DNA from: an uncultured Methylomirabilota bacterium
GTDB taxonomy: Bacteria > Methylomirabilota > Methylomirabilia > Methylomirabilales > 2-02-FULL-66-22
Assembly (NCBI GenBank): GCA_963705305.1
Contig: OY970067.1
Span: 3,168,001 to 3,232,000 of the forward strand
Length of the DNA stretch: 64,000 bases
Reading direction: 5' to 3'
The notes under the pieces were generated by a model that ran no database searches, was not told where the DNA came from, and saw only the letters and a program-made list of their open reading frames with translations. The position numbers and the translations under genes are program-made. Below are positions 1 through 64,000 of this stretch, in pieces (positions within the stretch are counted from its first letter, which is position 1; the number at the start of each line of letters is the position of its first letter).

Positions 1-2
1 CG

Positions 3-383
3 GAGGCGCGGCGGGCGCTGGGCCAGCAGGGGGAGGCGGAAGCCCGACGATACCTCGAACGCCGCGGCGTGCGGATTCTGGCCGTCAACTTCAGCTGCAC
101 GGCCGGCGAGATCGACCTGATCGGGCAGGACGGGGATACCCTCCTCTTCATCGAGGTCAAGACGCGCGTATCGGCGGCCTTCGGTCCGCCGCACCTGGCG
201 GTGCACCGACGCAAGCAGCGGCAGATCGCTCGGGCCGCGCAATGGTTCTTGGCGGAAAAGCGGTTGGGAGAGGTGGACTGCCGGTTCGACGTGCTGGCCG
301 TGACGTTCCCCGAAGAAAGGACCAACCCGCACATCGAGTGGGTGCGGGATGCGTTCCCGGCGGAGGGGGAGCAGCTCTTCTGA
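3..383 (+). CDS. yraN: YraN/UPF0102 family endonuclease (5' end cut by window edge)
   Basis: Frame open from position 3 (EARRALGQQGEAEARRYL...). Motifs GEIDLI, FIEVKTR and CRFDV are typical of UPF0102. Confidence 0.9.
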   Translation, partial: EARRALGQQGEAEARRYLERRGVRILAVNFSCTAGEIDLIGQDGDTLLFIEVKTRVSAAFGPPHLAVHRRKQRQIARAAQWFLAEKRLGEVDCRFDVLAVTFPEERTNPHIEWVRDAFPAEGEQLF

Positions 384-527
384 GGATCCTCGCCAGAGGT
401 ATACAGGAAGGCCGTCGCCCCGTCCGGGTATGCAATGACCAATTGCCGATGACGAATGCCCGGTGGTGGTAAGGCATGCATTGCACCTGGCCCGCCCCGG
501 GCGGAGCAACAGGTGGAGGGAACCGCG

Positions 528-986
528 GTGCGCGACATCCTGAGCGGTGTGACATTCTTCAAGGACCTCTCGCCCGAGGAGCTCGACCGTATCATCGCCA
601 TCGGCCGCGAGGTGACCTACCCCAAGGATATGGCCCTGTTCAAAGAAGGGGACCGGGGAGAGGCCCTGTACATCGTCCTGGAGGGCTCGGTCAAGATCAC
701 CAAGTCGGTGGGAGAAGCGGGGAAGGAGGCCATGGCCTTCGTGGAGCGGGGGGGATGCTTCGGCGAGATGGCGCTGATCGACGAATTTCCGCGGTCGGCG
801 ACGGCCATCGCCAACCAGGACTGCAGGATCCTGTTCTTGGACAAGGATGCATTGATCGATCTCCTCGAGCACGACCATGCCATCGCCACCAAGATCCTGT
901 GGGCCTTCTGTCGGCTGCTCTCCCTGCGCCTGCGTGAGACCAGCGACCGGATCGTTGCCCTCTCCTCCTTCTCGCGGCCGTCCTGA
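528..986 (+). CDS. Cyclic-nucleotide-binding domain protein (Crp-like, no HTH)
   Basis: LFKEGDRGEALYIVLEG...FGEMALIDEFPRSATA cNMP-binding signature; GTG start after GGAGG. Confidence 0.85.
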   Translation: MRDILSGVTFFKDLSPEELDRIIAIGREVTYPKDMALFKEGDRGEALYIVLEGSVKITKSVGEAGKEAMAFVERGGCFGEMALIDEFPRSATAIANQDCRILFLDKDALIDLLEHDHAIATKILWAFCRLLSLRLRETSDRIVALSSFSRPS

Positions 987-1159
987 ATCCGTCTTTCCAT
1001 CGGGGGAGGGGGTTCGCGCCTGCCGCGGGGATGGAGCCCGTCCGCCCATGGGATGAGGAGGCTGGCCACGCGCGGCGCGCGTTCGACACCTCCTGGTTCC
1101 TCGAGTAGAGTGAAATGCAGAGTTCAGTTTGGATCCGTCATTCCCAGTGGAGGCGTGGC

Positions 1160-2335
1160 ATGCAGAGCCCTGCATCCCCGATCGGAGATCCCCGGTCCGG
1201 TCGCCATGCCGGCCTCGTCCTCGGCGTTGCCATGGTTGCGGCGATGCTGGCAGCCGTGCCGCCGGCCCGGGCGGCCGATCAGCCGGCGGGTGCCGCCTGC
1301 CAGGAGGCCATCCCGGACCTCTACGACCGGGTGTCCCCCGCGGTGGTGTCCATCACGGCCCGGTCCATCAATCCGTATCAGCCGACCGAGCGGGTCACGC
1401 ACGTGGTGGGCTCGGGGGTGATCATCGATCCGAAAGGACTCATCCTCACCAACGCCCACGTGGTCTTCGGGCGGCAGGCCATCGTGGTGACGCTGGACGA
1501 TGGGACCAATCTGCCAGGACAGCTCGTCGGGGCCGACCCGATCTTCGATATTGCCCTGGTCCGCATCCCCGCCCCCACGTCCGGGACCCTTCCCACCGCC
1601 ACGCCGGGGGACTCGGACCACCTACGCGTGGGCGAGGAGGTCCTGGCCATCGGCAATCCGTTGGGATTGGATCAGACGCTGACGCGCGGGATCGTCTCCG
1701 GGATCAATCGGATCCTGCCCAACACCGCGCTCTCCCTGATGGAGCCGCTGATCCAGACCGATGCCCCCATCAACCCCGGCAACTCGGGGGGGCCGCTGGT
1801 CAACCGGTGCGGGGAGATCGTGGGCATCACCACGGCCATCCTGCCCGAAGCGCAGAACATCGGGTTCGCCATTCCCATCAACCTGGTCAAGAGCATGCTG
1901 CCGGAGTTGCTCCGGAATGGGCGGATCATCCGGCCCTGGCTGGGATTCCAGGCGCAGCTGGTGGGCAGGCCGCTGCGGGAGATCCTGCGCCTCCCTCTGG
2001 TGGACGGCCTCATGGTGGAGGTTGTGGATCCAGGCGGACCGGCGGAAAAGGCGGGCATCCACGGAGGGGAAGCCGAGGTGATGATCGGCGACCACACCTT
2101 CCTCGTCGGCGGCGACATCGTCACCGGCATCAACGAGATCCGGGTGAATGCTCCCGACAACCTGGTGCAAGCGATGCAAGGGCTTAAGGTGGGTATGATC
2201 GTCCGACTGACGGTCTTTAGGGACGGGACCTATCGCGAGGTCTCCTACGAGCTGCCGGAGCGGCCGCTCCTGCCGGCGGACACGCCGGGCAGAGAATCGC
2301 TCCCGATCCTGCGCGGCCTGAACCATCGCCCCTAG
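1160..2335 (+). CDS. HtrA/DegP-like serine protease with PDZ domain
   Basis: Signal peptide, LTNAHV, DIAL, QTDAPINPGNSGGPL triad motifs, C-terminal PDZ; SD GGAGG at 1149. Confidence 0.93.
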   Translation: MQSPASPIGDPRSGRHAGLVLGVAMVAAMLAAVPPARAADQPAGAACQEAIPDLYDRVSPAVVSITARSINPYQPTERVTHVVGSGVIIDPKGLILTNAHVVFGRQAIVVTLDDGTNLPGQLVGADPIFDIALVRIPAPTSGTLPTATPGDSDHLRVGEEVLAIGNPLGLDQTLTRGIVSGINRILPNTALSLMEPLIQTDAPINPGNSGGPLVNRCGEIVGITTAILPEAQNIGFAIPINLVKSMLPELLRNGRIIRPWLGFQAQLVGRPLREILRLPLVDGLMVEVVDPGGPAEKAGIHGGEAEVMIGDHTFLVGGDIVTGINEIRVNAPDNLVQAMQGLKVGMIVRLTVFRDGTYREVSYELPERPLLPADTPGRESLPILRGLNHRP

Positions 2336-2530
2336 CAGGCTGCTGAAAAAGGCCCATCTGCCGCGTTGGCGCGCTCGGGCACTCGCTGCGGCGTACCGGA
2401 AGTACGCCTTGACCCGCCTGTGGCGGGTGCCCCGCCCCGGGTACCCATCCCGAGGGATGGGTGACGCCGCCTTGCATCTGGACCTTTTTGAGCAGCCTGG
2501 GCGAAGACGAGTTTTTCAGCGTCCTGCTAG
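2332..2530. mobile_element. MITE-like element with ~19-bp terminal inverted repeats, bounded by CTAG
   Basis: Left end CTAGCAGGCTGCTGAAAAA matches the reverse complement of the right end (CTAGCAGGACGCTGAAAAA) at 17/19. An internal third end copy is at 2485-2499. No transposase. Confidence 0.75.
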
Positions 2531-2783
2531 GCCGCTGCACCCGCCGCCCACGGGCCCCCCTGCCCGTGCCCCGGTCGCGTCCTGACGGCTGCGGAGCGCC
2601 CCTCGCAAGGCTCTCTGCCGACTCATTGCAGGCCGACCCCGCCCCCTCCCTGAAGGGGGCTCGCCTTTCCCCGCGCAGTCAGGCCATCCACCGGCAGACA
2701 ACAGGGCGCGGCTGTGCTATTCTCTGCGGCCGAGTGCGGCCGTGTGTCGTCGAGGGCCGACGGCCCGGAGGAGCCTGAGGAAA

Positions 2784-4670
2784 ATGATGGTTGAACGAAG
2801 CCTCGCCGAGGTGGATTTTTCCGCCCTCTGCAGCCGGACGTTCTTCCCCTCGCCGTCGGCCTGGGAGGACCAAGTCCTCTATTCCTTGATGCTGGATCGC
2901 TTCTCTGACGGGAGCGAGGCGGGCTACAAGGGCAACTCCGGGCGCACGGTCAGGTCGGGAATGACGCCGCTGTTTGGGGCGCGGGATGCGGGAGGTGCGG
3001 TGCGGCGGCCGCAGGAGGCCGCCCGGTGGCGAGAGGCGGGGGCAGGCTGGGTCGGCGGAACCCTCCGGGGACTGGCAAGCAAGATGGGCTACCTGGCGCG
3101 GCTGGGCGTGACCGCGATTCGAGTGAGCCCGGTTTTCAGACAGGCGGCCTACGAGCGCACCTATCACGGCTATGGCGCCCAGAACTTCCTGGATGTGGAT
3201 CCGCACTTCGGCGGGCGCGAGGACCTGCGGCGTATGGTGGACGCCGCCCACCGGCACGGGATCTACGTGATCCTGGACATCGTACTTCAGCATGCGGGCA
3301 ACGTCTTCGCCTACGATCCCGGCCGGCACTGGACCTGGGACCAGCAGCGGGGAGTGTGGTACCTGGATCCCCGCTGGGACGGACGGCCCTACGCGGTGCA
3401 GGGCTTCAGGGATGCGCAGGGGCTCCCAGCCATTCCGTTTGTCGCGGCCGAGTGCCGGCCGGACGATCCGGCGTGGCCGGACGGCGCGATCTGGCCGATC
3501 GAATTCCGCGACCCCGCCCTGTTCAGCCGGCAGGGGCATCTCGTGAACTGGAATCACCGCCCCGAGTGTCTGGGGGCGGACTTCTTCGACTTCAAGGACC
3601 TTACGCTGGGCGAGGGACCCGACGAGGCGTACCGCCCCTCGCCCGCTCTCAGATTGCTCTGCCGGGTCACCGAGTTCTGGATCGCCTATGCCGATTTGGA
3701 CGGGCTCTGCGTGGGGTCGGTGAGGCATCTGGACCTGGGCGCGGTCCGCTTCCTGGCCTCGACGGTTCGCGAGTTCGCCCGGCGGCTGGGCAAGGAGCGC
3801 TTCTGGCTGATCGGCGAGATCACCGGCGACCGGGAGTCGGCGGTGGCGCTGCTGGAACAGAGCGGGCTGGACGCGGCCTCCGGGGTGGCCGGGATCCCCG
3901 ATGCGCTGGAATCGCTGAGCAAAGGCGCCGGGGATCCGCAGCGGTACTTCGAGACGTTCCGCCATTCCCTGCGGGTGCGGAAGGCCTCTCACACCTGGTT
4001 CCGCGACAAGCTCATTACCCACGTCGACGATTACGATCAGATCCGGAAGGGGCTCTGCAGGGCCCGCTTCTGCGCGGGAAGCGGCGCCTGGAAGAAGCTG
4101 GTCCTGGGCGCGCTGGCGCTCAACGTCACCACGCTGGGCATTCCGTGCATCTACTACGGCACCGAGCAGGGCTTCGACGGGGCGGGCGGCGACGACCGGT
4201 TCGTCCGCGAAGCGATGTTCGGAGGGACCTTTGGTCCCTTCCGGTCCCGCGGGCGTCACTGCTTCGATGAGGAGCATCCGATCTATCGAGCGCTGGCCGC
4301 CATCCTGGCCATCCGAAAGCAGCGGCCGATCCTGCGGCGCGGGCGCCAGTACCTGCGGGAGATCTCGGGCGACGGGGAGACGTTCGGGCTGCCGCAGCCG
4401 CTGGGGGGTGTGATGCGGTCGGTCGTTCCCTGGTCGCGCTTGCTGGACGATCAGGAAATGCTGCTGGCTGTCAACACCGATCCGGCGCGGTCCCAGACCG
4501 CCTGGGTGGTCGTGGACGCCGCTCTGCACCAAGACGGCGACCGGCTGAGGTGTCTCTACTCGACAGCGCCGCGTCAGATCGGCGAGGCGCTCCCCGTCAA
4601 GACGATCCGGCAGGGGCTGAACGCCGTCCGGCTCCGCGTCCCCGCGGCGGGGTTCGTCATCTACGAGTGA
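2784..4670 (+). CDS. Glycoside hydrolase family 13 (alpha-amylase-like) protein, catalytic region II degenerate
   Basis: LYSLMLDRFSDG, GGTLRGL, YHGYG, DIVLQH, IGEITG and GIPCIYYGTEQGF are GH13 blocks. Region II reads DGLCVGSVRH. Confidence 0.85.
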   Translation: MMVERSLAEVDFSALCSRTFFPSPSAWEDQVLYSLMLDRFSDGSEAGYKGNSGRTVRSGMTPLFGARDAGGAVRRPQEAARWREAGAGWVGGTLRGLASKMGYLARLGVTAIRVSPVFRQAAYERTYHGYGAQNFLDVDPHFGGREDLRRMVDAAHRHGIYVILDIVLQHAGNVFAYDPGRHWTWDQQRGVWYLDPRWDGRPYAVQGFRDAQGLPAIPFVAAECRPDDPAWPDGAIWPIEFRDPALFSRQGHLVNWNHRPECLGADFFDFKDLTLGEGPDEAYRPSPALRLLCRVTEFWIAYADLDGLCVGSVRHLDLGAVRFLASTVREFARRLGKERFWLIGEITGDRESAVALLEQSGLDAASGVAGIPDALESLSKGAGDPQRYFETFRHSLRVRKASHTWFRDKLITHVDDYDQIRKGLCRARFCAGSGAWKKLVLGALALNVTTLGIPCIYYGTEQGFDGAGGDDRFVREAMFGGTFGPFRSRGRHCFDEEHPIYRALAAILAIRKQRPILRRGRQYLREISGDGETFGLPQPLGGVMRSVVPWSRLLDDQEMLLAVNTDPARSQTAWVVVDAALHQDGDRLRCLYSTAPRQIGEALPVKTIRQGLNAVRLRVPAAGFVIYE

Positions 4671-4760
4671 CGGCTGACGGCGCCAAGACGCGGCGGCAAG
4701 CGGGAGTGCCCCCGGCTGCTCTGGGCCTGAGGGAGCCTTCCGTGCGACCGGAGGACGGAG

Positions 4761-5775
4761 GTGGTGAGTGCCATGACCCCCAAGGCGCGCTTCCTGGCGG
4801 GAATCCTGGGCGAGCGGGCGGACCGGACGCCCGTCGGCAGTCCGACCTCGGTGGCCACGCTGGATCAGATGCGGCTCACCGGCTCCGCCTTTCCGGCGGT
4901 CCACCTGGACGGGGCCGGAATGGCCAGACTGGCGATGGGCGCCCACGAGATCCTGGGCTACGACGCCATCATGCCGGTATTCAGCGTCGTTCAGGAGGCT
5001 GCGGCCCTGGGTTGCCAGGTGGACTGGGGGACGATCGACTCGATGCCGGACGTTCCGGACGCATCCCTGGACGGATCCCGAGGAGATCCGCATTCCCGGC
5101 GATTTCCTGGAGCGGCCCCCCATCCGCGCGGTCCTGGAGGCCATTCGGGCTCTCCGGGATGCGTATGGGGATCGGGTGGCCGTCATCGGCAAGGTGATGG
5201 GACCCTGGACGCTGTCGTATCACCTGCACGGCCTCGAAGATTTTCTGGCCGAGACGCTCCTCGAGCCCGACAAGGTGCGGCGCTTTCTGGACGGCCTCAA
5301 GGCCGTGCCCGTCCTGTTCGGGCGGGCACAGCTCGCCGCCGGGGCCGACCTCCTCTGCCTGGCGGATCACGCCACGGGGGACCTCGTGCGAGGCAGCGCG
5401 TACCGCGACTTCCTCCAGCCCATCCACCGGGAGCTGCTGGGGGAGCTGCGCGCGCCGGTCGTGCTCCATATTTGCGGCGACACGCTCGACCGCATCGGAC
5501 ACATCGCCGATGCCGGCTTTCCCGCGTTCCACTTCGACTCGAAAGTGGACACGGCCCGGGCCGTGCGGGCGGCGGGCGGACGCCTGTCGCTGGTCGGCAA
5601 CGTGAACAATCCCGAGGTCCTGTATCGTGGGACGCCGGATAGCGTAGCACGGCAGGCCCGCTCCGCGATGGAAGCCGGTGTTCGGGTGGTGGCGCCGGAG
5701 TGCGCCGTGCCGCTCGGCACGCCGCTCGAGAATCTCCGCGCAATCCTGCAGGCGGTGCGGCCGTCCGCCTCTTGA
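4761..5775 (+). pseudogene. MtaA/CmuA-type methylcobamide methyltransferase (UroD superfamily) with +1 frameshift
   Basis: N-part (SVVQEAAALGC) joins C-part (GKVMGPWT, LHICG, GNVNN, APECAV) if one base is removed at 5053-5056. Could be a sequencing indel. Confidence 0.8.
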
Positions 5776-6039
5776 CGGCGCGGGTGGTCGGATGGGGCCG
5801 GCTGGTCGAGGGAGACGACCCGGCCGGCGCCCGGCGGATCCGGGCCTATGTCGTTCGACCCGGACCTCGCGGCGTTTGGGGTTGACAGGTTCGGGGGCCT
5901 TGGGTAGCGTCCCAGACCAGAATCCCGGCGTGGCGCCTGCTGTGCGGCCGGAGACCGCCGGGAGGGAGCCGTGTCCGGCAGGGTCAAGCGGTCTTCGAGC
6001 CGGGAAGCCGGCGGTTGCGGCGAAAGGAGACAAATCCAC

Positions 6040-7014
6040 ATGGCACGCGTACCGAGATTCGAGGTGATCGAGAAGTGGGAGAAGCTTCCGGCCGGATACG
6101 TCCATCGGGATGTGGACGGCGTGGCCGTGGATTCCAGGGATCGGGTCTACCTGATGACGCGGGGCGACGCCCGGGTCCTGGTCTATGACCGGGATGGGAA
6201 CTTCGTCATGTCCTGGGGCGAGAATATCTTCACGCCGCGGACCCACGGCATCACCATTGGGCCGGACGACTCCGTCTACACCGTGGACGACGGCGATCAC
6301 ACCGTGCGAAAGTTCACCGCCGACGGCAAGCCGCTCATGATGATCGGCACGCCCGGCGAGGCCTCCGACACCGGCTACGACAAGAAGACCCTGCAGAGCA
6401 TCCAGCGCGGCGGGCCGCCGTTCAACCGGCCCACCACCGTGGGCCTGGCACCGGATGGCGAGCTGTACGTTTCGGACGGGTACGGGAACGCCCGGGTGCA
6501 CCGGTTTTCCCCTGACGGCAAGCTGATCCGATCCTGGGGCGAGCCGGGCACCGGCCCGGGCCAGTTCCACCTGCCGCACTCCGTGCGCGTCGCCCCCGAC
6601 GGCCGCGTTCTGGTGGCCGACCGCGAGAACGATCGGATCCAGATTTTCAGCCGGGATGGACGGTTCCTGGAGGAATGGACCCACGTCCAGCGACCCACCG
6701 ACATCTGCATCGACCGCGACGGCCTGGTATATGTCTCCAATCTGTGGTGGCGAGTGGGCCAGGCCTCTTTCGTCCGCGGCCCGATCCGGTACGACCTGCC
6801 CGGGGGGCTGACCATTCTGGATCTTCAGGGGAACGTGCTGTTCCGCTGGTGCAGTGCCGATCGGTGCGCGCCCGGCGCGTTCATCGCGCCCCATTGCCTG
6901 GCCGTGGACTCGCGGGGCGATCTGTACGTGGGGGAGGTGACCCATACCTTCGCCGTCCAGTTCAATCAGGTCCCGCCCGACGCCCACACCTTCCAGAAGT
7001 TCGTGAGGAAGTAG
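6040..7014 (+). CDS. NHL-repeat beta-propeller, peptidyl-alpha-hydroxyglycine lyase (PAL)-like
   Basis: Repeats such as LYVSDGYGNARV and GQFHLPHSV..VADRENDRIQIF; SD AAGGAG. Confidence 0.85.
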   Translation: MARVPRFEVIEKWEKLPAGYVHRDVDGVAVDSRDRVYLMTRGDARVLVYDRDGNFVMSWGENIFTPRTHGITIGPDDSVYTVDDGDHTVRKFTADGKPLMMIGTPGEASDTGYDKKTLQSIQRGGPPFNRPTTVGLAPDGELYVSDGYGNARVHRFSPDGKLIRSWGEPGTGPGQFHLPHSVRVAPDGRVLVADRENDRIQIFSRDGRFLEEWTHVQRPTDICIDRDGLVYVSNLWWRVGQASFVRGPIRYDLPGGLTILDLQGNVLFRWCSADRCAPGAFIAPHCLAVDSRGDLYVGEVTHTFAVQFNQVPPDAHTFQKFVRK

Positions 7015-7499
7015 CGGCTCGGGGTGCCGGCTGTGCGGCGCGGGCCGGCGCCTTGCGGGAGACTCCACACGGGGAGGGGCGATGACAGGTGGCTCCTCCC
7101 GGTTCCGCTTGGTCGGCCGTCCCCCGACGCCCCGACCGGCGGGGCCGCAAGGGATAACCGTTCCGAAGCTCCCAATCTGTCGATCCGGCCGAACCGCTGC
7201 ACCGGCCCGAATCCCCTTGACCGGAAAGCAAAAAACGGGAGGGGGCTTCCGGCCGGTCGGGCAGGGTCCGGCAACTGGCACGACGCGTGGCGGGGGCTCG
7301 TTCCGGGGGCGGCTTGGCAGATCAGCCTTCGTTCCCGGGAAGGCGAGGGTGGTTCGGGGGGGCCCGTTGGCGCCGGCCTGCGGCGCGCAGGAATCGGCAT
7401 CGAGAGGAAGGTGGCAGGCCCGGAGAGCTAGAAGACGACCGCCTCCCCCCTACCCATCGAGCGGATGGAACAGGAGGACTTCTTCGCCCGGGATGTCTC

Positions 7500-8213
7500 T
7501 CATTCTTCGCCGAGGTAGTACTTGCGGACGCTCTCGTTGTCGATTAGCTCCCTCGCTGTTCCGGTCAGGGTGATCTCCCCATTTACCATCACGTATCCCC
7601 GGTGGGCGACGGTAAGGGCTGCCTTTGAATTCTGCTCGACGAGCAAAATGGTCGTGCCATCCTGATTGATTTTCCTGATGGTGGCGAAGATGTCCTTGAC
7701 GATGAGCGGCGCCAGCCCAAGGGACGGCTCGTCCATCAAAAGGAGCTTGGGGCTAGACATGAGCGCTCTGCCCACTGCGAGCATCTGCTGCTCTCCACCG
7801 CTCAGCGTCCCGGCCTCTTGACCCTGCCGCTCCTTGAGTCGCGGAAAGAGGGCATAGACGTAGTCCAGGCCCCGCTCGAGTTTCCGCTCCTTGCTGAAGG
7901 CACCCAGGAAGAGATTTTCTTTGACCGTAAGCTTCGGGAAGACGTGGCGTCCCTCCAGGACGTGCGTAATGCCGGTGAGGGCAATCCGTTCGGCCCGTTT
8001 GCTGGCAATGCTCTCGTTCTCGAAGAGGATGCGCCCTTTCGTGGGGCGCCGAAGCAGGCCCGAGATGCAGCGGAGCGTGGTCGTTTTTCCTGCGCCATTC
8101 GAGCCGAGGATGGCGACAATCTCTCCGGGCGCCACCGTGAGGTGGATGCCCTTCAGGGCGTGATTGGCCCCGTAATAAAAATGGAGGTTTTCGATGGCGA
8201 GGAGGGCGCTCAT
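7500..8213 (-). CDS. livF: Branched-chain amino acid ABC transporter ATP-binding protein
   Basis: GSNGAGKTT, LSGGEQQM, DEPSLGLAP, LLVEQN. Confidence 0.93.
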   Translation of the reverse strand: MSALLAIENLHFYYGANHALKGIHLTVAPGEIVAILGSNGAGKTTTLRCISGLLRRPTKGRILFENESIASKRAERIALTGITHVLEGRHVFPKLTVKENLFLGAFSKERKLERGLDYVYALFPRLKERQGQEAGTLSGGEQQMLAVGRALMSSPKLLLMDEPSLGLAPLIVKDIFATIRKINQDGTTILLVEQNSKAALTVAHRGYVMVNGEITLTGTARELIDNESVRKYYLGEE

Positions 8214-8217
8214 CGGG

Positions 8218-8970
8218 CTACTCGGTCCCCAGGTACGCTTCGATCACGGCCGGATTCCGCTGCACTTCCTCAGGCGTTCCGACGGCGATACATTTGCCAT
8301 AGTTCATGACATACACGGTTTCCGCCATGCCCATGACGATCTTCATATCGTGCTCGACCAGGAAGATGGTCTTGCCGCGCTCCCGGATCCGCACGATGAC
8401 ATCTCGTAGCTCGGCCTTCTCCCGCGCGTTCATCCCCGCCACCGGTTCGTCCAGCAGGAGGAGGTGCGGATCGCTGGCCAGCGCCCGCGCAATTTCAAGG
8501 CGCTTCTGCTCGCCGTACGGGAGATTCGCCGCACACTCGGAGGCCTTGAGCCCCAGGCCGACGAACTCGAGGATCTCGTGGGCCTTTTGCTCGATCTCCT
8601 GCTCTTCCCGGCGCTGCCGCGGCGTCCGCAGCAGGTTCCGGACAATCCCGCAGGTGGCGCGCGTATGGCGCCCGACGCGCACGTTGTCGAGAACGGTCAT
8701 CCCGCTGAATAGCCGAATGTTCTGATACGTCCTGGCGATTCCGATCGCGTTGATGCGGTGAGGCTTCATCCCGGCGATGTTCCGGTTCCGAAAGCGAATG
8801 GTCCCCGCCATGGGAGCGTAGACCCCACTGATCAAGTTGAAAGCGGTGGTTTTCCCGGCCCCATTTGGTCCGATCAGCGCGATGATGCTCTTCTCTGCGA
8901 CGCGGAGGGACAGCTGATCGACGGCGACAAGCCCCCCGAACCGCAGGACGACGCCTTCAAGGGTCAGCAC
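8218..8970 (-). CDS. livG: Branched-chain amino acid ABC transporter ATP-binding protein
   Basis: FGGLVAVD, GPNGAGKTT, LPYGEQKRLEIARALA, VEHDM, VIEAYLG. Confidence 0.93.
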   Translation of the reverse strand: MLTLEGVVLRFGGLVAVDQLSLRVAEKSIIALIGPNGAGKTTAFNLISGVYAPMAGTIRFRNRNIAGMKPHRINAIGIARTYQNIRLFSGMTVLDNVRVGRHTRATCGIVRNLLRTPRQRREEQEIEQKAHEILEFVGLGLKASECAANLPYGEQKRLEIARALASDPHLLLLDEPVAGMNAREKAELRDVIVRIRERGKTIFLVEHDMKIVMGMAETVYVMNYGKCIAVGTPEEVQRNPAVIEAYLGTE

Positions 8971-9944
8971 GGCTCGCTCCCCTGCCTCCGGAGGCCGGCC
9001 TTGAGGACCCGCAGTACGTCCAGCCCCCGAGAGATACCGCCCGGCACGTAGACAATGATGAGGAGGAGGAACACGCCGTAGGCCAGCGTCTGATAACTCT
9101 CAAGTTTCTGGAGAAACTCGGCGACGACAGAGAGGCCCGTCGCGCCGAGGATAGGGCCCCAGAAATTTCCCATCCCGCCGAAAAGAAGCATGGTGAGGAA
9201 AATGATGGATTGGTTCAGGACAAAGGTCTCCGGACTGATGAATCCGATCAGGTGGGCATAAAGGGCGCCGCCGATGCCCGCGTAGAAAGCGCTGACCGCA
9301 AAGGCCATGGTCTTGTATTTCGTCACGTTCACGCCCATGCCGTCGGCGGCGTGGGCATCCTCCCGGATGGCGATGAAGGCACGGCCGGTCCGGGACCCGA
9401 TCAAGCGTTGCTTGGCTATAAGCAGAAGGACCAAGGCGCCATAGACCAGATAGTAGTAGGCCGTGTTCGACTCGAAGACAAAATCGCCCACCCGAGGCCG
9501 CGGAATGAAATTAATCCCCGAGAAGCCTTCGGTGAGCCCCCGCGCCTGGGCGACGAACAGATATGTGAGCTGCCCGAAGGCGATGGTGACGAGCGCGAGG
9601 AAATGATGGACCAGCTTCACGGCCGGCAAGGCGAGGAGGATGGCCACCAGGGTCGCCAGAAGGCCCCCGACCACGATGGTCAGGAACACCGGCCACGCCA
9701 ATTTGAGCGAGAGGATCGCCGACGTATACGCACCGATACAATAGAACCCCGCATGGCCCAGGGAGATCTGGCCGGAATAGCCGAAGAGAATGTCCAGTCC
9801 CGCCACGACGATGATCGAGATGCCCGTCGTGCAGAGCAGCAGCACAAGATAGGAATCGGAGAGAAACATCAGAGGCAAGAGCGCGCCGAGCACCGTCAGG
9901 ATCGTCATGGCCCACGTGCGGCCGGGAAGGCTCCGACCAATCAT
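8964..9944 (-). CDS. livM: Branched-chain amino acid ABC transporter permease
   Basis: GYSGQISLGHAGF, SRTGRAFIAIRE, multiple TM helices, operon position. Confidence 0.9.
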   Translation of the reverse strand: MIGRSLPGRTWAMTILTVLGALLPLMFLSDSYLVLLLCTTGISIIVVAGLDILFGYSGQISLGHAGFYCIGAYTSAILSLKLAWPVFLTIVVGGLLATLVAILLALPAVKLVHHFLALVTIAFGQLTYLFVAQARGLTEGFSGINFIPRPRVGDFVFESNTAYYYLVYGALVLLLIAKQRLIGSRTGRAFIAIREDAHAADGMGVNVTKYKTMAFAVSAFYAGIGGALYAHLIGFISPETFVLNQSIIFLTMLLFGGMGNFWGPILGATGLSVVAEFLQKLESYQTLAYGVFLLLIIVYVPGGISRGLDVLRVLKAGLRRQGSEPC

Positions 9945-9954
9945 GCGGCGGTCC

Positions 9955-10827
9955 TCACTCACCATACACCCCGGCCCTGAACAGACCACGGGGGAGGAAG
10001 ATCAGGAAGAGGATCAGGATGAAGAACGAAATGAAGTCTTTGTACATCGAAGAAATATATGCGGCCGTGAACGTTTCGATCCCGCCGAGGAGCAGCGAGC
10101 CCGCGATGGCGCCGTACATGTTGCCGTACCCTCCGATCACCGCGCCCGCGAACCCCTTCAGTCCGATCATGGTTCCCATCTGCGGACTGACGCCGTAGAT
10201 CGGCCCGATCAGCGTCCCGCCGATTCCCGCGAGCATGGACGCGATTCCCCACGTAATCCCGGTTGTCAGCGACACGTTGATGCTGACCGTCCTGGCCGCC
10301 ATCGGATCCTGCGCCGCCGCCCGCATTGCCGTACCGAGCCGGGTGCGCGTCATGAAAAAGTGGAACAGCAGCATCACGACGATGCCGATGACGATCGCCA
10401 TGATGGCCTCCGGCGGCACCATGAAGGCGCCAATCCGGATCCGATTGACCGCGAAAATCGACGGGAACTGGAAGACATTGCTCCCCCAGACGAGCATGGC
10501 GAAATTCTGGAGGATAATTGACATGGCGATTGTGGCCAGGACAATGAAGATGATGTTTGCCCCGGCCTGCACCAGCTTCCGTATGACAAGCCGCTCGACG
10601 AGGAGGCCGACGAGGTACATGAGCACCATGGTCAGCATCAGAGACACCACGAAGGGCAGCCTCGCATAGCGGTAGAACGTCAGACCCAGGAAGGCGCCGA
10701 GCATCAGGAGCTCGCCCTGCATAAAGGTCATCTGGCCGGACGCACTGTAGATCAGGCTGTACCCGAGCGCAATCAGCCCGTACACACTGCCGATGACGAG
10801 GGCCCCCACGAGCACCTGGAAGAACAC
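9955..10827 (-). CDS. livH: Branched-chain amino acid ABC transporter permease
   Basis: GSVYGLIALGYSLIY, TRLGTAMRAAAQD, GLKGFAGAVIGG. Confidence 0.9.
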   Translation of the reverse strand: MFFQVLVGALVIGSVYGLIALGYSLIYSASGQMTFMQGELLMLGAFLGLTFYRYARLPFVVSLMLTMVLMYLVGLLVERLVIRKLVQAGANIIFIVLATIAMSIILQNFAMLVWGSNVFQFPSIFAVNRIRIGAFMVPPEAIMAIVIGIVVMLLFHFFMTRTRLGTAMRAAAQDPMAARTVSINVSLTTGITWGIASMLAGIGGTLIGPIYGVSPQMGTMIGLKGFAGAVIGGYGNMYGAIAGSLLLGGIETFTAAYISSMYKDFISFFILILFLIFLPRGLFRAGVYGE

Positions 10828-10846
10828 TGGGCACGCTCCCGGTTCG

Positions 10847-10879
10847 GTCCGGCGGGGGCGGATTCAACCCCCGCCGGAC
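10847..10879. repeat. GC-rich hairpin between livK and livH (possible mRNA stabiliser or attenuator)
   Basis: GTCCGGCGGGGG...CCCCCGCCGGAC 12-bp stem just downstream of the binding-protein gene. Confidence 0.55.
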
Positions 10880-10908
10880 GGTTCGACGGTTCTCGAGCTG
10901 AACGTCGG

Positions 10909-12060
10909 CTACTTGCCCATCGCTTTCAAATAGTCCGCCAGCAGGATGTCCTTGCCGTTCTTGATCGCGAACATGCGCGCCTCGTGGATGCCTTCGCCGT
11001 TGCCCCCGCGGAAATTGAATGTGCCGGCCAGGCCCTCGAACCCGGAGAGGTTGGCGAGTTGCTCGCGGACCGCCGGGCCGCTCACGGATTTCGCCCGCTT
11101 GAATGCCTCGGCGAACAGCTTGACGGCATCATACGTCCGGAGGGCCGTCTGGCTGTCCGGCATTTTGCCGAACTCGGAGACGAACGCCTTGAAGAAGGCC
11201 CGGTGCATGGGGTTGATAGCCTCTTCTGGTCTCGAAGGGATCACATAGGAGGCGCCGAAGACGGCGCCGTCGGCATCTTTGCCCGCCACCTCCTTCACGG
11301 AGGGGACGCTCAGACTCTCGGGACCGAAGACGAGGCCGGTAAAGCCGTTGAGCCGCGCCTGCTTCATGATCGGCCCCTCATCCGCATCCACCCCGAACGC
11401 GATCAACGCGTCGATCTTGCTGTTGATGAGCTTCGTGAGCTGCCCGGTAAAGTCGGTGTCGCCCGGGTTGAACCATTCGCTCACGAGCTGAATGCCGTAC
11501 TTGTCGAGCTGCTGCTTGATATCGTCCAGCCCGCTCTTTCCATATTCGTCTGCGCGACCCAGCGCCCCGATTTTCGTGTATTTGAGTTCGCTGATCGTCC
11601 TGGCGATCTGGATGTTAATCAGGTTCGTGTTCGCCAGAGGGCGGAAGAGGTAGGTGTACCCCTTCTGCAGCCAGACAGGGCTCGTCCCGATCCCGATCTC
11701 GGGAATCTTCGCCCTCTCGACGACCGGCGCGGAGGCGAGGATGTTCCCCGAGTGGAGCGAGCCAACGATACAGTTGACCTTGTCGGATGTGATCATTCGG
11801 GTGACCGCCTTCACCGCTTCTTCGGGAGACGATTTGTCGTCGTACGCGATCATAGACAGCTTCTGCCCGAGCACTCCGCCCTGCGCGTTGACCTGCTTGA
11901 TTGCCAGATCGGCGCCCTGCTGGGAGGCGATGCCCGAGAGCGACATGGGGCCCGTGAGCGGTCCGTAGAGCCCGACCTTGATCACCTGTTGAGCAGACGC
12001 GGGCGCCGCCGCCAGCATCCCCAGGCACATCCACAAAAGAATGCTTCGCTTCTTGGACAT
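10909..12060 (-). CDS. livK: Branched-chain amino acid ABC transporter substrate-binding protein
   Basis: Signal peptide, IKVGLYGPLTG, NAQGGVLG, DTDFTGQL; SD GAGGA. Confidence 0.9.
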   Translation of the reverse strand: MSKKRSILLWMCLGMLAAAPASAQQVIKVGLYGPLTGPMSLSGIASQQGADLAIKQVNAQGGVLGQKLSMIAYDDKSSPEEAVKAVTRMITSDKVNCIVGSLHSGNILASAPVVERAKIPEIGIGTSPVWLQKGYTYLFRPLANTNLINIQIARTISELKYTKIGALGRADEYGKSGLDDIKQQLDKYGIQLVSEWFNPGDTDFTGQLTKLINSKIDALIAFGVDADEGPIMKQARLNGFTGLVFGPESLSVPSVKEVAGKDADGAVFGASYVIPSRPEEAINPMHRAFFKAFVSEFGKMPDSQTALRTYDAVKLFAEAFKRAKSVSGPAVREQLANLSGFEGLAGTFNFRGGNGEGIHEARMFAIKNGKDILLADYLKAMGK

Positions 12061-12646
12061 CGCTTCCTCCTCTGTGAGGGCGTGATAAAGAACGGGGCAC
12101 CGCGCACACGGGCATCGGTGCCAAACAATCGGGGCCAACGTATCGCTTGCCCGCTCCGAATGTCAAGGTGCTCCCTAGCGTTGTCGGGGAGACATGATTA
12201 ATTGCGGGAGGGACGAGACCCGTCGTGTTCTCCGGATTTCGGAGGTCCGCGGGACCCTGCTGGACTGGGGGTGGGATTGGCTGCCGCAGAGAATCGGGGC
12301 CGGGCTGCCTCAGCCGCGCACCGCATATCGCAGCGCGGCCGCCCTGACGCCCGGGACTTGGGCCGGCCTGTGCCGGCCGCCGGTAGTGCGCAGAAGCCGA
12401 CAACTGTCCGGGCGTATCTTGCTATTTTCCCCCCGGAGCTATAAGAGTAAGCGCCTGTGAAGGACCGCCCGCAACCATCGGGCGCATTCTCCCCGTTGCA
12501 GAAAGGAGGCAGGGGCGTTCCGGGGAGCCCCGGGGGCGAAGCAGGTCCAGGCCGCGGATTCGAGTGGTTCGCATCGGTCACCGGAGACTCTGTCGGCGGA
12601 AAGAGCTTCTGCCGGTGAAGTACCTGACCCTCATGGAGGATCGATA

Positions 12647-13777
12647 ATGCGTGCGCTACGGTCGCTGGCCATCTTGGCCGCAGTTCTGCTGGTATCATCG
12701 GGTCTTGCGTGGGCGGCAGACAACGAGATCCGGATCGGGATTGGCATCTCGACCACCGGCACCTTCTCCGCGGAGGCCCCCTACTACCAGAATGAAGCTC
12801 GTCTGTTCGAAAAGCAGATCAACCAGAACGGGGGTCTCAACGGGAAGAAGGTGCGGGTCATCATCATCGACAACCAGTCGACCAACCCCGGCGCCCTCAA
12901 CGCCCTGAACAAGGCCGTGGAGCAGGACAAGGTCCTCGCCTTTATCGGGCCGGTGAAGAGCACGCAAATCTTGGCCATGTCCGACGCCGTGAAGGCCTTC
13001 GGTATCCCCATGATGGTTGGGGGGACCAACGTCACGATCACCAAGCAGGGCAACCCGTGGCTCTTCCGCTGCCGGGTGAACGACGGCATCGTGGCGGCCA
13101 TCCTGGTCAAGTACATCCGGGACGAGATGAAGCTGTCCAAGATCGGCGTCGTCTACTCGAATGAGGCGTTCGGGGCGGGCGGGGCTGACGCCATCGACCA
13201 GTACGCCAAGCAGCTCGGCCTCACGCTGGTCGCCCGGGAGCGCTTCAACCTGGGCGACCGGGACTTCACGGCTCAGCTCCTGAGCCTGAAGAAGGCGGGG
13301 GCCCAGGTGATGGTCCCGTACAGCGCGGGCACCGACGAGTTCGCCCGCATCATCGTGCAGTATCGCCAGCTCGGCTCGCCGTACAAGTACATCGGCCCGC
13401 CCGCGATCGCCCAGAAACCGGTCCTGGACCTCGCCCGCGAGGCGGCGGAGGGCCTGATGGGGTTCGTGGACTCGGTGCCTGGGATGAACCCGACCAACCG
13501 GAAGTTCGTCGAGGCCTACCGGCAGGAGTTCCACGCGGAGCCCGACACCCAAGCCCCCTGGACCTACGATGCCTTGAATCTGCTCGCCACGGCCATCCGG
13601 AAGGGCGGGGAAGACCGGGCCAAGATCCGGGAAGCCCTCCTGACGACCAAGGGGGTGGAGGGCGTCCTCGGGACCTACAACTTCACGCCCGATGGCGAAG
13701 GGCTCTATGGGGGGCCAATCGCGATCATCAAAGAGGGCAAGCCTCAGCTCGTGAAGATGGTCAGCGTGAACAACTAG
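12647..13777 (+). CDS. LivK-family ABC substrate-binding protein (orphan, divergent)
   Basis: Signal peptide, INQNGGLNGKK, DRDFTAQL, TYDALNLL; SD GGAGGA. Confidence 0.88.
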   Translation: MRALRSLAILAAVLLVSSGLAWAADNEIRIGIGISTTGTFSAEAPYYQNEARLFEKQINQNGGLNGKKVRVIIIDNQSTNPGALNALNKAVEQDKVLAFIGPVKSTQILAMSDAVKAFGIPMMVGGTNVTITKQGNPWLFRCRVNDGIVAAILVKYIRDEMKLSKIGVVYSNEAFGAGGADAIDQYAKQLGLTLVARERFNLGDRDFTAQLLSLKKAGAQVMVPYSAGTDEFARIIVQYRQLGSPYKYIGPPAIAQKPVLDLAREAAEGLMGFVDSVPGMNPTNRKFVEAYRQEFHAEPDTQAPWTYDALNLLATAIRKGGEDRAKIREALLTTKGVEGVLGTYNFTPDGEGLYGGPIAIIKEGKPQLVKMVSVNN

Positions 13778-13888
13778 CCGGCGGCCACCCACCGCCGACC
13801 GGGCGAGGTATTCGGGGACGGTCAGTCGAGGCTGGGGGGGCGGAGGTTCGCGCCCCCAGCCTTCTTCACCCATGCGGAGTGGTCGCCG

Positions 13889-14212
13889 ATGGAACCACCA
13901 CGGTCCCCCTCTTCTCCTTCATGCACGCGCTTGCTTCCTGATGACCTGGAAGGACTCCTGCAAGATCTGTGCAGGCCGTTCTCGCGCGCCCAGCGAAGGG
14001 CGGAAGAGCGCCTCGTCCGCATGGGAGAGGCGGTGGTCGAGCCCGTCGCCGCGCTCCTTTTCTCCGGATCTTCCGACGCGTTCACGCGGGGCGTGGCCCT
14101 CCGGGTGTTGGAGAGGGTCGGCACCCCGCCGGTGATCCCCCATATGCTTCGAGCGGTCCGGGAGGCGCGGGACGGCGCTTTCTCGTTGACGCCGGGCCGC
14201 CGTCCGTGCTAA
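13889..14212 (+). CDS. Short HEAT-repeat-like protein (possibly truncated)
   Basis: [20 protein letters not shown]...[12 protein letters not shown] resembles a PBS-lyase HEAT repeat. Confidence 0.45.
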
Positions 14213-14264
14213 CAAACAATCCGGGCGCGAATTCCCGCCCTCCCTGGCAGCCGGGAGACGACCC

Positions 14265-15797
14265 ATGCTTGCCAAGGTGCTCTCCAGCGCCGTGCTCGGG
14301 GTGGACGCCTACCTGGTAGGCGTCGAGGTGGACATTGCCCTGGGGCTGCCCACCTTCAACACCGTTGGTCTGCCCGACGTGGCGGTCAAAGAGAGCCGCG
14401 ACCGGGTGAAGGCCGCCATCAAGAACTCCGGCTTCGAATTTCCCGCCAAGCGCATCACGGTCAATCTGGCTCCGGCCGACATCAAGAAGGAGGGGGCGGC
14501 CTTCGATCTGCCCACGGCCGTGGGCATCCTGGCCGCCCAGGACCTGGTGCGGCCGGATCGGCTGGGACGGCTGGCCATCGTGGGGGAGCTTTCCTTGGAT
14601 GGGTCCGTGCGCCCGGTCCGGGGGGTCCTGTCCATCGCGGTTGCCGCCCAGGAGGCGGCCCTGGCGGGTGTCATCGTCCCGGGGGAAAATGCCGAGGAAG
14701 CCGCCGTGGTGGACGGCCTGGAGGTGTACGGGGTCCACAGTCTCCAGCATGCTCTGGCCCTGCTGAACGGCGAGCAGGCGCTGGCCCCCACCTGCATCGA
14801 CCTGGAGGCTGCCTTTTCCCGGTCGGCCGAGTACGATGTGGATTTCAGCGACGTCAAGGGCCAGGAGCACGCCAAGCGCGCCCTGGAAGTGGCGGCGGCC
14901 GGCGGCCACAACATCCTCCTCATCGGGCCGCCGGGGGCCGGGAAGACCATGCTGGCCCGGCGGCTGCCCACCATTCTGCCGAATCTCTCCCTGGAGGAGG
15001 CCATCTCCACCACCAAGGTCCATTCGATCTGCGGCCTGCTCCCGTCCCGCCAGGCGCTCCTCGCCACCCGTCCGTTCCGTGCTCCGCACCACACCATCTC
15101 GGATGCGGGCCTGATCGGCGGCGGGAACATTCCCCGGCCCGGGGAGGTCAGCCTGGCCCACCACGGCGTCCTGTTCCTGGACGAGCTGCCGGAGTTCAAG
15201 CGCCACGTGCTGGAGGTGCTGCGGCAGCCGCTGGAAGACGGCCAGGTCACCATCGCGCGCGCCCTCTCCTCCCTGACCTACCCGGCTCGGTTCATGCTGG
15301 CCGCCGCGATGAATCCATGCCCGTGCGGCTTCGCCACGGATCCCACCAAGGAATGCTCCTGCACCCCGCTCCAGATCCAGCGCTACTTGGCGCGCATCTC
15401 GGGTCCGCTGCTGGATCGTATCGATATCCATATCGACGTGCCGCCGCTCAAGCACCGCGAGCTCGTCGGCGAGCCGGCGGCCGAGCCGTCGGTCCAGATC
15501 CGCGAGCGCGTCCGCCGCGCCCGCCAGATTCAGCAGGAGCGGTTCCGTCGGAGCAAAGTCTTCTGCAACGCCCACATGAGCACCCGCCAGATCCGCAAGA
15601 CCTGCCAGGTGGAGGGGGAGGCGCGGAGCCTCCTGGAGACGGCCATGGACCGGTTGGGCCTGTCGGCCCGGGCCTATGACCGGATCCTCAAAGTGGCACG
15701 GACCGTCGCCGATCTCGAGGCGGCGGAGAATATCCAACCCGAGCACATCGCCGAGGCCATCCAGTATCGATCGCTGGACCGCGGGTCGCGGCGATAG
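14265..15797 (+). CDS. comM: YifB/ComM Mg-chelatase-like AAA+ ATPase
   Basis: [58 protein letters not shown]. Confidence 0.93.
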
Positions 15798-15863
15798 GGG
15801 AGGGCGGCGGTTGGCTTCCGCGGGCGCGGGGCCACTTGCCGCCACGGAGAGGAGGACCCTCAG

Positions 15864-16256
15864 ATGCCGAAAGTGACGCAGCTCGTTCTGAACCTCCAGA
15901 GCAAACCCGGGGTGCTGGCGACCGTGTGCGGGATCCTCAGCCAGGCGGGGATCAACGTCGAAGGGATGTGGGCGTCGGACACCGGTGCCAGCCGGGGGAA
16001 GATCCGCCTGCTGGTTGCCGACACGGCGGCGGCCGAGGCGGCCCTCCGGGCCGCCAAGTTCCGTTGCGCCCGCGAGGAGGCGGTCTCTCTCGACCTGGAA
16101 AACCGGCCGGGGACACTGGCGGAGGCGGCGCGGCAACTGGCGCAGGCCAAGGTTAACATCAAGTGCGCCTACGCCACGACGGAGGGGGTCGGGAGGGCGC
16201 GAGTCATCCTCACCGTCTCCAACATCCAGAAGGCGATGAGGGCACTGGGCGGATAA
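15864..16256 (+). CDS. Tandem ACT-domain protein
   Basis: Two repeats: LQSKPGVLA...GINV and LENRPGTLA...VNI. Confidence 0.85.
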   Translation: MPKVTQLVLNLQSKPGVLATVCGILSQAGINVEGMWASDTGASRGKIRLLVADTAAAEAALRAAKFRCAREEAVSLDLENRPGTLAEAARQLAQAKVNIKCAYATTEGVGRARVILTVSNIQKAMRALGG

Positions 16257-16371
16257 CGCGAGGCGGGTCCGGCGTCGAGGGCTCGTTCGGGCGGTCCGGG
16301 AATTCTTGCGGCAGCCGAAGGGGGGAGTCCGCGCCGGTGCAGGCCGCCAGCGGGGGCACCCGAGGGGAGCG

Positions 16372-16737
16372 ATGATTTCACAGGATCGGGAGAGAGAGCC
16401 GCGTGAGTTTCCCCGCTATCCGGCGATGATCCCGGTCCGCCTGGAGGTGCTCCACGCCTGGGAGGGCACCGCCTTCAGCGTCCTCTCGGGCTCCCTGTTC
16501 AATCTCAGCCGCGGTGGAGCGGGGCTTCGCCTGATGCGGGTATTGCCGCCGCGGACCAAGATTGTTATTTTCGTGCCGGCCGGGCCGGAGGGGCTCCGCC
16601 TGAGGGGGATAATTGTCTGGACCAGCGTGGTTCCCGGCCTGGGTCACGAGCCGGTGAGCTATGGGGTGCGGTGGTTCGAATCCCTCTCGCGTCCAGTGTT
16701 GGATATGCTCTCGCCGTTCTGCGGCGCCTCGGCGTGA
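16372..16737 (+). CDS. PilZ-domain protein
   Basis: RxxxR (REFPR) and NxSxGG (NLSRGG) c-di-GMP motifs; YGVRW near the C-terminus. Confidence 0.75.
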   Translation: MISQDREREPREFPRYPAMIPVRLEVLHAWEGTAFSVLSGSLFNLSRGGAGLRLMRVLPPRTKIVIFVPAGPEGLRLRGIIVWTSVVPGLGHEPVSYGVRWFESLSRPVLDMLSPFCGASA

Positions 16738-16873
16738 CCCGAGCCGGCGCCGGGTCCCCCCTCGGAGACCGGGTGCGGCCAAGCGGGACAGCGGGCGGAC
16801 AGCCGCAGGCCGACAACCCCGCCGCTGAATTTTCCTTGCAGGCTGGCTCCCCCTCGAATACAGTCGTCTCGCC

Positions 16874-17380
16874 ATGTCCCCATCCACAGGGAAAGACAAG
16901 CGATCGGTCGCGCAGGGCGCGAGGACCCTGGCCGCAAACCGCAAGGCCCGCTACGATTACCACATCGAGGAGACCTACGAGGCGGGAATCGCCCTGCTGG
17001 GCAGCGAGGTAAAGTCCGTCCGGCAGGGTCGGGCCAACCTGCGTGACAGCTATGCCGCCTTCGAGCGGGGCGAGCTGGTCCTCTACAACTGCCACATCAG
17101 CCCGTACGAGTCGGCCGGCCAGTTCAACCCGGATCCGCTGCGCCCCCGCAAGCTCTTGATGCACCGGGAGGAGATTCAGCGGTTGATCGGAAAGGTCGAG
17201 GAGAAGGGCCGGACCCTCGTCCCGCTGAGCCTGTACCTGAGAGGGCCGCACGTGAAAGTGGGGCTGGCCTTAGCCCGTGGGAAGCGAGAATACGACCGCC
17301 GTGAGGATATCAAAGAGCGGGAAGCGGACCGGGAAGTGGCCAGAGCTTCCCGCGGCCGCGCCAACCGGGGCGAGGGCTGA
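16874..17380 (+). CDS. smpB: SsrA-binding protein
   Basis: [37 protein letters not shown]. Confidence 0.97.
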
Positions 17381-17386
17381 CGGCGC

Positions 17387-17415
17387 CTGACAAAGGCCCG
17401 GCAGTGTGGTAAGAT
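17387..17415 (+). promoter_or_regulatory. Putative sigma70 promoter of the DapA-family gene
   Basis: CTGACA-N17-TAAGAT with extended -10 TG. Confidence 0.55.
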
Positions 17416-17463
17416 ACCTTCACGGATGACCTTTCACTCATGATGTTTTCAAAGGAGGTTCTC

Positions 17464-18363
17464 ATGGCGACACGTGTGCCCTCGATGGCTGGTATCTTCC
17501 CTCCCATCCCGACGCCGTTCGACGAGGCGGGGGAGTTGAACCTGAAAGCCCTGGCGGCGAACTTCGAGAAATGGAACCGGTTCCCGCTGGCCGGATACGT
17601 GGTCCTGGGGAGCAACGGCGAGATGCCGTACCTCAGCGAGACGGAAAAGCTGACCATTTTCGAGGCGGCCCGGAAGCATATCCCCTCGGGGAAGCTGTTC
17701 ATGGCCGGCTGCGGATGCGAGTCCACGCACAGCACGATCGCGCTAACCAAGAAGGCGGCGGGGCTGGGGGCCGACGTGGCGCTGTTCATCAACCCGAGCT
17801 ACTACAAGTCCAAAATGGACAACGCCGGCCTGACCGACTACTACACACGGGTGGCGGATGCCTCACCCATTCCCATCAGCGTGTACAACATGCCGGGCAA
17901 TACCGGCGTGGACATGTCGGCCGAGCTGGTCATCAAGCTGTCCCAGCACCCTAACATCGCCGGGGTGAAGGACAGCAGCGGCAATGTGGCCAAGATGGGC
18001 CAGATCATTCGATCGGCCCGGCCCGGATTCCAGGTGCTGGCGGGCTCGGCCGGATTCCTCTATCCGGCCCTGTGCATCGGGGCGATCGGCGGGGTGCTGG
18101 CGCTGGCCAACATCGCGCCGCAGCAATGCTGCGATATCCTGAACTTCTTCCAGCATGGCAAGCATGAGGACGCCAAAGACTTGCAGCTGCGCATGATCGC
18201 CGCGAACGCCGCCGTGACGGCCCAGTTCGGTGTTCCGGGGCTCAAGGCTGCCATGGAGATGGTGGGGTTCTACGGCGGCAATCCGCGCAGCCCGATGCTC
18301 CCCCTGAATGACGAGCAGAAGGGCAAGCTGCGCGGAATCCTCAAGGAGGCCGGGATCATCTGA
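17464..18363 (+). CDS. DapA/DHDPS family aldolase (GSNGE motif, 4-hydroxy-2-oxoglutarate aldolase-like)
   Basis: PIPTPF, GSNGE, YNMPGNTG, Schiff-base GVKDSSG; SD AAGGAGG. Confidence 0.88.
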   Translation: MATRVPSMAGIFPPIPTPFDEAGELNLKALAANFEKWNRFPLAGYVVLGSNGEMPYLSETEKLTIFEAARKHIPSGKLFMAGCGCESTHSTIALTKKAAGLGADVALFINPSYYKSKMDNAGLTDYYTRVADASPIPISVYNMPGNTGVDMSAELVIKLSQHPNIAGVKDSSGNVAKMGQIIRSARPGFQVLAGSAGFLYPALCIGAIGGVLALANIAPQQCCDILNFFQHGKHEDAKDLQLRMIAANAAVTAQFGVPGLKAAMEMVGFYGGNPRSPMLPLNDEQKGKLRGILKEAGII

Positions 18364-18370
18364 CACCTGA

Positions 18371-18440
18371 CATCAGCAGTCAGCGTTCAGCAATCAGCAG
18401 TCAGCGAAGGCAGCTGAGCGCTGACCGCTGAAAGCTGATG
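18371..18440. repeat. Inverted arrays of TCAGC/GCTGA heptamers
   Basis: 5x TCAGCNN followed by 4x GCTGANN. Confidence 0.7.
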
Positions 18441-18449
18441 GCTCAAGAA

Positions 18450-18800
18450 GGGGGTGCAACGGTTTCGACGGGGACAAGGGGATAAAGGTGGCGTGCCGAG
18501 TCCCCACCGGCTCGTAAAAGGTGGGAAAAAGACAACTGCCAATTCCGAATTGGCCCTCGCTGCCTAACTAGCAGCAACGTCCTCCTCGCTTTGCCTGCCG
18601 GGCGGGATCAGGGCGTCATACAGGTAGGCTAAGCCGGCCGGTCCCGGCCCGGGGCCGGTCGGACGAAAACCAATGGGCTGGCTGTCGAGAACCCCGCCGG
18701 GGGGGTCCCTTGACGGCGAGACACAAACCGCCGGCTACGCACGTAGATGCCTTTATTGACAGGTTCTCGGACGGGGGTTCGACTCCCCCCACCTCCACCA
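18450..18800 (+). ncRNA. ssrA: tmRNA; tag peptide (A)ANSELALAA* at 18538-18567
   Basis: 5' GGGGGTG pairs with CACCTCC-A-CCA including the G3-U wobble; GGTTTCGAC 5' motif; T-arm GGTTCGACTCC; smpB nearby. Confidence 0.97.
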
Positions 18801-18832
18801 GAAGGCAATCCTAGGACATCCTAGGAAAGATG

Positions 18833-18865
18833 AAACCCGTTGATTCTAGCGGGTTTTTTCTTTTT
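18833..18865 (+). terminator. Intrinsic terminator downstream of ssrA
   Basis: AAACCCG...CGGGTTT stem followed by a T-rich tract. Confidence 0.7.
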
Positions 18866-18902
18866 ATTCGTCCAGGTATGTGCTACAGAGTATAGCAGCA
18901 TC

Positions 18903-18962
18903 TGGGGTACTTTGGGGTACATTTCGGCTAAATGTACCCCCACGGAGATGCTACTACCCCCA
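18903..18962. promoter_or_regulatory. Putative integrase arm-type binding sites
   Basis: Direct repeat TGGGGTAC x2, then inverted TACCCCCA x2, between ssrA and int. Confidence 0.6.
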
Positions 18963-18979
18963 AAATGGAGGAGAGGCCT

Positions 18980-20194
18980 ATGTTGCTGAGCGATGCGCGG
19001 ATCCGTCGCACGAAGCCCTCCGACAAGCTGCTAAAACTCTTCGACGGCAACGGGCTATTCCTCCTGGTGACTCCACAAGGGGGTAGGGGCTGGCGCTTTA
19101 AGTATCGCTTCGACGGAAAAGAGAAGTTGCTGAGTATGGGCACCTACCCCGAGATCTCCCTTGCCGTTGCCCGCCAGCGGCGCGAGGAGGCCCGAAGGCA
19201 GGTCGCCCAAGGTGTTGACCCTGGGGCCGTGCGGAAGGCCAAGAAGCAGGCAGCAAACGCAGACGTAGAGACCTTTGAGGTGATCGCCCGAGAGTGGCAC
19301 ACACGCTTCACCCCGACCTGGACGCGAGGTCATACCGTTACGATCCTGAGCCGCCTAGAGCGCGACCTGTTCCCGTGGATCGGCAAGCGGCCCATCACAG
19401 AGATCAAGGCGCCGGAACTCCTGGCGGTTCTGCGCCGGGTGGAGAACCGGGGTGCCCTCGAGTCTGCCCATCGTATCCGAACCATCGCGGGTCAGGTCTT
19501 CCGGTACGCCGTAGCCACAGGGCGGGCAGAGCGCGACCCGTCGGGCGACCTCCGCGGCGCGTTGCCGCAACCGGGTGACAAGCACCATGCAGCCATCACT
19601 GACCCGAAAGAGGTGGCGCCCCTCCTGCGGGCCATAGAGGGCTATCAAGGGCATTTCGTGACGAAGTGCGCCCTACGCTTGGCGCCCCTATTCTTTGTCC
19701 GCCCGGGGGAACTGCGACACGCTGAGTGGACGGAGATGGACCTGGACGAAGCCGTGTGGAATATCCCGGCCGACAAGATGAAGACGAAGCAAGCGCATGT
19801 GGTGCCCCTCTGCCACCAGGCGGTGGAGATCCTAAGCGACCTGCGGCAACTGACGGGTGAGAGTCGGTATGTCTTCCCGTCGGGGAGATCCTCATCACGC
19901 CCCATGTCGGAGAATACTGTCCTCGCGGCACTGCGTTCGATGGGGTATGACAAGGACACGATGACCGGTCACGGCTTCCGGGCGATGGCGCGGACGATCC
20001 TGGACGAAGTGCTACAGGTTAAGCTGGAACTGATTGAGCATCAGCTGGCCCATGCCGTGAGAGACCCCCTTGGGAGAGCCTACAATCGCACCACGCACCT
20101 TCAGGAGCGTCGGGAGATGATGCAGATGTGGGCCGATTACCTGGACGGGCTGAAGCAAGGGGCGGTCGTCTTGCCGATGAAGCGGAGAGTGTAA
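18980..20194 (+). CDS. P4-family tyrosine integrase with N-terminal arm-binding domain
   Basis: FDGNGLFLLV, GTYPEISLAVAR, VRPGEL, HGFRAMART, QLAH, AYNR; SD GGAGGAG. Confidence 0.95.
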   Translation: MLLSDARIRRTKPSDKLLKLFDGNGLFLLVTPQGGRGWRFKYRFDGKEKLLSMGTYPEISLAVARQRREEARRQVAQGVDPGAVRKAKKQAANADVETFEVIAREWHTRFTPTWTRGHTVTILSRLERDLFPWIGKRPITEIKAPELLAVLRRVENRGALESAHRIRTIAGQVFRYAVATGRAERDPSGDLRGALPQPGDKHHAAITDPKEVAPLLRAIEGYQGHFVTKCALRLAPLFFVRPGELRHAEWTEMDLDEAVWNIPADKMKTKQAHVVPLCHQAVEILSDLRQLTGESRYVFPSGRSSSRPMSENTVLAALRSMGYDKDTMTGHGFRAMARTILDEVLQVKLELIEHQLAHAVRDPLGRAYNRTTHLQERREMMQMWADYLDGLKQGAVVLPMKRRV

Positions 20195-20230
20195 ACGGAA
20201 CCTTTTCTTCGGATTATTATTGACAGGCGT

Positions 20231-20542
20231 CAGCACGATCTGCGGCACGACCTTGCGATCAAACGCTTGCGTGGCGGCGCCAATCCCGTCACGATCTCCT
20301 GTCTCTTACGGCACGCCTCGTGCCACTTCGCTGACCGGTACCTCCATCTCAACCGTGAGGACCTCCACCGGGCGGTCGAAGCTGGATCAAGGGATGCGGA
20401 CGCGGAGGAGAGTCCGCCGTCGGCCCCTCCACCCTCCCTACCCAAATCTCCAGCCGGGACCCTCACCGCCTACTCGATCCCCAGCGGCGCGCCTGAGCAG
20501 GATCATCCGATTCCCACCACGGAAGCTTCGGATCGGGGGTGA
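20231..20542 (+). pseudogene. C-terminal relic of a second (Xer-like) tyrosine recombinase
   Basis: HDLRHDLAIKRLRGGANPVTISCLLRHAS...RYLHL matches the HxLRH...LGH...Y box II pattern. Confidence 0.7.
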
Positions 20543-20987
20543 CCCCCCAAATCGCGATACGCCATACCACGATTCGCTCCTCCCTCACGCCGCCTCCCCT
20601 CACCAGTAGAATCCGGCAGGCCAAATAGACATCAGGCCACGTATCTGCCATATGTTCACCTTTCCCGCATCATCGCTGCGCGGGAAGTCTCCTGAGTTTG
20701 TCCTCCGCGGTCCCGCATGAGGCCCATCCCCAATAATCGCATCCCCCCAGGGTCGCATGCGGGTGATCGCAAGAACACTTAGAAAATCTTACAGATTACA
20801 AATTCCTGCGACTGTCATAACCGAAAATCCTGGCAGAATCGTCATTGACGGTCCAATGCGGACCGGGGGCGCACTCCCAGAAGGATGGCTACCCCATAGT
20901 GTAGAAACCTTGGCCCTGACAGTCGGCGTAGATGGGTCAAAGTCCTGGGCGCGTCCGCGTGGCGGCTCTTCCCGGAGGGTGATGACA

Positions 20988-21194
20988 ATGTCTGAGGAGC
21001 CCTTCTTCTTGCGTTTACCGCAAGTCCTGAGGATCATCCCGGTGAGCAAGTCCACCTGGTGGGGAGGGATACGCTGCGGGAAGTTCCCGCGCCAGGTGAA
21101 GCTATCGGAGCGGACCTCCGCATGGCGCCGGAGCGACATCGAGGCGCTCTGTGACCGCCTGTCGGGCGCCAGCGGGAAGGAAAAGGAGCCATGA
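20988..21194 (+). CDS. alpA: AlpA-family regulator / recombination directionality factor
   Basis: FLRLPQVLRIIPVSKSTWW...GKFPRQVKLSERTSAWRRSDI. Confidence 0.9.
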   Translation: MSEEPFFLRLPQVLRIIPVSKSTWWGGIRCGKFPRQVKLSERTSAWRRSDIEALCDRLSGASGKEKEP

Positions 21195-21433
21195 GCGCGG
21201 CATCCTCCACTCTTGCCGCGCAGGCTGCCACCTCTGTGTTCGGCGCGATGCTCCACAGCCCCGAAGCGACCCGTCAGACGGTCGAAGCGCTGAGTCCGTC
21301 AGACTTTCCGACTGACGACTATCGCATCTGTTTTGTTGCGTTGCGAAATGTACAGCAACGGGGCGAGCACGTTGATTGCTTGACAGTCTCCATGCCGTCA
21401 GGCCAGGTACCACGACCAATGATTTCCCTCTAG
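21191..21433 (+). pseudogene. Truncated DnaB helicase N-terminal domain
   Basis: SVFGAML...LSPSDF...YRICF...GEHVDCLTV resembles DnaB-N; similarity ends after ~65 aa; ATGA overlap with alpA. Confidence 0.65.
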
Positions 21434-21648
21434 ATCCGTCCCGGGGGAGTCTCGTCGAGTCGGGTGAGCGGCACCGGCCACCCGACAGCGATCCGCTCGA
21501 ACGCGGTCGGTCCTGCCGTTCGGGTCATTGCCCTGGACATCAGCGGGGCAGAGTCATTACTTTTTGGGGTGGTATCACTTGGCCGTATCGGTCTCAATGA
21601 GGCTGTGGGCCGAGGAGGGGGCCAAACGGGTGTTTCCGGTTGCCGCGG

Positions 21649-21730
21649 TTGCACATTAATTACATGCTAAGTATATAGATATATAGTAAGTAAATAAATA
21701 CTTGACAAGTAATATTCACACGAGCATCAT
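21649..21730 (+). promoter_or_regulatory. AT-rich sigma70 promoter region for the AbiE-like operon
   Basis: Very AT-rich tract; TTGACA(21702)-N17-CATCAT. Confidence 0.6.
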
Positions 21731-21750
21731 TAGCCCAGCACAGGGGCCCA

Positions 21751-23007
21751 ATGGTGCCAGGAACAAAGATCGCCGCCGAACCCGATCAGTCAGCCGTTTC
21801 TGTGGCCCGCGAGGCCATCCTCCACGCCCTCGCGAAGCGCGGGTTCCAGGTTCGCGAGGAGGCAGTGCCCCTCCCAGCAGAAGGCCTGCGGCGCGGCCCC
21901 GTGCTGGATTTCGTCTTGGTACGCCAGCGGCGCCAGTTCGGCGTAGAAATCAAGGCCGCGCGTGAGCTCGCAGATTGGCTCTTCCAGTGGCTGGCCCGGC
22001 CGATCCTCGTGCTCCAAGCGGCGCATCGCCTCGAGGGCTGGGAACCGCTCCTAGCCTTGCATGTGGAGGGTCTCGATCCGCGAGGGGTGCGACGGTTCAA
22101 GGCCCAGGTGGCGCTGTACGCGCCGGGGCTCTGGTGGTTCATCCTGGACAGCCGGGGCAACCTCGCGGCCCATCTCCCCGGGGGCGACGAGCAGGCGATC
22201 GAGGACCGCGCTGAACGCGCTGGCTGGCCGTCTCGTGAATGGCGGTCGCCGCTTGACTTGTCTCGGCCCGGCTACGCCTCCGCCCGCCTCTCGTTCGGCG
22301 ATCTGGATCAGTGGCTCCTCAAGGTCCTGCTCTTCAGTCGCTCGCAGGGGAGCGAGTGGGGCGGGCCCCGAGGGGCCATCCGGAATCTGGCCCAACTCGC
22401 CAGGCTTGCCGCGGTGGCCCCACCCTTAGTGTATCGCTGGGCGGCCGCCGTGGAACGCAGCGGGTATTTAGCGAAGGTCATGGGCCGGATCCCCGTGCTG
22501 GAGGAGGGGGGGCGCCTCCTCACCGAGTGGCGCGGCCGGTATCGCATCAGTGACAACGAGGCCCTCGCCTGCGTCCCAGTCTTCGGCGAGCGGATCGACG
22601 CGAAATACCTCGCGGAGTTCCTGGACCGCCTTCGCCAGCTCCCGGCGGATGCGCCCGCCTTTGCCCTCACGGGCCACCAGGCCTGCCGCTTCTTTCGCCT
22701 GAAGCACTCCGATGCGCGCTCGGTCCACCTGTACGTGTCCGGGGATCCCTCGGCCCTCCTCGAGAAACTACAAGTGGTCCCGAGTTCCAGCGCCAGCGCG
22801 CCGGTCGTCCTCCTCCGGCCCCGGTATCCTCGGGGCGCCTTGGGGGGAGTCTCTCGCATGGACGGCGTCCCGGTCTGCGATGCCCTCCAGGTCTACCTGG
22901 ACCTGTACCACCTCCCGGACCGCGGCCGGGAGCAGGCCGAGGTGGTGCACGAGCGGATCCTGACGGCGGTCTTCCGGCAGGCGGCGGAGGCGCCGCATGA
23001 TCTTTAG
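21751..23007 (+). CDS. AbiEi-like (type IV TA) antitoxin with N-terminal restriction-endonuclease-like region
   Basis: C-terminal LQVYLDLYHLPDRGREQAE is AbiEi-like; central HTH; N-terminal DFVL...GVEIK. Confidence 0.7.
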   Translation: MVPGTKIAAEPDQSAVSVAREAILHALAKRGFQVREEAVPLPAEGLRRGPVLDFVLVRQRRQFGVEIKAARELADWLFQWLARPILVLQAAHRLEGWEPLLALHVEGLDPRGVRRFKAQVALYAPGLWWFILDSRGNLAAHLPGGDEQAIEDRAERAGWPSREWRSPLDLSRPGYASARLSFGDLDQWLLKVLLFSRSQGSEWGGPRGAIRNLAQLARLAAVAPPLVYRWAAAVERSGYLAKVMGRIPVLEEGGRLLTEWRGRYRISDNEALACVPVFGERIDAKYLAEFLDRLRQLPADAPAFALTGHQACRFFRLKHSDARSVHLYVSGDPSALLEKLQVVPSSSASAPVVLLRPRYPRGALGGVSRMDGVPVCDALQVYLDLYHLPDRGREQAEVVHERILTAVFRQAAEAPHDL

Positions 23008-23869
23008 CTCCCCGGAGGCCTTCTTGGTTCACGTGCTGCGGGCGTTCGAACCGTACCTCGACCGGGTCGTCCTCGTCGGCGGGTTCGCTGTCCGCCTCTA
23101 CGAGCAGCACCCGCGGGCCATGCCGGCTGCCACCCGGATCCTCCGGACCTTCGATGCAGACCTCGCGACGCCGGCTCGCCTCCCGGTGCGGGGCCGTCCC
23201 CTGGCCGCGCTGGCCGAAACCGCGGGCCTCCGGCCGGACTTCCGGGGGGATCGCATCCCCCCGGTGATGAAATTCGTGTTCGCCCGTCCGTCCGGTACCG
23301 CAGAGGGCGAGGAGGAGTACAGCGTCGAGTTCCTGACCCCCTTGACAGGCCCGCCGGTCGATCGGAGCGGCCGTGTCACGGTCACGAGTGACGTCCAAAC
23401 CGGCGTGACCGCGCAGCGCCTGCGGTACCTCGACCTGCTCCTCGAGACGCCCTGGCGCGTGTCGCTCAGGGGGGTCGTCGGGCTCGAAACGGACCGGGAG
23501 CCCATGGCCGTCCAGGTCCCCCATCCGGGATGCTTCATGGTGCACAAGCTCCTCATTGCTGGGGAGCGGACGCACGAGGACCGGCGGGCCAAGGACATGG
23601 CCTACCTCTACCAGGTGGCCAGCCTGTTCCGGCGCGAGCTCCCGGCACTTGCGGGGGAGGTCCGGGTCCGAATGGAAGGGCCCGCCGGGTGGCGCACGTG
23701 GCTCGGGCGGGCGCGGCGGCAAGGAGAAGTGCTCTTCGCCACCTCCGCCTCCCCGGGAGTCATGGCAGCCCACCGGGTCCTCGCGGCCGAGCTGGCTGGT
23801 CAAGGGGTCGAGGTCCCCAGCCTGGCGATGACTCACATTGGCGTCCGCCTCTTCCTGAACGGATTGTAA
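22997..23869 (+). CDS. Nucleotidyltransferase-fold protein (AbiEii/GSU2403-like toxin)
   Basis: VLVGGFAVRLY, RTFDAD, HKLL, RRAKD motifs; overlaps the upstream AbiEi-like gene. Confidence 0.75.
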   Translation: MIFSSPEAFLVHVLRAFEPYLDRVVLVGGFAVRLYEQHPRAMPAATRILRTFDADLATPARLPVRGRPLAALAETAGLRPDFRGDRIPPVMKFVFARPSGTAEGEEEYSVEFLTPLTGPPVDRSGRVTVTSDVQTGVTAQRLRYLDLLLETPWRVSLRGVVGLETDREPMAVQVPHPGCFMVHKLLIAGERTHEDRRAKDMAYLYQVASLFRRELPALAGEVRVRMEGPAGWRTWLGRARRQGEVLFATSASPGVMAAHRVLAAELAGQGVEVPSLAMTHIGVRLFLNGL

Positions 23870-23901
23870 CCTCGGACCGAGCGGGTGCCCCGGAGATGAC
23901 C

Positions 23902-25173
23902 ATGGCGTCGTTCACGGTCCTGCACGCAGCCGACATTCACCTGGATAGTCCCCTGCGCGGGCTCGAGCGATACGAGGGCGCGCCGGTGGACCGGATCCGG
24001 GGAGCGACGCGCGAAGCCTTTCGGGCCCTCGTAGATCTGGCAATCGCGGAGGAGGTGCGCTTAGTCCTGCTCGCGGGCGACCTGCATGACGTGGACTGGC
24101 GCGACTACAACACCGGCCTCTTCTTCAATGGGCAGATGTCCCGCCTGCGGGAGCAGGGCATTCCGGTCGTCCTGGTGTCGGGCAATCACGACGCAGCGAG
24201 CGAGATCACCCGCCATCTGGAGCCGCCCGCCAACGTGACCCTGGCCCCCACCCGGCGCCCGGGCCGCGTGGAGTTCCCGGACCTGGACCTGGTGGTCCAC
24301 GCCCAGGGCTTCGCCACCCGCCACTGCGCCGAGAGCGTCCTCGGCGCCTGGCCGCCCGCGGAGCGGGGGGCCCTCAACGTCGGCCTGCTCCACACCAGCG
24401 CGGCGGGCCACCCCGCCCACGAGCCGTACGCCCCCTGCACCCTGGAGGAGCTGGCGGCCCTCGGGTACGACTACTGGGCGCTCGGGCACGTGCACGAGCG
24501 GCGGATCCTCCGCCGCTCGCCCTGGATCGTGTACCCGGGCAATCTCCAAGGACGGCACGTCCGGGAGCCCGGGCCCCGCGGCGCCTACCTCGTGCGGGTC
24601 GACGAGGGCCGGATCGGCGAGCCAGAGTTCCGAGCCCTGGACGTCGTCCGCTGGGCGCGTTGCGAGGTGGCGCTCGGGGACGCGGCCGGCCTCGGCGCGG
24701 CGCTCGACGCCATCCGAACCCGGTTCGAGGCGCTCCTCCCGGAGGCCGAAGACCGCGCGCTCGGCGTCCGGGTCCTCCTCACGGGGGCCACCCCCGCCCA
24801 TGTGGACCTGGTCCGCGAGCCCGAGCGCACCCTCAACGAGATCCGCGGCCTCGCGATCGACCTGGCTGGCGATCAACTCTGGATCGAGTCGGTGCACTGC
24901 CGGACCCGCTCCCCCCTGGCCATCGCCAACCTCGCAGCGCGCGACGACGCGATCGGGGGCCTTCTGCGATCGCTGGACACCCTCAAGGCCGCACCGGAGG
25001 CTGCGTTCGCCGCGATCCGGGCGGCGCTCGGCCCCCTGGACGCGAAGCTTCCGCCCGACCTCCACCGGGGTCCGGACGGGGTCCTTCCGGAAGACCTGGA
25101 CGCGCTCCGCACGCTCCTCGACGAGGTCCAGCAGGCGCTTGCGGCCCACCTGCTCGCCGGGGAGGACGCCTGA
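23902..25173 (+). CDS. Mre11/SbcD-like metallophosphoesterase (YhaO family)
   Basis: HAADIHLDSP, AGDLHD, GNHD, LLHT, YWALGHVH, YPGNLQGR. Confidence 0.92.
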   Translation: MASFTVLHAADIHLDSPLRGLERYEGAPVDRIRGATREAFRALVDLAIAEEVRLVLLAGDLHDVDWRDYNTGLFFNGQMSRLREQGIPVVLVSGNHDAASEITRHLEPPANVTLAPTRRPGRVEFPDLDLVVHAQGFATRHCAESVLGAWPPAERGALNVGLLHTSAAGHPAHEPYAPCTLEELAALGYDYWALGHVHERRILRRSPWIVYPGNLQGRHVREPGPRGAYLVRVDEGRIGEPEFRALDVVRWARCEVALGDAAGLGAALDAIRTRFEALLPEAEDRALGVRVLLTGATPAHVDLVREPERTLNEIRGLAIDLAGDQLWIESVHCRTRSPLAIANLAARDDAIGGLLRSLDTLKAAPEAAFAAIRAALGPLDAKLPPDLHRGPDGVLPEDLDALRTLLDEVQQALAAHLLAGEDA

Positions 25174-28100
25174 TGCGCTTCCTGCGCCTGCGGTTCCAGC
25201 AGTTCGCGCACTTCCAGGACGTGACGCTCGATCTCGCCGCTGGCCAGGAGGGGCTGCACCTCGTCTACGGAGCGAACGAGGCCGGGAAGAGCGCCGCCCT
25301 CCGCGCCATCCACGGGTTCCTGTTTGGCATTCCGGTGCAGAGCCCCGACACCTTCCGCCACGGCGGCCCGGCGCTCCGGGTGCACGCCACCCTCCGGACC
25401 ACCGACGGAACGGTCCGTACCCTCGTGCGGCGGAAAGCGGCCAAACAGACCCTCCGTGACGCGGCGGAGCAACCGGTCGGCGACGAGGTCCTCCTGGCCC
25501 TCCTAGAAGGTGTCCCGCCGGAGCGGTTCACGCTCCTCTTCGGGCTCGGGCACGCCGAGTTGGTGGGCGGTGGGCAGCAGCTCCTAAAGAGCGGGGGTGC
25601 GGCCGGGGAGACGCTGTTCGCTGCGGCCGTCGGTGGAGTCCGGCTCCAGCGGCTCCTGGCCGATGTGACAGCCGAGGCCGACCGGCTCTTCAAGCCCCGC
25701 GGGGAGAAGCTGCCCCTCAACAAGCTGCTCGAGGACTACAAGCAGGCCGTCTCGGCGGTCAAGGAATTCAGCACACCGGGCAAGGCCGTGGCCGAGCTCC
25801 GCACCAGGGAGGAGGGCCTCCGGCGGAGGATCGACGAGGTCGAAGGGGAGGTCCGCGCCCATCGCACTGAAAGCGCGCGTCTGGAGCGCCTGCAGAAGGC
25901 CATCCCCTTGCTCGCGGAGCACCAGGGGTACGCGGGCCGGCTGACCGCCCGCGAGCATGCGCCGGACCTCGCGGAGGACTTCCCGGCGCGACGGCAGAAA
26001 GCCCAGGAGGCCTTCGCCCGACATGCTGCCGCGGCCGAGCAGGCGGCGGGAAAGCTGGAGGCCCTCGCCTCCGAGCTGGAGGCCCTCGTCATTCCTGAGG
26101 CTCTGCTGGCTGAGAGCCAGGCGATCACCCAGATCTACGGGGAGCTCGGGCAGTACCAGAGTGCGGTGCGCGACCTGCCCACCCAGGAGCGCCTCCGGGA
26201 CAGCCACACGGAGGCGGCACGGAAGATCCTCGTAGCGCTCCGGCCAGACCTGACCCTTGAGAACGCCGAGGGACTCCGGGTCCCGGCCGCCCTGCGCGAG
26301 CGGATCAGGGAGCGGGGGGAGGCGCTCCACCGGGCCGTGGGGAAGGTCGAACAGCTCGCCACGGCCCCGGCCGACCTCCGGGGCCAGCGCGAGGTGCTCG
26401 AAGGGCGGTTCCAGAAGATGCCTGAGCCGCCGGAGACCGAGCCCCTGCGGCAGGCGCTGCAGCTCGCCCGGGACGCCATCCCTGCGGAACGGGAGCTGGG
26501 GGAATGCGCTCAGGCGCAGCTCGAGATCGAGGGGAGGGCGGCCGTTGAACTGGCTCGCCTCGGCCTCTGGACCGGATCCCTGGACCAGTGTGAGCGCCTC
26601 CCAGTCCCCAGCACGGAGTCCCTCGAGGCCGCCGAGCTGGCCCGGGCGGAGGTCATGGCCGATCTGTTCGATCGACAGCGCCGGCTGCGGGAAGCGAGGG
26701 AGGACCTCGCCCGGGCTCTGGAGGCCCTCCGGGCGCTCGATGGAGCGGGCGCCGTCGCGTCCGAGGACGACCTCGCCGGCGCGCGGGAGGAGCGGGATAC
26801 ACAGTGGGATTCGATCCGGGAGCGCTGGCTGGCTGTGGTGCCTGAGGCGCCGGCCGATCCTGCTGCGCTCGACAACTACGAGTCCTCCGTGGAGGAGGCC
26901 GATGGCGTGGCGGACCGGCTCCGGCGCGAGGCGCAGCGGGTCACCCAGCACGCCCAGTTCACGGCCGAGCGAGAGCGCCAGGCGGAGCTGATCCGAGACC
27001 TGACGGATGAGATCGGCGGCCTTGAGCAGCGCGCGGCGGAGCTCCAGCGGGGATGGGAAGAGACCTGGAGCGCCTGCGCCATCCAACCCCACCCGCCGCG
27101 GGAGATGCGCCCCTGGCTCCAGCGCCGCGAAGCACTGCTGGCCCTGGCGGAGGAGCGGCGTGCGCTCCAGACGCGCCAGCGGACGTTGGGAGAGCAGGTG
27201 GCCCATCGCCGCCAGCACCTCGGGGAGCGCTTTGCCGGGATGGCGGGGGAGCGCGGGGGCCCGGAGGAATCGCTCCAGGAGCTCTGCCCCCGGGTGGACG
27301 CGTGGGTGCAGGGGGCCGAGCGGCAACGGCAGGAGCGCCTGACCTGTGACCGGGACCGGCAGACGCTCGACAACCAGGTGGCACGTGCCGAGGGCGAACT
27401 CGAGGCTGCCAACGCGAAGCTGGATGAGGTCCGGGGAAGTGGAGTGAAACCCTGGCGCCCCTGGGCCTGGACTCGGGGGTGACGCCCGGCGAGGCGCAAG
27501 CAATGCTCGACCAGATCGCCGCGCTCTTCGCCGCCCTCGAACGGGCCCAGGAGCCCGCGGGCCGTGTCCAGGAAATCTCGACCTTCATGGCCGACTACGA
27601 GCGACGCGCCCGGAAGGTGGTGGACGCGCTCGCCCCCGATCTCCTCGATTCCTTGCCGATTGACGATGCGGTGCGCGCCCTCGAGCGGAGGCGGGATGCG
27701 GCCGCGAAGCAGGAAGTGCAGCGGGATGCCCTCCGCAAACAGGCACAGCAACTCGATGGGGACCGCGAGGCGGCGGAGCGCGATCGCGAGGCCGCCGATC
27801 GCCTCCTGGCCGAGCTACTCGCGGAGGCGGGCTGCCAGGGCATCGGCGAGCTCCCGACCGTGGAGGCTGCAGCGGCCGAGAAGCGGGAGTGCCGGAAGCA
27901 GCTCGCCCGGGTGGAGGCCCTCCTCCGGCCGTTTGCCGGGGCGGGGACGCTGGAGACGCTTGCGGCGGAGTCGGCTCTCGTCAATCCGGACACGCTGCCA
28001 GCTCAGCTCGCCGCGCTCGACCGCGAGATCAACGACCTGGACATCACGCTGAAGGCCCTCTACGGCGATGCGGCCGTGGCGCGGAACGAACTGGCGGCCG

Positions 28101-28672
28101 TGGCGGGCGACGACCGGGCGGCCGAGAAAGCGAGCGAGGCGCAAGCCCTGCTCGCCGGGATCCGCACGGAGGCCGGGCGATATCTCCGGGCCCGCCTGGC
28201 GGCCTCGCTGCTCCAGCAGGAAATCGAGCGCTACCGGGAGACCCATGCGGGCGACTTGGTCAAGGCGGCCGGCGCGCTCTTCGCGCGCGTGACCTGCGGG
28301 GCGTTCAGCGGCCTGGGCGAGCGACTGACCGAGAAGGAACAACCGATGCTCGTGGGACTCCGCGCGGACGGCAGCCGGACCGAGGAGGTCACGGTAGAAG
28401 GGATGAGTGCCGGGACCCGGGACCAGCTCTACTTGGCCCTCCGGTTGGCGTACCTGGAGCGGCATCTACAACGGAACCCACCGTTTCCGCTCATCCTCGA
28501 CGACGTCCTCGTGAATTTCGATGACGAGCGGGCCGCAGCCGCCCTGGCCGTGTTCGGCGAGTTCTCGCGGGGCACCCAGGTTATCCTCTTCACACACCAT
28601 CAGCACCTGCGCGAGCTGGCCCGGGCTGCCGTGCCGGCGGAGATCCTGTTTGAGCACGAATTGATTGCGTGA
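25173..28672 (+). pseudogene. YhaN/Rad50-like ABC ATPase with long coiled coil, one-base frameshift at ~27435
   Basis: Walker A YGANEAGKS in the first ORF; MSAGTRDQLYLALRL, ILDDVLVNFDD and LFTHH in the second. Adding one G to the G-run at 27433-27436 joins them. Confidence 0.85.
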
Positions 28673-28839
28673 GGCCTGCTGTGGTGGAGCGCACCGCCCC
28701 AAGATGAGTGAGGCTATTCGCGTACTGATAGTCCTGCTGGCCGTAAGCGTGCGGAATCCTGGTGAGAAAGAAAAATGCCGTCCCCCTCGGGGACCGGACT
28801 GGAGTGCAGGCCCGCGCAGAGGGAAGCGGAGGGTTGCAC

Positions 28840-29859
28840 ATGACTGTTATCATTCAGTCGAGCGAGAAATACGGCCTCGTCGCCCTCCCGACGAACTTCG
28901 TGGACTCCACGGTTCCGCCGGCCATGAAGCTTGCCGAGGGCCTCTGGGCCACGCGCGCTTTGCCCACCGAGCTCGCAGATCACTGGAGGACGTGGATTGG
29001 CAGCTTGCAGGCCGACCGGATCGAGAAGGCCGAACTCTTCCTTGTGGCCACTGGTCCCTCAAAGGCGCCGGATATCCTGGATGGGGAAAACGTCGCGCTG
29101 CAACACCGGGTGGGGCACCTCTACTGGGGGCTGTTGGTCGCGGCGAGCATCAGGACGGAGGCGGACCCAGTCCAGATGACCGGGGCCTTCCGCGCTGACG
29201 GCATTGATGTCCGTCAAATGCGCGAGCTGGACAGGCTGCTGTGGGTCCCTGGGGCACCAGCGTGTTGGATTACACGTGCGCTCCTTCAGGAGGCCGCGGA
29301 ACTGGAGCGAGCGATTGCGCGATTTGATCCCCTGCCCAGGAAGCCGCTCATGAATCGCTTCGGTCACGTGGTCGAGGCCTTCTCCTCGGGCGTCAATCAC
29401 CACCACGTGGAAAAGCGCCTCCATCAATTCGTTCGCTGTGTGGAGGGCCTCATCCGTCCGGACATCGGGTCCACCGAAAAACAGTTCAAGTCTCGCACCG
29501 AGCTGTTCCTCGGGCCGAAGCACCATAGCCTGATCGAGCAACTCTACCGGATCCGGAGTGCAGTGGAGCATCTCCATGATCCGCTAACGCCGATCATGGC
29601 GGGATCCGTTCCCGACCAAGTCCGGATCCTGTTCCAGCGGGCATACCAGGCCGAGGCCCTGGCCAGGTACTGTGTGAAACGCCTGCTCCTCACGCCCGAC
29701 CTCTGGCCGCATATCAGGGATGATAAGGCACTCGCCGCCTTCTGGGCGTTATCATCGGAGGAGCGGATGCGCCACTGGGGCCCTCCGTTGAACATGGACT
29801 TGGTCTCGAGCGAATTTGCTCCCGAGCAGATCGACAACGGCATGCTTGGCGTCGCCTAA
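28840..29859 (+). CDS. HEPN-domain protein (ApeA-like)
   Basis: CVEGL upstream acidic motif and LYRIRSAVEH (Rx4H) in a helical C-terminal domain. Confidence 0.65.
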   Translation: MTVIIQSSEKYGLVALPTNFVDSTVPPAMKLAEGLWATRALPTELADHWRTWIGSLQADRIEKAELFLVATGPSKAPDILDGENVALQHRVGHLYWGLLVAASIRTEADPVQMTGAFRADGIDVRQMRELDRLLWVPGAPACWITRALLQEAAELERAIARFDPLPRKPLMNRFGHVVEAFSSGVNHHHVEKRLHQFVRCVEGLIRPDIGSTEKQFKSRTELFLGPKHHSLIEQLYRIRSAVEHLHDPLTPIMAGSVPDQVRILFQRAYQAEALARYCVKRLLLTPDLWPHIRDDKALAAFWALSSEERMRHWGPPLNMDLVSSEFAPEQIDNGMLGVA

Positions 29860-29912
29860 GGATGGGCAGCGGGACTGGGAGCGCCCCGAGGAGTTGAGGC
29901 AGGGCCTTGCGC

Positions 29913-30629
29913 ATGACTCCAGATGACGTATCGTATGCCTACGAACTCCGCGTCAGCTCGCGCGCTCGCCGCGTCCGGCTAGAAATCTCCCAGGAGAAGG
30001 GACTCCTGGTCGTTGTCCCGCAACGATTCAAGCTTGCCGGGGTCCCCAACGTCCTCCAGTGGCATCGGGACTGGATTCGGTCGACCTTCGCGCGCCTGGC
30101 GCACCGACCGTCCCCTTCCCCGAGGGCGCCCTGGCGGATCCCTGCAGAAATCGCGCTTCGCGCAATCGGGACCACCTGGCAGGTCTCAGCGCGTTCCACA
30201 GATGTCCGGTGGGTCGCGGTCCACGAATCCCGAGGGCGCCAGCTAACCCTGGCCGGCCAGACCACCGAGGAGCGAGCGTGCCGGGAGGGCCTCGGGCGTT
30301 GGCTCGTCCGGCAGGCCCGGATGCATCTTCCGCCGCGCCTGGGGGCGCTGAGTCAGCAAACGGGCCTCCGCTATGGGCACGTGTCCGTCCGACGGCAGAA
30401 GACACGGTGGGGGAGCTGTGCGCGGGGCGGCCAGATCTCGCTGAACGCCCGCCTGCTCTTCCTGCCCCCAGAGTTGGTCGACTACGTCTGTGTGCACGAA
30501 TTGTGTCACGGGGTGCACTCGAACCATTCCACGGCATTCTGGACGCTCGTGCACCGACATTGCCCAGAGGCACCCAGCCGGCGTGCGGAGTTGCAGGCAG
30601 CTGGGCCGTTCGTGCCCTACTGGGCGTAA
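29913..30629 (+). CDS. M48/YgjP (DUF45)-like zinc metalloprotein
   Basis: QKTRWGSC, ISLN, DYVCVHELCH, NHSTAFW. Confidence 0.88.
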   Translation: MTPDDVSYAYELRVSSRARRVRLEISQEKGLLVVVPQRFKLAGVPNVLQWHRDWIRSTFARLAHRPSPSPRAPWRIPAEIALRAIGTTWQVSARSTDVRWVAVHESRGRQLTLAGQTTEERACREGLGRWLVRQARMHLPPRLGALSQQTGLRYGHVSVRRQKTRWGSCARGGQISLNARLLFLPPELVDYVCVHELCHGVHSNHSTAFWTLVHRHCPEAPSRRAELQAAGPFVPYWA

Positions 30630-30635
30630 CCTCGC

Positions 30636-31184
30636 CTACGCACGCCACAACGCGGATGCCGTCTGGCGGAATTTCGAGGCTAACGCGCTCTTGACCGTGA
30701 CTCGATACTTGGGCAACACGACCATCAAGAAGCTGCTGGCAGACGTAACGATCGGAGCCGAAGCTTGAGGTCGTTCAGGGATGAGTAGTTCGACGACGCG
30801 CCTGTATCGCATCGAGTACATTCCCGTCCAAGGTTCCCGGAACCCTGGTGCTCCCGAGTGCAAGACGTAGCAGCGGAGGGGGCGGTGGGCGAGGCCTTTG
30901 GCCAGAGTCCGGAGGAGCTCTCGCACCAGGGCAAGTCCTTGCGCTTCGGGAAAGACGGTGGAGTAGGGGTCTGGACCGGCAGTCGTGTGCACATACCTGC
31001 CGATTCCCAAGGGTTGGCCGCCTGCGCACAGGAACCGCCCAAGGGTGACGGCTCGATTTGGCAGGTGGGCGTAAATGAAATGCGTGCTCCGGGGGAAGCC
31101 GATCGCGATGGCCGCGACCGTCAGGTACTTTGGCTGCAGCATCCAGGGCATCCAGTGATTCCGCCATGCTCTTGGGCCGTGCAT
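30636..31184 (-). CDS. Hypothetical protein
   Basis: Open frame just downstream of the island-type promoter at 31273-31315; start and frame uncertain; no family recognised. Confidence 0.35.
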   Translation of the reverse strand: MHGPRAWRNHWMPWMLQPKYLTVAAIAIGFPRSTHFIYAHLPNRAVTLGRFLCAGGQPLGIGRYVHTTAGPDPYSTVFPEAQGLALVRELLRTLAKGLAHRPLRCYVLHSGAPGFREPWTGMYSMRYRRVVELLIPERPQASAPIVTSASSFLMVVLPKYRVTVKSALASKFRQTASALWRA

Positions 31185-31272
31185 CCGGCAAGTGGCTTGA
31201 CGGCGTCTCCGTTTCGGTGGCCTCGGGTTCGCCAGCAGGGCCAACCGCTGGCGCTGGCCTCCGACCGGGTGG

Positions 31273-31315
31273 ATTTTCCCAAAGAACCAGGAACCAGCAA
31301 TGACAGGTTTCTGCA
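31273..31315 (-). promoter_or_regulatory. Island promoter, copy 1 of conserved box
   Basis: TGCAGAAACCTGT-ca-TTGCTG-N16-GAAAAT. Confidence 0.6.
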
Positions 31316-31425
31316 AGCCCGCCGAGTAACGCTGCAAGAATGCCGGCTGGCTTTGGGCGGGTGTCGACGTTGATGTGGAATTGCGGAGAGACGAAAAAGC
31401 CGCCCTACCGGGAAGTTAGAATGGT

Positions 31426-31443
31426 ATGCAACACGCCGTGTTG
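31426..31443. repeat. 18-bp palindromic sequence, identical copy at 58792-58809
   Basis: ATGCAACACGCCGTGTTG (CAACAC-N3-GTGTTG). Confidence 0.75.
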
Positions 31444-31742
31444 TTTTGGCGGTGAGGCAGCAACCCCCTCGGACCTGTTTCTAGGCGCTCGCTGGACTCG
31501 ATGCTAGAAGCGACCCTGCGCCCCAAACATAATACCCACTGGGTGAGCGTGGTTCAGGTTGGAAAGGCCCGTCCGGATCTCGGGCTCAGCTACGGGCAGG
31601 ATCGCCGCAGGACGTGGGCGCGATCGCGAAGTTGGAACGTGGTGTGGACGGTGCCCTCCAAGTTCTCGACAATTCATTCACAGCCTCCAGAGGCGAGCCT
31701 GAGGAGCGCAACAGGAGAGGGGGAATAACCTGCCGGGCATGG

Positions 31743-32450
31743 CTATTTCTCCGAGCGCAGGTCCTGCGGTGCTTGCGGTTCGGGGTCGGGCTGATTGTTC
31801 CAGTAGGGAGTGTGGACGGACAGGGCCCACGGCTCCGCTAACTCGGCGTCCAAGAGTTGCTGGTTGATGACGAGCTCTGGTGATAGCTCCTCCTTGGGGT
31901 TGTGGGCCGCAAAGACCACGACCAGCGGATACCCCTCGGCATCTCTCTCATCGTACTTGTGGACGACGAGGCGCTTCTCCAGACAGCACTTCACGAGGAA
32001 GTCGGTCGCCGCCTGCTCGGTTTCTGACGGGATCGTGATTCCCAGGAGGCGTGCAGCTCCGACGCCCGCGATCTTCAGAGTGCGACCGTCGATCACCGCC
32101 GTGATCCGCCGACCCTCCTGGATCTGCTTGGCCGTTCCCACCGTGAGGTGGAGCACGCTGCCTGCCTGCTCCTTCGCCTTGCCGACCACCGTGTCGACCA
32201 CTGGCGTCACCTGCCTGCCCAGAACGTCTCGGCAGTTGCGCTTCACGCTCGCGATGGCCTCCTTGACCTTGAGATCCCACTCGGAGGTCACGCTCCCGTC
32301 GCCGTTCACCCACTCGGCCAGCTTGTTCACGGAGTCGCAGGTCATACTCGTCCGCTGGTCCTGGGGCTGCATGATGAACCAGCCAGCCCCGGCCAGCGCG
32401 CCCAGGAGGAGCATCGCGCCGGGGGTGATGCGTCCGCGGGGATCAGCCAT
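31743..32450 (-). CDS. Membrane-anchored thermonuclease (SNase)-fold protein, active site degenerate
   Basis: N-terminal TM; VIDGRTL, RLLGITIP, DAEGYPLVVV and INQQLLDAELA align with SNase blocks. Confidence 0.7.
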   Translation of the reverse strand: MADPRGRITPGAMLLLGALAGAGWFIMQPQDQRTSMTCDSVNKLAEWVNGDGSVTSEWDLKVKEAIASVKRNCRDVLGRQVTPVVDTVVGKAKEQAGSVLHLTVGTAKQIQEGRRITAVIDGRTLKIAGVGAARLLGITIPSETEQAATDFLVKCCLEKRLVVHKYDERDAEGYPLVVVFAAHNPKEELSPELVINQQLLDAELAEPWALSVHTPYWNNQPDPEPQAPQDLRSEK

Positions 32451-34506
32451 CGTGCCTGTCCTGGAGGGACGGTACCCCTCGCCCGTCTTCGGTGATGGGA
32501 GCGCATGCTTCCCGGTCCCTGGCGGGGCCCGCCACGTCTCTCTCTGGCTGGATCGCCCCGGGATTCTGCTGGTGCCCGGCGTCGGGGCTGGCCGTCGTCG
32601 CGGCCGCCAGGATTGGCCCCCAGGGATCGATCCACGACGGCGTACTGGGCTTGGGGGTGAACTTGGGGCGACTGGGCCAGCGCTCGAGCACCTCGACCGG
32701 GAGGCGCGACCGCGTGACGAGCCAGCAGGCAAGCCACACTCGTCGTCCCACGTCAACCTGCCAGAGGGTCCCGCGTTGCCCATGGTGCTCCTCGACGAGC
32801 CAGCCCAGCTTCCGGAAGGCCGCGGCGAGATTGGACGCCGAGGCATGCGGGACGGGGATCTTGGCCCCTGTCGCGTTGTTGATCTCCTGGGCGCTGATCT
32901 GCAGCCGGCCGCACTCCTGGACCGTCAGCTGACCGCAGAGCCAGTGCCGGAGCCTGGTGTCCAGCAGCATGACGAGGTCCGTGTCCGGGATGGTGAGCCC
33001 GGCGAACATGCTGAGGGCATTGACCTCCAACTGCGGCAGGGCGGCCACGAGCGCCTGGGTGAGACGGTCCACCAACTCCGGCTGGACGGGGACCACCTGT
33101 CTTGCCTCCGCGGCTGCTTCCGGGGCGGTCGCAGGGGCTACGGGTGGTGGGGGCGTGACTGCTGGAGCCTCCGGCAGTGCCGGGGCGGCTAGTGTCGCCT
33201 GCTCTGCCGCTGGCGCCCCCGAGGTCACCTCGAGGCAGCGGACCGAGAGCGCCGCCGCGGCCGGACCGGGAGGCGCAGCGGCCGAGGGGACGACCGGAGC
33301 TGGCGCGACCGGTGCAGGCCCGGGGAGTGGTGTGGCGGGAGCCGTGGTCGAGAGGACGGCGGCGGGCATCTGCGCTCCCGAAGGCGGTGGCGTCGGCACC
33401 ACGGGCACCGCGATCTTCTGGGCCTGCCCACTCGACCCGGCCCCTACTGCTCGGTCCACCTCCCAGCGCGCCGTCTGTTTGTGCGCCTGGGCGAGGATCG
33501 CCAGGAGGGAAAGCGCCCGCTGGCTCGCGTCCAGGGGGACCCTCGTCGGGGCGTGGTGGAACCGGACCGCGATCCGGAGGTCTTCCCGCTCGTCGGCGGG
33601 CAGCGCCTGCCACTCGGGAAGGGCCGTGAGGATCTGGCTGCTCATCCGATCGTGGTGGCGCAGCACGCGAATCCACCGGTCGGCCTCGCGCTGGAAGGTC
33701 ACCAGCTTGCCTAGGTCGTGCGCCAAGGCGAGCTGCTCCACCAGGGCCGGGAGCAAGGCCGCGCGCTGGGCCAGCTCGAGCGCTCGCTCTCGGATGGCCA
33801 CCACGTGCTTGCCCAGGCTTGTGTCTCCGTGGTGGCGCGAGGGAGTCCCGTCTGGCTCCGGCACGTCCGCCGGCCAAGACGAACAGGCCAAATACCGTTC
33901 CAGGACCGCGACCGCCAGCTGGCTCATCGGCTGGAAACTCGCTGCCCAGGTCGGTCGGGACCGCGGGGCCGCCAGGCGGAGTGCGACGGCCCAGCGTTCG
34001 AGTCGAGTGGGAGAGTAGGGTTGAGCGGCCAGCTGCGCCGCGGGGAGAGGGCAGGGAACGAAAATCCCCTCGTATCGGATCCCCATCCGGGACTCGCACC
34101 GGCGTGGCAGACCGCGGCCTTGCCACCACTCCGCCATGTTCTGGAGCAGGAACAGGAGGGCGCCGAAGCCGCACACGCCCACCAGGCACGCCTTCCAGAG
34201 CCAGAAGACGTACTGGTCGTGCGCCGCCAGCAGGATCGCTTGCGCGGCCTGCAGCTGGCTCTGGAGGTACACCTTGTGGTGGCGGAGCGCCTCGACTACG
34301 ACCTGCGCCTCCGCGCTCTCGGTGTGTGGTGCGAGGTACCGTCCGACCACCGCCATCGCGGGGAGGCTTGGGCCTGCCAGACGCAGCCCCAGCTCGGCGA
34401 GAGCGTAGAACAGCGCATCGAAGAAGGCGAGTGCGGCGGCGAACGTGAGGAGACGCCGCGGGTAGAAGCCCTCCTGCTGGATTTCCGTCGGCTTTGCGGC
34501 AAACAT
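32443..34506 (-). CDS. HD-domain protein with N-terminal TM helices (possible MOBH-type relaxase)
   Basis: HH-x7-H, LAHDLGK, later HH motifs, Pro/Ala linker; downstream of traD. Confidence 0.65.
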   Translation of the reverse strand: MFAAKPTEIQQEGFYPRRLLTFAAALAFFDALFYALAELGLRLAGPSLPAMAVVGRYLAPHTESAEAQVVVEALRHHKVYLQSQLQAAQAILLAAHDQYVFWLWKACLVGVCGFGALLFLLQNMAEWWQGRGLPRRCESRMGIRYEGIFVPCPLPAAQLAAQPYSPTRLERWAVALRLAAPRSRPTWAASFQPMSQLAVAVLERYLACSSWPADVPEPDGTPSRHHGDTSLGKHVVAIRERALELAQRAALLPALVEQLALAHDLGKLVTFQREADRWIRVLRHHDRMSSQILTALPEWQALPADEREDLRIAVRFHHAPTRVPLDASQRALSLLAILAQAHKQTARWEVDRAVGAGSSGQAQKIAVPVVPTPPPSGAQMPAAVLSTTAPATPLPGPAPVAPAPVVPSAAAPPGPAAAALSVRCLEVTSGAPAAEQATLAAPALPEAPAVTPPPPVAPATAPEAAAEARQVVPVQPELVDRLTQALVAALPQLEVNALSMFAGLTIPDTDLVMLLDTRLRHWLCGQLTVQECGRLQISAQEINNATGAKIPVPHASASNLAAAFRKLGWLVEEHHGQRGTLWQVDVGRRVWLACWLVTRSRLPVEVLERWPSRPKFTPKPSTPSWIDPWGPILAAATTASPDAGHQQNPGAIQPERDVAGPARDREACAPITEDGRGVPSLQDRHDG

Positions 34507-34699
34507 CGAGCGTCCCTCGACTCAGTCCGTCGGCCCGAGGGGCCAGCTTCGTTGACAGGGCCGGTCCGGTCGCGCACACCCCGTGGCCCGAGGCCGACGC
34601 CGCTGCCGGCGTTCCGTGCGCCGAGTCGTGGCCCGGCCGCTCAGAGCCGTGTGGGCTGACCCGTCAACGGGACCCAAGGGAATCGCCCCCTCCCCTCCC

Positions 34700-35008
34700 T
34701 CACCTGACGTTCCCCCAGAGCCGGGCGAACGCCGTGCGTCCGCTGCTCCACATCAGACGGAACATGGCCAGGAAGGCCTGGGCCAGGACGCGGAGGATCA
34801 CGAGCATCGTTGTGAGGGCCGCGAGTACTGCCGCCTGGGCCAGGAACCTCGATGGGGCCCAGAAGAGGGCGCCAACCAGGAGGAATCCGCCGAGGAGGAT
34901 CCAGGAGCCGACCGCCGGCGCGAGGGTGGGCCAGAGCCAAGAGGACACCTGGTCGCCGGCAACATAGAGCAACCCGCAGAGCACGAGATAGAGCAGACAG
35001 CCCATCAC
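34700..35008 (-). CDS. Small integral membrane protein
   Basis: About 3 hydrophobic helices; 4-bp overlap with the traD stop. Confidence 0.6.
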   Translation of the reverse strand: MMGCLLYLVLCGLLYVAGDQVSSWLWPTLAPAVGSWILLGGFLLVGALFWAPSRFLAQAAVLAALTTMLVILRVLAQAFLAMFRLMWSSGRTAFARLWGNVR

Positions 35009-36849
35009 GCCTCCGCTTCGCTGTCGGCTGGCTCCGCCCGCTCCGGCTCAGCGGGGGGTGCCGGGGCCGGTCCGAGGATGGTGAAGTCCTGCGTCTGCCG
35101 TTTCCGGGTCGGCCGCTTGCCGCCGGTGCGCGTGGTGCTCGTCCTCGAGGCTTCCCCGGTCCCGTTCCCACCCCCCTCGGACACGTTCGCCGTTTTGGGA
35201 AGCGCCTCGATCAGGTTGAGCCCGCGCGGGTTGTTCCGGGGCACCGGCTTCATCTCCTCGTGCCCCGCCTCCGGCAGTTCCAGATACACCAGTTGGGCAT
35301 CCTCGTGCAGGCTCGCCCCAGTGTCCGGGTCCTGGATGTACAGGACCGCCTGGCCCGTTCGCTGATGCATGAGCTGCTCCGGTCGGATTACGTAGTCGTA
35401 CCGCTCCTGGACGCCGTGCGATTCGCTCTGGCCGTTGTTCGACCGATCTGGCATCGGGCTCACCCACGCCGCCGAGCGGCTCTGGGTGCGGGCCGTCATC
35501 CTCGAGCGGAAGAGCGCGATCTCCTCGCCGACGGTCTTGGCCATCGTCTCCGCGGTGGGGAAGTCCCCGAGCTTCATGATGACCTTCGTCGAGCAGTTTC
35601 CAAAGATGAAGTCCTGCTGCTGCCTGCTGGCGATGGCGAACCCCGAGGCCACCTGGGCAGCGGCCACGAGTCCCACCCCCGCCGAGCGGGCCTGCTCGAA
35701 GAGCCGCTCGATCCCCTCGACGTTCATGTAGGCGGAGGCCTCATCCATGAGGACGAGGTAGGGGATCCGCGGACGGTCATTCCGTTGCTGCAGGGTCCCG
35801 ACCGCCTGTTTCAGGTCGGCGATCAGCATCCGCGCCATGGCGGTGGCGGTCTCGGTCTCCGCCAGGATCGGGAGCGCCACGTAGACGATGAGCCCGTGGA
35901 GGAGGGCGTCGAGGAGATCGAGGGATGGGCCGGTGTGGTTCATGATCTTGCCGAGCTCGCCCCAGGCGTACGCCGACACGTAGGAGGGGGCCCCGCCCAC
36001 CATTTTCTTCATGCGCTCGATGTCGAGTTGCCCCTTCTGGTTCCGGTAGTTCGCCAGGAACGAGGTCAAGGCCGAGTGCTCCTCGGTCCCTGGCGGACAG
36101 GTGCGCTCGAGCCAGAGGAGGGCATCTGCCGAGGTAAGGGCCTGGTACACGTCGTTGAAGGTGATCAGTGGATTGATCCGAATCATGGCCCCGAGGATGG
36201 CGTGGAGCGCGGTATTGGCCTGCCCGCGCCAGAAGTCCGCCTCACCCTTCCCCGCGCTCGCGCCCCACAGGGCCATGACCCGGGAGAGGATCTCTTGCAG
36301 CCGGCCGCGGAGCAGCGGGTTCCAGGTGTGCGAGATGGTGGGATCCGGGGGCCAGAGCACCCGGATGTCCTCGACCCGGTCCGCGTGCCGGCAGAGCGCT
36401 AGGACGGTTTGCAGGGACTCCTTGTCGACCTTGGCGTCGATCATCAGGCAGCCCCCGCCACGCTGGATCTGCTGGGCGAGCAAGGAGAGGAGCAGTTGCG
36501 TCTTGCCGGAGCCCGAGCTTCCCAAGACCAGGGTGTGATACTGCAGGCTATGGTTACTGAGCCGGATCCACCCTGCCGTCTTGCTCCAGCCCACGGTAAG
36601 GGCATCCCCCACGGGCGCCGGCGTGCGCGGCTTGCGCATGTCGTTACTCACTCGGTCGGACACCAAGCAGAACGCCCCGAGGCCCCCCGCAAGCAGGAGC
36701 AGGATCAGGAAGAGGGTCTTCAAGGGCAGGTAGAGGCTGCCTAGCGCCGCGTGGAGAAGGACGAAGCGAGGCAGGGGGAACAGGGGAAAGCCCGTCGCCA
36801 GGGCGAGGAGGCCAAAGAAGCACCAGGTCCACCGACTTGAAGAGCCCAT
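35005..36849 (-). CDS. traD: Type IV coupling protein (TraD/VirD4-like)
   Basis: N-terminal TMs, Walker A GSSGSGKT, IDAK, TWNPL, Walker B VLMDEA, FEQARSAG. Confidence 0.88.
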   Translation of the reverse strand: MGSSSRWTWCFFGLLALATGFPLFPLPRFVLLHAALGSLYLPLKTLFLILLLLAGGLGAFCLVSDRVSNDMRKPRTPAPVGDALTVGWSKTAGWIRLSNHSLQYHTLVLGSSGSGKTQLLLSLLAQQIQRGGGCLMIDAKVDKESLQTVLALCRHADRVEDIRVLWPPDPTISHTWNPLLRGRLQEILSRVMALWGASAGKGEADFWRGQANTALHAILGAMIRINPLITFNDVYQALTSADALLWLERTCPPGTEEHSALTSFLANYRNQKGQLDIERMKKMVGGAPSYVSAYAWGELGKIMNHTGPSLDLLDALLHGLIVYVALPILAETETATAMARMLIADLKQAVGTLQQRNDRPRIPYLVLMDEASAYMNVEGIERLFEQARSAGVGLVAAAQVASGFAIASRQQQDFIFGNCSTKVIMKLGDFPTAETMAKTVGEEIALFRSRMTARTQSRSAAWVSPMPDRSNNGQSESHGVQERYDYVIRPEQLMHQRTGQAVLYIQDPDTGASLHEDAQLVYLELPEAGHEEMKPVPRNNPRGLNLIEALPKTANVSEGGGNGTGEASRTSTTRTGGKRPTRKRQTQDFTILGPAPAPPAEPERAEPADSEAEA

Positions 36850-36908
36850 CGCGCGTCTCGCCTTCGCTCCGTGCGGCCCGGGGAAGAGCTGGCCGCTGTT
36901 CGCAGGCA

Positions 36909-36951
36909 AGCATAGGCAATGCCGCGGCGGTGTCGAGAGCATCTTTCTGCA
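36909..36951 (-). promoter_or_regulatory. Island promoter, copy 2 (traD operon)
   Basis: TGCAGAAAGATGC-tc-TCGACA-N16-TATGCT. Confidence 0.65.
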
Positions 36952-37304
36952 GCCATCTGACGAATGGGCCGCTTCTCGATGACAGCTCTCGGTGACGGCC
37001 TTCGAAGATGCAAGAAATGTTTCGCGCCCATCTGGCGCGCGGTTCCCGCTTCCGTTGCTACGCTGGAGACCGCGCTGAAGGGGTAGAAGTAGAGAAATTA
37101 CGGGTGCGCTTGGGGTGGAGGTCTGATGGAAAACACGAACTCCTCCGGTCTGCCGCGCGATTTCATACGAGACCGGAGGCATTAGCTAATAGTTGCAGAG
37201 CTTCTCTAGCTCCGAGGTCGCGGCGACGATCGACGCGACCGTGCGGCACGATACCGAGATGCGGGTGGAGAAGAACTTCGTGGGATGTCCGTGTAGTCTT
37301 GCTG

Positions 37305-38102
37305 TCAAAGGTCCGCCGATCTTCTGGCGATGAGCGCGCTGACCTCGACGATTTCGCTGAATTCGCCAGCCGGGGAGAGGCGCGCCAACCCTGCCCGCAG
37401 CGCTCGCTCGAAGGCGGGGCGCCGCTCGCCGAGGGTATCGGGGGACGTGGTGGAAGACGAATAGGCGCGGCCGACGATCGCGTCCGCGTCCAGCCGGCGC
37501 GTGACGATCACGCCGTGACGTTCGAGCGAGGAGAACGCGGAGCGCAGCAGCACCACCTCCTGCGGCTCTTCCAATTGCTTCCGCTCCCGGCGCTCGGCGG
37601 CGACCGCGGGCACGAAGTCTTCGCGGAGCCGCTCGACGAGGGCCCGCCAATCCGCGCCGTGGGTCGCAATGGGCTTGTCACCGAACAGGGCAATGCCCCC
37701 GCCAGGCTCGATCAGGTGATCGAGGACCGCGAGCGTGGCGTCGCGATCCATCCAGTGGAACGAACGACCCAGGGTCGCGAGCCGGAAGCGGCCGAGCGTC
37801 AGAGTGAGGTCGTAGGAACTGCCCTCGATCGTCTTCACGGAGACCCCCGCCGCTGCGGCGCGCTCGCGGGCGGCCGCGAGCATCCTCGGCTCGGGATCGA
37901 GTGCGGTGACGGTCGCCCCGAGGCGCGCGAACGCGATGGCAAGCTGACCCGGCCCACAGCCCAGATCGAGCACGGGACTCGCGGATTCAAGCCCGAGCCG
38001 GTCGGCGACGAGGGCGATGAGCCGGTTCGGGTACGGAACGCGATACCGCAGGTAGTACGGGACCGTGGATTGGAAGCGGTGGGGGTCGAAGGGAACCGTC
38101 AT
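37305..38102 (-). CDS. Class I SAM-dependent methyltransferase
   Basis: VLDLGCGPG, ALDPEPRML, GRSFHWMD, EPGGGIAL. Confidence 0.9.
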   Translation of the reverse strand: MTVPFDPHRFQSTVPYYLRYRVPYPNRLIALVADRLGLESASPVLDLGCGPGQLAIAFARLGATVTALDPEPRMLAAARERAAAAGVSVKTIEGSSYDLTLTLGRFRLATLGRSFHWMDRDATLAVLDHLIEPGGGIALFGDKPIATHGADWRALVERLREDFVPAVAAERRERKQLEEPQEVVLLRSAFSSLERHGVIVTRRLDADAIVGRAYSSSTTSPDTLGERRPAFERALRAGLARLSPAGEFSEIVEVSALIARRSADL

Positions 38103-38131
38103 GGTGGCACTAGCAGGAGTCTGGCGCTGCG

Positions 38132-38653
38132 CTATGTAGACATCAGATCATACGGGATGTCCCCGAGAAGCTTTCCCCAGCGGCTCACGGCCTTCGTGAC
38201 CTGGTCCAGGGCCGTGCAGTACCCCACCGGGTCGAAGCCATCCGGATCGCTACGGAGGAAGGTCAACATGGCTTCGCACTGTTCTGCGATCGCTCCGACG
38301 AGGGCCCGGGCCCGCTGTCGCACCGGGGCCGCCGGATCGATGAAGCGTGCGGGCAATTTTGCCCGGGTGAACTCAATCCGCTCGCTCCCGCCTCTTGCGT
38401 TGTACACCTCGTCGGTTGCCAGCCGTAATCCATTCTCGAAGGCCCCTTCGAATTTCATCCAGAGTCCGCTGAACTGGGCGGCCGTGAAGTCCGGGTGCTC
38501 CTCCATGAACTTGTGGAGCTCGAACAGTGGGGCCATGGTCTTCTCGATCACCTGGATGGCCCGGGTCCGGTGATTCACCTCCGGCTGGCCGGAGGTCCCC
38601 CGGGTCTCTGCGATAACCTCCGGGGTAACGGCAGACACATTGCGTGTTTTCAT
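38132..38653 (-). CDS. Hypothetical alpha-helical protein
   Basis: Clean ORF with SD AGAGAGGG; no family recognised. Confidence 0.55.
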   Translation of the reverse strand: MKTRNVSAVTPEVIAETRGTSGQPEVNHRTRAIQVIEKTMAPLFELHKFMEEHPDFTAAQFSGLWMKFEGAFENGLRLATDEVYNARGGSERIEFTRAKLPARFIDPAAPVRQRARALVGAIAEQCEAMLTFLRSDPDGFDPVGYCTALDQVTKAVSRWGKLLGDIPYDLMST

Positions 38654-39046
38654 GGCCCTCTCTTTGTATCTTACCGCAATCGGCTTGGAAAGCATAAGCT
38701 GGTGCACCGAGGGCAAGAATCCAACAAAGCTAAAAGGGGCAACTTGTCCGGTCTCCGCGTCGAGCTAGTAGCCGGATCCATCACGCCGCTGGAGGAACCG
38801 GCAGTGTCAGTCCGGTGGTCAGTGTCCTATTCTGATCGAAAGCGACCCGGCGCGCTGCATCCCCCCGTACCGAATCAGCCATTTTCCGGTTTTCACTTCA
38901 GATCCATCAGTCACTTCGGGGAGATGGACCATTCCATTCATCTTTCCGTAGAAAAAGTCAGCATAGCTATCGGCCCTCTTGGTACTTCACTCGAGTCAAT
39001 AATGCGTCAAGAAGAGCACTGTAATCCTCTTTCGAGAAAATAATAC

Positions 39047-39076
39047 TTTACAATGTTGCCCGCAACGTTATATAAG
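39047..39076 (+). promoter_or_regulatory. Putative promoter with a dyad in the spacer
   Basis: TTTACA-N18-TATAAG; AATGTTGC-cc-GCAACGTT dyad at 39052-39069. Confidence 0.5.
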
Positions 39077-39177
39077 TCAATTCACTCCTGCGGCTCTTTG
39101 CTCGCATCCGTGGAAAGGAGCGTCCTTCGGAAAGCGTCAAGGATAAGCAGGGGACCCGGAAAGTTCTTTGCGGAGAT

Positions 39178-39513
39178 ATGGCAATGCATCAAGCAGTGGC
39201 TGTGCTAGAGGCAGGGGCGATCGGACCAGTGGAGAACACGGACAGGCGGCTCATGCTGCTGTCGGAGGTCGCAGAACGGGTAAACGTGGACCGGCGTGAT
39301 CTGAACGAGTGGATCAATCTGGGATTGCTCGATCCACGACCGATTGAGGTCGGGCTCAAGGGTCGGCGGACCATCGGGCCCGGGAGGGCCTCAATCCCGT
39401 ACCGCCCATTGGGCAAAGGGTATCTGGTGTCGGAACTCGACGGAATCCGTCAGCAAGTGGAAGCGCTAAAGCAACGCCGGACGTGGCAACCCTACAAGGA
39501 GGCTGCCCAGTGA
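39178..39513 (+). CDS. MerR/Xis-like winged HTH protein
   Basis: MLLSEVAERVNVDRRDLNEWINLGLLDP pattern. Confidence 0.65.
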   Translation: MAMHQAVAVLEAGAIGPVENTDRRLMLLSEVAERVNVDRRDLNEWINLGLLDPRPIEVGLKGRRTIGPGRASIPYRPLGKGYLVSELDGIRQQVEALKQRRTWQPYKEAAQ

Positions 39514-40100
39514 TCCAGGCCCTGACGATCCTCTTCTTCGCCATGGCGGCCCTCCTGGTCTTCTCCGTCTGGCAGCGCGCCCAGGCACAGATCGCCGCCG
39601 ATGTCCCCAAGGGGTATCGGGTGTTCTCGGCCGATCTGGGGCACGACACCCGACTGGACAGCCGGGGCGCCATCCTGCTGCGCGACAATGAGTGGGGGAT
39701 CACGGGAAAGGTAGACCTTCTGCTCCAGAACGTCGCAACCCGTGCCGTGATTCCGGTAGAGTACAAGGCGGCGTGGCACGGATTTGAGCCCGGGAAGGCC
39801 CAGCCGAGCCACATCCACCAGCTCGCCACAGCCCTGGTCCTCTGCGAGGGAGACAGCCGGGTGGGGCAGTCGCCGCCTGAGGGGTGGATTCGCTACATTG
39901 ACGAACGCGGGGCCCTGGTCGCCGCCGGCGAGGTCCACATTCAGAACACGCCGGAGATCCGGGAGCGGGTCATCGCGACCGCCCAGCGGATGCGCCGGGC
40001 CCTCGTGACCAGCGAGGAGCTCCATCGCGATCACCGCTCCGTGGCGAAGTGCTGCCGGTGCGCTCTGCGGGACACCTGCGGCGAGGTCCTGGTCGCCTAG
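39510..40100 (+). CDS. Cas4-like PD-(D/E)xK nuclease, C-terminal half, with N-terminal TM anchor
   Basis: GTG overlapping the upstream stop, SD AAGGAGG; TM ILFFAMAALLVFSVW; GITGKVD, PVEYK, HQL, terminal C-x2-C-x5-C. Confidence 0.82.
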   Translation: MIQALTILFFAMAALLVFSVWQRAQAQIAADVPKGYRVFSADLGHDTRLDSRGAILLRDNEWGITGKVDLLLQNVATRAVIPVEYKAAWHGFEPGKAQPSHIHQLATALVLCEGDSRVGQSPPEGWIRYIDERGALVAAGEVHIQNTPEIRERVIATAQRMRRALVTSEELHRDHRSVAKCCRCALRDTCGEVLVA

Positions 40101-40136
40101 CGGAGAAGAGACGCCATAAATGGACGCTGGAAGCAG

Positions 40137-40415
40137 ATGGAGAAGAGCAATCGGGCGCCGAAGCCCCGGCCCGACCGCCCGGATATTTCCGCCAACGAGA
40201 TCCAAGACTTCTTGTACTGCGCCCGAAGTTGGTGGTTGCGCCGGGTCCAACAGGTGGCCATCAAGACCCCCGAGATGACGGCCGGGACCCAGGCCCATGC
40301 CCTGGTCGGACACCTCGTGGCCGAGACCGTCGTCCTCGAGCGCGTGGTGCGGGCTTGTACCGGCTTGGCCGTGCTGATCGCGGGGGCGATCGGCTACCTG
40401 TGGCTCGTCCGGTAA
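40137..40415 (+). CDS. Cas4-like N-terminal half with C-terminal TM anchor
   Basis: ISANEIQDFLYCARSWWL and MTAGTQAH match the Cas4 N-terminal Cys and GxxxH motifs; TM GLAVLIAGAIGYLWLV. Confidence 0.78.
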   Translation: MEKSNRAPKPRPDRPDISANEIQDFLYCARSWWLRRVQQVAIKTPEMTAGTQAHALVGHLVAETVVLERVVRACTGLAVLIAGAIGYLWLVR

Positions 40416-40439
40416 CCGGACCGGTACAAGAGAGATGCC

Positions 40440-40673
40440 ATGCCTCTCATCATGCTGTTGGCTCTACCGATCTGCGCGGTCGTTCTCGCCATTCGCACTC
40501 ACCGGCAGGCAGTGAAGCGCGGCGAGGATCTCGGGGTCGTCGGGCTAGCTGTCCGGTTGTGGGCGTACGGTCAGGTCCTGGGGCCCCTGCTCCTCGGCTT
40601 GAGCCTCCTGGCCTATCTGATCGGGGTGGTCTGTTTCATGGATGGGCCGTCAGCCCCGAGACACCCCTGGTAG
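40440..40673 (+). CDS. Small membrane protein
   Basis: 77 aa, 2-3 hydrophobic segments, last gene before a terminator. Confidence 0.6.
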   Translation: MPLIMLLALPICAVVLAIRTHRQAVKRGEDLGVVGLAVRLWAYGQVLGPLLLGLSLLAYLIGVVCFMDGPSAPRHPW

Positions 40674-40693
40674 GCCGGTGCCGCGGCTTACTC

Positions 40694-40734
40694 CTCGAAT
40701 CCCCTCCGCCTCATCGGGAGGGGATTCGGGTTTT
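40694..40734 (+). terminator. Intrinsic terminator of the HTH-Cas4 operon
   Basis: CTCGAATCCCCTCC / GGAGGGGATTCGGG stem plus TTTT. Confidence 0.75.
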
Positions 40735-40815
40735 CAGGGGGTGCCGAAGAAACGCTCATGGCCAGGACCGGTGCCGGCCGTGGAGTGCATCGCCCTTGGC
40801 TTTCGGGTGCCTTGA

Positions 40816-43800
40816 TCAGAACGGCAGGAATCGCTTATAGAACGGCTTGTACCCGCCATCTTGCCCCTTGACGCCTGCCACGACGTTCTCAGCGACTCGG
40901 ACATCCGCATCGGACTTCAGCGCCCCAAGCGTCTGCGGCTCCTGTGTGAGGCCCTCGCGCATGAGGGCCTGGCGGCTCTTCATGGCCTCCGCGCTTGGCA
41001 CGGCGTGGCCGCCGGGGGAGCTGCCCGGCTCGCCCGGGAGGTGTGGGTGACCCGGGGCCGGATGGGGCTGGCTGCTGTCCGTGGCGTGAGGGTGGACCGG
41101 GTGCGGTTTGGAACCCTTGGGATTCTGGGTCGCGTGCGCGAGGGCCGTCGTCGGTGCTGGATCGCCGGTGGGCATCAGCGTGCTGCCCGAGAGCACGGGG
41201 GCACGAACGGCCCGGCCGAAGGCCGAGAGGGGATCCAGTGCCGCCGGATGGTCAGCCGGCGAGGGCGGCGCCCCCGGGGTGGTGAGTGTCGTGTGCACGC
41301 CCTGGAGCGTGGTCCGTTGCGCCTCAACGTCGCGTTCGATCCGCTGCAGGGCCTCCAGCCCCTGGGGGTTGGCCTTCAGGGCCTGCTGGGCCAGCTGGCC
41401 AAGCGCTTCGCGGCGGTTCGGGTCGAGGAAGAGGTTTCGCATCTCACCGTAGAAGCGGGTGACCGCCTCCTGCCCCTGCTCGGTCGTGCGGGCCGCGTCG
41501 AGGCTCCCGTATTGCGCGCGGTAGTGCTGGTCCCAGTAAAGCAGGGCCATGTCGGTCTCCCTGGACATCGACAGGGTTACCGAGGCCGCCTGGGTTCGCT
41601 CCAACTGCTCCCGGGCCGACCGCTCGGCAGACTGCGCGTGGTCCACCGAGTTGATGGCGCTTGCGGCCTGGTCGAAGCTATAGCGCTGATCGTGGCTGCT
41701 GGCGATCTGGGATCCTTCTGCGAGGGCATCCCGGAGGCTGCGGTCGCGCGCCACGGACCGCGCGAAGGCGTTGTCGAAGCTGCGGGCCTGGGTCTCGTTC
41801 AGCGTGAAGGCGCCCATAGTCTGCCCGTTCTTGGACGCGGTGACCTGAAGCTGGCTGGTGGCTCCGGTCCCGAGGACGGAGAGGCCGAACGACATGCCGT
41901 CTTGCGCGGCCAGCGACCGGACGCTGCTCTCGCTTTCGGTGTTGGCCATGGCCTGCTGCAGCGCATACCCCACGTGTTTGGAGGTGACGCGGGTGATCGC
42001 GTCTGCCAGCCCGCTCGAGGCGGTGTGGGTCTTGCTCACGTCCTCGGACTGAAGGCGGTGGACCAGGTCGCCGATGGCGAGCCCGATGGTCCGGGCGGCG
42101 CCCTGCGTGGAGCGGTCCGTGTTCGCAAGGGCGGAGGCGTACCCGCGCCCTTGCGAGGCGGCCTCCGTTTGCAGCTGCTGGAGCCCCGCGTTCGGGGCGG
42201 AAAAGAGCGTGCCCTGGGAGGACACCGACAGGCCGAAGCCGTCGTCGGATCGGAGGTTCATGAAGGTTTCCCCCCCGCTCCCCCAAGTGGTGTTCCGCAT
42301 CCCGCTGCCGATCGCCGTGACCGAGACGGGAGTGCTCCGGGATCCGAGGATGTCGTGGGCCACCGGCTGCCCCATGGGGTCCGTCCCCAGCATCTGGGTG
42401 TGGGGCACGAGGTTCCGCTGGTCCATGGTCACGGTGCCGGCGTTCACGTTCCCCACCGCTGCCTCGACGCCCATCCCGGCGCCCGTGTGCCATGGCCCGT
42501 GCTGCACGACCTTGGTCATGGCGTACGAGCCCCCGAAGATCATGCCGCCGAGGAGCATGACGCCGACGGCCACCGGGAACCCAGAGGCCGCATAGGCATA
42601 GTTGAAGGTGTTCGTGACGGGCTGGGTGGCGGCCACCGACATGCCCCAGTCCATCTGGTTGCTGTAGAGCCCCGCCTTCCCCGCCTGCATGTAGAGGATC
42701 CGGTTGGCGAAGACGTAGGCCAATGGCCAGAGCTGGAGCCAGAGTGCATTGCCGAGGACCTGGGGGAAGATCCGGGGCATGACGATGATCAGCGGGATCC
42801 CAAAGAGGAGGAAGCCGTAGAAGAGGAACTCAAGGGTCGCGTGGAAGAAGGGGAGGATCTGCTGGATCATGAGGCCCGTCGTGATCCACGCGGAGGTCTG
42901 CTGGGCCTCCGCGGCACTGATGGCCCATGCCGTGAGGACCCCGTTTTGGCTGCTGAGGGCGGCGTTCGCCTGGATCGAGGGGATGAGCTGGTTGGCCGCG
43001 AAGCGGACCTTCAGGAGATCCACGGCATTCTGGCTGAGGCCGAGGACGTCCTGGGCCGCCGTGTCGATCGCCGGCAGGACCTGGGTCGTGTCCGTCTTGC
43101 CGATGGTCTGACCGATGATGGCCAGGAGCTGCGGGTCTTGGGCCGCCTGGCCGAGGCGCGGCAGGATGATGCTATCGAAGGCCTCCGGGCAGCGCTGGTC
43201 CTCGAGGGGCTCGGCGCAGCCATCGGGGAGCCCATCGCTGTTGCACTGGGAGGGGAGGAGGATCGGGATGGCCGGGTTCGTGCCCCCGAGCATCGCCTCG
43301 GCCGTCTTCGCCTTGACGATCTGCTCGACCGTCGTGTGGCCGCTCTGGACGTCCGGGATGATGCAGAGCCGGATGTACGCGTCCAGGTCCGTGGCGAGGT
43401 TCAGGTCGATCAGGGTCGCGTCCAGGGTCGTCTGCACGACGCGGGGGCCCCACCCCAGGCCGGACTCCGTGAACCTCCCGTAGTAATCCACCGGGTAGAT
43501 GGCCTGCTCGATTTTCTCGGCCAGTTGTTCCCCGAAGAAGCTGCTGGCGTGGCCGATCACCGCGATGGGGAAGGGGACCCCGGAGACGAGGTCGGTGCTG
43601 AGCGCCACGCGGTCCACGATCGCCACCGTGGTCTGGAAGCTCGGGTTGCAGAGGATGCCGACGATCCCAGCCGTGAGCGCCACGTGGGGGATGGCCAGGA
43701 GGGCCTGCTGGCCCCCCAGGGCACTCGGGATCGCGGCAAACAGGCCGGCGAGAAGCGCCACCAGTCCCGCTACCTTCATGGCCGAGGAGAGGCCACCGTT

Positions 43801-43974
43801 CTCGCTGGCGAACAGGGCAATGCCCTGGAAGGCGCTCTTGAGGAGCTCGCCGTTGCCGTAGGTGGTGACGTCCCAGACGTTCGCCGCGGACGCCGGCGTG
43901 GGGAGGGCGAGCAGGCCGATCGCGAGGATCGGGAGGGCCAGCCCGAGGCTCCCGCGGATCGGTGCGCGCCTCAT
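40816..43974 (-). CDS. traG: F-type mating pair stabilisation protein
   Basis: VTTYGNGELL...FQGIA, SGVPFPIA, WLQLWP, polar C-terminal half; follows traH. Confidence 0.88.
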   Translation of the reverse strand: MRRAPIRGSLGLALPILAIGLLALPTPASAANVWDVTTYGNGELLKSAFQGIALFASENGGLSSAMKVAGLVALLAGLFAAIPSALGGQQALLAIPHVALTAGIVGILCNPSFQTTVAIVDRVALSTDLVSGVPFPIAVIGHASSFFGEQLAEKIEQAIYPVDYYGRFTESGLGWGPRVVQTTLDATLIDLNLATDLDAYIRLCIIPDVQSGHTTVEQIVKAKTAEAMLGGTNPAIPILLPSQCNSDGLPDGCAEPLEDQRCPEAFDSIILPRLGQAAQDPQLLAIIGQTIGKTDTTQVLPAIDTAAQDVLGLSQNAVDLLKVRFAANQLIPSIQANAALSSQNGVLTAWAISAAEAQQTSAWITTGLMIQQILPFFHATLEFLFYGFLLFGIPLIIVMPRIFPQVLGNALWLQLWPLAYVFANRILYMQAGKAGLYSNQMDWGMSVAATQPVTNTFNYAYAASGFPVAVGVMLLGGMIFGGSYAMTKVVQHGPWHTGAGMGVEAAVGNVNAGTVTMDQRNLVPHTQMLGTDPMGQPVAHDILGSRSTPVSVTAIGSGMRNTTWGSGGETFMNLRSDDGFGLSVSSQGTLFSAPNAGLQQLQTEAASQGRGYASALANTDRSTQGAARTIGLAIGDLVHRLQSEDVSKTHTASSGLADAITRVTSKHVGYALQQAMANTESESSVRSLAAQDGMSFGLSVLGTGATSQLQVTASKNGQTMGAFTLNETQARSFDNAFARSVARDRSLRDALAEGSQIASSHDQRYSFDQAASAINSVDHAQSAERSAREQLERTQAASVTLSMSRETDMALLYWDQHYRAQYGSLDAARTTEQGQEAVTRFYGEMRNLFLDPNRREALGQLAQQALKANPQGLEALQRIERDVEAQRTTLQGVHTTLTTPGAPPSPADHPAALDPLSAFGRAVRAPVLSGSTLMPTGDPAPTTALAHATQNPKGSKPHPVHPHATDSSQPHPAPGHPHLPGEPGSSPGGHAVPSAEAMKSRQALMREGLTQEPQTLGALKSDADVRVAENVVAGVKGQDGGYKPFYKRFLPF

Positions 43975-45449
43975 CAGTGCCCCATGGGCGATGCGGATCG
44001 CAACAGCTTCCCCGAGAAGGCCGTGTGGCGGGAGAACATGCTGCTACTGCTGCCCGCGTTCGCCGTCGTGATGCTCGCGAGGTCTTGGAGGATCCGGAGG
44101 GTGTTCATGAGGTTCCCCTGGGCCTCGGCGAACTGTTTGTCCAGGGTATCCCGCCGCTGGGCGAACAGCGTGTTGAAGGTCTCAAGCTCCCCGCTATTCT
44201 TTGCCTTCTGCGATTCGGCAAAGATAGTATCGCCGAGCTGCCGGACGTAGACTCGGAGGATCTGGACGGCGAGGTACTTGCTCGCGAAGCTGATCACCAT
44301 GTCGCTCGCGCCCGGCACGTTCTGGCTTGCCACCATGAGCCGCGTGAGCGGGATACCGGTGATATCGGTGGTCAGGTATTGGCTCAGGGGGCTCTTCTTC
44401 CGAGAGCGAAGATCCGACTGGTAGGTCCCGAGCTGGCCGCGGATCGTTTTGGTGAGTCCGAGGTAGGCGGGCGCCAGGGTCACCCGGGGGTTCAGGCAGA
44501 GGTCGTACTCGTCGCAGCTGTAGCCCTGCTTGTTCTCGTACCCCTCAAGGAGGTCGAGCACGTCCAGGCGGGCTGGAAACGGTGTGGCACTCTTTTCCCC
44601 TTCGGCGGCGAGTAGGTTGGTGACCACTGTTCCGAACAATGCCATGAGCTGCTCGCCGAAGTCGGTGGTGTACTCGGGCATGTCGCCCTCGATCCGCGAG
44701 TAGGCCGACCAGAACACGTTGACGCTGGTCGTCTTCGGCGGATCGAAGGGGTTCGACCCGGCATTCCGCCAGCGGGTGGTTTCCCGCTGCTCCGCCTGCG
44801 GGATGGCGCTCGGATCCGAGCCACAGACCGCGTCGCCCCCCCACCAGTCCTTGACCGCCCCCAGGTCGTTGTTGATCGCGATACAGTTGGTATAGGAGGT
44901 CTGGCGGAACTTGTCCGGGGTGAGTCCCGCTGCGGCAAACAGTCCTTTGGTCATCTGGCAGGAGTTCTTCAGATTCCCGGCCACTTCCCGGGCCATCTGC
45001 TCGAGCTTGGCGAGTACGGTGGCGCACTGCGGGCAGAGCGTTGTGAGGGCCATGTTGAACGCCATGCCCATGGCGTTCTGCGCAATGGATTGGAGGTACT
45101 TGACAAATTGGTCCATATCGATGAAGGAGAAGGCCCCTCCCATCAGGGAGATCCCGCCGCAGCCGGCGGTGAGCTTGGGCATGGAGAGGGCGAACGGGGT
45201 GGGGTTCCGGTTCGGGAACCGCATCTCGAAACTCCCGCCGGAGAGGTAGCCACGGGACTGGCCCTCGTAGAAGCCGGGCTTGGAGGTGGTCATCTGCCCC
45301 TCCCAGTCCTGGAGGAAGTTGTCGATGCCGCTCTCGAGGCCTGCAGTGGCGAGTGAGGGGAAACACGTCGTGGCGAGGAGGACCAGCACGAGGATTCCGG
45401 CGCCGCAGCGCAGGCGAGAGCGACGGATCCAACGGTATGCGAATCGCAT
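43974..45449 (-). CDS. traH: F-type pilus assembly protein
   Basis: PGFYEGQSRGYLSGGS, AGCGGISLMGGAFSFI, ALTTLCP, NSCQ. Confidence 0.92.
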   Translation of the reverse strand: MRFAYRWIRRSRLRCGAGILVLVLLATTCFPSLATAGLESGIDNFLQDWEGQMTTSKPGFYEGQSRGYLSGGSFEMRFPNRNPTPFALSMPKLTAGCGGISLMGGAFSFIDMDQFVKYLQSIAQNAMGMAFNMALTTLCPQCATVLAKLEQMAREVAGNLKNSCQMTKGLFAAAGLTPDKFRQTSYTNCIAINNDLGAVKDWWGGDAVCGSDPSAIPQAEQRETTRWRNAGSNPFDPPKTTSVNVFWSAYSRIEGDMPEYTTDFGEQLMALFGTVVTNLLAAEGEKSATPFPARLDVLDLLEGYENKQGYSCDEYDLCLNPRVTLAPAYLGLTKTIRGQLGTYQSDLRSRKKSPLSQYLTTDITGIPLTRLMVASQNVPGASDMVISFASKYLAVQILRVYVRQLGDTIFAESQKAKNSGELETFNTLFAQRRDTLDKQFAEAQGNLMNTLRILQDLASITTANAGSSSSMFSRHTAFSGKLLRSASPMGH

Positions 45450-45598
45450 CCACGGCCTCCGGAGCGTCCCGGACCGCTCCGACGGGCCCGCCGCGGTGGT
45501 GGCGGAGGGCCACCGGGTGGACCCGGCCGGAACAGTCCGGAGAGTGGAGAGTGCCGGTGACTGGAGTGAGGTTACGGAAGAACCAGACCGTCGCACCG

Positions 45599-46186
45599 TT
45601 ACAATCTCCGGATCGGCGAGGGGGATTCCCCGCCACTCGAGCAGAGGGCCGCCGCGGTCGTGGTCACCCGGAGCGACCACCACGTGGGAGGCACCCGGGA
45701 TGAAGGGAGGTGGCGTCGGTCAACGCCACCGTAGGCCCAAGGAATACGCCGCGCCAGCGCTGAACACGTGCCGGGCGGGAGCGACTCCCCGTGCTGGCAT
45801 CCCCGAGAGCCGCCGACTCGCATGGAGGGTCCGAGCGCACAGGCCGCCAGCAGGACCCCGAGGACGTAGGGCAGCATGTACGTCCCGGCGGCACAGGCCA
45901 CGCCAGTCATCAACGGCCCAAGGGATTGTCGCCGGGCCGCCGACCCCGCGCCGATCAGCAGCATCAACAGGGCCAATCGCTGGCTGAGCGACCGCCGAAG
46001 CAGTATGAGCACCGGCATATCCATCTGCGTGCAGTGCAGCCCACCGTCCGCCTCCGACGGCGCCACCAGTGCACAGACCACGATCAGACCTCCGCAGGCG
46101 CTACCCAGGGTCCCGTCAGCCCTCCCAGCACCACGATCGAACTGGCGCAGGAGCCCCGGTCCACCCGATGGGCCCAGCACCCGCAC
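45599..46186 (-). CDS. Divergent TraA-like pilin paralog
   Basis: SLSQRLALLMLLIGAGSAARRQSLGPLMTGV aligns with TraA SLGKALALIALILGIGVAAARQSFGALFGGV. Confidence 0.5.
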   Translation of the reverse strand: MRVLGPSGGPGLLRQFDRGAGRADGTLGSACGGLIVVCALVAPSEADGGLHCTQMDMPVLILLRRSLSQRLALLMLLIGAGSAARRQSLGPLMTGVACAAGTYMLPYVLGVLLAACALGPSMRVGGSRGCQHGESLPPGTCSALARRIPWAYGGVDRRHLPSSRVPPTWWSLRVTTTAAALCSSGGESPSPIRRL

Positions 46187-46206
46187 CGTGCGCGCTGCGA
46201 CGTGAG

Positions 46207-46536
46207 CTAGAAGAGCGCGCTGATCACCTGGTCGATGACGCCGGGGCCGATGCTGGCGGCCGCCGCGACGCCGACCCCCCCGAAGAGCGCGCCGAAGGAC
46301 TGGCGGGCGGCCGCCACGCCGATGCCCAGGATCAGGGCGATCAGGGCGAGCGCCTTGCCCAAGCTCCCCTTCGTCCAGTTCGAGATCAAGTCGTTCAGTT
46401 CGTCGAACGTGATGTCGTTCCCCGCGTAGGCGGCCGCGGCGCGGAGGCTCACCAGCACCGCCGCGATCACGAGCACGCGGATCAGCAAGCGAATCTCGGA
46501 CTGGTAGCGGTGGGAGAAGGTGCGGATGCGCGACAT
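46207..46536 (-). CDS. traA: Conjugative pilin
   Basis: Signal peptide, AGNDITFDELNDLISNWTKGSLGK, two TM helices, ARQS; SD AAGGAG. Confidence 0.88.
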   Translation of the reverse strand: MSRIRTFSHRYQSEIRLLIRVLVIAAVLVSLRAAAAYAGNDITFDELNDLISNWTKGSLGKALALIALILGIGVAAARQSFGALFGGVGVAAAASIGPGVIDQVISALF

Positions 46537-46564
46537 GAGCGACTCCTTTCCGTGTGCGAGGGAG

Positions 46565-47320
46565 TTACTTCCGGGTGGTTGCCTGCCAACGCGCTATCAG
46601 GGCGTCGTAGGCGAGGTACCCGTCCAGCCGGGCGCCTGTATCCAGCACGAGCGTCGGGGTGCCGTGGATCTCGAGCGTGTCTGCCAGTGCCTTGATGTGG
46701 GCCAGCGGCGTGCGGCAGCCGGCGTCCACCCCGTCCAGCGTCTGGCCATCCATGATTGCGAGCAGCGCCGCCGCCGGATCCGGGCTGCACCAGACCTGCT
46801 TGCTCTTCAGCTCCGCCTGCGGGTGGAGCTGAGGCAGCGGCAGGAGGAAGACCTCCACTCCCACCCCGTCCTTCAGGAGGCCGGGCAGGGTGTCGGCGTG
46901 GAACTTCTTGCAGAATGGGCAGTCCACGTCCTCGAAGACGGCGATCCGCTTGGTCGATTTTGCCGGCCCGAGATGAATCGCCTCCGCAAAGGGGAGGTCC
47001 TGGAAGTTGACGGCATTGAGGGCGAGCAGCTTCTGGGCGGTGAGGTTCTTCCGGGCGGCGAAGTCGTAGAGTTCGCCGACGAGGACGTACCGGCCGCTGG
47101 CGTCCATGTAGACGACGCTCTTGCCGGACCGGACCTCATAGAGGTTCGGGATCGGCGTGGGCTCGACGGCCTCCACCTTGGACTGCGGGAAGAGGTGCTG
47201 GGCCGTCTCCTGCAGGCTGGCCGCCGGGCTCACACGGGGGAGCACCACGAGGCACCCGACGAGGCCGAGCATGGCGAGGCCGGATGCCCACACACGACTG
47301 CATGGACGAGTCTTCTTCAC
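46565..47320 (-). CDS. dsbC: DsbC-family disulfide isomerase
   Basis: TPIPNLYEV dimerisation domain, DCPFCKK, GTPT. Confidence 0.9.
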   Translation of the reverse strand: MKKTRPCSRVWASGLAMLGLVGCLVVLPRVSPAASLQETAQHLFPQSKVEAVEPTPIPNLYEVRSGKSVVYMDASGRYVLVGELYDFAARKNLTAQKLLALNAVNFQDLPFAEAIHLGPAKSTKRIAVFEDVDCPFCKKFHADTLPGLLKDGVGVEVFLLPLPQLHPQAELKSKQVWCSPDPAAALLAIMDGQTLDGVDAGCRTPLAHIKALADTLEIHGTPTLVLDTGARLDGYLAYDALIARWQATTRK

Positions 47321-47455
47321 GCGTGCCTCCCGGGCTGCATAGACCAGGTGAGATCCATCGGGTAAGGGGGGACCGACGAGCACCTGGAGACGGCTAGTGC
47401 GTCATGTCCAGCAGGATCTCTGGAACCAGCGCTACCCCCTTCGACTGCCGCTCCT

Positions 47456-47498
47456 CTTGTACCAAACGCAGGGGTCGCTGCCAGGGCAGGTTTCTGCA
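47456..47498 (-). promoter_or_regulatory. Island promoter, copy 3 (dsbC-traA-traH-traG)
   Basis: TGCAGAAACCTGC-cc-TGGCAG-N16-TACAAG. Confidence 0.65.
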
Positions 47499-47623
47499 CA
47501 TTCCATCGGCGTGAAATAAACTGGCGGGCTGGAGACAGCGATGGCGGCTCCGCACGATACGGGACCGCCATCCGATGCCTTCCAGTGAGGAGCGCGACAG
47601 GCGGGCCTCCGCCGAGACATCGC

Positions 47624-48066
47624 TCACCTGATCGTGGCCCGGTGCGGGGCGACTTGGCGCAGGCGATCCTTCATGCCTGACGGCTGGGTCACCGCTCCCT
47701 CGACGGTCACCCATGCGGGGGGTTCCAAGGCGTGCTGCCGGAGCCGCCACTCACCGGGCGTCGACACGCCCAGCTCCAGGCTCGGCCACTGCTTCGCACG
47801 CCTCGGGACCGCGTGATCGAGGGCGCTCCCACCGCACGTGAAAGAGATGCTGGCCTGGCCCTGGGAGATCCGCGTGCAGTGCAGGACGCTCGAGGGCCAT
47901 GTGGCTGTCTCCACCTCTGGGGCCGGAGCACGCAGGCCAGCAACACGCCGAGCACGAGGATCCCGCGCTGTTCCCTAGTCCTACGGCGTCGTGGCACCGG
48001 CGCGCGCACATCCAGCGCTCGCCCGGACGCTCGCTGGCCTGAGCGCCCGGGCGAGCGGAGAGACAT
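47624..48066 (-). pseudogene. Possible small exported protein split by a one-base frameshift near 47920
   Basis: Signal-like GILVLGVLLACVL and the downstream ETATWPSSVLHC... are in adjacent frames. Confidence 0.3.
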
Positions 48067-48070
48067 CCGG

Positions 48071-51000
48071 CTAGTTCTGCGGTCGGAGGGGGACGGTCAC
48101 CGGACCCAGGTCCAGCGTCGCGCCGGAGTTGTCCGTGGCATACAGGTGCACCGTCGCCGTCTCGGGCGGGCTGTTCACCGGAACCTTCAGCGACCAGCCT
48201 TGCCTCACGTCCACCTTGAGCTCCGGGACCACCCAGCGGCGGATCTTGACGCTGCCGTCCGGATCGAGGCCATTCGCAGAGCACCGAAGTGTCGCGCTTG
48301 CGGTGCCCACCTGGGTCTTGGTGCAGTCGATCGTGCCGCGGGGGACCATGTTCTCCGCCACGTCCACCGTCTGGCTTGCGGTGAGCTCCTTCCCGGCTGC
48401 CGTCTTGACGGTCAGGGCAAACGTGTGGGTCCCCGGCTGGGTTACGGTCGCGCGGTTCGGCGGCCAATGGAGCGCGATGCCGTCGGCGATCCACGTTGAC
48501 GTGGTGACCCGGTCTCGTGCGTCCAGCGCACCCGGCGGCACCGTGTACTTGAGGAGGTACTGCACCGGGGGCCGCTGGGCGCCACCGGAGCTGATCGTGA
48601 TGTATGGAGCGTCCGTGGGCGGCGCCTGGACCGTGATGTCCTCCGACCAGGCGAAGGAGCCACTCACCGTTCCGAGCACCGCGAGGGACACTCGATAGGT
48701 CCCGGGCTGCGTGAAGGTCACCGCGAAGTTTGTGGACCCGCGGGTGCTCTTGATCGGCGGCGCGCTCGGGTCCGCGAGGCTCACCGCCGTCCAGCTGATC
48801 GTGATCCGCTCCCGCTTCACCGGGCTCTGGAGCTCCGTCAGTCGATAGCGGTAGGTCGTCGGGGCGTACGGTCCGTCGATCCCGTACAGGAATGCTACTG
48901 CCTGCAGCAGCGGCTCATCGATCAGCAGGCTGGCACTCTGCGTCACCGGCGTGCCGTCCTGCAGCGTGCCGGTGAAGACCAGGCTATACTGCCCGCTAAT
49001 GTGCGGCGTTACCCCGTCCAGCAGGAAGCCACGCAGGCTCGTCTGGACGATGAAGGTGTTCGAGGTGGCATCGTAATGCAGCGGGAGCGTGGTACTCGGC
49101 CCGTTCACCATCGCCTGCCCGTCGGCCGTGCCGGTCAGGGTCAGGGTCAGCTTGGCCGAGCCCTCATCGAAGGCCGACGGGACCCCGACGCCCTCCGCGT
49201 CGAGGCCTGGTACCACGATGGTCACCCGCACATCCACCGGATAGATGGTGGGGGTGAGGTGGTACTTCCTGGCGTCGGGCCGGCTGTCGTTCGGCTCCGA
49301 GCTATACCCCGCGTTCAGGAACTGCACGGCGAGGTCCAGGTAGGGGGGTACCTGCGCCGGGATGACCACCTCGGACGGCTCCGTCTGCGTCCGGGTCTGC
49401 GACCCCTGCGGGGTGAAGTAGCCCACCACCTGATACGTGCCGGGGGCCGTGTAGGTGCAAGTCACGCTTTGACCCGCCAACATTTGGGCCGGGTGGGTGC
49501 CGCAGTCCACGAGGTACTTCGAGGCCGGGAGTTCCTCGGGGAAGGTCAGCGGCACCAGGATTGTCCGCGGCCCCGTCTGGGCGAGCGCGCCGACTTGGAG
49601 GCTAATGGGCGCCCCGCTGAGGCTCGTGTCCACCGCACCGCTCAAGGCCACGTTGCCCTGGGTCCGACCGCTGAAGGCCACGTGGTAGTCCCCGGGTGCA
49701 TTCAGGAGCGTCTGCCCGGTCAGCGTAAGGCCGTCCGCGCTCAGCGTCAGGGTCACGGTGATCGCCGCCATCTGCGGGCGGGTGATCGTGAGGACCGACG
49801 TTTGCCCGAAGATCGGGTCCACGATTCCCACGACGGCTGGTGGCGCGAGGGTCACCGTCGCGTCCAGCACCGCCGGAAGGGTCGTGCTGACCGTCGCCCT
49901 GTTGGCTGGCTGACCATTGAGGGCGATCGTGATCTCCTTGACGGTGACGGGCACGGAGGCGACCGACACCGTCAGCGGCGCCGTGGCGACCCTCCGGCTC
50001 CCGTTCGGATCCGTGAACGCTCCGGTCACCGTGGCGCTGCCCGCCTTCGCGTAGGTGCACTCCCCCGTCAGGCCCGAGAACCCCTGAGCCGGGCGCGTGC
50101 CGCAGTCCGTGGTCGCATCGGCGCTCGGGGCATCCGCGGGCCAGTGGATGGGCACGCTGACGTTGGCCCCGTCTTGCACTGGCGGATCGGCCTGCAGCGT
50201 GATCGTGGCCAGGGTGAGCGGGAGCGCCACGCTCGTGGTGAGGCTCGATCCGCGCTGCGTGTGCCCGTCCAGGGTGAAGACGTAAGCCCCGAATCCGGAC
50301 GGGGAGAAGCTCGCCGTATAGTGCAGCGCGTCGGTCCGTGTCGCGGTCAGCCGCGCGATCTGGGTTCCGTCCTTGGTCACCACCATCTTCGATGTGCCGA
50401 GATTCAAGCTGTCCGGGACGCCCACACCGTCCGCTGCGGTGAACGTCACCGGGAGTCCGATCGTCTGCGGGAGCGTATACAGGGTCCGCCCCGCCAGCGG
50501 CTGGTTGCCGAGCATCGGCACCAGCGCGGGCTGGTTCAAGGCCAGGGCGGGGATCGTGACCGTCAAGGGGGCTGTTGCCGTGTTCGGTGCCCCCACCGGA
50601 TCCGTGAACCTTCCGGTCACGGTGTAGCTTCCGGCCTGGGTGTAGAGGCAAGTACCTGTCGGCCCGGTCACGGTCTGGGTCGGGCTCGTGCCGCAGTCCG
50701 CCACCATCTCCGTGACCACAGGGTCCGCCGGCCAGGTGATCGGCACCGCCACGGTCCACCCAACGCGCTGCTCGGCCACGCCAGCGGTCAGCGTCACGGG
50801 GGTCAGCGTGAGCACCAGGCTCCCCGTAGTGGTGACCGTGGCGCCGCTGCCGGTCAGCCCCAGGAGCGTGAAAGTGTAGGTCCCCGACGCCGTGAGGGAC
50901 GCCGACGCCGTGTAGTGAAGCCCATCGATGCGGGTCAGCGTGAGCGAGCCGGCCGAGACCCCGTCCTTCGTCATCGCGATCGCGGACGAACCGAGGTTGA

Positions 51001-54000
51001 GTTCATCCAGGATGCCAATCCCCTCGGGCTGGGTCAGCGTCACGGGAAGTGACACCGGCGTCGGAAAGGTATAGACGTGGACCGATGCCGCGGGCTGCCC
51101 GTTGATCAGCGGCACGAGCGGCATGGTGCCCGGGCTGAGGGGCCGGACCGTCACCGTGGCCGGTGCGGTCGCCACATTGGCCACCCCGCGGGGATCCGTG
51201 TACCTCCCCGTGATCGTAAAGCTGCCGGACTTCGTATAGACGCACTGCCCGTCCCCGTCCAGTGTCTGCAGCGGGGTCGTGCCGCAGTCTACCGTCCGGT
51301 TGGCCACGGTCGGGCTGGCCGGCCAGTGGACGCCCACGGCCACGCTGGCGCTCGGGTCCTTCTGGGCCACCGGCTCGAGGGTGAGGGCCAGCGTATTCAC
51401 CGTCAGCGTGACGCTGGCATCTGCGTGCAGGCTCTGCCCGCCAGTCGTCTTGGCCAGCAGGGTGAAGGTGTAGGTCCCGCTCGCCGTCAGGGAGGTCTGG
51501 GCCTGGAACGTCAGGCCATCCTGCTTGCTCAAGGACAGGGCCGGAGCGGGAATCCCGTTCCGGGTCACCTGGATGCTCGAGCTGGCGAGATCCACTGTGT
51601 CCGCGAAGCCGACCGTGCCGACCTTCTGGAAGCTGATCGGGAACGTGACCGGGACCGGTGTGCTATACACCGTCAGCGGCGCGGTCGCTGCCACCCCGTC
51701 CACGATGGCGACGAAAGGTTGCGCGGGGTCGAGCTGGAGCGGCAGGGCGGGGATGCTCAGGGTGCTCGTCCCCGCCGGGACGTTGGGTGTCCCCGTCGCG
51801 TCCGTGAACGTGCCACTGATGGTGTAGGTCCCGGCCGCGCCGTACTCGCAGCGCACACTCGCACCCGTGCGCTTCTGGGCAGGCGTGGTGCCGCATTCCA
51901 CAATTTGGTTGGTTGTGACAGGCGTCGTCGGCCACTGCACCGGGACGCTGACCGCCTGCGTCGTCTCGGTCCAGCTTGGGGCTCCGACGCTCAGCGTGAC
52001 TGGGCTCAGACTGAGGGTGAAGGTGACCGGTGACGTGCTCACTGCCTGTCCGCTCTGAGTGCGGGCGTTCAGCATGAGGGTGTAGGTCCCTGGCGCGGTC
52101 AGGCTGGCACTTGTTGTGTAGCTCAGGTCCTGCGTGTTTGCGAGCGCGAGGGTGCGCGGCGTTTGCCCCGTCTGCGAGAGGATCATCTTGGCGTTCGCGG
52201 CATCCAACGGGTCATAGACACCGACCCCGTCCGCCGGCGCGAACATGAGGGCAATCGCCAAGTTGGCCGGCAGGCTGTACACGAGGAGATCCGTCTTGCC
52301 ATTGATCGTGTACGTGATCGGAGTGACCGTCAGCGCCTGCCACGGCACGTCCACCGTGAGCGGCGCGGTCGGGACGTTCGGGGTCCCCATGGCATCCGTG
52401 AAGCGGCCGACCACCGTGTACGACCCGCTTTTGGTGTAAAGGCAGGTGGCGCTCGTGCCCGTGGAGGTCTGGGGCGGGGTCGTGCCGCAGTCAATGCTCA
52501 GGTTGCTCGCGGCAAGGTCACTGGGCCACTCAATCTGGACGGTCACGACGCCCTTCCCCTGGGGATCGTGCTTCGTGAGCGTGATCGCGGTGGAATTCAG
52601 GGTGAAGGTCTGGGACGTTCCCACCGCTTGGCCCGTCAGGGTGTAGCCGCTGAGCGTCACCGTATACGCCCCGGCAGAGTTGAGAGCGGCCGTGCCGTCT
52701 GGCGTGGCCAGGGCGTACAGGTAGGTCACCCCGTCATTGCTCACCGCCGTGAGGGGCAGGCTCTGCGCCGGTTGCCCCGTTGGCGCGATCACCACGCGGC
52801 TCCGGTTGAGATCCAGCAGATCCGGGACCCCTGGCGTACTCGGGAGCGTGAGGGTCAGACCGAGACTGAACCGGGCGGGCAGGCTGTAGACCTGGACCGT
52901 CCCCGTCGCGGCGTGGGCGTTGACCGTCGGGGAGAAGGCGGTCAGGCTCCCCGCGACCGCGGGCACCGTGATCGGGACCGAGGGTGCCGTGAAGCTCTGT
53001 CCGTTCAGGACATAGGTCCCCGTGATCGTGTAGGTGCCCGGCGCGGCATAGGTGCAGACATCCGGGAGTACCGTGAGCACCGCCCCCTGGCCGCAGGTGA
53101 CACTCCCACTGGTCGGCGCGCCGCCGGCCCAGGAGACTTGCGTCGTCACCGAGGAGCCGGCCGCCTGCAATGGTGTCGTCGCGATCGTCACGGGTTGCGC
53201 GATGATGAAGAGCAGGCTGCCCGCCGTGCCACCCCCCGGACCCACCGTGCTCACCCCGATGGTGGCCGTCCCCGCATTCTTGAGGCTCGCCGAGGGGATC
53301 ATGGCAGTGAGGGTGGTCCCACCGCCGCTCACCGTGCTGGTCAGGGAGGAGCCGTTCCAGGTGATGCTCGATCCCGTCAGCACGCCGCCGGAGACGAAGT
53401 TGGCCCCGGTGACCATGACGGTGACCCCGGTGGAGCCTGCCAGCGCGGTGGTTGGCGAGAGGATGGTCACCGTGGGGCTCGGGTTCGCCACGGTGAAGGT
53501 GGCGCTGTTCGATGTGCCTCCGCCTGGCGTCGGGTTCGTGACGCTCACCGAGACCGACTGCGCCGTGGCGACATCTGCGGCCGTCAGGGTCACCTGAATC
53601 TGCCCGCCGCTGAGCCATTGCAGTGAGGTCCCGGATTTGGTCTGGCCCCCCCAGTTCACCGTGCTACCACTCACGAATCCGGTGCCATTGATGGTGATGG
53701 TGGGTGGCGGACTCCCCACCAGCACCGAGGGAATGTCGAAGGAGGTCACCGTCGGCACCGGGTTCTGCACCACGAAGGTGATCGTCCCCGCCGACTGCGT
53801 CCCCTTCGCGGGATTTCGCACGCCGACCTTGTGCGTCCCTGGCGTGGCCAGATTGGCGCCGGGGATGGTCGCGGTGAGCGACCCGTAGTTGTTCCAGGTC
53901 GTGGAGGTCAGATCCACGCCGTCCCAGGTGACGATCGCGCTCGGGTCGAAGCTGCTCCCGGTCACGGTCATCGTCACGCCCGAGCTTCCGGCCACAGCCG

Positions 54001-55213
54001 CGCTCGGGGTCGTGCTGCTGATGGCCGGCGTGGACTCGATGACGCTGAAGCTCGTGAGCGCCGCGCTCGGCCCGCCGCCTGGATCAGGATTGTAAATGGT
54101 GATCGGCACATTGGCCCGGGTGGTCTCGAACTCGCTGCCGGCGATTGTCACCTTCAGGGTTGAGGCATCCTGGAAGCTGACCGCGTTGCTCATGCCACTG
54201 GCCGGACAGACGTAGTTCGTCGCCCCCGCTGCGGGCACTCCGGCCGTCCCGGGGCAGTAGTAGTCCGAGCCAAACTTGACATACGCCCCGCTGACGAAGC
54301 TGCCTCCGGTGATCCGGAGCTGGGTGTCCGACGCCCCCTTGGTCACCGAGCTTGGGGAAACGGTGGCCGGGTTGGGGATCGGATTGGTCAGCGTCAGGAT
54401 GGCTGCCGTCGCCGACTCCCCGCCTGCCCCCGCTCCGTTCGGGTCCGGGTTAACCGCCGTGATCACCACTGTGCCCGGATTCGGGAAGTAGCTCGGTGGT
54501 ACGGAAATCCCCAGGCACGGGAGATGGGGGCATCCCGCTGGCTTCGTCCCGGTGAGCGATGGGGTCGTGGCCGTCCCCGGGAGCGGTGCGTGGTTCCAGT
54601 AGATCAGCGAGTCGTTCGTGAAACCGCTGCCGCTGACGTAGAAGCTGAACTGGGTGGGGGAGCCCGCCTGGTACGTGAGCGTTTGCCCCGGATCCAGCGT
54701 GGGCGTCGGGTTGTTTACGGAGACCGTCAGGTTGGGAGTGGCTCCCGTGGGCTGGGTGACCACCTTGACCAGCACCGTCCCGGCATGGAGGAAGAGGCTA
54801 TTCGGAATGTTCACGACAATCTGGGTGGCCGACAGGCTCGTGATGCCGCCACTGGCGCCGCCGGGCAGGTTCGGGTAGTAGAAGTCTTTCGAGTTGTTGA
54901 CTCGAACGAAGGTGCAGTACTGGCCCGAGACGCTGGCCGATCCGCACTTGCCGTTCGCGTCGGGCGTCGTCAGGTCGAAGGTGCCGGTCAGAGTGAATGC
55001 CGTCGTGCTGGTGCTCGTGTTCGGCGTCACCTCGGTGACGGCAATGATTGAGGTCGGGTCGATCCCGGTCAGCGTCGACGCCTCTCCAGGGATGGCTGGC
55101 AGGAGGAGCGCCAGGAGAAGACCTAGGAACGTGAGTGTCGCGGACACACCCGTCGGGCAGCGCCACCCGAGGTGGGCTCCAGGCAACCGGTAGAACGAGC
55201 GGTGCGTACCCAT
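48071..55213 (-). CDS. Giant (~2380 aa) exported Ig-like (IPT/TIG and PKD-like) repeat protein
   Basis: SD AAAGGAGG, signal peptide, Thr-rich IPT repeats (ITINGTGFVSGSTV), seven ~200-aa units containing CGT...CxY..GxYT. Confidence 0.88.
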   Translation of the reverse strand: MGTHRSFYRLPGAHLGWRCPTGVSATLTFLGLLLALLLPAIPGEASTLTGIDPTSIIAVTEVTPNTSTSTTAFTLTGTFDLTTPDANGKCGSASVSGQYCTFVRVNNSKDFYYPNLPGGASGGITSLSATQIVVNIPNSLFLHAGTVLVKVVTQPTGATPNLTVSVNNPTPTLDPGQTLTYQAGSPTQFSFYVSGSGFTNDSLIYWNHAPLPGTATTPSLTGTKPAGCPHLPCLGISVPPSYFPNPGTVVITAVNPDPNGAGAGGESATAAILTLTNPIPNPATVSPSSVTKGASDTQLRITGGSFVSGAYVKFGSDYYCPGTAGVPAAGATNYVCPASGMSNAVSFQDASTLKVTIAGSEFETTRANVPITIYNPDPGGGPSAALTSFSVIESTPAISSTTPSAAVAGSSGVTMTVTGSSFDPSAIVTWDGVDLTSTTWNNYGSLTATIPGANLATPGTHKVGVRNPAKGTQSAGTITFVVQNPVPTVTSFDIPSVLVGSPPPTITINGTGFVSGSTVNWGGQTKSGTSLQWLSGGQIQVTLTAADVATAQSVSVSVTNPTPGGGTSNSATFTVANPSPTVTILSPTTALAGSTGVTVMVTGANFVSGGVLTGSSITWNGSSLTSTVSGGGTTLTAMIPSASLKNAGTATIGVSTVGPGGGTAGSLLFIIAQPVTIATTPLQAAGSSVTTQVSWAGGAPTSGSVTCGQGAVLTVLPDVCTYAAPGTYTITGTYVLNGQSFTAPSVPITVPAVAGSLTAFSPTVNAHAATGTVQVYSLPARFSLGLTLTLPSTPGVPDLLDLNRSRVVIAPTGQPAQSLPLTAVSNDGVTYLYALATPDGTAALNSAGAYTVTLSGYTLTGQAVGTSQTFTLNSTAITLTKHDPQGKGVVTVQIEWPSDLAASNLSIDCGTTPPQTSTGTSATCLYTKSGSYTVVGRFTDAMGTPNVPTAPLTVDVPWQALTVTPITYTINGKTDLLVYSLPANLAIALMFAPADGVGVYDPLDAANAKMILSQTGQTPRTLALANTQDLSYTTSASLTAPGTYTLMLNARTQSGQAVSTSPVTFTLSLSPVTLSVGAPSWTETTQAVSVPVQWPTTPVTTNQIVECGTTPAQKRTGASVRCEYGAAGTYTISGTFTDATGTPNVPAGTSTLSIPALPLQLDPAQPFVAIVDGVAATAPLTVYSTPVPVTFPISFQKVGTVGFADTVDLASSSIQVTRNGIPAPALSLSKQDGLTFQAQTSLTASGTYTFTLLAKTTGGQSLHADASVTLTVNTLALTLEPVAQKDPSASVAVGVHWPASPTVANRTVDCGTTPLQTLDGDGQCVYTKSGSFTITGRYTDPRGVANVATAPATVTVRPLSPGTMPLVPLINGQPAASVHVYTFPTPVSLPVTLTQPEGIGILDELNLGSSAIAMTKDGVSAGSLTLTRIDGLHYTASASLTASGTYTFTLLGLTGSGATVTTTGSLVLTLTPVTLTAGVAEQRVGWTVAVPITWPADPVVTEMVADCGTSPTQTVTGPTGTCLYTQAGSYTVTGRFTDPVGAPNTATAPLTVTIPALALNQPALVPMLGNQPLAGRTLYTLPQTIGLPVTFTAADGVGVPDSLNLGTSKMVVTKDGTQIARLTATRTDALHYTASFSPSGFGAYVFTLDGHTQRGSSLTTSVALPLTLATITLQADPPVQDGANVSVPIHWPADAPSADATTDCGTRPAQGFSGLTGECTYAKAGSATVTGAFTDPNGSRRVATAPLTVSVASVPVTVKEITIALNGQPANRATVSTTLPAVLDATVTLAPPAVVGIVDPIFGQTSVLTITRPQMAAITVTLTLSADGLTLTGQTLLNAPGDYHVAFSGRTQGNVALSGAVDTSLSGAPISLQVGALAQTGPRTILVPLTFPEELPASKYLVDCGTHPAQMLAGQSVTCTYTAPGTYQVVGYFTPQGSQTRTQTEPSEVVIPAQVPPYLDLAVQFLNAGYSSEPNDSRPDARKYHLTPTIYPVDVRVTIVVPGLDAEGVGVPSAFDEGSAKLTLTLTGTADGQAMVNGPSTTLPLHYDATSNTFIVQTSLRGFLLDGVTPHISGQYSLVFTGTLQDGTPVTQSASLLIDEPLLQAVAFLYGIDGPYAPTTYRYRLTELQSPVKRERITISWTAVSLADPSAPPIKSTRGSTNFAVTFTQPGTYRVSLAVLGTVSGSFAWSEDITVQAPPTDAPYITISSGGAQRPPVQYLLKYTVPPGALDARDRVTTSTWIADGIALHWPPNRATVTQPGTHTFALTVKTAAGKELTASQTVDVAENMVPRGTIDCTKTQVGTASATLRCSANGLDPDGSVKIRRWVVPELKVDVRQGWSLKVPVNSPPETATVHLYATDNSGATLDLGPVTVPLRPQN

Positions 55214-55547
55214 TGGCGGTCCTCCTTTGTGCTTTGTGCAGACCCCACCGCGACCAATATGATCGGGGTGGGGACGACAATCGCTGCCAGGTGGTCGGGG
55301 GAGAGATCCGCGCCAACGGGTGAGCAGGGTAGCCGTCCTGCAGTGATGTGGGAGGCGGGCTCCTGCCGACGGGTGATCCCGGGTGGCCTCCGTGCGACGC
55401 CGATCGACCGTTGTCTGCAGCATCGGGCCACCCTGCATCCTGATAAACCGCCAGCCGGTCTGAGGGGACCCGGTGGCGGGATCCTGACGTTACATCCAGA
55501 GCCTCCGGCTGCGGGGCATCCCCCGCGGCTCCGGACCGTGTGTCCCT

Positions 55548-56126
55548 TCAGTGGCTGGACTGCCTTGGTGCGGCCATCCTCATCTCCTGGAGGGGCTCGG
55601 GCAATGGCAGAAACCTGCTGTCCTCGGCGCCCGTGGCCCACATCACCACACGCTGGACCCTGCGAATGTAGCGTAGGGCGGCCCTGCGCCGTTTCGGGGA
55701 CCTCGCCCAACCTGCCCCGACGTTGTAACAGCCAATGGCCTCCCAGGTGTAGCCATATTCCCTCACGCACTGCTTCAGCACCCAGGTTCCCGCTGCGGCG
55801 TTCGCGCAGGGGTCTCCGAGGTAGGGCCAGATGGATGCGAGGCCGCGGGGATACCACCAGCTGTTGATCTGCATGAGCCCGACATCGTAGCTGCCGTTCC
55901 TGTTCCAGTTCAGGGCGGAGGGGTTACCCTCGCTTTCCGCCCAGGCGATCGCCCGGAGGAGCGTGGGATGGACGTTGGCCCACTTCGCGGCGCGCTCCAG
56001 GCACCCCGGCTCGGCCGCGGCGAGAGTCGGAAGGAGGCTGCTCAGCAAGAGCCAGCCCGCGAGGGGCCAGGCGGATCTTCGGGGTGGGGTCACCAGCGCG
56101 AGCGGGTCCCGCATGGGGGGCCTCAC
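55548..56126 (-). CDS. Lytic transglycosylase (SLT, VirB1-like)
   Basis: AIAWAES, DVGLMQINS, AIGCYN. Confidence 0.92.
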   Translation of the reverse strand: MRPPMRDPLALVTPPRRSAWPLAGWLLLSSLLPTLAAAEPGCLERAAKWANVHPTLLRAIAWAESEGNPSALNWNRNGSYDVGLMQINSWWYPRGLASIWPYLGDPCANAAAGTWVLKQCVREYGYTWEAIGCYNVGAGWARSPKRRRAALRYIRRVQRVVMWATGAEDSRFLPLPEPLQEMRMAAPRQSSH

Positions 56127-57343
56127 TTCAGGTGCTTTGCTGGCGGCATGACGGACGGTGCCGTCTCCGCCGGTTCTGGCGGTGCCGCAGGATGCGGCAC
56201 CAGGCCGGTCGGGACGGCCGTGGCCGCGTGCGCAATGCCCGGTCTCAGGACCGGTGCCGCGGCTGCCTTCTCAGGGTGCGTGGCCTTTGGGGCTGGCAAG
56301 GCCGGCGCTGCCTTCTCTTTGGCGTCTTTCGCGGGCGGTGCGGGGGGGAGCGTCGGTGCGGCCTGAGTCGCCGCAGCCGGAGCATCCGGCTTCGCCGCCT
56401 TGGGGACGGGACCGGCCTGGCCGGGCACGCACACAACCTTGGGGTTGCAGTCCGGCTTCTCGGCTTGGCTCACCGCCGGGCTCCCGGAGGCTTCCGGCTG
56501 CGGCGCAGCTGGCTTCTTCGGCTTGGGAGCGGGCTTCGGGACCAGCAGGGCCTTGGCCTCCCTCACCTGCACGCTCGCCCCGTGCTCATCGAGCACTCGC
56601 CTCAGGTACAACTTGCCGGCCGTGGGATAGCCGCTATCCAGGAATGCGAGGCCGAGCTGGAAGAGGGCCTCCGGGGCCTTGGGATCTTTGGCGTGCCCTT
56701 CGACCCACGCACGGAGGGGCAGGGTCTGCCGGGGCGTGGCCTGCAGCGCTTTCAGGGCCTCGGTGAACTCGCGGCTGTCCGTATCGGGGTCAGGGGCGCT
56801 GGCGGTTGGCCCGACCGGAGCCGCCGGGCCGGCTGTGGCTTTGACCTCGCCCAGCGTGCGCTCGAGCTCCTTGATCCGAATCTGAAGGCTGCTCACCATA
56901 CTCTCGAAGCGGCCGCTCAAGGCCGTCAGGTCGCCGCCGACCTTGCCGACACTGGCCGTGAGGGGCTTCAGGTCCGCCGGTGTGACCGCCGACTTCATCG
57001 CGGCCACGGACTGTTCGAAGACCGCCTTGATGTCCGCCGCCGCCTGGGCGTACCGGTCATCAAACTTCCGGAACTGCTCCTCCATCCACGGCTTGGTCAC
57101 CCCGGGGGTGTCCGCGGGCGGGACGGGCACGGGCGCGGGCACGTAGGCTGCGGGCTGGAGGCTGGTGGCCTGGAGCGGAAAGGCGGCCTGGGCCCTGATC
57201 TCCTCGGGGGTGGGGCCCTTCGTGGCACACCCGGCCCCCAGGGTCGACAGGGCCAGGAGGAGAAAGAGCCCCTGCCGGATCGATGGCTTACCGGCCCGGG
57301 CGAGTCGGTTACGGTGCAGCGGGCACATCGACGGGCTTGACAT
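56123..57343 (-). CDS. Lipoprotein with coiled coil and TPR (CpoB/YbgF-like), Pro/Ala tail
   Basis: Lipobox GAGC, coiled coil, KAPEALFQLGLAF...VLDEH. Confidence 0.6.
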   Translation of the reverse strand: MSSPSMCPLHRNRLARAGKPSIRQGLFLLLALSTLGAGCATKGPTPEEIRAQAAFPLQATSLQPAAYVPAPVPVPPADTPGVTKPWMEEQFRKFDDRYAQAAADIKAVFEQSVAAMKSAVTPADLKPLTASVGKVGGDLTALSGRFESMVSSLQIRIKELERTLGEVKATAGPAAPVGPTASAPDPDTDSREFTEALKALQATPRQTLPLRAWVEGHAKDPKAPEALFQLGLAFLDSGYPTAGKLYLRRVLDEHGASVQVREAKALLVPKPAPKPKKPAAPQPEASGSPAVSQAEKPDCNPKVVCVPGQAGPVPKAAKPDAPAAATQAAPTLPPAPPAKDAKEKAAPALPAPKATHPEKAAAAPVLRPGIAHAATAVPTGLVPHPAAPPEPAETAPSVMPPAKHLK

Positions 57344-58307
57344 GGCTCACGGCTCCTTCCGGGTTGGCCTCGGGGATCAGCCGGAGGAGACGAGTGGCAA
57401 TCTCCTGCTCGGTGAGAATTCCGGTCCCGAGGCGTGTCAGGGAACGGGTGCGGGGTTGAAGCAGGTAGAGGCCCGGGAACTCTGTGACCTGCAGGGATTC
57501 CACGATCAGCGGGTAGGGGAGCGCTGCGGTTCCATCGGCCAAGGTCATGAGCTCCGTGGCGATCGGCCGCACGGTGAACTCGTACGTCTCCCCCCACTCC
57601 CTGAGGATCTTCCAGGCGATCTCGCAGCTCCGGCAGTTCGGCTGCACGACGAGCAGGAGGCTCACGGTCTCCCGGAGGGAGGCCAGGTCTCGCTTCTCGC
57701 GGGTGGCCCGCTCCGCGTCATACGCGCGTTGCGCGACCCCTCCGAGGGGCATGGCATCGGGCTGATCGAAGCCGCCGTCCGTCCAGATCACCTCCTGCCA
57801 TATTCGCGAGAACTGCTCCGAGCGCCGGAGGGATTCCTGCTGCACGAGCAGGTACTTGCGGACGCTCACGCGATCCAGGCGGGTCAGGGCTTGGTCCATC
57901 AGGACCGGGATCCATGCCCGGATCGCCGCTGCGGGGACCGTGGGGAGCATCTGGGCCAGTTCGGTGTCCGGCAGTTGCCGCAGGTATCCCTCCAGGACCG
58001 GCCCTTCCGTTGGCAGGCTGGACATGGGTCCTGCGTGGTCCTCCGGCCGCAGGGGCTCCGCCCAGTCCGGTGCGTCCGGCTTGGGTGCGTGCTCTTCTGG
58101 CTCCGGCGCTGGCTGGGGTGACGGGGTGGGTGTCTCCCGCTCCTCGTGGTAGAAGTACCAGCCCCGGTCCTTCTGGAAGTACGGGAACTGCGTCGGCCAT
58201 TCTGCCTGCGCCAATGCGGGGAGCAGGCCATTCACCCCCACCGCCAAGGCTGCGCTGCAGGCCAGTGCCCGGAGGGCTCGTCGTGGTCGCCTTCCGGTGG
58301 TCAGCAT
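57309..58307 (-). CDS. traF: F-type pilus assembly thioredoxin-like protein
   Basis: RGWYFYHE, VRKYLLVQ, FSRIW, CRSC, FPGLYL, GILTEQEI. Confidence 0.85.
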   Translation of the reverse strand: MLTTGRRPRRALRALACSAALAVGVNGLLPALAQAEWPTQFPYFQKDRGWYFYHEERETPTPSPQPAPEPEEHAPKPDAPDWAEPLRPEDHAGPMSSLPTEGPVLEGYLRQLPDTELAQMLPTVPAAAIRAWIPVLMDQALTRLDRVSVRKYLLVQQESLRRSEQFSRIWQEVIWTDGGFDQPDAMPLGGVAQRAYDAERATREKRDLASLRETVSLLLVVQPNCRSCEIAWKILREWGETYEFTVRPIATELMTLADGTAALPYPLIVESLQVTEFPGLYLLQPRTRSLTRLGTGILTEQEIATRLLRLIPEANPEGAVSHVKPVDVPAAP

Positions 58308-58756
58308 CGTGGCAGCACCTTCCGGAGGTAGGGGAGCGCATGGGACGCGTCCAGCCCGTACACAATGGCAAAGGGCCCCTCGTTCCGGTTCCCGCAGGTC
58401 AGGACCACCGCTGGGACGGCCTCCACCCCGTAGGCCTCGAACGGCAGGGGATCCACCTCCAAGCCGGCTCCCTCGGCGACGAGGTCCTTCAGGTTCAGCA
58501 GCGTCTCCTGGAGTGAGCTTCCGACGAGCCCGCGGAGGATCAGCGGAGCATCCAACCCGGCAGCATCCTTGGCGAGGGCGAGCAGGCTGACCATCGGCAG
58601 GCTGCTGGAGATGAAGACGTAGAGGTGCGGGGAAATCTCCTCCGGCTCCACGGCGCCGGCCCGGTCCCCGACCATACCGAGCAGGCCCATCGTGATCAGC
58701 ACAGCCAGCAGGCGGCGCCTGAGACTGCGCCGGTGGAGGAGCGGTGTTTCCCTCAT
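58301..58756 (-). CDS. trbC: F-type pilin assembly protein
   Basis: LYVFISSSLP, LILRGL, VDPLPFEAYGVEAVPAVV. Confidence 0.88.
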   Translation of the reverse strand: MRETPLLHRRSLRRRLLAVLITMGLLGMVGDRAGAVEPEEISPHLYVFISSSLPMVSLLALAKDAAGLDAPLILRGLVGSSLQETLLNLKDLVAEGAGLEVDPLPFEAYGVEAVPAVVLTCGNRNEGPFAIVYGLDASHALPYLRKVLPRC

Positions 58757-58791
58757 CGAATCTCCGAGCCCCGCGCGCTCCTGGCGAACCG

Positions 58792-58811
58792 ATGCAACAC
58801 GCCGTGTTGCA
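58792..58811. repeat. Palindrome between traU and trbC; 18 bp shared with 31426-31443
   Basis: TGCAACAC-GCC-GTGTTGCA. Confidence 0.75.
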
Positions 58812-58814
58812 ATG

Positions 58815-59975
58815 CTACCGAGCACAGCAGTCGCGCTGGCGCCAGACGAGGAAGGAAAAGTCTTCGCCATAGACCGGGTAGGCCTTTCCGGACCCCCACA
58901 GCAATGTGTTCCGGCCGATCGGAGGGCAGCACAGTGGGGTCGCGGTATTCGGCAGGGGATACAGAAGCTGGAGCCGGTACTGGCTCTTCCGAATCATGCC
59001 CGTATAGACCTTGTCGCAGAGGGCGAGGTCAGTGGACGTCAATGCCTCGAAGTACGCGCGGTTCATCTTAGCCAGGGTTCGAGCCGCGAGGAGGGCCGCC
59101 GTGTTGGCCTCGCCGACCGGACCGGCCACGGTCCCGGTGTACGGGTACATGCTTCCCCAGCAGCCCGCACACCAGAACAGCGGGTCAATCGGCCATCCGG
59201 CGCTGGCTGCCAGGCAATCCCCGGCGCACAACGCCTGGCTGATCGGGTTCCCGAACAGGATCGCCTCAGGATTCAGCAGGGCAGCGATCTCGTCGTCGTT
59301 CCAGGTCGGGTCCAGTTCACTCAGGTAGAGCAACGTGTAGTTGGAGACGTCGTAGCCGCCGGTCGAGAAGCACTTGGAGAGGTCCGGGAAGAATCCCGAC
59401 GCAATGTTGCTGATCGAGCTCCCCACGAGCGATGCGGTGAGCCCAAGAATCTCCCACAGGGGGGTCCCGATATAGTGGACGTTGTAGAAGGCGGCTTGCC
59501 TCGTGTCCCCGTTCTGGGCCTCGGTGTACTCCCCGCTCCGCTCGTAGGTGCCCTTCTTCATCTCGACCCCCTCGAGCGAGGGAAAGCAGAGCGGCTCCTT
59601 CACGACCTCGATGAGCCGGATCGGCTCGGAGAAGCCGACCGTCACGCCGGGAAAGATCTTGTCGTCGCAGTGGCAGAAGGTGGAGCTCGGCGCCGCGGGG
59701 TCCGGCGCGAATCCCTTGCTGAGCAGGGTCTTGCCCCCAAGGCGGAAGGGGAACACACAGCCCCAGCACACCTTGGTGAGCATGGTTTCCAGGACCTGGC
59801 TCTTGGGGCAGAGCGCCATGGCGGGGCTGGGCAGAGCGGCCAAAATGATCACAGCGAAGACCAATCTGGCGACCGCCGCCCCGCCCAGCGCGCTGCGCGG
59901 GCGGGAGGCAAGAAGGAAGGGAGCTGGCGGGTGATAGGTGAAGGTGCCGCGACGCAGGTTGATGGGGTGGATCAT
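58815..59975 (-). CDS. traU: F-type pilus assembly protein
   Basis: VCWGCVFP, YLSELDPTWNDD, LFWCAGCWGSMYP, KSQYR, WRQRDCC. Confidence 0.95.
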   Translation of the reverse strand: MIHPINLRRGTFTYHPPAPFLLASRPRSALGGAAVARLVFAVIILAALPSPAMALCPKSQVLETMLTKVCWGCVFPFRLGGKTLLSKGFAPDPAAPSSTFCHCDDKIFPGVTVGFSEPIRLIEVVKEPLCFPSLEGVEMKKGTYERSGEYTEAQNGDTRQAAFYNVHYIGTPLWEILGLTASLVGSSISNIASGFFPDLSKCFSTGGYDVSNYTLLYLSELDPTWNDDEIAALLNPEAILFGNPISQALCAGDCLAASAGWPIDPLFWCAGCWGSMYPYTGTVAGPVGEANTAALLAARTLAKMNRAYFEALTSTDLALCDKVYTGMIRKSQYRLQLLYPLPNTATPLCCPPIGRNTLLWGSGKAYPVYGEDFSFLVWRQRDCCAR

Positions 59976-60021
59976 GGGGTGCCTCCCGATCGGTCGCGGG
60001 TTTCGACCCGCGACGTCGGGC

Positions 60022-60064
60022 ATTCTGCCAAAGCATTCGCATTCGACAACCGCATCTTTCTGCA
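60022..60064 (-). promoter_or_regulatory. Island promoter, copy 4 (traU operon)
   Basis: TGCAGAAAGATGC-gg-TTGTCG-N16-CAGAAT. Confidence 0.65.
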
Positions 60065-61257
60065 AGACCCTTCTCCCGCGATGTGGTTGACGCTGGATCT
60101 CGGGGCGGGCGGCCTCCGCGCGGGGTCTCGGCTGGATCGGGCGGAGTCAGTCGCGGGCTGTCGGTTGTCGAATCGGCTGTTCCACCGGGCGTAGGTCGGC
60201 CGCTCGTCGAGCATGCGGAGTCCGGGGCAACGGCCCGCTTTGTCCAGATTAGCCTTCTGAAATTCCTCCAGGAGCGCTTCGGATAGCTTGATGAGGTGTG
60301 TAGTAGCGTCCGCGCCACTCCGGGCGAGGTCGTCAGAGACGTCGGATAGGGCCTCGAAGAGGATTGAATGGGCGCGATGGGGATTGGAACGGAGTTGGAC
60401 GTGACCATCGAAAGCGGCCCACTCTTTATGGTCGTCATATCCAGGGTAAACATTGAATCCTATGGGGCATTAGGATCGTTCGCAGAGCGAATCGGATCTT
60501 ACTGGGAGCTGGGGAACTGCTGGAACCTCGGCTTCTATCCGCTCGAGGACAACGGCTAACCCTCGGGGGGCTGTCGAACTGTGCAGCGGTGATGGCGGGC
60601 ATCGCCCCGCGCACGATCCGCACGTCGGGGGATGCGGGGACCCGGAAGAGCGGGCGCGCGGCTTGCAACCCCAGAGAGTTCCTCGAACCCGGCCCAGCAA
60701 CCTCGCGTCATTGCTGTCAAGGACGGCACGGTGCCTAAACCGCCGTTCGAGGCCGAGAAGGACGACTCATGAGGCTTGAGCGCACAATGCTCTATGGCGG
60801 AACCGCCACCGAAACAGCCTCATCCATCCGCCCTTGCCATAAGTCCGCGAGAGCACGTTTCAGTCTACAATGGCCGAGCGGTTGACAACCGCCAGAATGC
60901 AGTCCGCGGGCAAGAACGAAGTACGCATTTCGGGCACTGTTATCGAGCCGCCACCGGAACAGCCACTCCGAAATTTACCACCTCTAACCCATCGTAAGAC
61001 ATCTCCCTCCCGAAATTCATCCAAGAGGGAATGATCAGAGGCGGGCAGCTTGCAGCAGATCGTGGGAAAGATCAATCGCGATAGTAATTACCAGTATTCG
61101 GGAAGAACAAGATCCATTTGGCCGCGCTCTTACTCATAACGCGCCCTCCCTTCTTGGCGGTCTCGTCCCCATCAGAGCGTCCCGGACGGGCCGCCCCGGC
61201 CCTACCACCATCGCCACAGTGCTACAAGGAATATGATGGCCACCACCAGGGTGAGAT

Positions 61258-62532
61258 TCATTTTCGCCGGTCGATCTCTCTGATCTTCAGCAGCAGGCCG
61301 ACGATCGTCACCAGGATGATCCCCACGGCCACCCAGAGCCCCCGGTGGCGAAACGCCAGATCCTTCAGCGCCTGCTCTCCCCAGGCGTACTCCTTGTCGG
61401 CGATCGTGCCCCCTTGATCGACCAGCGTCTTGACGGCCGCCGCATTGGCCAAGTGGATCGTGACCCGGGCCTTGAGCAGGGCGTCGGTGGCCCCGCGCAG
61501 GTCAAACTTGGCCTGGCCCACTTCCATCCCCGCATTCTGGGCCCGGTCCAGGATCACCGCTGCCCGCCGAATCTTCTCCGTGAGCCCGTCCAGGGAGGCC
61601 CGGATGACCCCGGCCTGCTGGATTTCGGGGGAGTTCGGCTGGTGGCAGTTCACACAGACCGCAGGCGGGGCCGTCCCCACCATGGCGTCGCTGGTCTTCC
61701 TCACGTCGTGATTGCTATGGCAGGTCACGCACCCAGGGAGTCCGAGGGCGGAGAAGGCCGTCTGGTGAGGGCTCTTGCCGAAGAAGTCCTCCTGGACGCT
61801 GTGGCAGGTCCCGCAGACATTGGCGACGGAACTCGCGCCCGGCGGCACGGCGCCATGATTGCCATGGCAGATGTTGCAGGTCGGGGCGGACAAATCCCCG
61901 TTCTGGGTCAGCGCCTGGTAGTGGACGCTCTCCTTGTACTTGACGACCACGTCGGTCGGCACGTCATAGCCGGCCATGTAGCGGGGATCGCCGTGGCACC
62001 GGCCGCAGGTGTCCACGACCTTCAGCGGGTAGGTCCAGGCCTGCTGGTCCTTGATGGCCTTGATCTTGTGGATGTCGTGACAGCTGATGCACGTCGCGAC
62101 CTTCTGGTCGCCCTTCCGCAGCTGCTTTCCGTGTACGCTGGTGTAGTACTCCTGCACCTGGTCCACCCGGAGCGTCGGATCGAAGCGTTTCATGTAGTCC
62201 GCGTTGCTGTGACACTTCCCGCAGAGCTGGGGGATGGCCTGGTGCGTCGGCTTCCCGACGAATCCCTTGGCCTTGCCCATGGCCACGTTCGGATCGAAGC
62301 TGGTGGGGTCCCCCCCGTGACAATCCTGGCACAGAATTCCCTTGGCGTAATGGATGTCCTGGGGAAAGAGCTCTGCAGGCTCCCGCAGGCGGGGGATGTC
62401 GCTCCCCTCATGACAGGCGATGCAGGTATTGCTCGCCGCCGGGGTCTGGGCCGCCCTGCCGTTGCCCGGGGCAGCGAGCAGGAGCAGGCCGAGAACCATC
62501 ACCCCAAGCGGGAGCAGCCGGAGGTGCCGCAT
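61258..62532 (-). CDS. Nonaheme cytochrome c with C-terminal membrane anchor
   Basis: Signal peptide, 9 CxxCH motifs counted, C-terminal TM. Confidence 0.92.
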   Translation of the reverse strand: MRHLRLLPLGVMVLGLLLLAAPGNGRAAQTPAASNTCIACHEGSDIPRLREPAELFPQDIHYAKGILCQDCHGGDPTSFDPNVAMGKAKGFVGKPTHQAIPQLCGKCHSNADYMKRFDPTLRVDQVQEYYTSVHGKQLRKGDQKVATCISCHDIHKIKAIKDQQAWTYPLKVVDTCGRCHGDPRYMAGYDVPTDVVVKYKESVHYQALTQNGDLSAPTCNICHGNHGAVPPGASSVANVCGTCHSVQEDFFGKSPHQTAFSALGLPGCVTCHSNHDVRKTSDAMVGTAPPAVCVNCHQPNSPEIQQAGVIRASLDGLTEKIRRAAVILDRAQNAGMEVGQAKFDLRGATDALLKARVTIHLANAAAVKTLVDQGGTIADKEYAWGEQALKDLAFRHRGLWVAVGIILVTIVGLLLKIREIDRRK

Positions 62533-62533
62533 G

Positions 62534-63643
62534 TTATTTCCCCCCCGCTACCACGTACCCCAGCACGCTCAGCGCCACGATGTACGTCACGAGGCACACG
62601 CCGATCCGGAAGAACAGCGGGCTCTTCTCCCCCCGGGCCGATCGGCGATCCAGGAATGGAACCAGCAGGAGGAATAGCCCTCCCAGCCCAAAACCCACGA
62701 CTCCCACCACCTCGCCGTCGATCGGCCCGATTCTGGCCGGGAGGAGCTTGAGGGTCTGGAACATGTACATGAAGTACCACTCGGGCCGGATGCCCGCCGG
62801 GGCCGAGGCGAAGGGATCCGCCTTGGTCCCCAACTCCCAGGGGAAGTAGGCGGCCAGCGCCCCCAGGACGGCCAGCGCCGACAACCAGCCCACCACGTCA
62901 CGCAGGAGAAAGTGCGGAAAGAACGGCATGCTGCGGATGGGACGGCCGCTCTTCTCCACCTCCGGCGGCACGCTCATCCCCTGCGCCTGGACCAGGAACA
63001 GGTGGGCCGCGAGCAGGAACGTGACGAGCAGGGGAAGGATGGCGACGTGGATCCCATAGAAGCGGGAGAGCGTGGCTCCCGTGACGTCGTCCCCCCCGCG
63101 CAGGAGCTTGACGATAAGGTGCCCCACCACGGGCACCTGGCCCGCCACGTTGGTCCCCACCTGGGTGGCAAAGAAGGCCAAGGTATTCCAGGGGAGCAGG
63201 TAGCCGCTGAAGCCGAAGACCAGGATCAGGCCGAAGAGCAGGACCCCGGTGACCCAGGTGAGCTCCCGCGGCTTCCGATAGCCCTGGGTGAAGTAGACGC
63301 TGAACAGGTGGACCATCATCACGGCGATCATGAGGTTGGCCGACCAGCTGTGAATGGACCGAATGAGCCACCCGAACTGGACATCGGTCATGATGAACTG
63401 GACGCTCTCGTAGGCCTGCTCGGCACTGGGGCGGTAGTAGAGGACCAGCAGGATACCGGTCAGCACCTGGATGATGAAGAGAAAGAGTGTCATCCCCCCG
63501 AAGTAATACCAGACCGTGTGCTTGTGCTCGGGCACCACCTTGTGCCGGACGAATCCGCGGAAGGCATCCAGGTCGAGGCGCGCCTCCAGCCAGTCCGTGA
63601 GAGGCTGAACCAGTCGGGGCCACAGATTGTCGCGCCGCTCCAT
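62534..63643 (-). CDS. Cytochrome b of a Rieske/cytochrome b complex
   Basis: [29 protein letters not shown]. Confidence 0.93.
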
Positions 63644-63645
63644 CT

Positions 63646-63999
63646 TCAGGCTCGCTTGCTGACCACGACCTGATCGCCCTTGACGAAGACCTTGTAGGGC
63701 TCCAGCGGTCGGGGAGGCGGACCGCTCACGTTCTTCCCGTTGAGGTCGTAGACCCCGTTGTGACAGGGGCACCAGATGTCCTCGCGGGCGGCCCGGTACT
63801 GAACGGTACAGCCGAGATGGGTGCAAACTGCGGTGAAGGCGCGCAGTTCGCCGGATGGAGTTCGAACCAGGATGCCCGGCTGGCTCCCGAAGCGGAAGAT
63901 CCGCCCCGAGTTGGTCTTGATCTCTGCCGGGCTCCACGGGAGGGTAACGGTGGCGACGCTCGGTTCGCCGGTTTCGGGCGGGATTAGGTAGCGGACGAC
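63646..63999 (-). CDS. Rieske 2Fe-2S protein (5' end outside window)
   Basis: Manual translation gives CTHLGC...CPCHNGVYD...GPPPRPL; not listed in the ORF track. Confidence 0.92.
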
Positions 64000-64000
64000 C

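Follow-up and report, generated by a model that had tools for sequence, protein, structure and literature searches.

Two neighbouring genes in an F-type conjugative element of an uncultured Methylomirabilota bacterium, here termed ORF B and ORF C, probably encode the two subunits of a single membrane-anchored nuclease of the Cas4 family (RecB-like PD-(D/E)XK, 4Fe-4S), and the enzyme is most likely a complex of both proteins at the cytoplasmic side of the cell membrane. The Cas4-family nucleases known so far are either soluble and take part in CRISPR adaptation, or are encoded by 'solo' genes that are poorly understood. In the model put forward here, the catalytic metal site of a Cas4-type enzyme as well as its Fe-S cluster could be divided between two polypeptides, each anchored in the membrane. 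The break lies within the transmembrane (TM) hairpin of a large membrane-embedded Cas4-like family which is, as far as literature searches found, undescribed, and the split form occupies fixed positions on conjugative elements or plasmids in three phyla. The pair would represent a natural case of gene fission combined with a swap of gene order in an Fe-S enzyme, for which a fused circular-permutant relative exists, and it gives a lead as to what the family as a whole may do, which would be to act on DNA at the membrane.

Genomic setting of the four-gene module

The window, i.e. the whole stretch of 64,000 nucleotides that was analysed, carries a module of four genes on the plus strand. ORF A (39178..39513, 111 aa) is a small helix-turn-helix (HTH) protein, excisionase/MerR-like according to weak Pfam and PHROG matches; ORF B (39510..40100, 196 aa) consists of a TM helix and, after it, of the last two-thirds of a PD-(D/E)XK nuclease of the Cas4 type, as judged by cas4 profiles, alignment and fold; ORF C (40137..40415, 92 aa) is a Cas4 N-terminal piece followed by a TM helix (tail-anchored), recognized by PDDEXK_1, cas4 and PADLOC profiles; and ORF D (40440..40673, 77 aa) is a small protein with two hydrophobic segments that is conserved with the module. 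All four ORFs are of the kind described in an earlier note on this DNA, which had also placed a terminator at the end of the operon. This last element stands as a stable hairpin followed by TTTT, located on the plus strand between the module and the convergent traG (40693..40734): RNA folding of positions 40693-40730 gives a 12-bp perfect stem plus 2 bp, a loop of 9 nt with TTTT directly after, and a folding energy of -41.2 kcal/mol (z = -2.8), with 0 of 200 shuffles being as stable. A strict promoter/terminator consensus scan of 38600-40900 called none at all; the hairpin was passed over because its loop measures 9 nt and only four T follow it.

The module sits between traD and traG of the conjugative element, which is integrated beside ssrA, in agreement with the conjugation region noticed at the outset. 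A gene for a type IV coupling protein (TraD/VirD4-like; 35005..37182, minus strand; Pfam TrwB_AAD_bind E 1e-17, TraG-D_C and T4SS-DNA_transf) lies on one side, and traG (40816..43974, minus strand; Pfam TraG_N E 3.9e-40) on the other, convergent with the module. A methyltransferase gene (37305-38102) and a 194-aa ORF without assigned function (38132-38716), for which an ESM Atlas search returned no usable match, are found between the coupling-protein gene and the module. The far boundary of the element was sought as a direct repeat of the 3' end of ssrA, and comparison of 18651-18940 with 45001-64000 gave no exact match of at least 11 nt. As for a link to CRISPR, the earlier remark that the window holds no cas1 extends to the entire genome, since Cas1 (PF01867) had zero matches across all 5.65 Mb of this 98.9 %-complete assembly, in a search whose control was positive in 7 of 14 known genomes. 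The linkage to cas1/cas2 or a CRISPR array that sets CAS-Cas4 apart from solo- and MGE-Cas4 is accordingly missing on the Cas1 side, and the enzyme appears to have no link to CRISPR adaptation.

Of the two genes that flank the Cas4-like pair, ORF A is probably the regulator of the module or its DNA-binding partner, with weak matches to Pfam HTH_17 (E 0.011) and MerR_1 (E 0.079) and to the excisionase/regulator family PHROG 66 (E 0.0036). ORF D matched no family in Pfam, NCBIfam, PADLOC or PHROGs, nor did the ESM Atlas yield a usable match to it, and it is a candidate for a third subunit or for an exclusion protein of the Eex/TraS kind.

Complementary Cas4 pieces in ORF B and ORF C

The start codon of ORF B is a GTG that is preceded by AGGAGG at a distance of 7 nt and that overlaps the stop codon of ORF A in a GTGA. 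The features first read from its sequence, namely a TM helix, Cas4 motifs, three terminal cysteines and the replacement of a tyrosine by alanine, were all confirmed: a helix at about residues 2-24 is followed by D69 (GKVD), E84 and K86 (PVEYK), Q104 (HQLATA) and a C-terminal tail of the form C181-x2-C184-x5-C190. Residues D69, E84, K86, C181, C184 and C190 are invariant among 22 B homologues (family alignment A1), and the first three of these align to motifs II and III of the PD-(D/E)XK fold in Cas4 models. In motif IV (QhxxY) Q104 is kept and the tyrosine position is occupied by A108, the tyrosine being present in relatives outside this clade; the substitution may point to a handling of substrate that differs from that of Cas4, or to a lower activity. 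Another cysteine of ORF B, C112, was considered as an alternative fourth ligand of the cluster and was rejected, being invariant in the 22 close homologues and absent from the fused relative P0032 and from the wider relatives.

ORF B matches the NCBIfam cas4 model TIGR00372 over positions 56-178 of 180 (E 1.1e-8) and nine Cas4 or Cas1-fusion models of PADLOC, all from about position 40-76 onward, and its best PDB profile matches span Cas4 residues 53-174 and 98-198; there was no match to PF01930 at E <= 1. The top Foldseek matches of its AlphaFold model were Cas4-Cas1 7mi4, MGME1 and Cas4 8d3l, and the fold resembles those of the Cas4, MGME1, AdnAB and Dna2 nucleases. When ORF B was modelled alone, the cysteine tail (170-196) had a pLDDT below 50.

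The earlier note had further proposed that the next ORF supplies the missing Cas4 N-terminus, a claim that depended on this small protein showing similarity to that part of Cas4. Such similarity is present in ORF C at the level of Pfam (PDDEXK_1 positions 2-50 of 247, E 2.5e-4), NCBIfam (TIGR00372 positions 5-47, E 0.001), PADLOC (7 of the 9 Cas4 models matched by ORF B, with starts at 5-21 and ends at 43-75) and PDB profiles (residues 9-49 of Cas4 8d3l and 49-106 of 4r5q), so that the two proteins cover complementary ranges of Cas4, ORF B from about 50 to the end and ORF C from 5 to 50. Profiles were needed to see this, single-sequence PDB searches with ORF B and ORF C having returned chance matches or none, and both proteins fall below the curated cas4 cut-off of 65 bits (35.2 bits for ORF B and 18.9 bits for ORF C). 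ORF C displays the motifs YC28ARSWW and GTQAH54 and ends in a TM helix (about residues 73-91), and C28, W32, W33, G50 and H54 are invariant among 11 C homologues (alignment A2). In both PDB alignments (8d3l and 4r5q) H54 aligns with a histidine of Cas4, and the motif-I histidine of this family is in this case found, invariant, on a polypeptide other than ORF B. The N-terminal histidine of Cas4 (His62 of SSO0001) has been described as a metal ligand (PMC13621843). Because H54 sits on ORF C, the catalytic metal site would be split between the two proteins as well as the Fe-S cluster.

Predicted complex and membrane topology

Prediction of a complex between residues 30-196 of ORF B and residues 1-70 of ORF C together with a 4Fe-4S cluster gave a score of 0.83, compared with 0.02 for the best of three controls; among 157 solved complexes 116 attain this mark, as do 2 of 215 mismatched pairs. 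The score refers to the soluble parts of the two proteins, and likeness to solved Cas4 structures may explain the high value. The runs share at least 68 % of contacts and the partner pLDDT is at least 63. In the predicted interface, which includes B residues 184 and 190, C28 of ORF C touches B residues 173-175 and 180, and is placed beside the C-x2-C-x5-C tail of ORF B. The convergence of four cysteines that the earlier note had suggested examining in a multimer model is in this way reproduced, with C28 and C181/C184/C190 all invariant and predicted to be adjacent.

With regard to topology, all of the 21 full-length B homologues lack K/R before the helix and carry 1-4 K/R in the 12 residues after it, and the C tails beyond the TM helix are 1-7 residues long. 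By the positive-inside rule, which is the only basis of this assignment, the helix of ORF B would be oriented N-out/C-in and ORF C would be tail-anchored, with both soluble parts in the cytoplasm. Of the parts of a Cas4 enzyme, the N-terminal helix with C28 as the first cysteine of the cluster and H54 as the histidine of motif I are found in ORF C, whereas D69 of motif II, E84 and K86 of motif III, the motif-IV glutamine Q104 and the three C-terminal cysteines are found in ORF B. In the proposed mechanism, the soluble parts of the two proteins would pack into one Cas4 fold at the cytoplasmic face, in which the Fe-S cluster is predicted to staple C28 of ORF C to C181/C184/C190 of ORF B, and the catalytic metal site would be composed from both chains. 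The view that cluster and nuclease require a heterodimer paired in the membrane thus has computational support from the complementary profiles, the invariant residues, the synteny, the fused relative P0032 and the complex score of 0.83, and a simple frameshift, which had been argued against from the start, is at odds with the existence of two intact genes that each have one TM helix at the break point. Read-through of the ORF B stop codon (TAG at 40098, in frame with ORF C) was also considered and rejected, the frame being shared in only 6 of 11 loci, 4 of which are close relatives among themselves.

A wider membrane-embedded Cas4-like family and the origin of the split

A search with the B profile returned 437 cluster representatives at E <= 0.001. 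In the unsplit members of this family an N-piece is followed by 2, 4 or 8 TM helices and these by a C-piece, and their TM segments are inserted exactly where the genes in the window are split; the window pair shows the same arrangement, with TM segments (B 2-24 and C 73-91) between the Cys/His piece and the catalytic core. The C-pieces of unsplit proteins are homologous to ORF B (E down to 1e-16) and their N-pieces share the motifs ISASxxxxYxYCxxxWW and G..H with ORF C. Unlike the window pair, these archaeal and bacterial members are single polypeptides that retain the motif-IV tyrosine. The expectation that similar proteins already reside in databases under automatic labels proved right: unsplit relatives are called 'CRISPR-associated protein Cas4' (Methermicoccus shengliensis WP_052353351.1) or 'Dna2/Cas4 domain-containing protein' (Thermoplasmatota), and N-pieces of split pairs 'hypothetical protein'.

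Split pairs in the canonical N-then-C order are found on plasmids of Singulisphaera acidiphila (pSINAC03; WP_015250768.1 and WP_015250769.1), Paludisphaera borealis (PALBO2; WP_076351862.1 and WP_076351885.1) and B. subtilis (NRS6116_2; WP_144625283.1 and WP_144625286.1), and the N-piece ORFs of all three are recognized by the ORF C (A2) HMM with E values of 1.2e-6 to 4.7e-9. Like the window genes they are adjacent, and they encode an N-piece of 81-92 aa that has its TM helix at the C-terminus and a C-piece of 162-170 aa that has its helix at the N-terminus; one of the plasmids has been classified as conjugative, and two of the pairs lie near MobF relaxase genes. They differ from the window in their order, in having genes that overlap or are spaced by 4 nt, and in the lack of an HTH or D-like gene. 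A natural fused protein in the swapped order, C-piece then N-piece, is represented by P0032. A tree of 143 domain sequences was poorly resolved (12 of 140 inner branches starred), and the only part of this architecture tree that was used is a 96*-supported clade of 14 rows, which holds both ORF B of the window and the fused P0032. Since unsplit relatives carry a TM hairpin at the break point, the split would be the fission of an already membrane-embedded Cas4 rather than a new invention of this operon; the gene pair appears to have arisen by fission between the two helices of the hairpin, with the order being swapped in this lineage.

Compared with the Cas4 of CRISPR systems (TIGR00372 / PF01930; 7mi4, 8d3l, 4ic1 SSO0001 and 4r5q Pcal_0546), the window pair has in common the fold, the D...ExK motifs, the N-terminal histidine and the combination of one N-terminal cysteine with C-x2-C-x5-C. 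In contrast to these proteins it is encoded by two genes in swapped order with a TM helix each, scores below the curated cut-offs, has alanine for the motif-IV tyrosine, and is located in a conjugative element of a genome without cas1. Literature searches, one of them weak in Cas4 coverage, found no description of a membrane-bound or split Cas4 among the articles listed. One survey, in whose full text the terms 'transmembrane', 'split' and 'permut' do not occur, includes a Cas4 clade from conjugative plasmids of Burkholderiales (Hudaiberdiev 2017, PMC5704561), and a term search of a more recent article found no 'membrane' (Rentz 2025, PMC12501428).

Conservation of the module in related loci

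The gene set recurs, in the order HTH-B-C-D, in 19 related loci. Two of the 19 end within B, and in 16 of the 17 that extend past it C is located directly downstream; 11 of these 16 C genes are complete, 2 show a disrupted frame and the other 3 run off the end of the contig. The B-C pair is present in genome G018 too. The exception is locus L014, with an intact B and no C within 16.5 kb, so that B may act by itself or pair with a different protein. ORF A was found upstream of B in 11 related loci and ORF D after C in 11, and the module is preceded by TraD in 8 loci and followed by TraG in 4. The association with type IV secretion loci, which the earlier note had recommended surveying, thus holds wherever these genes are visible, the module lying between traD and traG.

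All four genes are under purifying selection, with dN/dS values relative to their relatives of 0.15-0.17 for A, 0.13-0.29 for B, 0.23-0.37 for C and 0.11-0.17 for D. Similarity is discordant between B and C in some loci (50 % for B and 82 % for C in L019; 78 % and 48 %, respectively, in L020), indicating that the two genes are not strictly co-inherited. The genome that contains the window holds a second B-C-D copy, which is broken, and the family is sporadic within the phylum, where 5 of 251 genomes have it. Two further tblastn matches (L024 and L025; 41-42 % over 46 residues) gave no hit with the B HMM at E <= 0.01 and were regarded as chance.

Possible roles at the membrane

The evidence does not discriminate between exclusion, defence and DNA processing. 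We tentatively suggest that the enzyme might cut or trim DNA as it arrives in the cell, at the cytoplasmic face of the membrane, and would thereby make it harder for a second copy of the element, a competing plasmid or phage DNA to enter. In a more specific and rather speculative version, which we regard as unlikely, the B/C heterodimer, perhaps together with D, would dock at the TraG/TraD side of the F-type apparatus and degrade incoming ssDNA at the cytoplasmic mouth of the channel, as a nuclease-based form of entry exclusion or establishment control, and the whole membrane-embedded Cas4-like family would be an unrecognized guard on DNA crossing the membrane in conjugation, transformation and phage injection.

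The position of the module between traD and traG in every locus showing these genes could also mean that the heterodimer serves conjugation itself, trimming or processing the transferred strand at the coupling protein or secretion system in the donor, or aiding the establishment of the element in the recipient, without attacking foreign DNA. Co-divergence of the module with the backbone (identities of 46-82 % for B, 56-74 % for TraD and 53-67 % for TraG) would fit such a function, as would the proximity of homologous pairs to MobF relaxase genes on Planctomycetota plasmids and to a helicase and a toprim protein on Bacillus plasmids. However, we know of no F-type or other conjugation system that needs a Cas4-like nuclease, the family is sporadic within the phylum (5/251), its wider relatives are archaeal chromosomal genes with automatic Cas4 labels, and L014 lacks ORF C, all of which make a processing role improbable in our view. 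A comparably low probability is assigned to the pair being anti-phage or anti-plasmid defence cargo, possibly a restriction-like partner of the neighbouring methyltransferase, for which the position among the tra genes would be incidental. Among PADLOC models the methyltransferase matches mad2 (E 1.8e-19), and ORF A matches mad1 (E 3.6e-4). On both Planctomycetota plasmids the homologous pair has DNA methyltransferase genes at its flanks, and in L014 the ORF after B is Dam-like. In Synechococcus, the transfer or maintenance of RSF1010 is lowered by a Cas4-like nuclease (PMC10653904). Yet the mad2 match covers a generic methyltransferase domain only (positions 273-419 of 492), and the MADS system (mad1-mad8) is represented by weak or generic matches of this kind; the methyltransferase of the window has no tblastn match in any of the 19 related loci and is therefore not part of the conserved module. 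Moreover, B, C and D match no PADLOC models except the Cas4 and Cas1-fusion ones, and the module has a constant position in the backbone, unlike variable cargo.

Exclusion at the membrane, as we tentatively favour for the B/C nuclease, might instead be the task of ORF D. In the F plasmid an exclusion gene lies between traG and traD. F-plasmid TraS and SXT Eex are small inner-membrane proteins encoded beside traG, a position similar to that of ORF D, although they are not nucleases, unlike the predicted B/C enzyme; no TraS or Eex family was among the Pfam and NCBIfam matches of A, B, C and D at E <= 1, in libraries from which such models are possibly absent. ORF D would then be the entry-exclusion protein of this slot (a TraS/Eex analogue), and B and C a decaying or inert Cas4 remnant with a structural or regulatory role. 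ORF D is indeed a small two-TM protein beside the traG 3' end and is under the strongest constraint of the four genes (dN/dS 0.11-0.17), and TraS, an exclusion protein of the inner membrane, has TraG as an interaction partner (PMC7690428); the loss of the motif-IV tyrosine in B and the broken second B-C-D copy in the genome would likewise agree with decay. We nevertheless consider this explanation very unlikely, given that D has no detectable similarity to any family, that the catalytic and cluster residues are invariant across 22 B and 11 C homologues, and that B and C evolve with dN/dS values of 0.13-0.37.

Gene module and Cas4 similarity

Four small ORFs, A to D, form a run on the + strand that is flanked by divergently placed tra genes: A (39178-39513, 111 aa), an HTH protein; B (39510-40100, 196 aa, GTG start), the C-piece of a Cas4-type nuclease with an N-terminal TM helix; C (40137-40415, 92 aa), the N-piece with a C-terminal TM helix; and D (40440-40673, 77 aa), a two-TM protein. 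The GTG of B overlaps the stop of A as GTGA, AGGAGG stands 7 nt 5' of it, and the same start position is used in all close B homologues. The codon-position GC pattern is typical of real genes in all four ORFs (window GC 60-70 %) and dN/dS against relatives is 0.11-0.37 for A, B, C and D, in agreement with the claim of an earlier note that both halves are intact genes. That note had also described an operon of HTH, Cas4-C, Cas4-N, TM protein and terminator; the four ORFs stand, and a hairpin at 40693-40730 (fold -41.2 kcal/mol, z -2.8) has TTTT directly after it, but a strict terminator scan does not call it as a terminator.

The two halves match complementary parts of Cas4. B matches the NCBIfam cas4 model TIGR00372 at positions 56-178 of 180 (E 1.1e-8), with no Pfam match at E <= 1, and C matches TIGR00372 at positions 5-47 (E 0.001) and Pfam PDDEXK_1 at positions 2-50 (E 2.5e-4). 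Similarly, nine Cas4 or Cas4-Cas1 models of PADLOC match B, each from about position 40-76 to the end, and seven of the nine match C, with starts at 5-21 and ends at 43-75; C thus supplies the Cas4 part missing from B, as had been proposed. A profile search with each half, which the earlier note had suggested, gave Cas4 as the best solved relative of both families: 7mi4 residues 53-174 (E 0.009) and 8d3l residues 98-198 for B, and 8d3l residues 9-49 (E 0.13) and 4r5q residues 49-106 (E 0.19) for C. These E-values are weak alone, and the weight of the comparison lies in the complementary ranges of B and C on one target family. The AlphaFold model of B (mean pLDDT 76.6) has Cas4-Cas1 7mi4 as its first match (E 1.3e-5), followed by MGME1, Cas4 8d3l, SSO0001, AdnAB and Dna2; its cysteine tail (residues 170-196) falls below pLDDT 50 when B is modelled alone.

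Probable pairing of the two halves

Relatives of B were collected from 19 loci, 18 of them metagenomic and one taken from a genome collection. Two loci stop within B, and B is immediately followed by a C homologue in 16 of the 17 others (11 complete, two frame-disrupted in L011 and L022, three cut by the contig end). The exception, L014, has an intact B and no C homologue in 16.5 kb; B is followed there by a 308-aa ORF (8946-9872) with a DPPY motif, by eye a Dam-like DNA methyltransferase. Both B and C are also carried by a same-genus genome (G018). The swapped order is found as a natural fusion in P0032, a 315-aa cluster representative that runs TM, C-piece, linker, N-piece, TM and groups with the window's B in a 14-row clade (local support 96 %). 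The conserved B-then-C order and this fusion bear out the view that the arrangement is not a simple frameshift.

A complex of B residues 30-196, C residues 1-70 and a 4Fe-4S cluster was predicted with a score of 0.83, against 0.02 for the best of three controls; the 0.83 mark is met by 116 of 157 solved complexes and by two of 215 mismatched pairs. Contact agreement between runs was at least 68 % and partner pLDDT at least 63. In the model, C28 of C contacts B residues 173-175 and 180, and B residues 184 and 190 lie in the interface, so that C28 is predicted beside the cysteine tail of B, the point for which a complex model had been suggested. Since Cas4 is a solved fold, the pass may stem from likeness to Cas4, and what the prediction shows is that the halves are modelled as one Cas4 domain, rather than binding in a cell. 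Taken as a whole, it is well supported that B and C make up a composite, membrane-anchored Cas4-family nuclease.

The window's genome holds a decayed second copy of B-C-D (G000:C1:1344176-1345084; L035 9816-11124), in which B carries a frameshift and a truncation (76 % identity), C is broken by a stop (50 %) and D is apparently intact, with a full-length tblastn match (60 %). No tra gene homologue was found within 10 kb on either side of this copy. Identities to the window are mosaic in L019 (A 35 % and B 50 %, but C 82 % and D 88 %) and in L020 (B 78 %, but C 48 % and D 61 %), which points to a putative recombination breakpoint between B and C, with A and B moving together and C and D moving together.

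Conserved residues and membrane topology

D69, E84, K86, C181, C184 and C190 are invariant in 22 B homologues, with Q104 kept in at least 90 % of them, and R11, D13, R14, P15, D16, C28, W32, W33, G50, H54 and G58 are invariant in 11 C homologues. H54 of C pairs with a Cas4 His in both PDB alignments (8d3l, 4r5q), and in SSO0001 the N-terminal His62 is a metal ligand, as are the motif residues Asp, Glu and Lys (PMC13621843). Given this correspondence, both polypeptides would contribute residues to the catalytic metal site, as they would to the Fe-S cluster. The replacement of the QxxxY Tyr by Ala, which had been read from the sequence, holds: the motif-IV position is Ala108 in B, and the Tyr is retained by relatives outside its clade.

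Fe-S clusters are loaded in the cytoplasm. In all 21 full-length B homologues, K/R are absent ahead of the helix and the 12 residues that follow it include 1-4 K/R, and C homologues terminate 1-7 residues past their helix; on the positive-inside rule, and given the tail anchor of C, the soluble parts of both should be cytoplasmic.

A wider membrane-embedded family

Searched against 1.84 billion representatives, the B profile recovered 437 proteins at E <= 0.001, 96 of them at E <= 1e-10. Classification covered 143 domain rows, namely the window's B and 142 of the best 150 (eight were dropped for having no Cys motif or being too short). Of these, 102 are proteins of 160-215 aa, most with a single N-terminal TM helix and the C-piece, like B (hydropathy scan); 24 are unsplit, with N-terminal ISASxxxxYxYCxxxWW and G..H motifs, then 2, 4 or 8 TM helices, then the C-piece; 16 are longer forms left unclassified by the N-piece pattern; and one is the fused permutant P0032. 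The TM insertion of the unsplit relatives places the break between B and C within a TM hairpin of an enzyme that was already embedded in the membrane, which explains why both pieces have an anchor at the break, and their even helix numbers agree with both pieces lying on one membrane side. Within the phylum, members occur sporadically, in 5 of 251 genomes. Few members are named, and the labels are automatic, such as "CRISPR-associated protein Cas4" for Methermicoccus shengliensis WP_052353351.1 and "Dna2/Cas4 domain-containing protein" for a Thermoplasmatota MAG.

Split pairs also occur on plasmids: tblastn detected C-piece genes on pSINAC03 of Singulisphaera acidiphila, PALBO2 of Paludisphaera borealis and three plasmids of B. 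subtilis. In the three records inspected, the gene directly upstream is an N-piece of 81-92 aa with a C-terminal TM helix, annotated "hypothetical protein" in all three and detected by an HMM from the family of C (E 1.2e-6 to 4.7e-9); relatives are thus filed under automatic Cas4 or hypothetical labels, as had been anticipated. Together with the window's pair, these show the fission to be common to Planctomycetota, Bacillota and Methylomirabilota, and among the split pairs of these three phyla the order C-piece then N-piece is found only in the Methylomirabilota element family. The pairs on the two Planctomycetota plasmids neighbour a MobF relaxase and DNA methyltransferases (pSINAC03 is typed conjugative, MOBF/MPF_T), and that on the Bacillus plasmid neighbours a helicase, Hfq, a thermonuclease and a toprim protein.

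Conjugative setting and possible role

The module lies in an F-type integrative conjugative element at ssrA. A gene for a tyrosine integrase that has an Arm-binding domain (18932-20194) comes directly after the tmRNA gene (18450-18800, tag ANSELALAA), and the stretch 18450-20194 is likely the left end of the element; a repeated ssrA 3' end, which would have marked the opposite end, was not found. The proposed location inside a conjugation region is confirmed by the coupling protein (35005-37182), TraG_N (40816-43974), TraH (43974-45683) and TraF, TrbC and TraU (57309-60065) around the module; a DsbC-like protein (46565-47383) and an SLT transglycosylase (55548-56126) are also encoded. Among the 45 ORFs scanned against Pfam (18900-60100) there was no recognised relaxase and no VirB4/TraC ATPase, TraB, TraK, TraE, TraL, TraV, TraW or TraN; T4SS genes may be missing from the window, may have diverged beyond detection or may in part be located elsewhere. 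The absence of cas1 noted for the window extends to the whole genome, which has no Cas1. Upstream of the module, TraD is present in eight related loci, and TraG is present downstream in four; B identity (46-82 %) is in the range of that of TraD (56-74 %) and TraG (53-67 %), and the module thus behaves as part of the backbone rather than as variable cargo.

The same slot of the F plasmid holds traS and traT. TraS, which acts in entry exclusion, is an inner-membrane protein and interacts with TraG (PMC7690428). For B and C, action on DNA at the membrane is favoured because the enzyme is membrane-anchored, because it occurs in plasmid or conjugative-element settings in three phyla, because a helicase adjoins the pair on the Bacillus plasmid, and because a Cas4-like nuclease is reported to lower RSF1010 transfer or maintenance in Synechococcus (PMC10653904). 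The possible roles can be ranked: a guard against incoming DNA, by exclusion or defence, would come first, and processing of the element's own transferred strand would come second. A restriction-like system linked to a methyltransferase ranks third; the window does encode a class-I SAM methyltransferase (37305-38102, -) matching PADLOC mad2 (E 1.8e-19), but the match is limited to the generic methyltransferase domain, and tblastn detected the gene in none of the 19 related loci, which makes it probable cargo specific to this element.

Searches of open-access papers and preprints turned up no account of a Cas4 that is split, permuted or embedded in the membrane. What appears new is the order-swapped split of a Cas4-type nuclease, its fused permutant relative P0032, the conserved HTH-B-C-D module and its fixed place between traD and traG.

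Other features of the element and genome

Two further cas4-model matches in the genome, below the curated cut-off, lie at G000:C1:3341509-3342237 and C1:539299-539643; one spans both N- and C-terminal parts, in a 991-aa frame about 110 kb past the window that is possibly an AddB-like protein. Within the tra region, a 2455-aa ORF (48071-55438, -) with coding-like GC3 (0.87) and internal repeats of period about 594-600 nt (families D1, D3-D8) has no Pfam match at E <= 0.001 and may be a giant repetitive protein associated with the surface or a pilus. Just inside the element, the cluster at 21751-28672, with a PF12281 nucleotidyltransferase, a calcineurin-like phosphoesterase and an SMC_N-like ORF, may be defence or repair cargo.
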